From IMG/VR virus record IMGVR_UViG_3300045960_000114, positions 64,001 through 128,000 of that record: 64,000 nucleotides of DNA; one strand, written 5' to 3'. Positions 1 through 64,000 of this stretch are shown piece after piece. Origin of the DNA: a virus. Both the position numbers and the translations under genes were made by a program. Within the stretch, counting starts at the first letter, position 1, and each line of letters begins with the position of its first letter. The notes beneath the pieces are model-generated. The model saw only the letters and a program-made list of their open reading frames with translations, searched no databases and was not told where the DNA came from.

Positions 1-2
1 AA

Positions 3-2855
3 AACACGGCCAACTTCAAAGGGCTGGTCTACTCGAACTACCTTGATGCCGGGATCGTGCCCATGGCCAACCGGCTGACAAAGCTGGGCATCCCCAATGC
101 CGTCTTCACCGGCGAGCTGAATGACAAGCTGCGTAAGAAGGTCATCGAAGACTACAACAAGGGCGACATCAAGGTGCTGCTGGTGTCTGGTGCCGGATCG
201 GAAGGGCTGGACTTGAAGGGTACCAAGATGGTACAGGTCATGGAGCCGCATTGGAACCTGGCGCGCACCAAGCAGGTGATCGGGCGCGCCATCCGTCATC
301 AGAGCCACTCGCACCTGCCGCCGGAGGAGCGGTTTGTTACCGTCAACTGGTACCACTCGAAGCCGCAGCAATCGTTCCTGTCACGCTGGGGGCTGCTGCC
401 GCCTGATCGCGGGGTTGATCGATACCTGTACAGCCGCGCAGTCGAGAAGCAGCAGATCATCAACCAGATGCTGAGCTCGCTGAAGGAAGTAGGCGCGCAG
501 AAGCCGCAAGAGGCCGCGCCATTGACTAAGGCAGCATTTACCATACCCGACCCTTTACTGGATTACCTGGCTAGCGTTGCTGGTCTGAGAAAACTGCAGA
601 CGCTGGCCCGTAAGTACCGCGCCGGCGCGTCAGCGATCGAGCAGACGGCTGACCTGCTTACTCCCCCGCGCGAGCTGACACCGGTAAAGATGGAAGAGGA
701 GAAGGAGGCCGGCGTCAAAGCAGCGGTGGTTGATTATGCGGAAGGGCTGCCGGATCCTAAGCGTTTTGGCGACCCCCGTCAGATCCTGAAGAACAAGCTG
801 CTCGAATGGGTTGTGCAGGAACACAAGGCGCGTCGCGCGGGTCGGCACCTGGACGTGCGCTTTGGCGAGCCGGGCGGCGGGCCGTCGCTTTATTCGTGGG
901 CAACCAAGAAGGAGCTGCCTAAGCCGGGCGAGCGCCCGATCTCCCTGTTCCAGCAGCCGCTGCATCGCGGGACGTACGCCGATTTCCAGGGTACCATTCC
1001 GTCCGGATATGGCGCTGGCGAGGTCAAACAGCACGATCGCGGCAAGATCTCCGTGACGGAGGCCACGCGCGACAAGATCAAGTTTGTGACGCTCCACAAG
1101 GGTGACCCTGAATACTTCACTATGATCCGCCAGACTGGGGTACCCAAAAACCCCCAAACGGCGCGCATGCGGCGCACCCAGGGTGGTTCCTGGCTTCTGA
1201 TCAATACCACCCCGCTCAAAGCCGAGCAGGTGTTGGGCGGTCCCGCCAGCCAGGTGGGCATGAACAAGCTGAAGTTCACGTCCATTCCAGCTGAGAAGGT
1301 GGATAAGATCTTTGATCCGAACTTCCTGGTGCAGTCGAAGATCGACGGCGCGTCGCTGCTTTACCACGTCATGCAGGACAAGATCGAGGCGGTGTCTTAC
1401 CGGCAGAGCAAGGCTGGACGCCCGATCGTTCACACACAGCGTATGTTTGGGCTGGGCGGCGCGAAGCCCAAGGACCTGCCGCCTGAGCTGTCTGGAACCA
1501 TATTGCGCGGCGAGGCGTACGGCGTGCGCGACAATAAGGCCATACCGCCGCAGGAGCTGGGCGGGCTGCTTAATGCTTCGGCGTTGAAATCGCTGGGCGA
1601 GCAGGCGCGCCGGAAGATCCAGATGCGAAACATGGTCTTCGACGTGGTACGTCGGGGCAAGGAGCCGGTGCAGCCAGGTGAGCGCTGGAAAACGCTTGAG
1701 GAGGTCTCCAAGTACCTTCCCCCGAACCTGTTCCATCTGCCTGAGACAGCCACCACGCCTGACGAGGCCAAGTCACTGTGGAATCGCATCCAGAGTGGTG
1801 AACACCCCCTGACTAGCGAAGGTGTAATCGGCTGGCCGAAGGGCGACGGTCGGCCCGTCAAGGTCAAGGTCATGCCGGAGTCGGACGTGTGGGTAAAAGG
1901 TGTCTTCCCGGGTGAAGGGAAGTACAAAGGCACACATGCCGGCGGCTTCGAGTATGCTACTGCTCCTGAAGGCAGCGTGGTGGGCCGGGTTGGCACGGGT
2001 TTGTCGGACGAAGCGCGCAGAAGCCTAGCGGAAGAGCCTGAGAAGTGGGTTGACCGTATGGCGCGCATCAGGTCGCAGGGCAAGTTCCCCGGGGGTGCCC
2101 ATCGTGCGCCTTCATTCATCGCACTACACGAGGACTATCCGCAGAAGACTGCCCAGGCTGAGCCCGTGCAGGCGGGAATGACTCAGTCCAACCTGAACAA
2201 GCTCCGCGAAGCCATTGGCGCGAAAGCGCCCATACTTCGCGACCCCAAGGCTGAGCACATGGGTGTGTACGTCCACCCAGAGTCGCAGCAGTACATCAAG
2301 GGGTTGGTTGAAAAACTACCGCCCAAGACGCGCAAGACGCTGACACCGAGCTTGCGGCGCATGTTGCGTAAGTATGGCCTGATCTACGGATCCGACGTGA
2401 ATAAGCCGGCAGTAGCCGCGCATGAGATGGGTCATTCGACTGGTTCGAACGTGATGCTGCCCGTGGAGGCAGCCCAGATGAACGCCAGCCCCTTGTTTGG
2501 TGGCCTGCTGGCGAGCGGGATGGCAGCCCACACCTTGCGCAATCCGCCTATTGGATTGGGATCTTCCTTGGCGCGTGTTGGCCTGACTGGCGCGGCAGGT
2601 GCCGGCGCCGGGCTCCTGTTTCATTTACCCACCCTTTTTGAAGAGGGACGTGCCAGCCTTCGCGGCCTTAAAGCCTTGCGTGAGGCGGGTTTCTCTGATA
2701 AAGATGTTAGCGAGGCGCGTGGTGACATGTGGAATGCGTACAAGTCGTATCTTTCGCATGCTACGCTCAGGCCAGCCGCCTACGCAGCTTTAGGCACGGG
2801 TGCCGCGCTTGGCGCCACGGGCTTGAAGGCGCTCCTGAAGAAGTGGCGGAGGTAG
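3..2855 (+). CDS. 5'-truncated multidomain protein: SNF2-type helicase C-terminal domain + LigD 3'-phosphoesterase + ATP-dependent DNA ligase (NTase+OB) + HExxH Zn-peptidase-like domain
   Basis: Frame is open from base 3 (KGLVYSNYLDAG). Helicase motifs GSEGLDLKG, EPHWN, QVIGRAIR. PE motifs EHKARRAGRHLDVRF, SWA, YADFQGTIPSGYGAG. Ligase motifs KIDG, GEAY, VFDV, EGVI, VKVK, RVGTGLS. Peptidase AAHEMGH...EEGRAS. Confidence 0.85.
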   Translation, partial: NTANFKGLVYSNYLDAGIVPMANRLTKLGIPNAVFTGELNDKLRKKVIEDYNKGDIKVLLVSGAGSEGLDLKGTKMVQVMEPHWNLARTKQVIGRAIRHQSHSHLPPEERFVTVNWYHSKPQQSFLSRWGLLPPDRGVDRYLYSRAVEKQQIINQMLSSLKEVGAQKPQEAAPLTKAAFTIPDPLLDYLASVAGLRKLQTLARKYRAGASAIEQTADLLTPPRELTPVKMEEEKEAGVKAAVVDYAEGLPDPKRFGDPRQILKNKLLEWVVQEHKARRAGRHLDVRFGEPGGGPSLYSWATKKELPKPGERPISLFQQPLHRGTYADFQGTIPSGYGAGEVKQHDRGKISVTEATRDKIKFVTLHKGDPEYFTMIRQTGVPKNPQTARMRRTQGGSWLLINTTPLKAEQVLGGPASQVGMNKLKFTSIPAEKVDKIFDPNFLVQSKIDGASLLYHVMQDKIEAVSYRQSKAGRPIVHTQRMFGLGGAKPKDLPPELSGTILRGEAYGVRDNKAIPPQELGGLLNASALKSLGEQARRKIQMRNMVFDVVRRGKEPVQPGERWKTLEEVSKYLPPNLFHLPETATTPDEAKSLWNRIQSGEHPLTSEGVIGWPKGDGRPVKVKVMPESDVWVKGVFPGEGKYKGTHAGGFEYATAPEGSVVGRVGTGLSDEARRSLAEEPEKWVDRMARIRSQGKFPGGAHRAPSFIALHEDYPQKTAQAEPVQAGMTQSNLNKLREAIGAKAPILRDPKAEHMGVYVHPESQQYIKGLVEKLPPKTRKTLTPSLRRMLRKYGLIYGSDVNKPAVAAHEMGHSTGSNVMLPVEAAQMNASPLFGGLLASGMAAHTLRNPPIGLGSSLARVGLTGAAGAGAGLLFHLPTLFEEGRASLRGLKALREAGFSDKDVSEARGDMWNAYKSYLSHATLRPAAYAALGTGAALGATGLKALLKKWRR

Positions 2856-2858
2856 CCC

Positions 2859-4490
2859 ATGGCCGACATCACCATCGATAGCATTGACAAGGACCAGGCA
2901 TCAGCAGCCGAAGCGTTTCTGGTCGACTGGCTGAAGGTCAACTACCCTTCACTCGATCTGAGCGAAGGGCGCGTCCTGCGCGATATCCTGATACGCCCGG
3001 CGGCCTTGTTTTACGCGCTTAACCAGACCAACCTGCAGGTGATGAAGAACTCGATGTCGGTTGCAGCCATCGAGGGCAACGTCGAGCCTGTTGACGACAC
3101 AATAGTTGACCTGACGGTTTCGAATTTCAAGCTGACCCGGATTCCGGGCGTTGTCTCGACGGGCAAGATTGCCATCGTTCTGAGCACGCTGCGCACGACC
3201 AGCGTGCCGGTGGGAACCGTCTTCACGCTGGGTGAGCTGACATTCGTCACCGAAACATCGTTCGTTGGTGTGACGACTTCTGACGCCGTGCTCGACTCGA
3301 CGACCCAGCGGTTGATCACGCAGCGCACCGACGGCAACTACTCATTCATCATCGATGTGGTTGCTAGTACGGCGGGGTCTCAGTATGCCATCCGGCGGAA
3401 TACCACGTTTGAATCGGTGTCACCGGCCATCCCGAGCATGATCACGTCGTATGCCTCTGAAGACTTCACCACGGGGCAGGCGGAAGAGACCAATCAGGAG
3501 CTGATGGCCAGATTCCAACAGGCTATCTCACCTGCTGTTTACAGCGGTAGAACCCACATTGCTTCCAGGATGCTCGCGGCCAACGAGAACATCCGCATGC
3601 TGAGCATCATCGGCTATGGCGACGCCGAGATGCTTCGTGACCGGCACAACATCTTTGCCGTCAGCCATGGCGGCAAGGCGGACATCTACGTCAGGACGCG
3701 GGATTACCCCCAGACGATCCTGGTGAACAAGACGGCCACGCTCATTGATGCCAACACGAAGACGTTCCAGGTGACGCTCGGACGTGATGATGCGCCCGGT
3801 TTCTACACCGTTGAATCGGTGCTGCCCGCCAATGCGCCGCAGGATCAGGGGACACTTGAGGTAACGAGCGTCACCAAAGGGCTGGACCTGTCGCAGACGA
3901 CCAACGAGTTCGTGCCCGAGATCGCCACGTTGATTGAGGGAGCCTACAGCCGATACCAGACGGCGGTGATCCGTTTCGTGGATCCGACCAACGACGGAAG
4001 CAACATGTCCTACGATGTTTACGTAAACTACATGCCTGGGCTGGCTGACCTTCAGAGCGACTCTATCAACAGGGACAACCGCAATCCGCAGGCAGACTAC
4101 CTGGTACGTGCGCCGATCCCAGCCTACGCGTCGGTATCGATGCTGATACAGTACACGACCTCGGAATTGCCGAATACTGATAGCATCAAGCAGGCTGTGG
4201 CTGACGCCGTGAATGCACTGACTTTCTCGCTGGGCCAGCTACCGGCTTCCATCATCCATGACGCCGTTTACACCGTTTTGGACAAGAGGTACGCCGTCGT
4301 GGTTTCTCCGTTGGACATCTACTGCCGGATCCACAAGCCGGATGGTACAATCGTTGCCATCCGGTCGCCGAATGGAATCTCGGCACCGAGCGAGCCGGAG
4401 AATTGCGTCACATCAAGAACGACGCTGTTCTACCTGACGCCGGCAAGCGTGGACATTACGTTGCAGCGCGTGCAGACGCTGCCAGTGTAG
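2859..4490 (+). CDS. Baseplate wedge (J-like) protein
   Basis: 543 aa; GQAEETNQELMARF resembles the baseplate-J G.D.E.D..LR.R motif; starts a co-oriented structural block. Confidence 0.7.
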   Translation: MADITIDSIDKDQASAAEAFLVDWLKVNYPSLDLSEGRVLRDILIRPAALFYALNQTNLQVMKNSMSVAAIEGNVEPVDDTIVDLTVSNFKLTRIPGVVSTGKIAIVLSTLRTTSVPVGTVFTLGELTFVTETSFVGVTTSDAVLDSTTQRLITQRTDGNYSFIIDVVASTAGSQYAIRRNTTFESVSPAIPSMITSYASEDFTTGQAEETNQELMARFQQAISPAVYSGRTHIASRMLAANENIRMLSIIGYGDAEMLRDRHNIFAVSHGGKADIYVRTRDYPQTILVNKTATLIDANTKTFQVTLGRDDAPGFYTVESVLPANAPQDQGTLEVTSVTKGLDLSQTTNEFVPEIATLIEGAYSRYQTAVIRFVDPTNDGSNMSYDVYVNYMPGLADLQSDSINRDNRNPQADYLVRAPIPAYASVSMLIQYTTSELPNTDSIKQAVADAVNALTFSLGQLPASIIHDAVYTVLDKRYAVVVSPLDIYCRIHKPDGTIVAIRSPNGISAPSEPENCVTSRTTLFYLTPASVDITLQRVQTLPV

Positions 4491-4504
4491 GAGCCTAATA
4501 CCCT

Positions 4505-6118
4505 GTGAGCGTAGGCTACCCCGCTTCCGACTATGATCGCGGCTACCAGCTGCTACAGGCGCTGGGCTCGTACTGGACAAACATCTTCCAGGACAACAAC
4601 AAGCTGCGTGAGCACCTGCGCAGTACGGGCCAGATGCAGGGGCAGGTCTACCTCAACACGCTGGAAGTGACGGCCTACATCTCCAGGCTGACGGTTCCCA
4701 TCTTTCACACAGAAAACTGGCACCTGATCACCTTCAAGCGTAGCGATTCACTGAGTCTGGCCAGTATCTACAGACCGGACGACTTGCAGTACGGGCCGCA
4801 AGACGGGTCTAACCCGGAACGAGCAGCTGGCTTCATCCAGACGTACGCCGGAACCGACAATCCTGGTATCGTGGAGCTGGCGCTGCCTGATAGCATGGTG
4901 GATGCCCCGGCAACGCTTCAGAATCTGGTCATCTATCCCAGCAAGACCTGGGTTAACGGAATCGACTACGAGGTCGATAAGGTGGCCAAGCGGATCAAGT
5001 TCCGGGATGACCCATTCACCGACCCGATGGTGCCGCGAAGGGACATCTACGATTCCGTTGGTAACATCGTCGACATGGAGATCGCGCTCTGGGTGTACAG
5101 AGGCCGTTTCGACCTCAAGGACATCTATAGCCGGTTCGGACAGCAGATCGATATCGTGCTCGACTCGAGTGAGGATTACAAGAAGCTGGTCAACGCGATG
5201 TGGGATATGTTTGTGCTCGGACCGGCTGCCAGCAGCATGACTTCATACGTGGCAGCGCTGACCGGCGTACCGCTGGTTGTGGGGCCGACCGAGACGGTTG
5301 AGGTCGTGTCTGCGGACGCTTACTCCCAGTTGATGATCACCAGCACAAAAGTCTACCGCGTGCCTTTTGCCTCCACGATCACCGTGTCCGTGGGCGACAC
5401 GGTAACGGCGGGCCAGCCCATATGCGACGCTTTCAGCATCGAGGAGCTGTCGGACGCCAACCACGATTACAGCTGGCTACCGGCTGTCGGTATTACAAAG
5501 TCGCTCATCTCCGGCCCCTACATGGCTGAGCTTCAGTTCAAGAACACGGACGTGGCGCTCGAGTACCTTGGGCTGGATGGCGACGGTAAGGCGATCGTTC
5601 AGTTTGAAATAGGAGGATTCCCCGGTGACGTGGAGTTCTTCTGGGAGTTCGTGCAAGCGGCTGGAAAGCTGCCGGGTCAGAAGACGCTGGCCGAGTTGCT
5701 GGACAAGCGTACGAATCCGGTAGGGCAGCCTGGTCCACTGAATCTGCCGCTAACAATCAACCCGATGACTTTCATCCTGGATAACCTCTGCAAAAACAAT
5801 CTGTTTGTGATCCGGGTGAAGCCTGCCGCCTTCAACCCCTCGGCGCCGGGGCTGTCACTTTTCTCCAATCTCCGCAAAGTGATACCGCCACACACGACTT
5901 ACATCGTATTCGTTGACATGGAACTGCAAACTGAGGCGGTTGACTTGAGCCAGGTTGGGGACGAGAATGAGCCGGGGGCAGAGGAAGAACTTAGCCTTTT
6001 CTATGGTGCTACTGCTGCCATGGACGAGGCTACAGAGGTAGGCTCAGCTACGCCTGGCATGGCGTCTTACGGCGACGTGTCAGTTTACGCTAGGCCAATC
6101 TCGCTTACCTGTGCGTGA
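4505..6118 (+). CDS. Baseplate/tail structural protein
   Basis: 537 aa; follows the J-like gene; C-terminal LRKVIPPHTTYIVF is typical of baseplate wedge (gpI-like) proteins. Confidence 0.5.
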   Translation: MSVGYPASDYDRGYQLLQALGSYWTNIFQDNNKLREHLRSTGQMQGQVYLNTLEVTAYISRLTVPIFHTENWHLITFKRSDSLSLASIYRPDDLQYGPQDGSNPERAAGFIQTYAGTDNPGIVELALPDSMVDAPATLQNLVIYPSKTWVNGIDYEVDKVAKRIKFRDDPFTDPMVPRRDIYDSVGNIVDMEIALWVYRGRFDLKDIYSRFGQQIDIVLDSSEDYKKLVNAMWDMFVLGPAASSMTSYVAALTGVPLVVGPTETVEVVSADAYSQLMITSTKVYRVPFASTITVSVGDTVTAGQPICDAFSIEELSDANHDYSWLPAVGITKSLISGPYMAELQFKNTDVALEYLGLDGDGKAIVQFEIGGFPGDVEFFWEFVQAAGKLPGQKTLAELLDKRTNPVGQPGPLNLPLTINPMTFILDNLCKNNLFVIRVKPAAFNPSAPGLSLFSNLRKVIPPHTTYIVFVDMELQTEAVDLSQVGDENEPGAEEELSLFYGATAAMDEATEVGSATPGMASYGDVSVYARPISLTCA

Positions 6119-6126
6119 GGTGAGAT

Positions 6127-6462
6127 GTGAAGAAGAAAGCCACGTCAGTAGCCGATCATCTCCTGTCAGCGGCACCTTACGGGGTGATGTGGTACGGCAA
6201 CACGCTGGCCGCACCGTGGCCTGAAGATTTTGAGCAGATGAGCGACGCAGAGAAGAACCGCGTGCGCATGCGTCAGCTGCTGAAGGGTGCCGTGTACGGT
6301 TTGAGTGGGTACGCTGCCACCAGATTGATGTTCAGCGATGACTACAAGAAGTTGAATGAGTCCATGTCCGCAGCCTCCCGCGCGCCGAGCGAGGAGTCGA
6401 TTCTGGAGAAGGAAAGTGCGCACAGATTGATGCAGGCTGTCCGGCTGGCGGCATCAGTGTAA
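6127..6462 (+). CDS. Hypothetical protein
   Basis: Tightly packed ORF in the structural operon. Confidence 0.55.
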   Translation: MKKKATSVADHLLSAAPYGVMWYGNTLAAPWPEDFEQMSDAEKNRVRMRQLLKGAVYGLSGYAATRLMFSDDYKKLNESMSAASRAPSEESILEKESAHRLMQAVRLAASV

Positions 6463-6472
6463 GGATGGAACC

Positions 6473-7096
6473 ATGCCCACCGCAAAAGCGATAAGGCGGT
6501 TGAAAAATCAGTTGGACTTCTATCCCATGGATACCAACGCCAAGGGATTGGTTCGGATCTTCTCGTTCGACCCTAAGACGGGCAAGATCAAGTCCATAAT
6601 CGAGAAGCAGAACCTGATCCTTTACAGCGGCGCCGACGTCATGGCGAAGTGTCTGTCGGGCAACAGCAACTACGCCATCAGCTCGATGTTCATGGAGTTC
6701 AAGAACCTTCCCAGCCCATCCGATTCGATCACACCGCCAGCGTTCGACCGGACCGGTGGCATCGGTTACTACAGCGGGCTGTCATCGTCGCTCGACACGG
6801 ATTACGTGCGCGTTCCGCTGGTGTCGATGCCTGATTTCGATACCAGCGACGCGCTCTACTACAACTTCAACCAGGCCACGTACTTTGCCATCAGCGAGGG
6901 TTCCACCGGCGTCCACGGGAAGACCTTCGGCCCCGGCACGAACTCCGCTGTGTACGGAGCGGCACTCGTGGCGACGCCGGAGCCCGCCCAGCCGGCGCAG
7001 GACGTGGTCTTCTCCCGTGTGTACTCCGGTGTGGGCAAGATCCTGAAAGAAGCGGGCTTCGAGATCGGGATCACCTGGACGATAAGGATGAACTAA
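6473..7096 (+). CDS. Tail-collar/baseplate-type structural protein
   Basis: NLILYSGADVMAKCLSG...ITWTI pattern seen in myophage baseplate/collar proteins; SD AAGGA-TGGA upstream. Confidence 0.5.
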   Translation: MPTAKAIRRLKNQLDFYPMDTNAKGLVRIFSFDPKTGKIKSIIEKQNLILYSGADVMAKCLSGNSNYAISSMFMEFKNLPSPSDSITPPAFDRTGGIGYYSGLSSSLDTDYVRVPLVSMPDFDTSDALYYNFNQATYFAISEGSTGVHGKTFGPGTNSAVYGAALVATPEPAQPAQDVVFSRVYSGVGKILKEAGFEIGITWTIRMN

Positions 7097-7097
7097 C

Positions 7098-7343
7098 ATG
7101 ACCCAGGCGCATGAGTACCTGATCAAGGCGGCCATGACCAAGACGGCCTTGTTCAACATCAACCTGATGATCCCGAAGCCGATGGCGGCAGCCATGATGG
7201 TCGGCATGGAACCTCAGCGCGAACCACCGTCGAAGTCGGATAACGAGCTTGAAAACTACGTCGAAATGCCCGTCTTCGAGCCGTTGGCCTCCCTGCGGCG
7301 AAAGAGACAGAGTCATCGGCGTGTTCTTCGTGCCGGAGGGTAA
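7098..7343 (+). CDS. Small hypothetical protein with K-x-A motifs
   Basis: Fills the gap between flanking genes; LIKAAMTKTALF. Confidence 0.5.
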   Translation: MTQAHEYLIKAAMTKTALFNINLMIPKPMAAAMMVGMEPQREPPSKSDNELENYVEMPVFEPLASLRRKRQSHRRVLRAGG

Positions 7344-7346
7344 ACA

Positions 7347-9206
7347 GTGTCTTCAATCACCCCGTGGCTCAGCAGAGTGAATCCTGTCGTCGATGGCGAA
7401 CAGGTCAAGGCTGACGTCACTAACAGATACCCGGCGCAGATCGGGCAGCGGACTGATAACCTCAAGCAGCGGTTGGACGATCTGCAGGCCAGCAAGGCGC
7501 TGTTCCTGAGAGACGTGGCGCTGGACCCGGCGGTTCTGGTGGGCTACGCCGTTTACTGGGACGCGTTGACCCTGAGCTACAGACCAGCGATCGCCAAGGT
7601 GGAGTACAGCGCAACGCTGGGTGGCTATGTGGTGGCTAATTCCAGCTACGTGGTTGGCATCTGCATTGCCAAGAGCACAGCGACTGTTGGCGATCTCGTA
7701 CAGATCGGCTTCGTCGGCGATTTCGACTTCACGAATGGCATTGGTTCGCCCGGCACGACGCCCGCAGAAGCCGGCCCGTATTACCTCTCCGGAACGCACG
7801 CGGGAATGTACACGCGGCAGAAACCGCCGGTTGGGGTGTACGTGGCATACCTGCGCGGCGACGGAAGTGCGCAGGTCAACCCCACTCCGCGTGACATTCT
7901 GGAAAGCCACATCCACTACAAGTACAACCTCTTCTCCAACCCGGCTGGCACGCTTGCAGCCACGTTGCCTGGGCAGCCTTACCAGTTCGCCTCGGTCAAC
8001 AACGCGCTGCCCGGCTGGTTGCCCGCGAGCGATGTAATTTTCGGTGGTGCTGCACCGGCAGGTGCAGTGTTTGGGTACAATCTGTCGCAGCACCTGGAAC
8101 TGGAGAGAGTTTGGCCTCCGCAGCCGTACGATCTGGTCTACATCGAGAAGAATGGCTACCCGGTCAACAGCGGGCTGTTCCTGGCCGATGCGAATGGCCT
8201 GTGGTGGTTCGAGAACTGCTATGGGAAGGCGCCGTGGGCCACCCAGGCGAACAACGTGCAGTCGTCCTCATCCTCCTCGTCCTCTTCGTCTTCGTCTTCG
8301 TCCAGTTTCACGTGCGAAGAGCTGTCCCTGCTGGAAAGTGAAGGATACCTACGCAGCGCGCCGGACGCCTCCGTGATGGCCATCTTCTTTACCAAGATGA
8401 TCTTCAAGTCGTCGCTGCTCGTGACGTCGCTTCAGCCGGTAGCCGGCTCGCCGATCGAGATCGTTGGCTGTGATGGGCTGCCGGCGACGCATGGCGACCT
8501 GAAGGTGGGGTTAAACCTGGCGATGACCACCCAGGATGGCGATTACTCGCCTTATGGGTTGAAGGGCGTCACCGGAACCACATTCGGCAAGGGGCCGATT
8601 CTTACGGGTGTGAAGCCGGGAAGTAATGTGAGCATCGTGCCGGTGCCTAATCGCGGTTTCCTGGGCACTGATGGGGTGTATCGCGGCGAGTTTACCATAA
8701 GTGCCAACCTCACGGAAAACCTCCTGGGAGGCACACCGGAACTCGTTGCATTGGATGGTGTGCGCCAGCAGTCGACTGATGGCATCTTCTACCTGATCTT
8801 CCCGAAGAGCCTGACCACGTCCATGCAGATGCGCGTGGGTATCCCAACCGGTGGCGTGCCGGAGGATGCCTATCTGCGGCTCTGGTTCTGGCTGCTGTCC
8901 AAGCGCAACAGTCTGCCGCTGCCTGATCTGTACTGCTCGTACCGGAAACTGGCTACACCCGGTTCTGGATGCGGAAAGGGGTCGCTACCAGACGCTGACA
9001 TCGGTTTAAGTCCTCTGGCTCCAGGTGTTTGCGGGAACATCAATTCTGGCGAGTACATCGAGATCGAGTCGGATCCGATTCCGGTGGTCAATGGCGACAT
9101 GGTCTTCTTCACGCTGCAGCGAGTTGACAGTGGTACAACCCCGGACGCTTACGACGGCGATGTCGGCGTGCTGCGGTTCGGGTACGGAATCAGCTTGGTG
9201 AGCTAA
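7347..9206 (+). CDS. Structural (tail/baseplate) protein with 15-Ser tract
   Basis: 619 aa, SD GGAGG; poly-Ser at 8262-8306. Confidence 0.6.
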   Translation: MSSITPWLSRVNPVVDGEQVKADVTNRYPAQIGQRTDNLKQRLDDLQASKALFLRDVALDPAVLVGYAVYWDALTLSYRPAIAKVEYSATLGGYVVANSSYVVGICIAKSTATVGDLVQIGFVGDFDFTNGIGSPGTTPAEAGPYYLSGTHAGMYTRQKPPVGVYVAYLRGDGSAQVNPTPRDILESHIHYKYNLFSNPAGTLAATLPGQPYQFASVNNALPGWLPASDVIFGGAAPAGAVFGYNLSQHLELERVWPPQPYDLVYIEKNGYPVNSGLFLADANGLWWFENCYGKAPWATQANNVQSSSSSSSSSSSSSSSFTCEELSLLESEGYLRSAPDASVMAIFFTKMIFKSSLLVTSLQPVAGSPIEIVGCDGLPATHGDLKVGLNLAMTTQDGDYSPYGLKGVTGTTFGKGPILTGVKPGSNVSIVPVPNRGFLGTDGVYRGEFTISANLTENLLGGTPELVALDGVRQQSTDGIFYLIFPKSLTTSMQMRVGIPTGGVPEDAYLRLWFWLLSKRNSLPLPDLYCSYRKLATPGSGCGKGSLPDADIGLSPLAPGVCGNINSGEYIEIESDPIPVVNGDMVFFTLQRVDSGTTPDAYDGDVGVLRFGYGISLVS

Positions 9207-9216
9207 GAGGTAGGGC

Positions 9217-10152
9217 ATGACGACAGCTGCGCAGGGTATCTGGGATATCGAGTGGCTTAACGGCAACTCGCAGCGCAAGTATCCCCTGAGGGATGACGCC
9301 ACCAAGACAGATACGACCGAGGCTATGGTCATCCCAGATGACTTCATGGTCGACCTGCTTTGGCCAGTCCAGTCAGGTATTGGGGCTGACCCTACACTGT
9401 TTCACGTCTACGCCATCGACATCTTTGGTACCGGCGTGAAGATCACGCTGGGCTACAACGGTTCGCCCATTGGGGAGACCCTGATAGACACGGAGACGTT
9501 CACGCCAAACCGCGCTTATGTTATCAGCGGACTGAATGACTTTGAGGACAGCATCGGCAAGGTGGTCATCGGCACGCTGAGCAGCATACAAACGTATGCC
9601 GGTCATTTTGAGTTTGATTCAGTAGGTGCTGGTCTGCAGCCGACGGTGATCAGACCGAACCTTCGCGGTGTCAGTGCCATCTTCCTTCAGAATGGGCAGG
9701 ATGTAAGCGACGCCATACAGGGTGACGTGGTATTCGAGGCGGGCAGTAATTTTCAGCTGAACTTCCAACGGCGCAGCGGCACTAAAGCTGACCCGCATGT
9801 CATCGTCCTGAGTGCCATTGACGGAACAAACCTGAATGCTGATTGCCAGTGCGATCCGCAGGAGACGCGTCAGCCGATCTTGACCATTGATGGCATACCG
9901 GGCGACGTCAACAACAACTTCAACCTGCTTGGCTCGACCTGCGTAGAGATGACCCCGATAACCAACGGGTTGAAGATAGAAAATCCATGTTCGGAACCCT
10001 GCTGTGGCTGCCAGGAACTGGAAGTGGTACAACAGGCTACGGAGACGTTGACAGGACAAGTCCACACGCTGATCAACCTGGCGGCAAAGCTGGAAGCAGC
10101 AATTGGGACGTTGGAGTCAAACCTGGCCACCGCAGGCGCGATAACGAGATGA
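9217..10152 (+). CDS. Cys-rich tail-associated protein, paralog 1
   Basis: EWLNGNSQRKYPL N-motif; ILTIDGIPGDVNNNF; PCSEPCCGC; C-terminal coiled coil. Confidence 0.6.
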   Translation: MTTAAQGIWDIEWLNGNSQRKYPLRDDATKTDTTEAMVIPDDFMVDLLWPVQSGIGADPTLFHVYAIDIFGTGVKITLGYNGSPIGETLIDTETFTPNRAYVISGLNDFEDSIGKVVIGTLSSIQTYAGHFEFDSVGAGLQPTVIRPNLRGVSAIFLQNGQDVSDAIQGDVVFEAGSNFQLNFQRRSGTKADPHVIVLSAIDGTNLNADCQCDPQETRQPILTIDGIPGDVNNNFNLLGSTCVEMTPITNGLKIENPCSEPCCGCQELEVVQQATETLTGQVHTLINLAAKLEAAIGTLESNLATAGAITR

Positions 10153-10153
10153 C

Positions 10154-11869
10154 ATGGCTTCAGCATTCGAGTGGTTGGAAAGCACCACGCGTATCTCCTA
10201 CCCGTTCGAGGACAACCTCGATGGCGGGTTGAAGTCAATTCTCGTCGACGCATATGTGGCTTGCTCGCGTACGCTGGATGATTGCCGAGTGCGGTTGTCG
10301 CTATTCGATTCCATTGCCCGTCGCGTCGTCCTGACGTATGCCAATGAGACAACCCTGTTTGATCTGCAGGCGCCACTGAATTGCACGTACTCAGAGTACG
10401 ATTTTGGCACAATCTACCGTGTTCATGAATGGTGGAGTCTGGCCGATACGGACGATGATGTGGTAATCAGATTCACATCAATCAAAGACGCGCTGACAGG
10501 GCTGGAGCCGATCAAACCCGACAACGCCTGGTTGCTGCGGTCCTTGATCGACAAGCGCGCGTCTGCAGTTCGTCGGCTGGGGATGAAACTGCCGAACCTG
10601 CCGTGTTGTACTGGCGGCGGTATCGAGGAGGGCTACTTCACCATCAGGGCTGGCTACAACCTGAGTATGGCTGTCTCCAGTACCACGTCAGGTGTCCGCG
10701 ATAGGACTGTCATTGCGATAGATGCCGTACCTGGTGCTGGGGCTGGTCAATATCCTGGCTGCGGGCTCGCTGAGCCGGGATTGAGAAGCATTGGTAACCA
10801 GGAACCTGACGAATTCGGTAATGTCAGTCTGGCTGGAGACAAGTGCCTGTGGATCGAGCGCCCGTTGAATGCGCCCGGGTATACACCCCCACCGGGCAGC
10901 AAGGTCGATTACGAGGCAACCGTCGAAGAGAACACCATCAAGTTGCATGACGACTGTAAAGCGTGTTGTGACTGCAGTGATTACGGCGCCGCCTACCAGG
11001 CATTGCGTAATACGTGGTTGCAGTTGAAGAACGCCTACAAGTCGATTGACATCACCAGGAAGAAATACAACAGTCTGGTCGCCAAGACTAACCTGGATTT
11101 CTGTAACAATGATTTCATCGCCATGATCCGTTGCATGGAACGGCCTGACTATATGGCGTCTGTTGTCGTCGTGATTGCCAACAAGTCAAAAAATCCGCTG
11201 ACTGGTGTGAGGATATCCATGAGTGCCAGTCCGGATTACGGATCTTATCTTCCCAACTCTGGACTGGTTGAGGTTTCTCAGCCTGGCAACGAACCCGTGA
11301 AATTCAAACAGGACATGAGCCCGATAAAGGAAATGACGTACCCCATACAGTCGGATAATACTGTTGATCCGCTTCCAGATATACCTGCGGCAGGGATAAC
11401 AGGTATGAGCATATCCCTCCCCACCATTCCTGCTGGGGGGACGCTGCGCTTCTACTTCGATATGCGATTCATGGTCGGTGAAGAGATAGTTGTTCAGTCC
11501 TTCAATGGAACCATGATACACGCTCCAACCCAGCCTGATGGTTCGTACAATTTGGTTACTGGAGACGCTACCTTTGAAAAGGTACAGCCTGGTGACAGGC
11601 TTCTCGTGGCCGGTGTACTGTCATTTCCCATCGGAGAAATCGACGGATACGTCTGGGATCCTGGCCTGTCAGCGTTTGTGCCAGACTACAGTATAATAAT
11701 GACTGACACGTGGCCTCTTATACCTATCTTAGCTCCAGTACCTATGCAGGTACTGCGCGACAACCGCATCGGCCTGTCATCCACGCTGACAGCCTCAATA
11801 TCCACGTCACTGGGTAATAAAGCCGTGTCAGACTCGGTCAACTTCGAAGCGCCGAAAGGCAAGGTGTAG
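10154..11869 (+). CDS. Cys-rich tail-associated protein, paralog 2
   Basis: EWLESTTRISYPF; LRSIGNQEPDEFGNV; DCKACCDC; coiled coil, then a beta-rich, AT-richer C-terminus. Confidence 0.6.
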   Translation: MASAFEWLESTTRISYPFEDNLDGGLKSILVDAYVACSRTLDDCRVRLSLFDSIARRVVLTYANETTLFDLQAPLNCTYSEYDFGTIYRVHEWWSLADTDDDVVIRFTSIKDALTGLEPIKPDNAWLLRSLIDKRASAVRRLGMKLPNLPCCTGGGIEEGYFTIRAGYNLSMAVSSTTSGVRDRTVIAIDAVPGAGAGQYPGCGLAEPGLRSIGNQEPDEFGNVSLAGDKCLWIERPLNAPGYTPPPGSKVDYEATVEENTIKLHDDCKACCDCSDYGAAYQALRNTWLQLKNAYKSIDITRKKYNSLVAKTNLDFCNNDFIAMIRCMERPDYMASVVVVIANKSKNPLTGVRISMSASPDYGSYLPNSGLVEVSQPGNEPVKFKQDMSPIKEMTYPIQSDNTVDPLPDIPAAGITGMSISLPTIPAGGTLRFYFDMRFMVGEEIVVQSFNGTMIHAPTQPDGSYNLVTGDATFEKVQPGDRLLVAGVLSFPIGEIDGYVWDPGLSAFVPDYSIIMTDTWPLIPILAPVPMQVLRDNRIGLSSTLTASISTSLGNKAVSDSVNFEAPKGKV

Positions 11870-11870
11870 C

Positions 11871-13532
11871 ATGGCGCTTATCACGCGTGACTTCCTGAAT
11901 GCCAACGAGGACCGGGCTTATCCGATTCACGAAGCAGCCACACGTTGTGGCATAAATGGCAACGTGATTCCAAACGATCTGATCGTCGATGCCAACATCT
12001 GGATACCGAAGTCGATTGGTACCAACGTGTACATCTCATCGATCGGCAACAGCGCCAAAATCCTGTCAGTGACTCTGCTGGCCGTAGATTACAACCCGAT
12101 TTGCGGCGAACCTTCTTCGTCGTCATCGGCACAGCCTACATGCAACCCGACGCCTGTCATAAAGCCGGTTGGTGTGGTCAGTCTGGTAAAACCGATCACT
12201 CCGTACAAGAATTATCCGATCCAGCCGATGAAGGATGGCGTAGCTGGGTGGATATCCTTCGGCTCAGGAGTCACAAAGGCGGATACCTACTTTGTAGCCA
12301 TTGACGATCCGGCGAATGGGCTTCTTGTCAATCGCGCGGTCAGGGCATACTTGGTACCACCGGTGACATCACTCGGTAAGGCAAACAGTGATCGTGAGTT
12401 GAAAGGGATTGTCGGGCTTACGGGTGCTGTTGGCCGCGTGGTCGTGGCCAAGAGCACGCGCATGATCAACGGAGTTACGCGGGACGTCATCACGATCGGA
12501 TTAGATACTACGCGCGGCTATGTGCAGACCATGCAGGACTTTGCCGGTGATTGTGGCAAACGGCCAAGCGCCAAAACCTGTGACAAGACGCCTATCTTGT
12601 CGATCGAAGACGTGGCACCTGACGTCAACGGAAACATTGACCTGCTGTTTGAAGGCGACGTTATTGTGGGTGGTGTGCAAGACGGGTTGGTACTGGACTT
12701 CCCGTATGGAACTGCTGACGTCTGTCCGCCGAAAGATTGGGTCATCTACCAGATGATCCCGGGTGACTGTTTCCCGGAGATAACGTCGTCGTCTGCCCCC
12801 GAGCCGCCGCCAGAATCGAGCTCAGGTCAACCCATTCCATCGTCATCCGCGCCGTCCAGCATCGTACCGCCTGGCCCGCCGAGCTACGTGCTGGACTTTG
12901 AGCATAATACGCTATTCCCATTGGAGGTGAGGGCTGGCGAGATAGAGATCCAGGATCTGGGGACAGACACGAACCGGGCTGTCGCTACGTCTTTGGCGGG
13001 TGGAAATGAAGCTGTCGACCTTTTTTACGATCCGCCAGACGTCGCCGATACGTACACACTCGGTTCGCTGATAAAACCGCGCGATTCAGTTTCCAGGGAA
13101 GGACACGTCAGCTTCGGTTTCTACAATACATCGGACTTCTGGTTCTTTGCCGTGCAGCTGTCCCATGTAGTCTACCCGAACGGGTTGTTTTACATCGGGC
13201 GCCGGCTTCCAAGGGTTGGATATGGCGGCGGGTATGCCGGTCCTGGTCCAATCGGGTCGCAGTATTTCTTCCAGCTCGATTCGATTTACGCCTTCAGCCC
13301 GAGCTCCCCGCTCGTCGTGACGGATTACACCGTGTCGCTGTTTGTGCATAAGTCAGGCAGTAACACGCTGATTGACTGGTCTGTGAGCTGGTTGTCCAAC
13401 GTCGTTGCGCAGACTTACGTTGTCGCACGTAACAGTTCACAGTGGGATCCGACAAAGTACGATAGGGCGCGGATTGGACTTGGTTCCGTCACCACGGTCT
13501 GCGAGTTCGATTACTTCAGGATCAACGCCTAA
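11871..13532 (+). CDS. Cys-rich tail-associated protein, paralog 3, with Ser/Pro linker and beta-rich C-terminal domain
   Basis: DFLNANEDRAYPI; ILSIEDVAPDVNGNI; Ser/Pro-rich linker around 12783-12875. Confidence 0.6.
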   Translation: MALITRDFLNANEDRAYPIHEAATRCGINGNVIPNDLIVDANIWIPKSIGTNVYISSIGNSAKILSVTLLAVDYNPICGEPSSSSSAQPTCNPTPVIKPVGVVSLVKPITPYKNYPIQPMKDGVAGWISFGSGVTKADTYFVAIDDPANGLLVNRAVRAYLVPPVTSLGKANSDRELKGIVGLTGAVGRVVVAKSTRMINGVTRDVITIGLDTTRGYVQTMQDFAGDCGKRPSAKTCDKTPILSIEDVAPDVNGNIDLLFEGDVIVGGVQDGLVLDFPYGTADVCPPKDWVIYQMIPGDCFPEITSSSAPEPPPESSSGQPIPSSSAPSSIVPPGPPSYVLDFEHNTLFPLEVRAGEIEIQDLGTDTNRAVATSLAGGNEAVDLFYDPPDVADTYTLGSLIKPRDSVSREGHVSFGFYNTSDFWFFAVQLSHVVYPNGLFYIGRRLPRVGYGGGYAGPGPIGSQYFFQLDSIYAFSPSSPLVVTDYTVSLFVHKSGSNTLIDWSVSWLSNVVAQTYVVARNSSQWDPTKYDRARIGLGSVTTVCEFDYFRINA

Positions 13533-14293
13533 TGGAACAACTCTTCCCGCCATGGCGCAACTACACGCGCCCATTGAAGTACCCCTTCGCCGACAAGTGC
13601 AACCTGACGGCAACCAATGGCGTCGTGTTGTCGGCTGATCTGTTTGATGACGCGCGCATCTACCCTGTGGGCGGTGAAGTTGGGATGTACATTGGGCGTG
13701 TCACCCTGGATGGAACCACGGTAACAATCGAAGTGTACGGTCCGACAAAGGGTAGCCTGGCGACTGCTACATACGACTCGCTGAGTGGCCCAGAGGTACT
13801 GAAGTTTGTTGATGCCAGCGGTAACCCTGCTGGCCTGATGGTATCAGACACGGACAGGTTGCAGACACTGGCAGCCAGTATGCCAGTTGGTGAGACATTG
13901 TTTCTGCAAGACGCTACAGAATTCGTCGCATCGGTGGTGGTGCCGATCCCAGATTACGGTGTCACAGCAGTAGAGGTGAGCACAGAAAGATTGAGTGGGG
14001 ACGTGTACCTGGTTGGTACTGACGGCATCGTACTGAGCGTAGAGGACGGATACATCCGCGTGGATGCTGTCGGCAACCCTTACGCATTGCTGAAGTTGTG
14101 TGAGCAGCAAGCCATACCGATTGCCCCGATTTGCGGGCTGAAGACGCTCAACAAAATACCGCCTGATGGTGCTGGCGACTTCAAGATTACCATCGGTGCT
14201 AACGTGGCAACCGATAACATCCTGCGAATCCTGCAGGAGTCTGGTATCTTTAACGTACAGACTTCCGTGTCGGGGCAAGGATGTCATGGCTGA
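13532..14293 (+). CDS. Tail-associated protein, paralog 4
   Basis: WRNYTRPLKYPF; LKTLNKIPPDGAGDF; start overlaps the upstream stop. Confidence 0.55.
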   Translation: MEQLFPPWRNYTRPLKYPFADKCNLTATNGVVLSADLFDDARIYPVGGEVGMYIGRVTLDGTTVTIEVYGPTKGSLATATYDSLSGPEVLKFVDASGNPAGLMVSDTDRLQTLAASMPVGETLFLQDATEFVASVVVPIPDYGVTAVEVSTERLSGDVYLVGTDGIVLSVEDGYIRVDAVGNPYALLKLCEQQAIPIAPICGLKTLNKIPPDGAGDFKITIGANVATDNILRILQESGIFNVQTSVSGQGCHG

Positions 14294-15188
14294 ACGAGAA
14301 TTTTACAACGGGAATGAGCGTATCGCGTACCCGCTGGTGGCGCGCGACCTGCCTATCACTGACCCGTTCGATGCGCTGGTGGACGCCGGCTTCATGGTTG
14401 GCCCATCGGTGGATTACGACCCTACCACGAACAATGTCTACCTGTTCCAGATAACCGTGTCCGGCTTGTCGCTCGTATTCGACTTCAGGTCTGACGCGCC
14501 AGACTTTGTTGGTTACCGTTGGCTGTTCACAGTGCCCGCTGGTACAGCATATGGATGCACGATCAGCGCGAATGCCGAGCTGTCGCTGGTTGAGGACGAA
14601 AACATGGGCTACGGGTTTATCACCATTGGTCGTATGGATAGGTTGATCGCCCTTGGCGACGGTACATATACGATGACACCCGTGTGGCATGTGGAACCGT
14701 CGCTGGTCCAGTGTCTGCGCGGATCAAGGGTGGAGCGGGTCATCCTGGCTAACGATGCGCGGCCTTGCCCAGTTCAGTGCAACCCGACAAGTCCATCGTC
14801 CAGCTCATCATCCTCCAGTTCAGCTTCGGCGGCACAGGAGACTTACCTGGTAGCAGGCGGCGCACTGACGGGCGATGTGAAGTTCAAGGGTGGGTTCAAC
14901 TGCGACATCTCATTGCTGGTCAGCTCAAATGCCGTGGAGATTGGCGCCAACCGCGATTCAGGCGAAGGCAGGACCTGCTACGACTGGATCATCGACCAGA
15001 ATGGCATGCACAAAGACCCGGACAGCGGTGTACCCTACTGCGAGGCATGCTCCGCGTTCATCTCAACGATCAACGGAAGAAACTTCAACGCCACTGGTGG
15101 AAAGGTTAGGCTGGCTGTTCCTGCAGGTGCGCTTGTGACGCCTGACAAGGAAAACCACCAGATCACCATAAGGTTGAAACCTTACTGA
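14286..15188 (+). CDS. Cys-rich tail-associated protein, paralog 5, with 9-Ser tract
   Basis: Start reassigned from 14166 to ATG 14286 (MAEREFYNGNERIAYPL matches the paralog N-motif); poly-Ser 14796-14822; ISTINGR. Confidence 0.6.
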   Translation: MAEREFYNGNERIAYPLVARDLPITDPFDALVDAGFMVGPSVDYDPTTNNVYLFQITVSGLSLVFDFRSDAPDFVGYRWLFTVPAGTAYGCTISANAELSLVEDENMGYGFITIGRMDRLIALGDGTYTMTPVWHVEPSLVQCLRGSRVERVILANDARPCPVQCNPTSPSSSSSSSSSASAAQETYLVAGGALTGDVKFKGGFNCDISLLVSSNAVEIGANRDSGEGRTCYDWIIDQNGMHKDPDSGVPYCEACSAFISTINGRNFNATGGKVRLAVPAGALVTPDKENHQITIRLKPY

Positions 15189-16105
15189 TGAGCAACGCCT
15201 TCCCCCCACACGACGATTGCCCGGTCCCACAGATCGAGGCCATCAGTGACCTGGATTACAGCTGCCTGGTCTATGATCCGCCATTCCCGTGCCTTGGCAT
15301 GCCACTGCCGCCGCCACCATTCAGTTTCGACTTCGGATGCTACCCGCTGACTGTTCATGTGGATTGGGACCCGGACCCAGCAGACAGGCCGGAATTCAGT
15401 GCTAAGGTCGTGTATCTGAACAAGGACCAGACGGGATACTGCCGCCCGCAGATCCGCTTCAGGGTACGCATGGGTGCTGCCGGCTGTGGTAACATTTCGG
15501 TGGTGGTCCTGGCGGATCACGACATCGAGTTGTCGGGCTGCCAGAACATCGACGGCGTCGACGTGTGCACGGACGACAGGGTGCTCACGATCGCACAAAC
15601 TGACCCGCTCGAGAACGACGTGTGGATCGTCCAGAGTGGTGCCTGGATACGTTATGAGACCGCGCTGGCATGTAACTCTGTCGTCGTGCGGTTTGGAAAT
15701 AAGCACGCAAAAGAGACGTGGGAGATTGGGAACACGACTGAGCCCGAGCACGGTACAGACATAATCCAGTGGATACCTACCGATATAGCCAGCATGACCT
15801 GCAGATTGCGGCTGACAGATCCGGCAATCGCACTGGAAAACACGCAGACTGTTGACGGTGTTGTTACAGAGGATGGTGACCTTGTCGTCGTGGACACTAC
15901 AACATCCGGTTTACCGAGTTCCGCTGACGGTATCTGGCTCGTAGTGACAGCCGGAGCTTGGGTACAGCTGTTTGCGGTTGATCCTGCGACTGCGCCAGTG
16001 GGCGTTCCGGTGTTACCGGCTGGCGCGATTGTCACGGTGTGGGATGGTTGGTCGGCGCCGTGGCTGTACGTGGTTGCAAGACTAACCCTGGATGACGGGC
16101 CATAA
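15188..16105 (+). CDS. Tail-fibre-related protein with two IDGV...DRVL...W.V..GAW repeats
   Basis: LSGCQNIDGVDVCTDDRVLTIAQTDPLENDVWIVQSGAWIR and a second degenerate copy; this motif is common in myophage fibre proteins. Confidence 0.6.
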   Translation: MSNAFPPHDDCPVPQIEAISDLDYSCLVYDPPFPCLGMPLPPPPFSFDFGCYPLTVHVDWDPDPADRPEFSAKVVYLNKDQTGYCRPQIRFRVRMGAAGCGNISVVVLADHDIELSGCQNIDGVDVCTDDRVLTIAQTDPLENDVWIVQSGAWIRYETALACNSVVVRFGNKHAKETWEIGNTTEPEHGTDIIQWIPTDIASMTCRLRLTDPAIALENTQTVDGVVTEDGDLVVVDTTTSGLPSSADGIWLVVTAGAWVQLFAVDPATAPVGVPVLPAGAIVTVWDGWSAPWLYVVARLTLDDGP

Positions 16106-16107
16106 CC

Positions 16108-17172
16108 ATGCCGATACCCGACTACGGTAAATACCAGCGGTTTGGCACACATATGAAGCGCAGCATCAAACTGCCGCACGCCAACAGGCGGTTTGATTCA
16201 CCAATCGGTGAAGGAAAGACGATCGCGCAGACTGGCTACGACATGACGCGCGAGAATACCACTGGAGACCCCCTGGACACTATACGTGACTTGAAAGCGC
16301 TGATCACGCCACCCGAGCCGATACTCGTCCAATCCATTGTGGGAGTAACCTCGGACAAGTTTGACGTGCAGAAGAACACCACAGACAGTAAGACATTGAC
16401 CAATACGGATACCAAAGCCTACACGAAGATGATCGATGGAAGCGGCGCGGTCATCCAGAATTTAGCCGAGATCGAGTGTAAGAGTGCGTCCCGGTCAATG
16501 ACATGGAATGGCACACCAGCAGTCACTGCACTTTCATCGGCACTGGCTGGCTCTTCAAAGATGATCCCAGTAGCCGATCCGAAGAAGCCGTTTCGGTTGT
16601 ACACAGTTGATAATAAGCCAGCACCCGTAGTGGGCGGGCGCGGGCTTATATCCTGGTCAGCGCACTCGCATAGCCAAGTGGATAGCGGGACTAGCGATGG
16701 CAGCGCCAGCTACAACCACTCAGGTACCATTCCAGCCACCATCCTCGTTCCTGGCGTAGTTCCGGATAACACGAATAAGAAATACGTACTCTACCTTTCG
16801 ATGGCTGTGGCTGCGGGTGTCAGCACCGGTTCCTTGGAATATATTGAATATAGCCCGTCGATATCGTCGAGTCTGTCAGGTTCCGCTTCCGCACTTGCTG
16901 GATTGGCGTCTTATTCTTCCACGTCACAGGTGGATTACACATACTGGGGTCACTGGTGGTGTTACGCTGGGCACTATAACTGGAATATCGATCTTTCGAC
17001 CAACTACAGCCAAACAACGCCTTTCTACAGTATTATCTCGTGGGATGGCTCGTATCCCGCGCTCTCTTATACTGCCAGCGGTAATTGGTCGCTTACCGGT
17101 GCGATCCCTGGTACACCCTGGTCAGTGAATTGGTCCTCTTACTTTACGGGCAGTCTCATTGAAATTGGCTAG
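16108..17172 (+). CDS. Putative tail-tip/receptor-binding protein
   Basis: Ser/Thr/Tyr/Trp-rich beta-type C-terminal half, visibly AT-richer DNA, distal position in the tail operon. Confidence 0.4.
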   Translation: MPIPDYGKYQRFGTHMKRSIKLPHANRRFDSPIGEGKTIAQTGYDMTRENTTGDPLDTIRDLKALITPPEPILVQSIVGVTSDKFDVQKNTTDSKTLTNTDTKAYTKMIDGSGAVIQNLAEIECKSASRSMTWNGTPAVTALSSALAGSSKMIPVADPKKPFRLYTVDNKPAPVVGGRGLISWSAHSHSQVDSGTSDGSASYNHSGTIPATILVPGVVPDNTNKKYVLYLSMAVAAGVSTGSLEYIEYSPSISSSLSGSASALAGLASYSSTSQVDYTYWGHWWCYAGHYNWNIDLSTNYSQTTPFYSIISWDGSYPALSYTASGNWSLTGAIPGTPWSVNWSSYFTGSLIEIG

Positions 17173-17187
17173 TAGGAGGCAACAGTA

Positions 17188-17595
17188 ATGGGCATATCTG
17201 TTGATACCTTCGTTTTGACAGAGACAGCCACGGCGTCTGGTGGCACTAGCGAGACCAAGACAGCCACTAAAGTGCTGACAAAGGACTATGACTTCATCTA
17301 CATCAAGTTCGAAAAGACATGTTCACACACAAGAGACGATGGTTCAGCTGTAGTGAGTCAAGTTGGCAAAACGATCACATTGACCGTTTCTGCTTCCTCT
17401 GGCGTGCAGTACGTTGGTAGCCACCTCGCGCCTATACCGCCGGAAGACTGCGATCCGCCCGACGACGGTGGCACGTCTTATGTGCTTACCTACTATGATT
17501 GTACAATGACTGGCACCGCTACCATATACTGTCTGTACAGAGACGACAACGATTGCGTGTTGAGTAGCCCGCTGGTGTATACGAGGGACCGATGA
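17188..17595 (+). CDS. Hypothetical Thr/Cys-rich tail accessory protein
   Basis: SD AGGAGG at about 17174. Confidence 0.55.
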   Translation: MGISVDTFVLTETATASGGTSETKTATKVLTKDYDFIYIKFEKTCSHTRDDGSAVVSQVGKTITLTVSASSGVQYVGSHLAPIPPEDCDPPDDGGTSYVLTYYDCTMTGTATIYCLYRDDNDCVLSSPLVYTRDR

Positions 17596-18197
17596 GCCAA
17601 TCACGGCTGAGCGGCGAGAGCACCATCATCCTGACGATCCTCGATCGGGATACTGTATTTTCGTCTACGTGGAGTTCTGCGGGTACTGCTTTAGAGTATT
17701 ACATCGACCCAGCCATTCCACTGTTTCCGATGCGCAAGCCGACCGGCTGGCAAATCGGCCTACGGGTAAACACTTTACACTCACTCAATCAGAACTTTCA
17801 CTTTCACGTAAATGAGCTGGACGGGTCAGCGAGCCTGGCGAGATCGGCTGTGGGAAGCGGTACGTTGGATTTCGGCATCTTCCAGATGACAAAGGACGTA
17901 AGTACGGGGCTCGAACGACCGTTCGATTTTCTGTCGGTGATGTCGTTCAACTGCTCGGCCACGCTTGGTGCCATGTCATCCACACTGACTTTCAATCATC
18001 TAACGACAGGTAGTGGACCTTACGGCCCTATCTACACGAATGCTGACTATGACATCGTGGATGAGTCGTACTTTACAGCGGCAGCGGAAGGGTTGATGAC
18101 CAGTATACAGTTCGGATGGCGCCGTAGTGGGAGCACTGGTATAAACACAATGGCTGGATCAATCACGTTCAAGGGGCTCAGCTTACTAGTCTACTGA
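17592..18197 (+). CDS. Hypothetical beta-rich tail accessory protein
   Basis: ATGA overlap with the upstream gene. Confidence 0.5.
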   Translation: MSQSRLSGESTIILTILDRDTVFSSTWSSAGTALEYYIDPAIPLFPMRKPTGWQIGLRVNTLHSLNQNFHFHVNELDGSASLARSAVGSGTLDFGIFQMTKDVSTGLERPFDFLSVMSFNCSATLGAMSSTLTFNHLTTGSGPYGPIYTNADYDIVDESYFTAAAEGLMTSIQFGWRRSGSTGINTMAGSITFKGLSLLVY

Positions 18198-18210
18198 TGG
18201 GAGACCCAAC

Positions 18211-18546
18211 ATGAGCGAGCAGGATAAGGCTGATGCATCGACATTTGCGGCTAAGGTACATAACGGGCTTCGCGCCTTCATGAGTGTCACCAGGGTATTC
18301 GATAGGCTCAGCAGGGATGAACAGCTATCGGTACTGGTCAGTCTTATTGATCGCTACAAATTAATGGGAGATATACTGTCGACACCGACGTGCGAACATG
18401 AAGGTGAATGCGGCCATGACCACCCCCAGGAGTCATCTTCATCGCAACCAGAGGAACCGAAGGGAAGGTCAGGTAGTATGCGTTTTATAAAATTCGGCAT
18501 TGACTCCGATGAGCCACCTGGACCCGATGACCCTCCCTTGGTATAA
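18211..18546 (+). CDS. Hypothetical protein
   Basis: SD GGGAG; CEHEGECGHDH cluster and SSSS. Confidence 0.5.
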   Translation: MSEQDKADASTFAAKVHNGLRAFMSVTRVFDRLSRDEQLSVLVSLIDRYKLMGDILSTPTCEHEGECGHDHPQESSSSQPEEPKGRSGSMRFIKFGIDSDEPPGPDDPPLV

Positions 18547-18547
18547 T
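18539..18547 (+). promoter_or_regulatory. Extended -10 promoter element (TG-n-TATAAT)
   Basis: TGGTATAAT about 27 nt upstream of ATG 18574, ahead of the glycosyltransferase unit. Confidence 0.45.
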
Positions 18548-18573
18548 CGCCTCAAGCAAGGGGGACGATAATC

Positions 18574-18789
18574 ATGGAAGAACTGGTGGACACCATGGCA
18601 GAACTGGATGTCATCAAGCAGCTGGCTGAGATCATGGGCTCGCTCAACGACGACGGCAGGCGGCGCGCGTTGTGGTATCTGGCGGATATCTACGGTCTGT
18701 CTGGGCGTCCACAGGTGCAACCACCAACCCAGGCAAAACATTCTACGAGCAGCCCCATACCGATCGGACAGGTTAGGACCGCGCCGTAA
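18574..18789 (+). CDS. Small hypothetical protein
   Basis: SD GGGGGA; translationally coupled to the GT gene. Confidence 0.5.
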   Translation: MEELVDTMAELDVIKQLAEIMGSLNDDGRRRALWYLADIYGLSGRPQVQPPTQAKHSTSSPIPIGQVRTAP

Positions 18790-20519
18790 TGCCTGAACAG
18801 CTGATGCTGACCAATCGGCAGTGTCCTGGCGACTTTATCGTCATGACGGCTGCCATCCGTGATCTGGCCCTGTGCTACCCAGGCCGGTACAAAATACACG
18901 TCAATGTCGACCAGAAAGATGTGCTGGTAGCAAATCCTCACATCGCACCGATGGCTACGGTCATGCGCCCGAAGACTGTGGAAGCGGGTTACGACAAGGG
19001 CAGGTATTCGGTCAACAATTCCAACCAGAACCGTGCCCATTTCCTATGGGGGTTCATCAGCGAGCTGAACCTTAAGTTGAAGCTGGCAATCAGGCTGACC
19101 GAGTTCAGGCCGGCACTGTACCTGACCGACGACGAGCGCAATCGCAGGCCGATCGAAGAGCCGTACTGGGTCTTTGTCAGCGGCGGGAAGATGGACTACA
19201 CAGCCAAGTGGTGGGATCCAGCGCGTTGGCAGCAGGTGATCAACCAGATGGCTCCGCGCGTCAAGATGGTGCAGGTGGGTGGCACGGGCCGTGGTTCTCA
19301 CATCCACAAGCCGATGGACAACGTAATAGACCTGGTCGGCAAGACCAGCTTCCGCCAGCTCATCAACTTGATCTACCACTCCGAGGGGGTCATGTGCATC
19401 GTGACCTGCCTCATGCACATAGCCGCCGCCTTCAACAAGCCCTGTGTGGTGATCTCGGGCGGGCGTGAGCCTTGGTGGTGGGAGGCGTATAATACAGAGA
19501 ATCGGCTGGTCAACATGCGGTTGGGCGACCCAACGTGGAATCCCCCTGCGAACGACAACTTCATCCCACATCAATACCTGCACACGCTTGGCCAGCTCCC
19601 CTGCTGCCAGAACTTCGGCTGCTGGAAGAGCAAGATCCTGCCGCCGGAAGTGCCCCCGCCGCCTAAGCACACCAAGTGCGCCATCCCTACCAAGCTGGAC
19701 AGCGGGCTGTGGCTGCCGGAATGTCTGAATCGCATCACGGTCGATCAGGTCGTTCAGGCTGCCGAGTGGTACTACAACAAGGGCATCCTCAAGTGGGGGA
19801 AGCCGTCCTCGATCTTCGTGCCGCCGGTTGAGCTGCTACAGCCTGTCACGCTGCCTGAGCCGCCACAGCCCGTGGCACCCCCGGTTACCATACAGTTCAA
19901 GGAGCCGCCTAAGGAGCCCGTTTTCCTGGACGGAACCTGGACCGTGTGCGGGATCACCTCGCTGCAGTCGCCCACTCGCCGTAAGTTCGCGCTGGATCTG
20001 AAGGCTTGGTGTGTCAACCGTAAGGTGAACTACCTGGTCATCCAGATGGGTGCCGAAAAGGCCATGACCAACGAGATGGCGGCATTCGGCATCCCTTATC
20101 AGGAGTGCAGTGGCACCTGGGTGTCCGCCATGATGCAGGCGATGGTATTTGCCCAGTCGCAGCCGAGTGAGCGGGTCATCCTCATCGAGGATCCGCTACA
20201 TCTGAACGGGAAGCTCGACGATGTCGTGCCCAACGAGCCGTTCGTGGCTGGTACCATCTCATGGCGCCCGCTGACCCAGCCGCACTTGGACCGCCTGGCG
20301 CCCATCCTGGATCCGGAAAGGTTGGACAAGCACCCACTGGCGCCTGGCCGGTTCAAGGCGTATTATCTTAACCGAGGGTTTGTCATGGGCACCAAGGACA
20401 TACTCTGCAAGACATTACAGAATGTCCACCAGCGGGAGGAGTACGCGGACATCCTGATGTGTGAGTACCCGCGCCAGCATGGCGCCAAGGTGCTCGACAT
20501 AAGCGAGCAGTTCATTTGA
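18789..20519 (+). CDS. GT9-family glycosyltransferase (heptosyltransferase-like) with a Cys cluster and a second unknown domain
   Basis: PGDFIVMTAAIRDL; DLVGKTSFRQLINLIYHSEGVMCIVTCLMHIAAAFNKPCVVISGG (GT9 C-lobe); CC..GCW...C...ECLNRITVDQV. Confidence 0.8.
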   Translation: MPEQLMLTNRQCPGDFIVMTAAIRDLALCYPGRYKIHVNVDQKDVLVANPHIAPMATVMRPKTVEAGYDKGRYSVNNSNQNRAHFLWGFISELNLKLKLAIRLTEFRPALYLTDDERNRRPIEEPYWVFVSGGKMDYTAKWWDPARWQQVINQMAPRVKMVQVGGTGRGSHIHKPMDNVIDLVGKTSFRQLINLIYHSEGVMCIVTCLMHIAAAFNKPCVVISGGREPWWWEAYNTENRLVNMRLGDPTWNPPANDNFIPHQYLHTLGQLPCCQNFGCWKSKILPPEVPPPPKHTKCAIPTKLDSGLWLPECLNRITVDQVVQAAEWYYNKGILKWGKPSSIFVPPVELLQPVTLPEPPQPVAPPVTIQFKEPPKEPVFLDGTWTVCGITSLQSPTRRKFALDLKAWCVNRKVNYLVIQMGAEKAMTNEMAAFGIPYQECSGTWVSAMMQAMVFAQSQPSERVILIEDPLHLNGKLDDVVPNEPFVAGTISWRPLTQPHLDRLAPILDPERLDKHPLAPGRFKAYYLNRGFVMGTKDILCKTLQNVHQREEYADILMCEYPRQHGAKVLDISEQFI

Positions 20520-20531
20520 GGTGAAGCGACC

Positions 20532-21023
20532 ATGATAGGCTTTTCCGATCCGTATCAGAAGCTGCGCTACATGATCGAGCATCCGGAGAGCTACACGACT
20601 CAGGGAACGCATAGCATCAAGCTGAACTTCACGGCGCCGGAACTGTACGTAGTCGGGCGCACGCAGGCGTTCCGCATGAAGATCACGGTGGTCAGCACTT
20701 GCCTGGTTGACGAGGCGATCTTCGTCTACTCGAACATGCCTGACGGGACTCAGCGGTTTGAGAACGTGGCTTCACCCAACGACATGTTGGAGTATCCGTT
20801 GAATGCGCCGGACAATCCAGTACGCCCTTACTACAGGCTGGCGTACGCGGACCTGCTGTTCAGGAACCTCGACATGTGTGTCGACGCCGCTGTGGGCGTC
20901 GCCAACGACGTGCTGGAACTGGTTCGGACACTGGATGGCCTGGACAATCTGGCCAATCTTGGGGATCTGGTCATTGGCAACTGCAAACAAAGCTCTTCCT
21001 CCTCATCTTCGTCTAGCGCGTAG
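20532..21023 (+). CDS. Hypothetical protein ending in a 9-Ser tract
   Basis: SD GAGGTG; C-terminus GNCKQ-S9-A. Confidence 0.6.
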   Translation: MIGFSDPYQKLRYMIEHPESYTTQGTHSIKLNFTAPELYVVGRTQAFRMKITVVSTCLVDEAIFVYSNMPDGTQRFENVASPNDMLEYPLNAPDNPVRPYYRLAYADLLFRNLDMCVDAAVGVANDVLELVRTLDGLDNLANLGDLVIGNCKQSSSSSSSSSA

Positions 21024-21024
21024 C

Positions 21025-21351
21025 ATGCCCGGGGGCAAGCCGCCCGCGTCGCAGCCGCTGCCGAGTCGGGAGATGATCCTGACAGACGAGGTACTGCTCT
21101 CGGTAGGCAACCGGCCTGACATCGGTAGTCGCTGGCCTTTTATGAAAATGCGTATCACTGCAGTCAAGGGATGCGGTAGGTGTGGCGCCAAGTCTGCCCG
21201 CCAGACCCTTTATACGGAAGCGACCAGGGTGAAGCGCAATATGGCCTCCCTGCCGCAGGTGGACCGGGACGAACTCAAGCGTATGCTGGGTGCTACAACC
21301 CTGTCCTTCTACCTACCGACCGACCACGGTGTCCAGAAAGTCACCCTCTGA
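21025..21351 (+). CDS. Hypothetical protein with CxxC
   Basis: Start reassigned to ATG 21025, immediately after the upstream stop; KGCGRCG. Confidence 0.5.
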   Translation: MPGGKPPASQPLPSREMILTDEVLLSVGNRPDIGSRWPFMKMRITAVKGCGRCGAKSARQTLYTEATRVKRNMASLPQVDRDELKRMLGATTLSFYLPTDHGVQKVTL

Positions 21352-21379
21352 AGACTCCCGCGTACCCACGTTAGAATAC
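21347..21379 (+). promoter_or_regulatory. Phage promoter-like motif, copy 1 (...CACGTTAGAATAC)
   Basis: One of four intergenic copies of CRCGTTAGnATA. Confidence 0.5.
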
Positions 21380-21421
21380 CATGGACAGGGTTGCTTTCGC
21401 GCGACAGTGGAAAGGAGTCCC

Positions 21422-21541
21422 ATGATGAAGCGAAAGAGACCTAACCACCGAGCCCGAGTTCGTACGGTGGTCGTTGTTCGCGAGCCAACAATGACGAACC
21501 TCGAGAAGGTACGCCTCTTGTTGGCGCTATTCGGGCTGTAG
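21422..21541 (+). CDS. 39-aa basic/hydrophobic peptide (MMKRKRPNHR...LLLALFGL)
   Basis: SD AAGGAG upstream of ATG 21422; directly downstream of the promoter motif. Confidence 0.4.
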   Translation: MMKRKRPNHRARVRTVVVVREPTMTNLEKVRLLLALFGL

Positions 21542-21565
21542 GAGAATACCGTCAGGGGGGTTGTT

Positions 21566-21604
21566 AACGAGGCGGCGGCCCGGACGGGGGGCCGCCTCCT
21601 CGTT
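21566..21604. terminator. 16-bp inverted repeat (1 mismatch), terminator/attenuator-like
   Basis: AACGAGGCGGCGGCCC ... GGGCCGCCTCCTCGTT. Confidence 0.5.
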
Positions 21605-21630
21605 GCGGTATTTTTAGATATCAGGTTACC

Positions 21631-21658
21631 TTGACACGAACAATCCGTTTGTTATCCT
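21631..21658 (+). promoter_or_regulatory. Sigma70-like promoter
   Basis: TTGACA-16-TATCCT with TG extension, 26 nt upstream of ATG 21685. Confidence 0.45.
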
Positions 21659-21684
21659 TCGAACAACTGGTTAAGGAGAAAACC

Positions 21685-21990
21685 ATGATCAAGATTGCTG
21701 GCGTTCGGGTGGCTGACGACAAGCTGTGCGTCATCGTTGAGGGCGAGACGGGTGATGAAGTCGTGTCGGCTGATGCGCGGCGCCTGGCCTACGACGAACG
21801 GCGTAAGCATGGTTTCGAGCAGGCCGGATTGGACGCGGTGGCACGCCCGTACGCCATCGATCGGGCGAAGCTGAAGCCGGATGACGATAATGCCGGCGTT
21901 TGCACGCTGCCGGACCAGCTGAAGGAAGCCATGGCCAACAAGACGTTGGCGTTCCGTGCCGAATACATCCTCACGCGCATGCTCGTCTAA
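21685..21990 (+). CDS. Hypothetical protein
   Basis: Start reassigned to ATG 21685 (SD AAGGAG). Confidence 0.6.
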   Translation: MIKIAGVRVADDKLCVIVEGETGDEVVSADARRLAYDERRKHGFEQAGLDAVARPYAIDRAKLKPDDDNAGVCTLPDQLKEAMANKTLAFRAEYILTRMLV

Positions 21991-21999
21991 GGAGGTTAC

Positions 22000-22515
22000 A
22001 TGGCCCATCTCTACCCGATCCAGTCGCTCGATACGCTGGGCATCGAGCGGTCGTCTGTCAACACGCTGGCGTCACTCCTGGGGTTGGATCCGAAAAAGCT
22101 GGATGACGGTATCACCCACGGCATGCTGATGGTGATACTGGTCTACGATACGCTCTGCCTGATGGACATCCCGCCGGAGAAGGCCGTGTTCATCGTCAGG
22201 ACGTACGCGGGCAGGCTTTCCCATCTGGGTGTCGAACTTCTCGAGAAGGAAGGTGAGCTGCCGATGGTCACGCTGATGATCGCGGACAAGCGGTACGTCT
22301 ACCTGCCCAACGAGAAGGAGATCATAGATCTCGCGCAGATGGTCCTGGTTGAAGGGCTGCCGATGCCTGTTGTGCAGACGACTCTCGTCCTGACAGAGCT
22401 GTTTGTACGCGCCGTAAGAATTCTTGCTGCGAACCCTGGCGAGCAGCCTGAAGCGGAAGCTGGGCCAATGACTCCGCTAACCGCTGAAGCCGCGAAGCCA
22501 CAAACTCCTCAATAG
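22000..22515 (+). CDS. Hypothetical protein
   Basis: SD AAGGAGG. Confidence 0.6.
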   Translation: MAHLYPIQSLDTLGIERSSVNTLASLLGLDPKKLDDGITHGMLMVILVYDTLCLMDIPPEKAVFIVRTYAGRLSHLGVELLEKEGELPMVTLMIADKRYVYLPNEKEIIDLAQMVLVEGLPMPVVQTTLVLTELFVRAVRILAANPGEQPEAEAGPMTPLTAEAAKPQTPQ

Positions 22516-23068
22516 CGATTTTCATTTCCTGCTGGCTGCTCCAGTAGGATTTCGCTTCGATCCCGTCCCCCTCAAGGCTGTCGTTTATGTCTTGAGTGAG
22601 GTCGGGCATGTCCGCATAGGGCTTTAGCACCGACGGGGGCGATGTGAGCCCCTCCTCGTTCAACTTGAGCCCCATATAGCTGCGGATCTCGTTGTTGAAG
22701 GTCTCACCGTCTTCAGGCGGGTCCACCAGGGAGATCTCAGTGATGCCCCAGGCCAGCTCATGTGAATCGGCTGGGTCGAAGGTCTCGAAGTCGGCTTCTG
22801 TGCCGCTCAGCGCGCGGCACGTCTGCAGGAACACGTCCAGGTTCGAGTAGAACATGTTGGTCGTGATGCAGGTGACCAGCGCGTTCAGCTTGTCCTGGTT
22901 GACCGCCGGTACCATCACGCCGTATTCGCTGTGGATCTCTTTGGTCAGCGTTTCGGGCGCCCAGTCAAGCATCTCAGTGCCAAAGCGGTCCAACAGACCA
23001 ATCAGCAAGGTAGTCCCAATGGACTCCTTGTCGGACAACAGTCCAGCCAAGACCCGGTCTGAGTGCAT
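22322..23068 (-). CDS. Hypothetical protein (acidic, helical); C-terminal part overlaps the converging gene
   Basis: Co-oriented with 23075-24802 and separated by 6 nt. Confidence 0.55.
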   Translation of the reverse strand: MHSDRVLAGLLSDKESIGTTLLIGLLDRFGTEMLDWAPETLTKEIHSEYGVMVPAVNQDKLNALVTCITTNMFYSNLDVFLQTCRALSGTEADFETFDPADSHELAWGITEISLVDPPEDGETFNNEIRSYMGLKLNEEGLTSPPSVLKPYADMPDLTQDINDSLEGDGIEAKSYWSSQQEMKIAIEEFVASRLQRLAESLAQLPLQAARQGSQQEFLRRVQTALSGRESSAQQASAALQPGPSARDL

Positions 23069-23074
23069 TTTCTT

Positions 23075-24802
23075 TTACTCGTAGCGGAACTTGCGCCGCA
23101 TGTCCTCGGGCGTTTCCTCACGCCGGCGCGCCGGACCTTCGAGTCCGCGTTGCGCAGGCGCTGAGCTGGTCATGCCGTGTAGGGCGAGCCCTGCGCCAGT
23201 ACCGAGTAGCCCGGCGCCGAGGTTTTCCTTGCCGCCGACAAACTTCCTGAACTGCGTGCCGTACTTCTTCTTTTCATGCAGCTTGTTGATGAGCCGCTCG
23301 GCCCAGCCACCAACCTGGGGGATGAAGGGGGTATCACGTCCAGCGGCTTCCTTTCCCTCCATCTTCTCGAGTTTCGTGTAATACTTCTTGTCCTCGACCA
23401 GATGATCCTTGGCGATCTCCTTGGCGATCGCGGGGCTATCCGTGTGTTCCTTCTCCGTCTCGACGCCCTTGTTCAGTTGGGCTGCGGGAAACGTACTGTC
23501 CGGCTTGTTGTCAGCCAGACCCCCCTTGATCTTATCCTCGCTGGCCTTGTGGAGCTGCACGTTCTGCGGGTGCACGAGCTGGGTGGTGAATGGCTTGCGG
23601 GTCTGGACGTTGGCGCCCTTCGAGCGGAAGTAGTCGGCCAGGGCGTCCACACTGAAGTCGATGTTGCCGCACTTGCCACCGGCGGACTTCTCGAGCTGGA
23701 TCACGCGCTCGAGCAGGTCGGCGTCGTTGCGGGGAAGCGTGGGTGCGACCTCGGCGAACTTCTCCGGATCGAACTTGCCATTCTCGTCCTTGATGGCATC
23801 AGCAAACTCGCTGCCCAGCACTTCGGCGATCTTCTCGACAGGCAGCTCGGAGAAGGCGCTGATCGGGTAGACGTTGCCGTTCTGCAGTACGACGTGTTGG
23901 CCCGCGAGTTCAGCAGCAGCCTTCTCCTGTACATCGAAGAAGATCTCCTCCGGCAGTTCAACACCGTGGATGTAGTGATTGCAGATGCCAGTGGCACGGT
24001 CGACTTCATCGACTAGCTCGGCCAGCTTCAAAAAGGTGTCGGTGTCGGGCTTGTCCATCTCGCCCACCATGGTGGCGACCTTCGCCATGTTGACTTGGAC
24101 CTCGTTGCGCGGGTCCAGCTTGCCCATCATCAGCACGCGATTGGCCAGCTTCTCGGCGGCCCACTGCGGATGCGTCGTGCCGATGCCGGCGGCCTTGGTC
24201 AGGTAGCTTTCGGTTTCGATGTCGAACGAGAGCCCGCCGACGGGCACGTTTTCGGCGCCGGTCTTGTCGATCTCGGCGGCCTTGAGCAGAATGCGCTGTG
24301 CGGCGGCTTTGCGCATCGGATAGGTGTAGCTGAACCGGTCAGCGTAAAGCCTTTCGCCGGCGATCTTGACGGAGACGGGCGTGGGCATCGGCAGCCGGCG
24401 TACCTTGTGGCTGTCCACGTTGGCCACGATGGCATATTCGCTGTCGGGCAGGCTCGGTTCGTCGAAGCGGGACATTTTCTCCCACTTCTTGTTGAAGTCG
24501 TCCACCAGACCGCGAATTTTCCAGTAATCTGCGCACTTGATAATACGGTCTTGAACCAGCGTGCACTGGTCCTTAGGATAGAGTTTGGCGACCTGCTGGA
24601 AGTAGGCGTTCGCCAACCACGTTGCCGCCTTTGTGTGGCAAGGGAACTTCCGGCGGATGGGATCGGCGAAGGCGCTGGACGGGAGCTGTTTCACAGGCTC
24701 CATCTCAGCGGACTTCACGAATTCCGGAATCCCTACCAGCTTGTCCAAGGCGTACAGTTGCTGGTGGTTGACGTCGTCATTGACATCCATGGGGTTGAAC
24801 AT
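23075..24802 (-). CDS. Putative head-associated protein containing a DUF5661-like module and several K-x-A motifs
   Basis: KGVETEKEHTDSPAIAKEIAKDHLVEDKKYYTKL (about 23341-23548), flanked by HKAS and KEAA. Confidence 0.6.
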   Translation of the reverse strand: MFNPMDVNDDVNHQQLYALDKLVGIPEFVKSAEMEPVKQLPSSAFADPIRRKFPCHTKAATWLANAYFQQVAKLYPKDQCTLVQDRIIKCADYWKIRGLVDDFNKKWEKMSRFDEPSLPDSEYAIVANVDSHKVRRLPMPTPVSVKIAGERLYADRFSYTYPMRKAAAQRILLKAAEIDKTGAENVPVGGLSFDIETESYLTKAAGIGTTHPQWAAEKLANRVLMMGKLDPRNEVQVNMAKVATMVGEMDKPDTDTFLKLAELVDEVDRATGICNHYIHGVELPEEIFFDVQEKAAAELAGQHVVLQNGNVYPISAFSELPVEKIAEVLGSEFADAIKDENGKFDPEKFAEVAPTLPRNDADLLERVIQLEKSAGGKCGNIDFSVDALADYFRSKGANVQTRKPFTTQLVHPQNVQLHKASEDKIKGGLADNKPDSTFPAAQLNKGVETEKEHTDSPAIAKEIAKDHLVEDKKYYTKLEKMEGKEAAGRDTPFIPQVGGWAERLINKLHEKKKYGTQFRKFVGGKENLGAGLLGTGAGLALHGMTSSAPAQRGLEGPARRREETPEDMRRKFRYE

Positions 24803-27431
24803 GCCGCAGACTCCTGCAAGGGACCTGAGTAAACACTTCGGTCACGCCCCCATCCTAGCCCTCGCTGGGGTAAGCGTCAAGGGTGCCGTGCCCGATGTAA
24901 CCAGGTGTCCCTTCTGCTCCAGCGATACGCTATGCATCATGCCCGACCCTATGAGCGGTGGCGCGACGTGGATCCACTGCGGCGACTGCGGCTTCTGCGG
25001 CGACACGATCGAGCTATACTGCAAGATGCACAACAAGGATATCCGCGAAGGGATCTATCGGGCCATCTCCGACGGCGTGGCTGGTGCTATAACCGACATC
25101 AACGATCTGATCATCGGGCTGTACATCGAAAACTACCCCGAGATACGCGCCAAGCATCAGTCCGTATGGAAGCTGGTGAACGGGCATGTCGTAGGCGACC
25201 TGACACCCGAGATCATCGGTCGGATACAAGATGACCATCTGTGGACGGGCTGGCGCGGGAATGGGCGCGACCGGTTCGCCATGTGCCTGGGCGCAGCGCG
25301 GCGCAAGGAGATCGTGCGGTTCTTCCCCGGCGAACGTGAAATCATGCCGCGCGACTTCAAGGTTCCGCTGGTGGTTAATTACCAGGACGTGCCGGGCAGA
25401 ATCAGCGCGTTCCACTTCATCGGCGAATCTGGCGACCTGGCGTTGAAGGTGCTGGGTACAGAGGTTCGGCAGCAAGCCTTCGAAGGCGGGCTGGCCATGC
25501 TCGATTTCCTGCGCCCATTCGAGGGTACGGTTTTCGCCGTAGGAAATCCAATGGTGGCACTGCATCTGCACAAGCTGAACTTCATGGATTCGAACATACC
25601 GGCGAAGATCATCTGCTACAACGAGTGCACCAGCTCGGCGTGGCAGTACGTCAACGCGAAGAAGGTGGTCTTCTGGAATGATGAGATCACCTGGCGGATC
25701 TTCGACCAGGCCAAGCGCGTGCAGAATGCTGAGATCGCGGTACGACCCAATCCACGCAGAAATGAGTGGCATTCCTACTTCGCTGATACCACCGTGGAAG
25801 GCACGCTTTCCATCATGGAGCGGGCAGCCAAACCGTGGCACCAGTTCTTTGCTGAGTGGGTGACGAGCCTACCACGCGACGAGGACGCCCGGCAGGCCAT
25901 TCAGCTGCTGGCGCTCAACCAATACGAGTACAACAAGGTGCTGGACAGCTGCCCGACCAGTCTGCGCAAGAAGGTCGAGTCGCTGTTCCAGAATGTTAAA
26001 CCGGTCACGACCATCATTGTCAATAAGCACCGGTACGTGGAGCAGGACGACGGATGGTGGGAAATGCATCCGCGCGTGGGCAAGGACCTGGTCAGCGACG
26101 CGGTCATTAAGGTCGGACGTGAGGTGTGTGACAGTCGGACCGGCACTATTTACTGGGCAGGTACCATCAAGTTCCACGGGCAGAACGTCCCGTTCAACTG
26201 CGAGCTGGACAAGATCGAGAAGAACACGGCCAAGTGGATGCGGGAAGTCCTTGGTAGGGCTGGACTTGGCTCACCTATCACCCGCCCGAATACGCCTGTC
26301 CTGACAGCGCTGGCTAAGGCGTTCAGCAACCCCAAGACATCTGTGCTGCAGCCCAGGATCGGCATACAGGCGGATGGGTCGTTCATCATGCCCTGCTTCA
26401 CCATGGTTGATGGCCGTATAACCCCAACAGGGGATGTGTCTTACGAGTATATGCCCGCTACTGGCGTTTCCCCGCCAACCAAGCGCGCCAGCTTCGAATT
26501 CGAGCCTTTACCCGGGCAGGCTGTCTGGCTCGCAATGGCAGCCGTCTACGTCGCGCAGCAGGTGGCAGTCCTACATGGTCTGAGCCCGCGCTCGGCAGCT
26601 GTTGTTGGCGCTCCTGGTTCAACCGGGCGGACGGTGGTTCGCCACCTGGCCAGCACGACGGGCATGTTGAAGTACGTCCCATCTGGCGGAAAGTTGACAG
26701 ATGCGAAGGCGATCCTGGAGAACATGCGCCAGTTCGACTACTCGTACTTCATTGAGCCAGAGGCACCTGGCCGGTTGGCTTTCTGGCCGCAGACCCCAAC
26801 AAACCCCGTGTTTGTGGCAACCAACATCATTGAGGCGGCGGCATTTGGCGCAATGAGCAACTGGGTCGTGGTGATCGGTAACGACAAGCCGAAAGGCAAG
26901 TTGCCGGGCATGGACGTCATCCTGGACTATATTGCCCACCTTCAGCAGCGTGAGTTCAAGTTTGAGGGCAGCGGCACCTTCGAGCGGATGGTGCTTTATG
27001 ATATGTGCGACGTCCTGAACGTGCCGCCGGAGCTTCGCAAGATGGCCGACGCCTCGCTTCTAACGCTGACACCAGGCGAATGGATGATCAAGCTGTCTCA
27101 ACTGCTTCTGCGCACTGGGAACATGCTCTTCATCCATCGCCCGTTTGTCGACTCGATTGAGGATTCAGCGGCGCCCAAGATCAGGGGCCGGGTGAAGTAC
27201 CTTATGTTCGACGATGCCGCCGAAAAGGTGTTGCTGATGGACTTCGCTATACGCGAGGCAATCCGGCGCAACATCTATCCCACGCCCGATCTCTACGCTT
27301 GCGGTGAAGACCTGATCCGGCGGGAGATGGCAACTGCCGCGCCGGATACTGTTGGGGGCTGGGTACTCGAGCTGGCGGAGTGGAACCGGATAGGGTTGGT
27401 CCACCTGGATAAGCCCCTGGCTGATAGCTAA
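24801..27431 (+). CDS. Large primase-like protein (N-terminal CHC2-type Zn finger, divergent remainder)
   Basis: RCPFC...WIHCGDCGFCGDTIEL; start reassigned to ATG 24801; no clear intact TOPRIM or Walker A downstream. Confidence 0.5.
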   Translation: MPQTPARDLSKHFGHAPILALAGVSVKGAVPDVTRCPFCSSDTLCIMPDPMSGGATWIHCGDCGFCGDTIELYCKMHNKDIREGIYRAISDGVAGAITDINDLIIGLYIENYPEIRAKHQSVWKLVNGHVVGDLTPEIIGRIQDDHLWTGWRGNGRDRFAMCLGAARRKEIVRFFPGEREIMPRDFKVPLVVNYQDVPGRISAFHFIGESGDLALKVLGTEVRQQAFEGGLAMLDFLRPFEGTVFAVGNPMVALHLHKLNFMDSNIPAKIICYNECTSSAWQYVNAKKVVFWNDEITWRIFDQAKRVQNAEIAVRPNPRRNEWHSYFADTTVEGTLSIMERAAKPWHQFFAEWVTSLPRDEDARQAIQLLALNQYEYNKVLDSCPTSLRKKVESLFQNVKPVTTIIVNKHRYVEQDDGWWEMHPRVGKDLVSDAVIKVGREVCDSRTGTIYWAGTIKFHGQNVPFNCELDKIEKNTAKWMREVLGRAGLGSPITRPNTPVLTALAKAFSNPKTSVLQPRIGIQADGSFIMPCFTMVDGRITPTGDVSYEYMPATGVSPPTKRASFEFEPLPGQAVWLAMAAVYVAQQVAVLHGLSPRSAAVVGAPGSTGRTVVRHLASTTGMLKYVPSGGKLTDAKAILENMRQFDYSYFIEPEAPGRLAFWPQTPTNPVFVATNIIEAAAFGAMSNWVVVIGNDKPKGKLPGMDVILDYIAHLQQREFKFEGSGTFERMVLYDMCDVLNVPPELRKMADASLLTLTPGEWMIKLSQLLLRTGNMLFIHRPFVDSIEDSAAPKIRGRVKYLMFDDAAEKVLLMDFAIREAIRRNIYPTPDLYACGEDLIRREMATAAPDTVGGWVLELAEWNRIGLVHLDKPLADS

Positions 27432-27460
27432 AAAGAACCCCACAAACACGTTAGCATAAC
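27427..27460 (+). promoter_or_regulatory. Phage promoter-like motif, copy 2 (AAAAGAACCCC...CACGTTAGCATAAC)
   Basis: Recurrent motif upstream of the 27576 unit. Confidence 0.5.
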
Positions 27461-27575
27461 ATGGAGCGTTCCGTAGCTGTCACGCGACAGATATCGGCAT
27501 GCCCCAAAAGTCGTCACGAATAGAACGTGGCGCTCGTAGCCAACCCGCGAAACGTGGTTGGAAAAGGAGTGACGT

Positions 27576-28100
27576 ATGTTCAACCTGAAGGCGCTGACCA
27601 CGATGTTGAAGGGTCTCCTGTGGATCAACGAGATCCATGCAACCAAAGGAAAGTATGCGGAGGAGATCCAGGAAGGCCGGACGGGCAGATTGGAGGACCT
27701 ATGGAAAAAGGGGACGTGGAAGGAAGGTAATTGGGATGCCTACGTGTCGGGTTACCAGATCCAGTTGGCACGCACGGCGCCTCAGACTGGTGATTACAAT
27801 GTAGATACTGAGCGGTTCTATCTCCGCCGATGTGGTGAAACGTGGTACGTCTATCATGGGTTCGAGAGCTCGGATGGCCGTTTTCCGGGATCGTATTACG
27901 AACGGCCCAGCCCCTACGGGTTGGTGCTGGCCTTCTATTTCCACGAAGGTCGGCTGGTTGAAAAGCAGGTAGAGCTGATCTTCAAGAAGGATCTGGAGGT
28001 GTTCTACTCCATCCTGGAAAAGAAGGCGGAGAAGAAGGCGGAGAAGGAACCTACCCTTTCCGAGGCGGAAAGAGGGGGCGACGTTTACGACCCGTTGTAG
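27576..28100 (+). CDS. Hypothetical protein
   Basis: SD AAGGAG. Confidence 0.6.
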   Translation: MFNLKALTTMLKGLLWINEIHATKGKYAEEIQEGRTGRLEDLWKKGTWKEGNWDAYVSGYQIQLARTAPQTGDYNVDTERFYLRRCGETWYVYHGFESSDGRFPGSYYERPSPYGLVLAFYFHEGRLVEKQVELIFKKDLEVFYSILEKKAEKKAEKEPTLSEAERGGDVYDPL

Positions 28101-28123
28101 GCAAACTTTCTAAGGAGAAACAC

Positions 28124-28489
28124 GTGATCGAGAAATTGAAGGAGCTTGTAAAGAAGTCGACGTGGGGGCAGCGATACATTGTAGCGTTGTCCCTGGTGGT
28201 TGTGACCCACCTGCTGGGTGGGTTAAGCGACCACAAGTTTCTGTACGGCCACGTACATAACTTTGGGGGTGAGCAGCAACAACAGCAGAACAACTCCGAT
28301 CCGGACGGTTTCGGATCATATTTTCTAGGTCTGATCGGACAGGGAAACAAGACATGTTCCTCCTGTCGCGGCTCAGGTCGCTCGAGTACGCAGTGTATGA
28401 GCTGTCGCGGAAGCGGGCGGTATGGCTACGGCCCGTGTAATACATGCGGGGGTACTGGTTTTGCCCCTTGCGTGAGTTGTCGTAGGTGA
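28124..28489 (+). CDS. Membrane-anchored DnaJ-type CxxCxGxG zinc-finger protein
   Basis: TM segment IVALSLVVVTHLLGGL; CSSCRGSG, CMSCRGSG, CNTCGGTG, CVSC; SD AAGGAG. Confidence 0.7.
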   Translation: MIEKLKELVKKSTWGQRYIVALSLVVVTHLLGGLSDHKFLYGHVHNFGGEQQQQQNNSDPDGFGSYFLGLIGQGNKTCSSCRGSGRSSTQCMSCRGSGRYGYGPCNTCGGTGFAPCVSCRR

Positions 28490-28585
28490 AACAGCGAAGG
28501 GTGATCGCGATGATCGCCGTGATTTGTCCCTGCGATATGGGGCGGTGCAGGGAGGGCAAATCACGGCCATGAGGATTACCCGGAG

Positions 28586-28619
28586 AGAACCCCCAACCGA
28601 AAGGTTGGGGGTTTTCTTT
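28586..28619. terminator. Bidirectional intrinsic terminator
   Basis: AACCCCCAACC-GAAA-GGTTGGGGGTT followed by TTCTTT, between converging genes. Confidence 0.8.
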
Positions 28620-46851: not shown

Positions 46852-49753
46852 TTTCGAACTGGACCCGGATGCGCTGGCTATGGCACCGGTTGCTGGGAGT
46901 ACGGAAGAACCAAGCATCTTTGACCGGTATTGTGCTCAACTCGGCTACCCCAGCGCCGAGATACTGGCCAAGGTCATGCTTTTGAATCCCGTGTTCATGC
47001 CGGTGGTCGACAAGAAGGGAAATTCGACACAGCCTGTCCTCTGGTTACCAGGGCATACGTACGGGAATGCGGAACGTGGACCGATCAGGCATTACGACAT
47101 CATGGCTGTTGGTAAGATGCCTGGTCCAGAGGAGTTAGAGCGGCAGCTCAATTTCGCCGGCCCTGCCGGGAAGTTGCTGCGGGACATTGCGAACAGTCTT
47201 GGTTACCACCAGCTCAACAACTGGTACTTCACCAACATTGTGCGCTTCATACCGCCGACGGTTGGGAAGGCGGCGCTGCCAAACCTCTACGTGGAAATCT
47301 GCTTCCCTTTGCTGCTACAGGAGATAGCGCTGGTAAAGCCGCGTATTTTGGTGCTGATGGGCGCAGATGCTGTCAAGGCTGTGGCTGGCAAGCACACCAC
47401 CTTAAGCAACATGCGTTCGTCGGTCTTTGTGCTGCGCGGGCCGCGCGGGATCAGGCAGCCGATGGAGAACTACGCCCTACTGGAAGACAAGCCTGAGGAT
47501 GCTACCCTGGTTTGCGCTACAATCCATCCTGCGGCGGTTTTGCGCGAGAATGGGCTCATGGACGGTCTGACGGCGGATTTGACCCGCATTCGCGACCTGC
47601 ACATCGGCAGGGACCCAACAGTGACGGACCTCAAGTCGCGTGACTACTTCTACGTCAGGACACATGAAGAGCTCAGGGGGGTGGTAGATGCCATCTTCAC
47701 GCAGACCGGCCAGATCCCGATTGCGGTAGACTGTGAAACAGGCGGCAGAGATTTCCGAACTGGGCTGGTTCGTTCGATCCAATTCTCCTGGGCGCCGCGC
47801 ACGGCCTGTGTGGTGATTCTGGCCAATACGGGTGGTGAGCAGGCGCAGAGTTCAAGCGAACGGGCACTGATGGTAAACGAGCTGCGTCGGCTCTTCACGG
47901 ATCCGCGCGCGCAGCTGATCTTCCACAACGGGCGGTTTGAAGCCAAGTGGCTTGGTCATCTGGGGTTGGAGATGATAAACCGGTTCTATTTCGACACCAT
48001 GCTGGCCGACCATTGTCTTAACGCGAACGCTGAACATGGGTTGGAGGCGTTGTCAATCCGTTACACGAACATGGGCCGTTACGACTGGGAGCTGGCTGAA
48101 TGGGTCAAGGCGCATGGCGGTATGGCCATGGTCAAGGAGCGTGGCTATCTGGACGTGCCGGAAGACATCCTGCTGCCTTATGCGGCCTGTGATACGGACT
48201 GCACGTGGCGCTGTTACCGCGTGCTGAGTGAGACGCTGGAGCGGCCTGAGAACAAACAACTGCGGGACCTGTTCTTCAATGTCATCATGCCGTGCAACGC
48301 GCCGCTGCATGAGATGGAACGGTTGGGCGTGCTGGTGGACAGGGACAGGCTGGTTGAGCTGACCCATCGGTTCCATGAGCGCAAGGAACGGTTGGTCCAG
48401 CACATCAGGATGCGCGTGGGTGATGATTCCTTCAACCCACGGAGCACGCAGCAGAAGGCGAAGCTGCTCTTTGAGAACCTGGGGTTACCCCCCTACAAGA
48501 CGACGGGCAAGCCCTCCAGGATGTGGGTGGACCTGACTCCGTCGGAGGTGGTGAACTCGACGCCGGCGGTTGACCTCGAGACGTTGGAGGCAATACAGGC
48601 AAACGATAAGACTGGGATTGTTCAACTGCTGCATGACTTTGCGGTTGTGGACCAGGTCTGCAAGCAGTTCCTGACGTATGAAGACGGTGTTGAAGGTGGG
48701 CTGATCGATTACATCTCAAGTGACGGACGTATCCACACCAGCTTCTCCCAGACGTCTGAAACCGGGCGGGAGAAGAGTTCGGATCCAAATTGTCAGAATT
48801 TACCGAAGGCACAGGAAGAAGAACTGAGGCGCATCCTCGGCTCGGACCTGCCATCCATACGAAGCGCGTTCATCGCGCCTCAGGGAAGCGTAATCATCGA
48901 GGCTGATTACAAGTCGGCTGAGATCTTCACGCTTGGGTATCTGTCGAACTGTCCCAAACTGATTAGAGACGCGAGTAGTGATCTGCATGCTCGTGGTGCT
49001 GTGAACTACTTTGGTGCGCCCAGATGGAAGGGATTTGAGGAAGGTAAGAAACCGCCAGGCGACTGGAAGGAACAGTATGGTGCCATGCGTGTGGCGGCGA
49101 AAACCATCAACTTCGGCATCGCGTATCAGCGCGGTGCCAAAGCAGTTGCACGGGCGATCATCGCCGAGACGGGTGGTAAGTTGTGTCCCTCGCCTGAGGA
49201 GGCACAGGAGTTCATTGACGGGTTCTACAACACGTACCCGGAAGTAAGGGATTACGTGGATTACTGTAAGACGAGCGTGGTACAACCGGGCTACGTGTCG
49301 AACGCTTACGGAAGGCGTCGACGCTTCATGGCCCAGTCAACTGATGAACGAGGCCAGTTGGCTGCGTTTGAGCGAGAAGCCGTGAACATGCCGATCCAAG
49401 GGACGGTGGCTGATACGCTTAACGCTGCTATTTCCAACATGTTCAGGTGGAGATCAATGTATGCGGGTCGTTGCAACTACCGCATTATACTGGTTGTCCA
49501 CGACGCTGTTCTCATAGAGGTTCCAGGTGAGGAGGCGCATATAGTTTACAATGAAGTTCTTCCGCAGTGCATGACTACCATGGCGGTGGTACCTCCCTGG
49601 TATCCATGGCCGCATACAATCAGAAAATCCGAACCTTTCACCCTTGACGTTGATCGAGAAGTGTATATAAGGTGGGGCGTCAAAGCGACCAAAGAAGAGT
49701 TGGTTGCTCGTGGCGTTAGCACAGAACACGCAGAACTGATGACTAAGCACTAA
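46817..49753 (+). CDS. polA: Family A DNA polymerase with N-terminal uracil-DNA-glycosylase (family 4-like) domain and 3'-5' exonuclease
   Basis: UDG-like: VGKMPG, FAGPAGKLL, TNIVRFIPP, TIHPAAVLR. Exonuclease: VDCET, FHNGRFE, YAACD. Polymerase: EADYKSAE, RVAAKTINFGIAY, VHDAV. Confidence 0.92.
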   Translation: MQQLYEYQLPANFELDPDALAMAPVAGSTEEPSIFDRYCAQLGYPSAEILAKVMLLNPVFMPVVDKKGNSTQPVLWLPGHTYGNAERGPIRHYDIMAVGKMPGPEELERQLNFAGPAGKLLRDIANSLGYHQLNNWYFTNIVRFIPPTVGKAALPNLYVEICFPLLLQEIALVKPRILVLMGADAVKAVAGKHTTLSNMRSSVFVLRGPRGIRQPMENYALLEDKPEDATLVCATIHPAAVLRENGLMDGLTADLTRIRDLHIGRDPTVTDLKSRDYFYVRTHEELRGVVDAIFTQTGQIPIAVDCETGGRDFRTGLVRSIQFSWAPRTACVVILANTGGEQAQSSSERALMVNELRRLFTDPRAQLIFHNGRFEAKWLGHLGLEMINRFYFDTMLADHCLNANAEHGLEALSIRYTNMGRYDWELAEWVKAHGGMAMVKERGYLDVPEDILLPYAACDTDCTWRCYRVLSETLERPENKQLRDLFFNVIMPCNAPLHEMERLGVLVDRDRLVELTHRFHERKERLVQHIRMRVGDDSFNPRSTQQKAKLLFENLGLPPYKTTGKPSRMWVDLTPSEVVNSTPAVDLETLEAIQANDKTGIVQLLHDFAVVDQVCKQFLTYEDGVEGGLIDYISSDGRIHTSFSQTSETGREKSSDPNCQNLPKAQEEELRRILGSDLPSIRSAFIAPQGSVIIEADYKSAEIFTLGYLSNCPKLIRDASSDLHARGAVNYFGAPRWKGFEEGKKPPGDWKEQYGAMRVAAKTINFGIAYQRGAKAVARAIIAETGGKLCPSPEEAQEFIDGFYNTYPEVRDYVDYCKTSVVQPGYVSNAYGRRRRFMAQSTDERGQLAAFEREAVNMPIQGTVADTLNAAISNMFRWRSMYAGRCNYRIILVVHDAVLIEVPGEEAHIVYNEVLPQCMTTMAVVPPWYPWPHTIRKSEPFTLDVDREVYIRWGVKATKEELVARGVSTEHAELMTKH

Positions 49754-49852
49754 GTACCAAGGACTGACTGACGACGGACATCGAGAATAGCGGGAAACGA
49801 GTGGTACCTCGTACCATAGTTTCTAATTACCCATGGTGAAAGGAGACTTACC

Positions 49853-51232
49853 ATGTCTGAGGAGTCCTACCGTAGTTCTGTCCCATCGACTGGCGGCTTG
49901 GAGCGGTTTGCTGGCTTCCTGTTGTTGAAGACCAACGTACCGCACCAGGTCTATGCACCGAGGGGTGAGAAGGGACGCGCGCTCTTCCGGATCCTACCTG
50001 AGATCCGTGAAGGCGCCGAGCTCCCGTGGCGAATGACAGCCGACCCTTGCGATTTCAGCGGCTGGATCAAGGCTGAGAAGATGATCCGCATGGCGGGCGC
50101 GAACAACAAGTTTACTGCCCTTTGCCGTGTCAAGGGTCAGGACAACAGGTACGCTGGCCCGATCCAGCGGTTTGTCGACACACTCTACCGCGCGTTCAAA
50201 GAAGCGCCGACTTCCCTTCCACCCGAATGGGCACGCTGGAAGGATAAGAGCGGCGCGTTGCCTGGCATTGAGTATGTTGGACTCATCCAGTGCATGCTGT
50301 TCGAGAACGGCGGTTACGTTCATAAGGACAAGGTGACCGGCAAGTACAAGCCTGTCAGCCCGGTCGTGTACATCCTACCCAAGACGGCCCGCATGTCGCT
50401 GGAGACGCTCTGCAACGTGGAGGTTGATGGATACACTGGCAGCGCCGACGATTACAACCAGCGATATAAGGTGGGCGATCCGTGTGGAACGAAGGATGGC
50501 CGGCTGATGCAGCTGGTGTACTACCCCGGAAGTGGGACGACGCTTTCCCACTACGAGGCTGCCGTTGTGCAGCCGTGTCCCATTTCCCCGGAGATGGCTA
50601 AAGCCTACAAACCGTGGGGTGACATCCTGAACTATCTCACGGAAGAGGAGCAGATGGAGTTGCTCGTCAACCACTTCCCGCCCGAGGCCGTCGATTTCGT
50701 GTTCGGGCAGACGAAGCTCGCGGACATGCTTCCCAAGAACGTGCGTGGGAAGTGGATGTCGCGCGTGCAGGTTGGAAACCCTTACGGTCAGTATCCGCCG
50801 CAGCAGCAGTTGCCGCCCGGTTACTATCCGCCGCATGGTGTTCCGCCTGGAATGCAGTTTGGACCGGCGCCTGGCATGATACCTGGTATGCCACCTGGCA
50901 TGATGCCGCAGGCCATGCCTGCCATGCCGCAGGTAATGTCGGCTGCACCGATGCCTTCCATGCCAGCTGCCACACCACCGCCACCGGTAACCCCGAGGGG
51001 CGCACCCTCTGCCGGTGGTGGTGAGTATGACTTCTCTCTGGATGGCGATGCGGGGGGAGGGGATGATAGCATCCCTTTTGACAGTAACGTCAACCCACCC
51101 GTGACGGCTCCGGCGGCAAGCCAGGACTTCCAGCCGCCCCAGAGCGACGCGACCAAGTTGGCGAAACAACGGCTGGCGGAAGCGCAGGCGCTTCTCCGTC
51201 AGAAAGCCGCACAGCAACCCCCACAGCAGTAA
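49853..51232 (+). CDS. Putative ssDNA-binding protein with P/G/M/Q low-complexity tail
   Basis: Between polA and recA; FRILP resembles gp32-type SSBs; GGDDSIPF resembles an SSB tip; SD AAGGAG. Confidence 0.5.
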   Translation: MSEESYRSSVPSTGGLERFAGFLLLKTNVPHQVYAPRGEKGRALFRILPEIREGAELPWRMTADPCDFSGWIKAEKMIRMAGANNKFTALCRVKGQDNRYAGPIQRFVDTLYRAFKEAPTSLPPEWARWKDKSGALPGIEYVGLIQCMLFENGGYVHKDKVTGKYKPVSPVVYILPKTARMSLETLCNVEVDGYTGSADDYNQRYKVGDPCGTKDGRLMQLVYYPGSGTTLSHYEAAVVQPCPISPEMAKAYKPWGDILNYLTEEEQMELLVNHFPPEAVDFVFGQTKLADMLPKNVRGKWMSRVQVGNPYGQYPPQQQLPPGYYPPHGVPPGMQFGPAPGMIPGMPPGMMPQAMPAMPQVMSAAPMPSMPAATPPPPVTPRGAPSAGGGEYDFSLDGDAGGGDDSIPFDSNVNPPVTAPAASQDFQPPQSDATKLAKQRLAEAQALLRQKAAQQPPQQ

Positions 51233-51239
51233 CATAGTC

Positions 51240-51280
51240 GAGCAGCCTGCCTCCGTCATGCGGGGGCAGGCTGTTCATTT
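51240..51280 (+). terminator. 16-bp hairpin, terminator-like
   Basis: GAGCAGCCTGCCTCCG-TCATG-CGGGGGCAGGCTGTTC, then ATTT. Confidence 0.6.
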
Positions 51281-51294
51281 GATAGAGGTGCCGA

Positions 51295-52653
51295 ATGGCT
51301 CAATCCAACTTCCTTACTGCATCGCTTGATGCGCAGAAACGTCAGCACGGTGAGGGCAATGTATTCCTGGCCAGCGAAGGTTCCAAGCTGTCCGTTGGCG
51401 TACCGTTGCCGTCGTTCTCACTGATGTACCTGATGGATTTGGACGTATTGCCGCTGGGTCGGATCCTGGGCGTTGCGGGACCGCCGGCGTCACAGAAGTC
51501 GTCTTTCGCGTTTGAGGTCGTCCGGTGGCTGATGGCTGCCGACGGCGAGGCCAAGCTGGTTGAATGCGAAGGCGGCAAGTACAGCCCTAAGCTGATGCGC
51601 TCCATCATCGGCGATAAGGGCGTTGATGAACATTTCATCATCGGCAGGTCGGACACCATCGAAGAGGCACAGGGGCATCTTTCCTCTGCGTTGGATCTCT
51701 ACGAGGCGAATCCGGAAGCCGGCATGAAGGCCATCTCCGCGTTGGTGGTTGACAGTCTTGTTGGCGTGACCAGCGAAGCGGTGATGAAGAAGCACGTGGA
51801 CGAAGGGCACGCGTCGCCTGAGGTTGCCATTCAGGCCAAGGGTTGGTCTCCGTTCTTCAAGAGCTACAGCACGCGCATTGCTGGTTGGCCGATCGTCGCG
51901 GTGGTTGTCAACCACCTCAAGACGAAGGTCAATACGTCTGGGCATGGCGGTCCGCCCGGAAGGTACACCCCTGGGGGCGATGCGCAGTCATTCTACGCTT
52001 CGCTGTATCTGTGGATGCAGCGGATCGCGTCGTCGGAGCGTGTCACCATCATGCGTAATGGTGAGCGCATTAACCGGTTCACGGAGACGCGCCGGCTGAA
52101 ACTCGAGCTGCAGAAGAGTTCGCTCGGTACGGATGGCAGGGACATCTTTGTCAACTTCTCGTGGTACCATGACGAGGAGGGACAGCAGATATCCTACTTC
52201 GATTGGAACGCGTCCACCTGTGAGCTGCTGCTTGGCCTACAGGGCAGACACGGCTACATCGACAAGCAGCCGGCGGACCTGTGCAACCTGATCGACATCG
52301 AGGTCAGCAAGGGCACCGGTGACAAGAAGTACACCAGTCAGGCGTTGGGTCTGGAGGGCGTGTCGGACAGTGAGATCGGTGCAGCCATCGACAATGATCC
52401 GCAGTGGATCGACCGGCTCTGCAAGTTCTTCAACATCACCCGGCATAACAAGTGGGCTGGTGCCATGCCGGAGTTGGAGAAGAAGGTGAAGCAGAAGAAA
52501 GGCAGGGTGGAGGTCGTGGCTGGCGCGTTGGCGGACGTGGGGAAGGCGGCAGAGAAGGCGTTGGCAACTCTGCAAGACCCTACAGAATCCGTACCGGACA
52601 AACCCAGGAAACGCGGTAAGGATAAACCGCCAGAAGGCTTAGAGACCGTTTGA
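51295..52653 (+). CDS. recA: RecA/UvsX-like recombinase
   Basis: GRILGVAGPPASQKSS (variant Walker A), LVVDSL, VVNHLK, YTPGGDAQSFYAS. Confidence 0.85.
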   Translation: MAQSNFLTASLDAQKRQHGEGNVFLASEGSKLSVGVPLPSFSLMYLMDLDVLPLGRILGVAGPPASQKSSFAFEVVRWLMAADGEAKLVECEGGKYSPKLMRSIIGDKGVDEHFIIGRSDTIEEAQGHLSSALDLYEANPEAGMKAISALVVDSLVGVTSEAVMKKHVDEGHASPEVAIQAKGWSPFFKSYSTRIAGWPIVAVVVNHLKTKVNTSGHGGPPGRYTPGGDAQSFYASLYLWMQRIASSERVTIMRNGERINRFTETRRLKLELQKSSLGTDGRDIFVNFSWYHDEEGQQISYFDWNASTCELLLGLQGRHGYIDKQPADLCNLIDIEVSKGTGDKKYTSQALGLEGVSDSEIGAAIDNDPQWIDRLCKFFNITRHNKWAGAMPELEKKVKQKKGRVEVVAGALADVGKAAEKALATLQDPTESVPDKPRKRGKDKPPEGLETV

Positions 52654-53429
52654 CAGATTCCCTCCCGGTTATTATGCTGTTCGATAACTCGGAGGGACTG
52701 TTCGTGAAAGTCACAGCGACCAAGACGATTGTAACTGAGCGCGGTTTCGTGGTGGCGAAGCAGGGGTCCGTGGGTAAGGTCAAGCAGGCCAAGCCCCATG
52801 ACCCCTGCAACCACTTCAAGGTGCTGGTGATGTTTGGCAAGCGGCGGCACGGCTACTGGTGCTCGCCGAAGGATCTGACTGCTGAGGGGTCGCTGGAGAA
52901 ATACATCGCATGGCCGCCGCCGCCGAAGAAGGTGTTACCGGTTCCGAAGGGCGACCCGCACAAGTACGACTTCGGGTCGAATCTAAGGGTCATCCGCGAG
53001 GCGCGCGGTCTTTCGCAGGTACAGCTGGGCAAGTTGATGTCCAAGAACGGCTTGTATGTGGCCCAGTCAACCATTTGCTACAGGGAAAGGAGACCGGACT
53101 GCCCGAGTGGAAGGTTCGTGAACGCTTCAGCCAAGGCGCTGAATGTCCCTGCGTTCATGTTCTTCATACCGCTGGGGGATTGTGTTGTGATCGAGTCAGC
53201 CGGCGAGTTCGTGAAGGCCGTACGCGAGAAGCTGTGCATCGGCATCTCCGAGGTGCAGTTCGACGAGACCACCAAACGGGAACTGCTGCTCACGGGCTTC
53301 AAGGAGCTCCCACCGGGGAAAGAGGGCAAGAATGGGGTTCCTAAGAAACGTCGAGAAGTACGACGAGGAACAGTCGGCCAGAGCCGACCACGCGTTCGAA
53401 ACAAGGATATTGACCAAGGTATGTTCTGA
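52650..53429 (+). CDS. XRE-family HTH protein with N-terminal beta domain
   Basis: FGSNLRVIREARGLSQVQLG...STICYRE; the TTG start is uncertain. Confidence 0.7.
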   Translation: MTDSLPVIMLFDNSEGLFVKVTATKTIVTERGFVVAKQGSVGKVKQAKPHDPCNHFKVLVMFGKRRHGYWCSPKDLTAEGSLEKYIAWPPPPKKVLPVPKGDPHKYDFGSNLRVIREARGLSQVQLGKLMSKNGLYVAQSTICYRERRPDCPSGRFVNASAKALNVPAFMFFIPLGDCVVIESAGEFVKAVREKLCIGISEVQFDETTKRELLLTGFKELPPGKEGKNGVPKKRREVRRGTVGQSRPRVRNKDIDQGMF

Positions 53430-53808
53430 ACTTGGTATAGATGTTCCATCGGATCTTAAGCGTGATTCTACTTTTGGGTTTGAGTGGTTTCACGAGGAGT
53501 ACCACCTGCCTGTACGCCTGTGTTCACGACGCATTCGCGCCAGACCCGTCGATCTCTTCAAGCGTATGACGGCTACCCAGCTGTTCGATACGTACATGAA
53601 GGAGATGGAGGATAACGGCTGTACGACGATGGCCATGTTCTTCACGTTGGACGGTGTCGGTCTCAGTGTCATTCATAACTGGTGGGGGCTGGAGCACGTG
53701 CCGGGGTACACCCGGCTGGTGCGCCGGGCCGCTTCTGAGACGCGCGGCATCATCATCGAGCCAATTGACTCGTTCCTGAAGTCGCTCAAGGCGAAGGGGG
53801 TGGCCTGA
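53332..53808 (+). CDS. Hypothetical protein
   Basis: ORF within the co-oriented cluster. Confidence 0.55.
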   Translation: MGFLRNVEKYDEEQSARADHAFETRILTKVCSELGIDVPSDLKRDSTFGFEWFHEEYHLPVRLCSRRIRARPVDLFKRMTATQLFDTYMKEMEDNGCTTMAMFFTLDGVGLSVIHNWWGLEHVPGYTRLVRRAASETRGIIIEPIDSFLKSLKAKGVA

Positions 53809-54245
53809 TGGTAGACCAGCCCGAGAAGATGTGGTGCCGTTCGTTTCCATCGGCTGACGACATACGCGCCCTTCTTTGCGAGGCGCAGATACGCAACGTG
53901 TCGCCCATGGCCATGCAAATGTTGCGCTGGCTGGCCGGCATGTCGCCTTTGCGCAGGCTCATGCACAACCTGAATGTGCTACTGGCCCTGTGTGATCATC
54001 ACGAAATACGTGACATCCTTAACCAAGGTCTGGCGCCAGATGAGCGCGCGACGCTTATCGAGCTGGATTCGTGTGAGTTGCCCGTAGCCATGCGGGAAGT
54101 GGCACATGGTCTCTTCAATGTGCACGAGCGATGGAGCACGCTGAAGGCGATCGCCAAACCCATGCGTGAGGCTTTGGCTTTCGCGGACGAGCGAGTAGTG
54201 GAAAAGCCCTTGGACAGAGTCCTGGGCGAATCAAGAAAGGGGTAG
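53808..54245 (+). CDS. Hypothetical protein
   Basis: TGATG coupling to the upstream gene. Confidence 0.55.
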   Translation: MVDQPEKMWCRSFPSADDIRALLCEAQIRNVSPMAMQMLRWLAGMSPLRRLMHNLNVLLALCDHHEIRDILNQGLAPDERATLIELDSCELPVAMREVAHGLFNVHERWSTLKAIAKPMREALAFADERVVEKPLDRVLGESRKG

Positions 54246-54249
54246 TCAG

Positions 54250-54972
54250 ATGTCAAAGGAAAGTGATCTGGCAACGGTTTCGAGGACTGGTGACCTGACG
54301 CCTGAAGAGGTGAAGGACGGCCAGAAACGCTTTGAAGAGCGAATCTCCGAGTTCACGAAACGCACCGAGGCGGTCAACCGCAGCGTGTTGGAGTTGAACT
54401 GGGAGAAGGGTGGTTTCGTCAACGAACTGCTGAGCGAGCCCAAGAAGTACGCCAACAAGACTGTGGAGAACCTGGCCACGGCGCTGGGCGTATCGCCGGA
54501 GATGGTCTACGCCTGGCACCGCTTCAACCAGCGGTACACCCGGGAGGAGATGGAAGCCTGCGTCGAGAAGAACCTGGCGTGGCATAACATCTACTACCTG
54601 CTCAGCGTGTCGGATACCGGCAAGCGTAAGGAGCTGGAGACGCAGCTGGCCAAGGGTGAGATCAAGACGCCGCAGTTGCAGGAGAAGGTCAAGTCGATCA
54701 ATGCCAGCGAGAAGAAGACGGCCAAGGCCAAGGGCAAGAAGGTGGACAACCGGGGCGGGCTGCGCGTTGGTGTTGTCGTTCAGAGCACCCACAACATGTG
54801 CGTGAGCATGGTGCGCAAGCTCGACGAGTTCCACGATGCGTACAAGGTATGGGACAAGATGGAGGACGGACAGCCCAAGTCCCAGATGCTGTTGAACCTG
54901 AAGGCATCCCGTAAGGCGATCCAGGAGTTGCAGGAGAAAGCTGAACGGATACTGGAACGATGCGAGCTCTAA
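54250..54972 (+). CDS. DNA-binding protein with DUF1016-N-like region
   Basis: LNWEKG...KYANKTVENLATALGVS resembles YhcG/DUF1016 N-termini; basic linker. Confidence 0.45.
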   Translation: MSKESDLATVSRTGDLTPEEVKDGQKRFEERISEFTKRTEAVNRSVLELNWEKGGFVNELLSEPKKYANKTVENLATALGVSPEMVYAWHRFNQRYTREEMEACVEKNLAWHNIYYLLSVSDTGKRKELETQLAKGEIKTPQLQEKVKSINASEKKTAKAKGKKVDNRGGLRVGVVVQSTHNMCVSMVRKLDEFHDAYKVWDKMEDGQPKSQMLLNLKASRKAIQELQEKAERILERCEL

Positions 54973-55400
54973 AGGACAAGACGCCCTGTGCCGTGCTACA
55001 CAGGCCGAAACCCAGTGCAGAGTGGGAGCTATGCTACTACACCGAGCGTATCTCCCACGCCTGGCGGCTTCAGCTGTGGATCGCGGAGGAGGAGTCAAAG
55101 AGCAATCCCAGACAGCAGACGGTGACCATCCTCCGCGAAGACTACGATGCTGATAGATTCAAGGTACTGAGGATACCCAAGGACTTTGATCCGGCTAAAG
55201 TACCCCAGGCTGAACCGGTTGTCTTTTCAAGATCTGTGGAGATACCTACCCTGCCACCCACTCCATCAGTTGTTCCACGTCAATCAACCCCGGAAGTAGC
55301 TGTACCCCTGACCCAGACAACTCCAGGACCGCCGGACTTAGTGGCGAAGCCGGTGGCCCTGGAGTTGCCCGAACCCCCCGAACTGGCGGGTGCCTGGTAG
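54960..55400 (+). CDS. Hypothetical protein with Pro-rich tail
   Basis: Overlaps the upstream stop. Confidence 0.5.
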   Translation: MRALKDKTPCAVLHRPKPSAEWELCYYTERISHAWRLQLWIAEEESKSNPRQQTVTILREDYDADRFKVLRIPKDFDPAKVPQAEPVVFSRSVEIPTLPPTPSVVPRQSTPEVAVPLTQTTPGPPDLVAKPVALELPEPPELAGAW

Positions 55401-55433
55401 CGTAAAATACCTCCATAAGCGCGTTAGTATAAC
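55400..55433 (+). promoter_or_regulatory. Phage promoter-like motif, copy 4 (TAAAATACCTCC...CGCGTTAGTATAAC)
   Basis: Recurrent motif upstream of 55512. Confidence 0.5.
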
Positions 55434-55511
55434 ATAGGTTGAGTTTGCTTGGCGCCTGGGTGTAAACCAGGGCACAGCTCGACTTGGAACGCGTTCTAAG
55501 GAGATACGGAG

Positions 55512-55685
55512 ATGGCCGGAGAGGATAACGGACTCGGCGATACTGCCTTGAAAGTGGGCATTATCGCGCTTGGCATCTGCACAGCCAAGCTCGCCGAAAA
55601 CGCCGTAGGTTGGGCGATCGGCGCCGGCGGAAAAAAGGGAACGGGTAAGAAAGGCGGGTCGCGGAAACGCACCCGCAAGTCCTAA
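55512..55685 (+). CDS. 57-aa hydrophobic-core/basic-tail peptide (absent from the ORF track)
   Basis: MAGEDNGLGDTALKVGIIALGICTAKLAENAVGWAIGAGGKKGTGKKGGSRKRTRKS; SD AAGGAG/GGAG. Confidence 0.55.
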   Translation: MAGEDNGLGDTALKVGIIALGICTAKLAENAVGWAIGAGGKKGTGKKGGSRKRTRKS

Positions 55686-55692
55686 CCGGTTC

Positions 55693-55728
55693 TGGCGGTG
55701 CTGGCCCCTCGCGGGGTCGGCACCGCCA
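55693..55728 (+). terminator. 16-bp GC-rich hairpin after the small ORF
   Basis: TGGCGGTGCTGGCCCC-TCGC-GGGGTCGGCACCGCCA (2 G-U pairs); no immediate U-tract. Confidence 0.5.
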
Positions 55729-55847
55729 CCCACACATCTCCAAGCAACGAGACATTTTCTTTTAATAGCAGTTTGGACTTGGCGGCCCGATAGGGTGCCA
55801 ATCTGGCGTTCGCCGGGGTACTTTACGGGCATCTAGTAGGAGGGTAC

Positions 55848-56255
55848 ATGGAGGAGCTGAAGGGGCTAGCGGAAGTCGTCGAGAAAACTCAAGTCACGAA
55901 AGAAGAGGTCGAGCGCGCAATCGTAGCACTTGACGACCTCTTTACCCAACACGAAGACGTACTCGACGACAGGACTCGGGTCGAGATGATCGACCTGCGC
56001 GCAAAACTGGTGAAAAAGCTCCAGGCTGAGATCAGCCAGGTTACCGACATCGCCCAGAACAAGGCCAAGCCTGCGCGCCGCAGGGTGATCCCGATCAAAG
56101 AGGGTGAACCTGAGCAGCGCACGCGGCGGAAGAAAGTGACAGCTTTCCGCCGGGACAGGGATCGTAAACCGAAGGAAGACAACAGCGGGTTAATCGCAAC
56201 AGTAGGTGCTGGTGCGGTTCTCGGTCTGTTGTTACTTCTCGGTAGCGGTGAATAA
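55848..56255 (+). CDS. Hypothetical protein with basic region and C-terminal TM anchor
   Basis: SD AGGAGG; LIATVGAGAVLGLLLLLG. Confidence 0.6.
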   Translation: MEELKGLAEVVEKTQVTKEEVERAIVALDDLFTQHEDVLDDRTRVEMIDLRAKLVKKLQAEISQVTDIAQNKAKPARRRVIPIKEGEPEQRTRRKKVTAFRRDRDRKPKEDNSGLIATVGAGAVLGLLLLLGSGE

Positions 56256-56434
56256 CTAACCGCGAACTATAAGGTGTGTGTTTTTGGGAGCGGCAGACCG
56301 CGTGTCATATACCCACCGGCGGGCTAGTCCGTACACACATCTAACGAACACAAGGGTAGCTGGCCAAGGATCCCCTGCATGCGTGGGGGTGGCTGGCACC
56401 GGGGGAATAGTCCCCCATTGGAGACAAGACTCAG

Positions 56435-56644
56435 ATGGTCAAGATCGTGTTCGGCGGCAACAGCGTAGTCAAGGCGTACGACGGCCAGCAGGTGGCCCAG
56501 GTCCGCACGGACCTGTCGGGATTCTTTCAGATCCCGGGCAACGCGCAGGTGCGCGTGAACGGCGTCACCGCCGGTGAGGACACCACGCTCCGCCCCAACG
56601 ACGTGGTTGAGTTCATCAAGCAGTCGGGCGAGAAGGGCTGCTAG
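56435..56644 (+). CDS. Ubiquitin-like beta-grasp modifier (Prok-Ub/PRTRC-C-like)
   Basis: 69 aa; VRVNG...LRPNDVVEF...SGEKG-C-stop; SD GGAG. Confidence 0.8.
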   Translation: MVKIVFGGNSVVKAYDGQQVAQVRTDLSGFFQIPGNAQVRVNGVTAGEDTTLRPNDVVEFIKQSGEKGC

Positions 56645-56672
56645 CCCTCTCCGACTGTTGACGTACCAGTGT

Positions 56673-56714
56673 GATACCAGCGCCTGTCTCCCACAGGCGC
56701 TGGTGTCTTTTTTT
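56673..56714 (+). terminator. Intrinsic terminator after the Ubl gene
   Basis: GATACCAGCGCCTG-7nt-CAGGCGCTGGTGTC + T7. Confidence 0.85.
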
Positions 56715-56752
56715 AGTTACCACCAAACCAACCCCAAGAAGCAGGAGGAAGG

Positions 56753-57487
56753 ATGAGTGAGGAGCGGATCGTAGCAGCAAAGGATGCTCCAGCTGCTAAG
56801 CCAGCCGATGCCGTTGAACCGCACTACGCGGATCTCAACGAGCGGTTGACTGAACAGTTGCGGAATTTCCGGGCTGCTGGCGAGGCGTTGGGGCTTCTTC
56901 TCGTCGAGAACATCAAGTTCAACCGTGACAAGTTGAGCGAGTTCTTCGACAAGTTTGAAGCGATCAAAGAAGCGCTGCCGGACGTCGATGCCGTATTGAA
57001 GGCGTGCGACGATCTGGCGGAATTCAAAAAGCGGCTGGATGGTGCCGTGGCGGATCTGGACACCAAGTTCATGGGCCAGCTTACGACCCTGAACAACACG
57101 GTCAATGGACTCGTGGCGTCGCAGCAGGAGAGGGCGCAACGCGACGGACAACCCGTGGATCTGACGTCCGTGATGTCGTTGGTCACCACGATACGCGATC
57201 AGGCGGTGGACCTGGAGAACAGGTTCAGCGCTCTGTACGAACGTGTCACGATGGTGGATCAGAGCCACCGCGATACGACCGGCGAGGTGCACACACGGCA
57301 CGACAACCATGCACGAGCTACCGCCGCGCGGTTCTTGCAGATTGAGAACCGCGTGACGGAACTCGAAGGAAGAGTTGCTAACCTGCCCACGAATCTACCT
57401 GGTCGGCTCATTGAGCTGAGAAACAGGATCGAAAGGCTCGAGCCCCGCTCAGAAAGCGGGCAACAAAACGAAGGAGGGACGTCTTAA
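56753..57487 (+). CDS. Coiled-coil protein in the Ubl cassette
   Basis: Extended heptad pattern; SD GGAGGAAGG. Confidence 0.65.
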   Translation: MSEERIVAAKDAPAAKPADAVEPHYADLNERLTEQLRNFRAAGEALGLLLVENIKFNRDKLSEFFDKFEAIKEALPDVDAVLKACDDLAEFKKRLDGAVADLDTKFMGQLTTLNNTVNGLVASQQERAQRDGQPVDLTSVMSLVTTIRDQAVDLENRFSALYERVTMVDQSHRDTTGEVHTRHDNHARATAARFLQIENRVTELEGRVANLPTNLPGRLIELRNRIERLEPRSESGQQNEGGTS

Positions 57488-58201
57488 ATGGCGGTTCCCG
57501 CACAACAACAGCGGCGTCGGATCGTCGTTCAGAATGGACTCGTTCTGATGGAGCTGGTGACGTTGGAGAAGGTCGGCTCCCTCGGTGACTGGATGAACAA
57601 GGTACTGGAGTCGTCGCCCTCGCCCAGCAAGTTGCTTCCGCTCGACTGCGTGGACAACTTCTCCCTGCGGCGCAAGGACACGACGCACCGCCGGATCTAC
57701 GTGACATACATGCACCCCCGGATGCAGACGTTCCGCTTCCGTGGCGACCGCGCGAACGCGCAGGCACAGCAGTACGAACTGAGCTGGCCGCACACCCTCT
57801 GGTGGTTCGTGTTCTCGAACCAGCAGTTGAACGGCCTGTACCTGACCGCCACGAAGGTCTCACCGTACGAGGTTCCGAACTACATGGACCTCGACTTGTT
57901 CTGGCTGCCCTGTCCGAATCAGTACCCTGAGGGTCACTTCTGCCTCGGTAACCTGAGCACGGACATCTCGTGGCCGGACTGGCGGCGCGTCAATGTCCTG
58001 CGCAATGATGTACTGTCGTCGAACTGGAACACCGACCTGATCCCGAATCTGTCCGGGTTCCCGTTCAGCTCCATCCCGGAGTGGGCGGAGCAGTCGAGCC
58101 GCAAGCCGGAGCTCTGGAAGGAGCTTCCGTTCAAGCCGTACGTACACCCCACGTACCGGAAGATGTGCGACTACCTGATGGGAGTGGGAGGCCGAGAGTA
58201 G
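57488..58201 (+). CDS. Prokaryotic E2 (family D/PRTRC-B-like) conjugating enzyme
   Basis: LSWPHTLWWF...LFWLPCPNQYPEGHFCLGN (putative catalytic Cys 57941-57943)...NTDL. Confidence 0.75.
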   Translation: MAVPAQQQRRRIVVQNGLVLMELVTLEKVGSLGDWMNKVLESSPSPSKLLPLDCVDNFSLRRKDTTHRRIYVTYMHPRMQTFRFRGDRANAQAQQYELSWPHTLWWFVFSNQQLNGLYLTATKVSPYEVPNYMDLDLFWLPCPNQYPEGHFCLGNLSTDISWPDWRRVNVLRNDVLSSNWNTDLIPNLSGFPFSSIPEWAEQSSRKPELWKELPFKPYVHPTYRKMCDYLMGVGGRE

Positions 58202-58202
58202 C

Positions 58203-58514
58203 ATGGCTACGAAAGTCGAAGACGAGAAGTTGATGCAGCAGCTGATCGACGCGCTGGTGGCTATGCCTCCGGGCAAGATCCAGAGCATCCCCGAGATCAT
58301 GGGTCAGTTCATGACCATGTCCCGGGAGAGCCTGGTTACGTGGGCTGGGCGGCCCGAGCAGGTGATGGCCGCCCAGTTCATGGCCTATCTCAAAGGCCAC
58401 GGCATGCTGACGGAAGTGCTGGAGTCGAAGTTCGATTCCTCGTTCAAGGTCATGACGGACGCAATGGCGCTGTGTCCGTCAAAGGCGAGCAGAGTCTCGG
58501 AGGGAGGCCACTAA
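58203..58514 (+). CDS. Hypothetical helical protein in the Ubl cassette
   Basis: SD GGAGG; coupled to E2 and JAB. Confidence 0.6.
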   Translation: MATKVEDEKLMQQLIDALVAMPPGKIQSIPEIMGQFMTMSRESLVTWAGRPEQVMAAQFMAYLKGHGMLTEVLESKFDSSFKVMTDAMALCPSKASRVSEGGH

Positions 58515-58517
58515 GGG

Positions 58518-59807
58518 ATGTTTCCCATCATTCAGGTGAGCAAGGAGATGAAGGACTCCGATATCCCGCAGGAGAATTGTTATCTCATCGGGTCCAACGG
58601 GGTCTTCAAGCAGGTCGTCAACGAGTTCTACAGCGTCCGGGTGAAGAACGGATCACTCCCGGATCTGCAGGAACTCAAGGAAGACGTCGAACTCCACGTG
58701 ACGCGGCTGCCCCAGCGCATCCTCGACCACGTGCACGCGTTCTTCCGCGCCGTGAACGACAAACACAAGGGGGAGGCTGTTGTCCTCCTCATGTACCATC
58801 CCACGGACAAAAGGTGGATCGTCAAGATCCCCCCGCAGGACACAAAGGGGATGAGCGTCCACTACGATCTGGATAAGGGCGACGCCCTCATCTGGATTCC
58901 CTCGAACGGTAAGGAAGAGATGACCTTGGTACATAACCAGCGGGAAGCCCCGCCGGAAGGTATCAAGGATTTCAGGCTCTTCGGGTCGATACACAGCCAC
59001 TGTGACGCCGGCGCGTTTCACAGTGGTACGGATGACAAGGACGAGTTCTGTTTCGACGGCCTCCACATCACGTTGGGGCACGTCAGCAAGAATCCGCCCG
59101 ACATCAGTTGCCGGTGGATGTTAGCTGGCCAGTGGTGGAAAGCGGAAGCGAGCGGCTGCATTGCGTTCGACCACGCGGCACCGAAGGTGGACGACCGCTG
59201 GATGGATCGCGTAAGCGAGGTGAAGTATTCGCCCGCTGTCCAGACCTGGGTGTCCCCGCCATCGGGTACCGGGTTCGATTCGCCCATGAGCAGGCATCCG
59301 TACGATGGCAATGGGTACGGGTACAGCGGGTACGAAGGACCTGGGAGTCACGACGACCCAAAATCACAAACCCCCACACAGGCGGGCGGCGGAAGCGCAG
59401 GAGGAAGCACAAGCGGGACGACAAATCCTGCTACCTCCTCGACTAATACGCCGGATGTGGGGGAAGATGACACACCGCCGGTGTACGAACTGTTCGCTCG
59501 GTACGAGGACGTTACTGAGCACGCAACACTCACCAGTAAGGAACTGTCCATCATCCAGTTGTGCGAGGACGACCCGCAGCTCCTGTCGTTCATGGAGACG
59601 TTGAGTGAGGAGGAACTGAAGCGGTTGCTGACTACTCACGAACTGTTCGACAAGTTCATGGAGGAGGCGTCGATCGACTTCATCGCACGCAAGCAGGCTG
59701 AAGGCGATGGTTCAGGCAAGACGGATATCGACGGCAAGCGGCTTGCCGATCTGATCGAAGAGGAGAAGGAAGCGCAAAAGGAAGGGGAGGTACTCGGGAG
59801 TGTTTGA
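58518..59807 (+). CDS. JAB/JAMM metallo-isopeptidase (PRTRC-A-like) with disordered linker and acidic C-terminal domain
   Basis: YLIGSNGVF; E(GEAVV)...GSIHSHCDAGAFHSGTDDKDE. Confidence 0.85.
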   Translation: MFPIIQVSKEMKDSDIPQENCYLIGSNGVFKQVVNEFYSVRVKNGSLPDLQELKEDVELHVTRLPQRILDHVHAFFRAVNDKHKGEAVVLLMYHPTDKRWIVKIPPQDTKGMSVHYDLDKGDALIWIPSNGKEEMTLVHNQREAPPEGIKDFRLFGSIHSHCDAGAFHSGTDDKDEFCFDGLHITLGHVSKNPPDISCRWMLAGQWWKAEASGCIAFDHAAPKVDDRWMDRVSEVKYSPAVQTWVSPPSGTGFDSPMSRHPYDGNGYGYSGYEGPGSHDDPKSQTPTQAGGGSAGGSTSGTTNPATSSTNTPDVGEDDTPPVYELFARYEDVTEHATLTSKELSIIQLCEDDPQLLSFMETLSEEELKRLLTTHELFDKFMEEASIDFIARKQAEGDGSGKTDIDGKRLADLIEEEKEAQKEGEVLGSV

Positions 59808-60576
59808 ACCCAAAACTGTAGCGGTGGTGGGTTGCGGGGGGATCGGCTCATGGCTGATCCCTCCGCTCGTACGATACTTGGCGTCGGAGGACTACGACGG
59901 GGAGATAATCCTCTTCGACGGCGACAAGTACGAGGAAGGGAACGTTTGCAGGCAGGCGTTCCCCATGCGCTGTATGGGCATGAACAAGGCGGAAGCCATG
60001 CGTGACCGCATCCTCGATGACCTGCCACACGTGCTGGTTACGGCTAACAGCCAGTACATCAGCAAGGAGACGGCTGGGATGGCCATGCGCGAGCATGGCG
60101 TGTGCTTCGCCTGCGTGGACAACCACCCGGCGCGTGCACATCTGGCCCGGCAGTGTGAGTCATTGAAGAACGGACTGTTGATCTCTCCAGCAAACGAGAA
60201 GTATGACGGCAACGTCTGCGCGTACCTGAGAGAGAATGGGAAGGAGTCCACAGAGCACCTCCTCAACCGTCACCCGGAAATTGCGGCGAAGACCGAGGGT
60301 GACCGTGGAGCGGGCTGTGAGGCTCTTACTGCGGCAGGCGAGACGCAGCTGATGTTGGCCAATCTGTATGCGGCTACGACTGCGATGGGTGTGTTCTGGA
60401 ACCTGTACAACCAGGGCATGCGCATGGAGAAGGGTACTAAGCTGACTGAGAAAGCGCAGGAAACCTTCTTCGACATCCGTACGTTGCAGGCGAATACCGT
60501 GTTCGCACCGAAAGGAGGCGTACATGCAGCTAGCCCCGATATGCCTGTCGTCGCTATTCCTGCTGGATCCGCATAG
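59800..60576 (+). CDS. ThiF/E1-like activating enzyme
   Basis: VVGCGGIGSWL, DGDKYEEGNVCRQ, NKAE, CVDNHPAR, GAGC (putative catalytic Cys 60316-60318). Confidence 0.88.
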   Translation: MFEPKTVAVVGCGGIGSWLIPPLVRYLASEDYDGEIILFDGDKYEEGNVCRQAFPMRCMGMNKAEAMRDRILDDLPHVLVTANSQYISKETAGMAMREHGVCFACVDNHPARAHLARQCESLKNGLLISPANEKYDGNVCAYLRENGKESTEHLLNRHPEIAAKTEGDRGAGCEALTAAGETQLMLANLYAATTAMGVFWNLYNQGMRMEKGTKLTEKAQETFFDIRTLQANTVFAPKGGVHAASPDMPVVAIPAGSA

Positions 60577-61378
60577 CCTGCATGAAAGCAAAGAAGTGAG
60601 TCGGGACCTGACGTTGACTGTGGCGGATGCAACGGACGACTACAACACGGACGAAGGCGATGGCGCCTGGATACCAGAGTACCTACGCTGGATTCAGAAC
60701 ATGTGGTTCTCACTGACCCAGGAGGAGATCCACTGGCCGGATTACCACCGGTTCGACGACGATTCATTCCGTGAGACGCTGCGGACCGTATACCACAGAA
60801 ACATGTTCGTGGAGTTCACGAACAGGTTCTACACGGAGTGGCGGGACAACCATATACACATCCCGTCCATGTATGACGTGGACTCCAGCGTACAGGATCG
60901 GGTGTGTTCCGAGTGCGAAAACGACGACGTCTGGGAGGAGGAGTATGACATGACCCAGGCGCCAATCAATCCTGATGAGTGGACGGGGTGGGAAGTTAGT
61001 CCTCCGCGCTGTTCCGCAGCCGTTCTGTTTGCGGTTGGTGAGCGTAATGCATCACTTCGTCAGCACATGGAGAACGCGTGGCAGCAATGGCTCGCCACAC
61101 GAGAGTCGATTGGGCGCCACAATATCTGCGATGAACGATGCGATTTGTTCTACGATAACCAAGCCGATCGCATGAGGCGAATGATCGACTTCAACATCCA
61201 CTGGTTGGACGCGAAGTGGCAAGCCTTTATAGGCACCACTATCCAGATCCCACCGATACCGAAGCCGATCAACGTGCTTCCTTTCCCTGAGCTGCAGATC
61301 GACCCGGCACCAGCCGTGACGATCAGGCCGCTTAGCGAGATCGCAAAGGAAGCACGAAGACTTAGACGTGGCTGGTAA
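60524..61378 (+). CDS. Unknown acidic Trp-rich protein ending the Ubl cassette
   Basis: SD AAAGGAGG; overlaps the E1 end by 53 nt; CSEC and CDERC. Confidence 0.6.
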   Translation: MQLAPICLSSLFLLDPHSLHESKEVSRDLTLTVADATDDYNTDEGDGAWIPEYLRWIQNMWFSLTQEEIHWPDYHRFDDDSFRETLRTVYHRNMFVEFTNRFYTEWRDNHIHIPSMYDVDSSVQDRVCSECENDDVWEEEYDMTQAPINPDEWTGWEVSPPRCSAAVLFAVGERNASLRQHMENAWQQWLATRESIGRHNICDERCDLFYDNQADRMRRMIDFNIHWLDAKWQAFIGTTIQIPPIPKPINVLPFPELQIDPAPAVTIRPLSEIAKEARRLRRGW

Positions 61379-61382
61379 ACCT

Positions 61383-61413
61383 TGCGGGGCCGGGCGTGTA
61401 ACCCGGCCCCGCA
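61383..61413. terminator. Perfect 12-bp GC hairpin closing the Ubl cassette
   Basis: TGCGGGGCCGGG-CGTGTAA-CCCGGCCCCGCA. Confidence 0.6.
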
Positions 61414-61444
61414 CTTGAACCTTTGCCTGCGTAAGGAGACGATT

Positions 61445-61717
61445 GTGGCCATCAAGGTAAAGATGCTGTTCCTGGACCCCCACTGTGTTGATGTCGCAAT
61501 CAAATCGGCTGAGTCGGATGGTGTGGGTATGGACTGGGCGCACCGTCACATCAACGAATGCAAATGCTGCAGCGAGTACGACAAGCTGGTACGCGCGAAT
61601 ATGAAGGATGTGGCTGACGACCATGAGTCCGGGAATCTGGTACGGATGTGCTCAGCAAACACGATGTCCGTCCGCATCCCCAAGGGGATCAAGCACGTGC
61701 ACTTCGAGGCGCCTTAG
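61445..61717 (+). CDS. Hypothetical protein
   Basis: Start reassigned to GTG 61445 (SD AAGGAG). Confidence 0.5.
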   Translation: MAIKVKMLFLDPHCVDVAIKSAESDGVGMDWAHRHINECKCCSEYDKLVRANMKDVADDHESGNLVRMCSANTMSVRIPKGIKHVHFEAP

Positions 61718-61899
61718 TCCCCGGCGATCTTCTTCAGGTGTTCATTCAGTTCCTGGAGTTGCTGATTGGTGCCGTGCAGTTCCTGCTGAATGCATGCTGC
61801 TCGCCGGTCGAAGATGACAATGCAGGTGGCAACCAGGCTGGCGATTACCAGTACCGTGATCAGGAATTCACGCTTGGTCATGTCACACCTCCCAACCAA
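61714..61899 (-). CDS. Small membrane protein with coiled-coil tail
   Basis: FLITVLVIASLVATCIVIF; SD GGAGGTG before ATG near 61883. Confidence 0.45.
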   Translation of the reverse strand: MVGRCDMTKREFLITVLVIASLVATCIVIFDRRAACIQQELHGTNQQLQELNEHLKKIAGD

Positions 61900-61916
61900 A
61901 GGATAAAGGAGAACCG

Positions 61917-62510
61917 ATGTTAAGGCAAGATGTGCCGCTACTTACGTTGTGGCGACATGGCGGGCAGGACGTGCCGTATCTGGCTCTGGACGTGGAAACG
62001 TTGAAGGTAGTCAACCGGTCGCCGCTCTTCAGGTCGTGGGATCCAGGTTGGCAGATGCCGTGTATTGATGCTAGTGGAGAGGGAGTGGACGGGCTCTGGC
62101 GGCTGAACCAGACAGACCCCGAGAACTCAAACGTCGAATTGATGCGGCCTGATGACCTCGATGAAACACAGCGCCGGAACGTTGAAAGATTGGCACGCAT
62201 TTTAAGGCTACTTGGACTGAAGTTTGAAAGCCTCTACGCAGACCTGACTTGTGGTCGTCAGCATCTCGTAAAAGAACAGCAGGATTTGAGCGAGCTTTTT
62301 CAGGTAGGATTATGGATCATGTTTGAATCTATTGACAGGATGGAAGGGCTGGGCTTTCCGCCTTCGGATAACCCGGAGGTATTGTCTGACATAAAGATCC
62401 GCTTAAGCGCACTGGTAAAATCAGTCCCGGAACAGCACGTGAAAGCGAGCTTTTTTAACAGGCTTTTGAGACATGGTTTTCGTACCCTCCGCGATCCCGA
62501 AAAGAAGTAG
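61917..62510 (+). CDS. Hypothetical protein
   Basis: SD AAGGAG; AT-richer 3' half. Confidence 0.55.
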   Translation: MLRQDVPLLTLWRHGGQDVPYLALDVETLKVVNRSPLFRSWDPGWQMPCIDASGEGVDGLWRLNQTDPENSNVELMRPDDLDETQRRNVERLARILRLLGLKFESLYADLTCGRQHLVKEQQDLSELFQVGLWIMFESIDRMEGLGFPPSDNPEVLSDIKIRLSALVKSVPEQHVKASFFNRLLRHGFRTLRDPEKK

Positions 62511-62543
62511 GGTCTCTCCGGTCGACATCTGGGCTGTTGGCGG

Positions 62544-63038
62544 GTGTCCGCCGAAGCTACCCTCAAAAAACCGATGTGGGCGATGCACGTAGTGCAGGAG
62601 CAGACTATGAGTGACCGATGTTACATCAGGGTTTGGTGTGCCAGGTGTGACGTTAACCTCTTTGAACCCATAGGGTTACTTGAGGATGGCGGGGATGAAG
62701 CAGTCGCTGAGTTGGTCAATGCGGAGTGCAACTACGCGGCTGGGATGGGTTCTGGTGATGAGGAAGTAAACGGCTGGCCACTACGTGTTCCGTTCTTCGG
62801 CTGGCACTCAGGCGGCGGTGAATACGGTGCTTTGCAGTTCGTGTGCCTGGGTGATCGTAGGGTGATTACCGTGGCGGACTACAAGGACCAGGTCGTAGTG
62901 GCCTTCAATGGGGCTACGGGTCAGCCTGTCTTTAGTGATGTCGAAAACGCATGTGCGTTCTTTGCGGCCATGGCGGTCGTACGCAACCACCTGATGATGC
63001 GACAGACAGAGGTACCAGGCGGGGCCAGTAGAGCCTGA
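62544..63038 (+). CDS. Hypothetical protein (start may be near 62607)
   Basis: FFGWHSGGGEYG motif; SD AGGAG before 62607. Confidence 0.5.
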   Translation: MSAEATLKKPMWAMHVVQEQTMSDRCYIRVWCARCDVNLFEPIGLLEDGGDEAVAELVNAECNYAAGMGSGDEEVNGWPLRVPFFGWHSGGGEYGALQFVCLGDRRVITVADYKDQVVVAFNGATGQPVFSDVENACAFFAAMAVVRNHLMMRQTEVPGGASRA

Positions 63039-63100
63039 CTGGTGGGAAGGACATGTAGCCCGGGTCGAGGCGGCGATGGATCGGCTTGGCTTGAGAAAGG

Positions 63101-63352
63101 ATGTGGTGGATGGAGAAGCGGGAACTGGTGCTGGGCAGCCTGGTAACGGGCCGCCCAGCAATCCTGTACTTACCGTACGAGATCACGGTAGACGAGGTTA
63201 CGAAGCTGGAAAATTTTGTTGCGCATATCCGCTACGAAGCGGAGCAACGGGCGAAGGAGAAGTTGGATAACCTGAAGGCTGCACGGGGGAGTGCGGCCAA
63301 GGAAGAGACCAGACGGGTTGAACCCATACGGGTGGCGCCGTCACTGAAATAG
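63101..63352 (+). CDS. Hypothetical protein
   Basis: Co-oriented small ORF. Confidence 0.45.
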   Translation: MWWMEKRELVLGSLVTGRPAILYLPYEITVDEVTKLENFVAHIRYEAEQRAKEKLDNLKAARGSAAKEETRRVEPIRVAPSLK

Positions 63353-63362
63353 GAGGCAGTCG

Positions 63363-64000
63363 ATGCCGAATCTCGAGTCGTTCCCGCTCGGCTATCTGCT
63401 CAAGGGTGACGAGGGGGGTGATATCCTGATCAAGGCTTCAGTGAGGATGCTGGGCGAGCTGGCACGTGGTGGGGTGATCGACCACAGCGTGGTGGATGAG
63501 CCCATGCTGATCAGGTGCATTCGGTTGGAGGAGGGCGGGCGTATCATGCATGTATTTCGGTCTGGTACGTACCGCGTGCACCTGGCGGAGAGAGAACTGG
63601 ATCTGACTTGTGAACAGGACGAGGCGTGGTGCCGATTGGTGGAATTCACCTGTCTGCATGGGATGGCGGGCGAACTGCTGGTCTGTGACAGTGGCGGAAT
63701 GGTGCCTGTGCGTACGAAGCTGGCCAGTGGCGAGAAGATCTGTGCCGCGGGTCCGTATTCGTCTTCACTGGTCAAGCAACGCCCGGAGCCGAAGCAGGAT
63801 GTGGTCAATGAGGCGGTTCGCAGCGCTGCGAAGACGGCGTCCTTCGCGAATAACGAACGCAGGGTCAAGCTACGCCCGAAGTTGAAGAACCCGTTGGATG
63901 AGACGCCGGCATCGTCGCCGAGAGACATTGATGCCGAGTGGGCACATTGGCTGCGGCATGGTGCGCAGGAACTGGAGGCGAAGCGGGTGAAGGAGATGCT
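63363..64000 (+). CDS. 3'-truncated hypothetical protein (MPNLESFPLGYLLKG...)
   Basis: SD AGGAGG; frame is open to the window end; not in the ORF track. Confidence 0.6.
   Translation, partial: MPNLESFPLGYLLKGDEGGDILIKASVRMLGELARGGVIDHSVVDEPMLIRCIRLEEGGRIMHVFRSGTYRVHLAERELDLTCEQDEAWCRLVEFTCLHGMAGELLVCDSGGMVPVRTKLASGEKICAAGPYSSSLVKQRPEPKQDVVNEAVRSAAKTASFANNERRVKLRPKLKNPLDETPASSPRDIDAEWAHWLRHGAQELEAKRVKEM

What the first reader, a model, noticed from the sequence alone, without database searches (positions are those of the whole stretch)
56435..61413. Phage-encoded complete ubiquitin-like conjugation cassette (Ubl-E2-JAB-E1 plus three unknown partners)
Seen: a 69-aa beta-grasp Ubl, an E2-like gene with catalytic-type Cys (HFCLG), a JAB peptidase with an intact HSH...S..D motif and a ThiF/E1 (GCGGIG, RQ, NKA, CVDN, GAGC). 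They are co-oriented and tightly coupled, and a GC hairpin closes the block. Established: this gene set matches PRTRC-type and other bacterial Ubl-E1-E2-JAB operons, and some bacterial systems of this kind are anti-phage protein-conjugation systems. Inference: a phage carrying the whole pathway may tag host or virion proteins, or out-compete a host ubiquitin-like defence. The interleaved coiled-coil (56753), helical (58203) and acidic Trp-rich (60524) genes are candidate substrates or E3-like adaptors.
Basis: partly seen in the sequence, partly recalled or inferred. Interest (0 to 1): 0.88.

Follow-up and report, generated by a model that had tools for sequence, protein, structure and literature searches.

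The report
Phage-borne ubiquitin-like protein-tagging gene cassette
A large (about 185 kb or more) bacteriophage carries a complete, apparently intact set of genes for attaching a small ubiquitin-like protein to other proteins; all characterised bacterial systems of this kind defend against phages, so finding one conserved in a phage lineage (and unannotated in cultured phages) opens a testable question about what phages tag.

Summary
Seven co-oriented genes at 56435-61378 lie in a 185 kb IMG/VR virus record that has baseplate, terminase and replication genes.

Components:
- The 69-aa protein is a beta-grasp Ubl (AF2 pLDDT 89.5; MoaD TM 0.78; ubiquitin and SUMO also match). K67-G68 is invariant and the cap after it is variable (none, S or C).
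- The 237-aa protein is a Prok-E2_D-type E2, with invariant N144-x7-C152.
- The JAB keeps all JAMM residues.
- The E1 keeps all adenylation residues and has a conserved Cys173.

Two of the three unknowns, p103 and the four-cysteine protein p284, are conserved core parts. The coiled-coil gene is a lineage-specific insert. A strong hairpin, usually a terminator, follows the Ubl gene in all eight relatives tested.

The cassette is related to PRTRC / Iyer operon type 6d, but it fails PRTRC's curated cut-offs and no ParB gene was found. Its position is conserved in related phage-sized (192-204 kb) contigs. Distant versions sit unannotated in the cultured phages Edson, WH1 and Arash.

The conjugation biochemistry is inferred and the targets are unknown. 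The scan's other notes on this stretch are re-reads of the same DNA, not independent finds.

The parts
56435..56644 (+). Ubl: 69-aa beta-grasp modifier ending ...SGEKG-C. Gly68 is the predicted conjugation site and Cys69 a removable cap.
   Evidence: AF2 pLDDT 89.5 with b1b2-a-b3b4-b5 order. Foldseek PDB matches at probability 1.0: MoaD TM 0.78, ubiquitin, SUMO, NEDD8, ThiS, Urm1, SAMP1. K67-G68 invariant in 40 sequences. Orthologues 87-88% identical end EKG, EKGS or EKGC. ThiS or TGS hits in 15 and 13 of 40 members.
56673..56714 (+). Intrinsic terminator/attenuator between the Ubl gene and the enzyme genes (15-bp stem, 5-nt loop, T7)
   Evidence: Fold -40.3 kcal/mol, z -4.3. A 12-16 bp hairpin of unrelated sequence lies at the same position in all 8 type-A loci tested.
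56753..57487 (+). CC244: 244-aa coiled-coil protein, a lineage-specific insertion between the Ubl and E2 genes. Function unknown; a candidate substrate or scaffold.
   Evidence: Only weak coiled-coil-type hits. No homologue in 83 related loci. A 230-aa gene occupies the same slot only in the relative whose JAB is 47% identical.
57488..58201 (+). E2-like conjugating enzyme, Prok-E2_D superfamily. Catalytic Cys152 lies in LPxPN-x7-C-x-G.
   Evidence: 76 homologues. 23 of 57 hit PF14460 and 8 of 57 hit TIGR03737. N144 and C152 are 57/57 and G154 is 56/57. AF2 pLDDT 93. The top structural matches are UBC/UEV/RWD folds, Z 5.0-3.4, including BubB and CdnG-E2.
58203..58514 (+). p103: small conserved accessory protein of the type-A cassette, always between the E2 and JAB genes. 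Function unknown.
   Evidence: Found in 18 non-identical sequences from type-A loci, with invariant L44, G49 and A57. No hit in Pfam, NCBIfam, PHROGs, PADLOC or the Atlas.
58518..59807 (+). JAB/JAMM metallopeptidase with an N-terminal JAB-N-like region, a low-complexity linker and an acidic C-terminal tail. Predicted Ubl-processing and deconjugating enzyme.
   Evidence: 274 homologues, several named PRTRC genetic system protein A or carrying PF14464. Invariant E86, H159, H161, S169, D172. PRTRC_A 35 bits and Prok-JAB 19 bits, both below cut-off.
59800..60576 (+). E1-like ThiF/MoeB-type adenylyltransferase: a single 258-aa adenylation domain with a conserved Cys173.
   Evidence: PF00899 66.5 bits, above the 28.1 cut-off. 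Aligns to MoeB 1jw9 with the GxGGxG, D, RQ, K and DN residues in place. C173 conserved in 75 of 76.
60524..61378 (+). p284: acidic, Trp-rich accessory protein with four conserved Cys (C128-x2-C131 ... C202-x3-C206). Putative single-zinc module and candidate specificity (E3-like) factor.
   Evidence: Follows the E1 gene in the window, its close relatives, L002, L003, L008 and six Planctomycetota loci. C128, C131 and C206 are 9/9 and C202 is 8/9. No family, Atlas or PADLOC match.
61384..61412 (+). GC-rich hairpin closing the block (12-bp stem, 7-nt loop, no T-tract)
   Evidence: Sequence. Fold -32.9 kcal/mol, z -4.2. Not scored as a terminator by the consensus scan.

Best explanation
This is a functional ubiquitin-like protein-conjugation cassette carried by a large phage. 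It is a distinct, ParB-less clade related to Iyer-Burroughs-Aravind operon type 6d / PRTRC. All steps below are inferred from sequence, fold and comparison; none is shown biochemically. (1) The Ubl is made in excess, because a leaky terminator separates its gene from the enzyme genes. (2) The JAMM peptidase trims the one-residue cap (Cys69) to expose Gly68. In relatives it would also cut poly-Ubl precursors. (3) The ThiF-type E1 adenylates Gly68 with ATP and probably takes the Ubl onto Cys173. (4) The Ubl passes as a thioester to E2 Cys152. (5) The E2 transfers it to lysines of one or more target proteins, probably guided by the two conserved accessory proteins, p103 and the four-cysteine protein p284. 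(6) The JAB can reverse the mark. The cassette is carried by phages and other mobile elements and sits next to the replication/recombination module at a conserved position in a deep phage lineage. Its most likely use is therefore to modify proteins in the infected cell for the phage's benefit: host takeover, counter-defence or competition with other elements. The targets are unknown.
For: Every catalytic part is present and its key residues are conserved. The Ubl has a beta-grasp fold and invariant K67-G68. The optional, variable cap among near-identical orthologues, the tri-Ubl in L005 and the tetra-Prok_Ub in phage Edson all imply endoproteolytic maturation at that Gly. JAB trimming of this kind was shown experimentally for Type II Bil (PMC10557695). 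The E2 has transitive Prok-E2_D/PRTRC_B homology, an invariant N-x7-C at the canonical HPN...C spacing, and a UBC-like fold. The JAMM residues are invariant. The E1 adenylation residues are conserved, as is C173. The six-gene set Ubl-E2-p103-JAB-E1-p284 recurs in large phage contigs and Planctomycetota elements at 25-45% identity. The hairpin after the Ubl gene is present in all eight loci tested, although their sequences are unrelated. Phage context. No integrase was found. The upstream gene order is shared with 192- and 204-kb contigs. Homologues in cultured phage Arash were detected by LC-MS/MS in phage preparations, so they are expressed (PMC10585845).
Against: There are no biochemical data for this clade or for 6d/PRTRC. 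The structural match of the E2 to solved E2s is weak (Z at most 5.0; Foldseek E at least 0.1). The Ubl's nearest profile matches are the sulfur carriers ThiS and MoaD. The E1 is a minimal MoeB-like domain, and a conserved Cys there is equally compatible with sulfur chemistry. The C-terminus is K-G, not G-G. No target, and no recognisable RING, HECT or RBR E3, was identified.
Confidence: 0.72

Rival explanations
1. Sulfur-carrier pathway. The Ubl is a ThiS/MoaD-like carrier. The E1 adenylates it and it is converted to a thiocarboxylate that donates sulfur to a small molecule, nucleoside or DNA modification. The JAB only uncaps the carrier, as Mec+/CysO and QbsD/QbsE do (my own knowledge).
For: The Ubl's best profile and fold matches include ThiS and MoaD. 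The E1 is a 258-aa MoeB/ThiF-like domain. JAB plus a capped carrier is a known sulfur-transfer arrangement (PMC1779556).
Against: An E2-like protein with an invariant Cys and Asn is always present and tightly coupled. No rhodanese, cysteine desulfurase or sulfur acceptor enzyme was seen among the cassette genes or the flanks scanned. Poly-Ubl precursors are typical of modifiers, not carriers.
Confidence: 0.08
2. Same biochemistry, but used as superinfection exclusion or defence. The phage-borne cassette tags proteins of competing phages or plasmids, as Bil tags the central tail fibre, and so protects the infected or lysogenic cell for the carrier element.
For: All characterised bacterial Ubl-conjugation systems (Bil, type II CBASS) are anti-phage. 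Relatives sit in integrase-bearing Planctomycetota elements and occur in several copies per MAG.
Against: No integrase was found in the 185 kb held, which suggests a virulent lifestyle. The cassette keeps a conserved position beside the replication genes in a deep phage lineage. Apart from the E1 Rossmann region, no protein hits a PADLOC defence model. It also occurs in apparently lytic cultured phages.
Confidence: 0.12
3. Counter-defence by mimicry. The phage system competes with or reverses a host Ubl-based defence; for example the JAB strips host Ubl from virion proteins, or the phage Ubl occupies the host E1/E2.
For: The JAB active site is intact. Bil-type defences act by Ubl conjugation to phage structural proteins.
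Against: A deconjugase alone would suffice for this, yet E1, E2, Ubl and two accessory proteins are all conserved. No evidence was obtained that the presumed Planctomycetota hosts carry a Bil-like defence.
Confidence: 0.06
4. Virion-assembly aid. The Ubl and JAB act as an assembly chaperone pair like lambda gpI/gpK (TAPI/TAPK), or the Ubl is attached to a structural protein of the phage itself, such as the adjacent coiled-coil protein.
For: Phage tail-assembly modules pair a Ubl with a JAB (PMC1779556). CC244 has a weak match to a 'minor head protein' PHROG. Arash homologues were detected in particle preparations.
Against: The cassette lies with the replication genes, far from the baseplate and terminase modules. 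The CC244 hits look like coiled-coil noise, and the gene is absent from most relatives. The Arash proteome found 116 of 272 proteins, including RNR and RNAP, so detection there is not specific.
Confidence: 0.05

Closest known systems
Iyer-Burroughs-Aravind operon type 6d (Genome Biol 2006, PMC1779556): Ubl + E2-like + alpha-helical protein + JAB-N/JAB + E1-like
   Same: The same five-part logic. A small stand-alone beta-grasp Ubl with a conserved C-terminal Gly. An E2-like protein with a conserved Cys that lacks the classical HPN His. A JAB with an extra N-terminal region. A separate E1-like protein without rhodanese. A small extra protein. Carried by mobile elements. Function still uncharacterised.
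   Different: No absolutely conserved His lies downstream of the E2 Cys (best column 35 of 57). Instead S178-x-W-N181-x-D183-L184 and W199 are conserved. There is an added conserved four-Cys protein (p284). It sits in large phages. The Ubls hit ThiS/TGS and not PRTRC_C.
PRTRC (ParB-related, ThiF-related cassette; NCBIfam TIGR03734-TIGR03742)
   Same: The JAB and E1 have PRTRC_A and PRTRC_ThiF as their top NCBIfam hits. Some homologues are annotated PRTRC protein A or hit PRTRC_B.
   Different: All scores are far below the curated cut-offs (35 vs 101.8; 64 vs 144.75). The window's E2 and Ubl hit neither PRTRC_B nor PRTRC_C. No ParB was found in the 185-kb record.
BilABCD (Type I/II) anti-phage ubiquitination-like systems (Hor et al. 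2023 preprint; Chambers et al. 2023, PMC10557695)
   Same: A four-part Ubl/E2/JAB-DUB/E1 set. The Ubl has a conserved Gly followed in some members by a short cap, which in Bil the JAB removes. Tandem beta-grasp Ubls occur in some members.
   Different: The Bil E1 is multidomain (IAD+AAD+CYS), whereas this one is a single 258-aa domain. The E2 belongs to another family (Prok-E2_D-like). There are no PADLOC hits beyond the E1 Rossmann region. It is carried by a phage, not a defence island. p103 and p284 are additional.
Unannotated E2-JAB-E1 clusters in cultured phages: Bacillus phage Edson (PV796108) and vB_BceM_WH1 (LC597490), and Salmonella phage Arash (OQ632216)
   Same: Large phages (181-234 kb) with adjacent E2-like, JAB and ThiF genes that match the window's profiles (E 7e-18 to 1e-31; hhalign 98.4% for the Arash E2, with PN-x7-C aligned). 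Edson also has a 4x Prok_Ub protein.
   Different: Very distant (about 25% identity). They lack detectable p103 and p284, and no Ubl was detected in the Arash stretch examined. The hosts are Bacillus and Salmonella, not the presumed Planctomycetota.

Membership tests
Operon type 6d (Iyer et al. 2006) | Small stand-alone beta-grasp Ubl with a conserved C-terminal glycine | tested here: met
   AF2 beta-grasp and Foldseek matches. G68 invariant in 40 of 40, with at most 3 residues after it.
Operon type 6d (Iyer et al. 2006) | E2-like protein with a conserved Cys and no classical HPN histidine | tested here: met
   C152 and N144 are 57/57. The position before P143-N144 is L, M or C, not H. Prok-E2_D hits in 23 of 57 homologues. 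UBC-type top structural matches.
Operon type 6d (Iyer et al. 2006) | Absolutely conserved His downstream of the E2 catalytic Cys | tested here: not met
   No invariant His after C152. The best His column is 35 of 57, and the window has Tyr there.
Operon type 6d (Iyer et al. 2006) | JAB peptidase with an N-terminal alpha+beta JAB-N domain (conserved Arg and Trp) | tested here: inconclusive
   A conserved region of about 70-85 residues precedes the JAMM Glu, and W100 is invariant. The invariant R199-W200 pair lies after the core, not before it. Relatives align to nearly the whole PRTRC_A profile. This protein was not folded.
Operon type 6d (Iyer et al. 2006) | Separate E1-like adenylyltransferase without a rhodanese domain, adjacent to the JAB gene | tested here: met
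   258 aa, ThiF domain only. Its gene overlaps the end of the JAB gene by 8 nt.
Operon type 6d (Iyer et al. 2006) | Conserved, largely alpha-helical fifth protein | tested here: inconclusive
   p103 is conserved in type-A loci.
PRTRC (NCBIfam) | ParB-related protein in the cassette or element | tested here: not met
   No PF02195 match at E <= 0.01 in the 185-kb record, which is 88% complete, so absence is not absolute.
PRTRC (NCBIfam) | PRTRC_ThiF (TIGR03736) and PRTRC_A (TIGR03735) above their curated cut-offs | tested here: not met
   64.3 bits against 144.75, and 35.3 against 101.8.
PRTRC (NCBIfam) | PRTRC_B (TIGR03737) and PRTRC_C (TIGR03738) matches | tested here: not met
   The window's E2 and Ubl have no hits. 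8 of 57 E2 homologues hit PRTRC_B weakly. None of 40 Ubls hits PRTRC_C.
BilABCD | Multidomain E1 (inactive plus active adenylation domains and a CYS insertion) | tested here: not met
   The E1 is one 258-aa adenylation domain aligned to MoeB residues 33-173. The feature definition is from PMC10557695.
BilABCD | Ubl with a conserved Gly that may carry a short cap removed by the JAB | tested here: met
   Met at sequence level only: termini are EKG, EKGS, EKGC, plus IIA, A or DG in relatives. Cleavage itself was not tested.
Known defence-system models (PADLOC 2.0.0) | Cassette proteins match defence-system HMMs | tested here: not met
   Only the first ~90-125 residues of the E1 (the nucleotide-binding region) match the CBASS 'E1-E2' models. 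There is nothing for the Ubl, E2, p103, JAB or p284.
ThiS/MoaD sulfur-carrier systems | Carrier plus E1 (plus sulfurtransferase), with no E2-like enzyme | tested here: not met
   An E2-like gene with an invariant Cys is present in essentially all related loci. No rhodanese or desulfurase was seen among the cassette genes or the flanks scanned.

The most novel reading that the evidence does not exclude
Large phages of at least three host phyla (presumed Planctomycetota, Bacillota, Pseudomonadota) encode their own complete ubiquitin-like conjugation pathway and use it during lytic infection to tag specific host or rival-element proteins. Specificity would come from a previously unrecognised four-cysteine (single-zinc) adaptor (p284) and a small E2/JAB-associated subunit (p103). 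That would be a prokaryotic-virus counterpart of the way eukaryotic viruses exploit ubiquitination, and the mirror image of the Bil and CBASS defences.
Probability: 0.3. Interest if true: 0.85.

Novelty: new variant of a known kind. Interest (0 to 1): 0.66.

Why it matters
Every bacterial Ubl-conjugation system characterised so far (type II CBASS, Bil) is a host weapon against phages. This cassette has the same chemistry and apparently intact catalytic residues, yet it is vertically maintained in a deep lineage of large phage-like genomes. Distant versions lie unannotated in cultured phages (Arash on Salmonella Typhimurium, Edson and WH1 on Bacillus cereus). That makes 'what does a phage ubiquitinate?' directly testable. 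It also gives operon class 6d/PRTRC, described in 2006 and still without a function, a tractable experimental entry point. Finally, it defines two new conserved accessory families (p103 and p284) and a conserved gene-dosage design, a terminator after the Ubl gene.

Tried and rejected
- **E2 in phage collections.** A single-sequence search of IMG/VR and GenBank phages found nothing. The E2 alignment was too divergent to seed a locus scan.
- **Short-range searches.** The word-indexed searches for the Ubl and for p284 returned only near-identical or close relatives.
- **E2 and JAB against solved structures.** Foldseek of the E2 model against the PDB gave no match with E <= 0.001. The E2 and JAB profiles against PDB sequences gave only noise.
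- **Family libraries.** PHROGs has no family for the Ubl, E2, p103, JAB or p284. PADLOC has none beyond the E1 Rossmann region.
- **ESM Atlas.** The feature and structure look-ups for p284 and p103 gave nothing usable.
- **CC244.** Its hits (Baculo_PEP_C, NPV_P10, SpiroCoCo, PspA, DruC, JetC, a 'minor head protein' PHROG) are all below cut-off and of the coiled-coil type. I rejected them as compositional.
- **Arash 'structural protein' labels.** I rejected these as evidence of virion packaging, because 116 of 272 proteins were detected, including RNR and RNAP.
- **Recent-transfer idea.** I considered recent horizontal acquisition by this phage and rejected it. The cassette's GC content matches the rest of the window, and its position is shared with phage-sized contigs at 22-42% protein identity.

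Full report
**Observation.** The genes abut or overlap. E2 starts the base after the coiled-coil gene ends, p103 starts 2 nt after the E2 stop, JAB starts 4 nt after p103, E1 overlaps JAB by 8 nt, and p284 overlaps E1 by 53 nt. The one exception is a 108-nt gap after the first gene. The window is bases 64001-128000 of a 185,265-bp IMG/VR virus record that CheckV rates 88% complete. It encodes Baseplate_J, a gpA-type large terminase, an SbcC-like ATPase, helicases, a DnaB-like helicase, a Toprim primase, a PolA with UDG and exonuclease domains, and a RecA-like protein. No integrase and no ParB were found in the record. GC content is even across the window. The phage context therefore holds.

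**Ubl (56435-56644).** The window protein alone gave only sub-threshold ThiS and TGS matches. Profile iteration over ORFs of syntenic loci recovered a Ubl in essentially every related locus.
- In a 40-sequence alignment K67 and G68 are invariant. The proteins stop at that Gly or within three residues of it.
- Orthologues 87-88% identical to the window protein end EKG, EKGS or EKGC.
- L005 encodes three tandem units, each ending SG(R/T)KG.
- Bacillus phage Edson encodes four tandem Prok_Ub repeats (PF14454, 96 bits).
- AlphaFold2 with this alignment gives pLDDT 89.5, the beta-grasp order of elements and a flexible tail.
- Foldseek returns MoaD (TM 0.78), Caldiarchaeum and eukaryotic ubiquitin, SUMO, NEDD8, ThiS, Urm1 and SAMP1 at probability 1.0.

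A variable, dispensable cap after an invariant Gly, together with poly-Ubl precursors, is the signature of a modifier matured by endoproteolysis. JAB-dependent trimming of such caps has been shown for Type II Bil (PMC10557695).

**E2 (57488-58201).** No library matched the window protein directly.
- An exhaustive phmmer search found 76 homologues of similar length.
- Of 57 aligned homologues, 23 hit Pfam Prok-E2_D and 8 hit PRTRC_B.
- N144 and C152 are invariant and G154 is 56/57, within LPxPN-x7-C-x-G. This is the N-to-C spacing of the canonical E2 HPN...C motif (spacing recalled from my own knowledge of UbcH5). The His is replaced, as Iyer et al. describe for their type 6d.
- The AF2 model is confident (pLDDT 93, pTM 0.80).
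- Foldseek against the PDB is not significant, although E2s head the list.
- The Foldseek-independent search gives Z at most 5.0. Even so, the top rows are almost all UBC/UEV/RWD-fold proteins covering residues 45-228, including bacterial BubB and the CBASS CdnG-associated E2.
- In BFVD the best matches are uncharacterised phage proteins (E 5e-9).

I accept the UBC-fold assignment mainly on transitive sequence homology and the motif. The structural matches are consistent with it but weak.

**JAB (58518-59807).** There are 274 homologues, several named 'PRTRC genetic system protein A' and many carrying PF14464. E86, H159, H161, S169 and D172, the full JAMM set, are invariant. A conserved N-terminal region precedes the core. 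A low-complexity linker and an acidic tail follow it in the window's subgroup.

**E1 (59800-60576).** ThiF scores 66.5 bits, above its cut-off. The alignment to E. coli MoeB places the GxGGxG loop, the Asp, the Arg-Gln, the Lys and the Asp-Asn correctly. Across 76 first-E1 sequences, G11/G13/G16/D40/K63/D107 are invariant, R51/Q52/N108/R112 are in at least 97%, and Cys173 is present in 75. The protein is a single adenylation domain with no rhodanese, CYS or UFD module.

**Accessory genes.**
- p103 lies between E2 and JAB in all but two of the type-A loci. It has 18 non-identical members, with L44, G49 and A57 invariant.
- p284 follows E1 in the window, its close relatives, L002, L003, L008 and six Planctomycetota loci. 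It keeps C128-x2-C131 and C202-x3-C206 (9/9, 9/9, 8/9, 9/9) down to 20% identity. In the shorter homologues the two Cys pairs lie close together. I read this as a probable single-zinc module and the best candidate for a specificity factor. That is inference only.
- The coiled-coil gene has no homologue in 83 related loci. Its slot is occupied only in the nearest relative. Its database hits are coiled-coil noise.

**Regulatory design.** A canonical terminator (15-bp stem plus T7) follows the Ubl gene. In all eight type-A loci tested, the Ubl-E2 gap folds into a 12-16 bp hairpin of unrelated sequence, usually followed by a U-run. The z-scores run from -1.8 to -6.0, and seven of the eight are at or below -3.9. 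This conserved attenuator implies that the Ubl is made in excess over the enzymes. The 3' hairpin at 61384-61412 is stable but has no T-tract.

**Distribution.** Two architectures share these families.
- **Type A (the window's type): Ubl-E2-p103-JAB-E1-p284.** It is found in phage-sized contigs of 181-204 kb (L002, L004, L005), in smaller viral contigs, and in Planctomycetota MAGs. One Planctomycetota copy sits beside an integrase, and several MAGs hold more than one copy. The window phage, L002 and L004 also share the upstream gene order (RecA-like, HTH and three more ORFs) at 22-42% identity. The cassette is therefore an old, stably placed part of this lineage.
- **Type B: a roughly 860-aa protein with an N-terminal E2 domain, then JAB, E1, a roughly 155-aa Ubl and a second ThiF-like protein.** It accounts for about 65 of the 80 IMG/VR loci retrieved.
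- **Cultured phages.** Distant E2-JAB-E1 clusters occur in Bacillus phages Edson and WH1 and in Salmonella phage Arash, annotated only as hypothetical or structural proteins. The Arash proteome paper detected proteins numbered Gp246-Gp248 in particle preparations. Because it detected 116 of 272 proteins, this shows expression and not packaging (PMC10585845).

**Comparison with known systems.** The closest description is operon type 6d of Iyer, Burroughs and Aravind 2006, which corresponds to the PRTRC core.
- **PRTRC membership fails.** The scores are far below the curated cut-offs, there are no PRTRC_B or PRTRC_C hits, and no ParB was found.
- **One 6d feature is not met.** There is no absolutely conserved His downstream of the E2 Cys.
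- **It differs from Bil** in its minimal E1 and in its E2 family, and it hits no PADLOC model beyond the E1 nucleotide-binding region.
- **Literature.** In the library searched I found no functional study of 6d/PRTRC. The 224-genome jumbo-phage overview does not mention E1, E2, JAB or Ubl genes. A 2026 preprint notes a PRTRC protein B as a mutational hotspot in a Phocaeicola prophage.

**Mechanism and confidence.** I put 0.72 on a working Ubl-conjugation relay: JAB trims the Ubl, E1 adenylates Gly68 and probably forms a Cys173 thioester, the Ubl moves to E2 Cys152, and it is then transferred to target lysines, with JAB able to reverse the mark. Every step is inferred. The biological role is much less certain. 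I favour modification of proteins in the infected cell for the phage's benefit. The rivals are superinfection exclusion (0.12), a sulfur-carrier pathway (0.08), counter-defence by mimicry (0.06) and virion assembly (0.05).

**Verdict.** This is a real, ordered, conserved feature. It is a new variant of a known kind of system, and it is experimentally tractable through the cultured phages.

Noticed in passing
L087:1372-1704 (+), = G000:C1:138957-139289, about 11 kb beyond the window's end: The same phage has a second Ubl-like ORF (profile E 1.1e-12). It keeps the beta-grasp core and the 'LEFV' strand but ends ...PPGDCCR instead of ...SGEKG(C). It could be a divergent paralogue, a second modifier or a non-conjugatable decoy.
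   Followed up: partly
L006, L009-L083 (about 65 IMG/VR loci), e.g. L021:1864-8718: A different, much commoner architecture in viral contigs: a roughly 860-aa protein with an N-terminal Prok-E2_D-like domain, then JAB, E1, a roughly 155-aa Ubl (N-terminal extension plus a beta-grasp ending KG or KGC) and a second ThiF-like protein of about 290 aa. The C-terminal ~600 residues of the large protein are uncharacterised.
   Followed up: partly
L084 (Bacillus phage Edson PV796108, 175466-186032): A cultured 234-kb phage has a 299-aa protein with four tandem Prok_Ub repeats (L084:1164-2063), then E2-like (4102-4827), JAB (4881-6260), E1 (6329-7186), two paralogous ~143-aa proteins and an SPFH/Band_7 protein (8176-9249). 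All are annotated 'hypothetical protein'. A Band_7 gene also lies about 4 kb downstream of the cassette in L002.
   Followed up: partly
L085 (Salmonella phage Arash OQ632216, gp246c-gp248c): An E2-like (PFPN-x7-C), JAB and ThiF-like trio in a cultured 181-kb Salmonella phage, labelled hypothetical or 'structural protein' from a particle proteome that detected 116 of 272 proteins. No Ubl was detected among the genes in the stretch examined.
   Followed up: partly
L005:4164-4796: A 210-aa tri-Ubl precursor in a 181-kb viral contig. The three units end SGRKG|A, SGRKG|S and SGTKG|DG, so it is polyubiquitin-like.
   Followed up: yes
window 46817-49753: The phage DNA polymerase A carries an N-terminal uracil-DNA glycosylase superfamily domain in addition to its 3'-5' exonuclease domain.
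   Followed up: no
window 57-2855: A 932-aa ORF (open at the window's start) combines Helicase_C, a LigD_N 3'-phosphoesterase domain and a weak Zn-peptidase match.
   Followed up: no
window 18789-20519: A 576-aa phage protein with a family 9 glycosyltransferase (heptosyltransferase) domain lies near the structural genes.
   Followed up: no
L102-L113 (GTDB genome contigs): Related E2-JAB-E1-Ubl cassettes appear on contigs binned to CPR bacteria (Uhrbacteria, Falkowbacteria, Kaiserbacteria, Saccharibacteria, Absconditabacterales) and to archaea (Woesearchaeota, Thermoplasmatales). Whether these contigs are viral was not checked.
   Followed up: no
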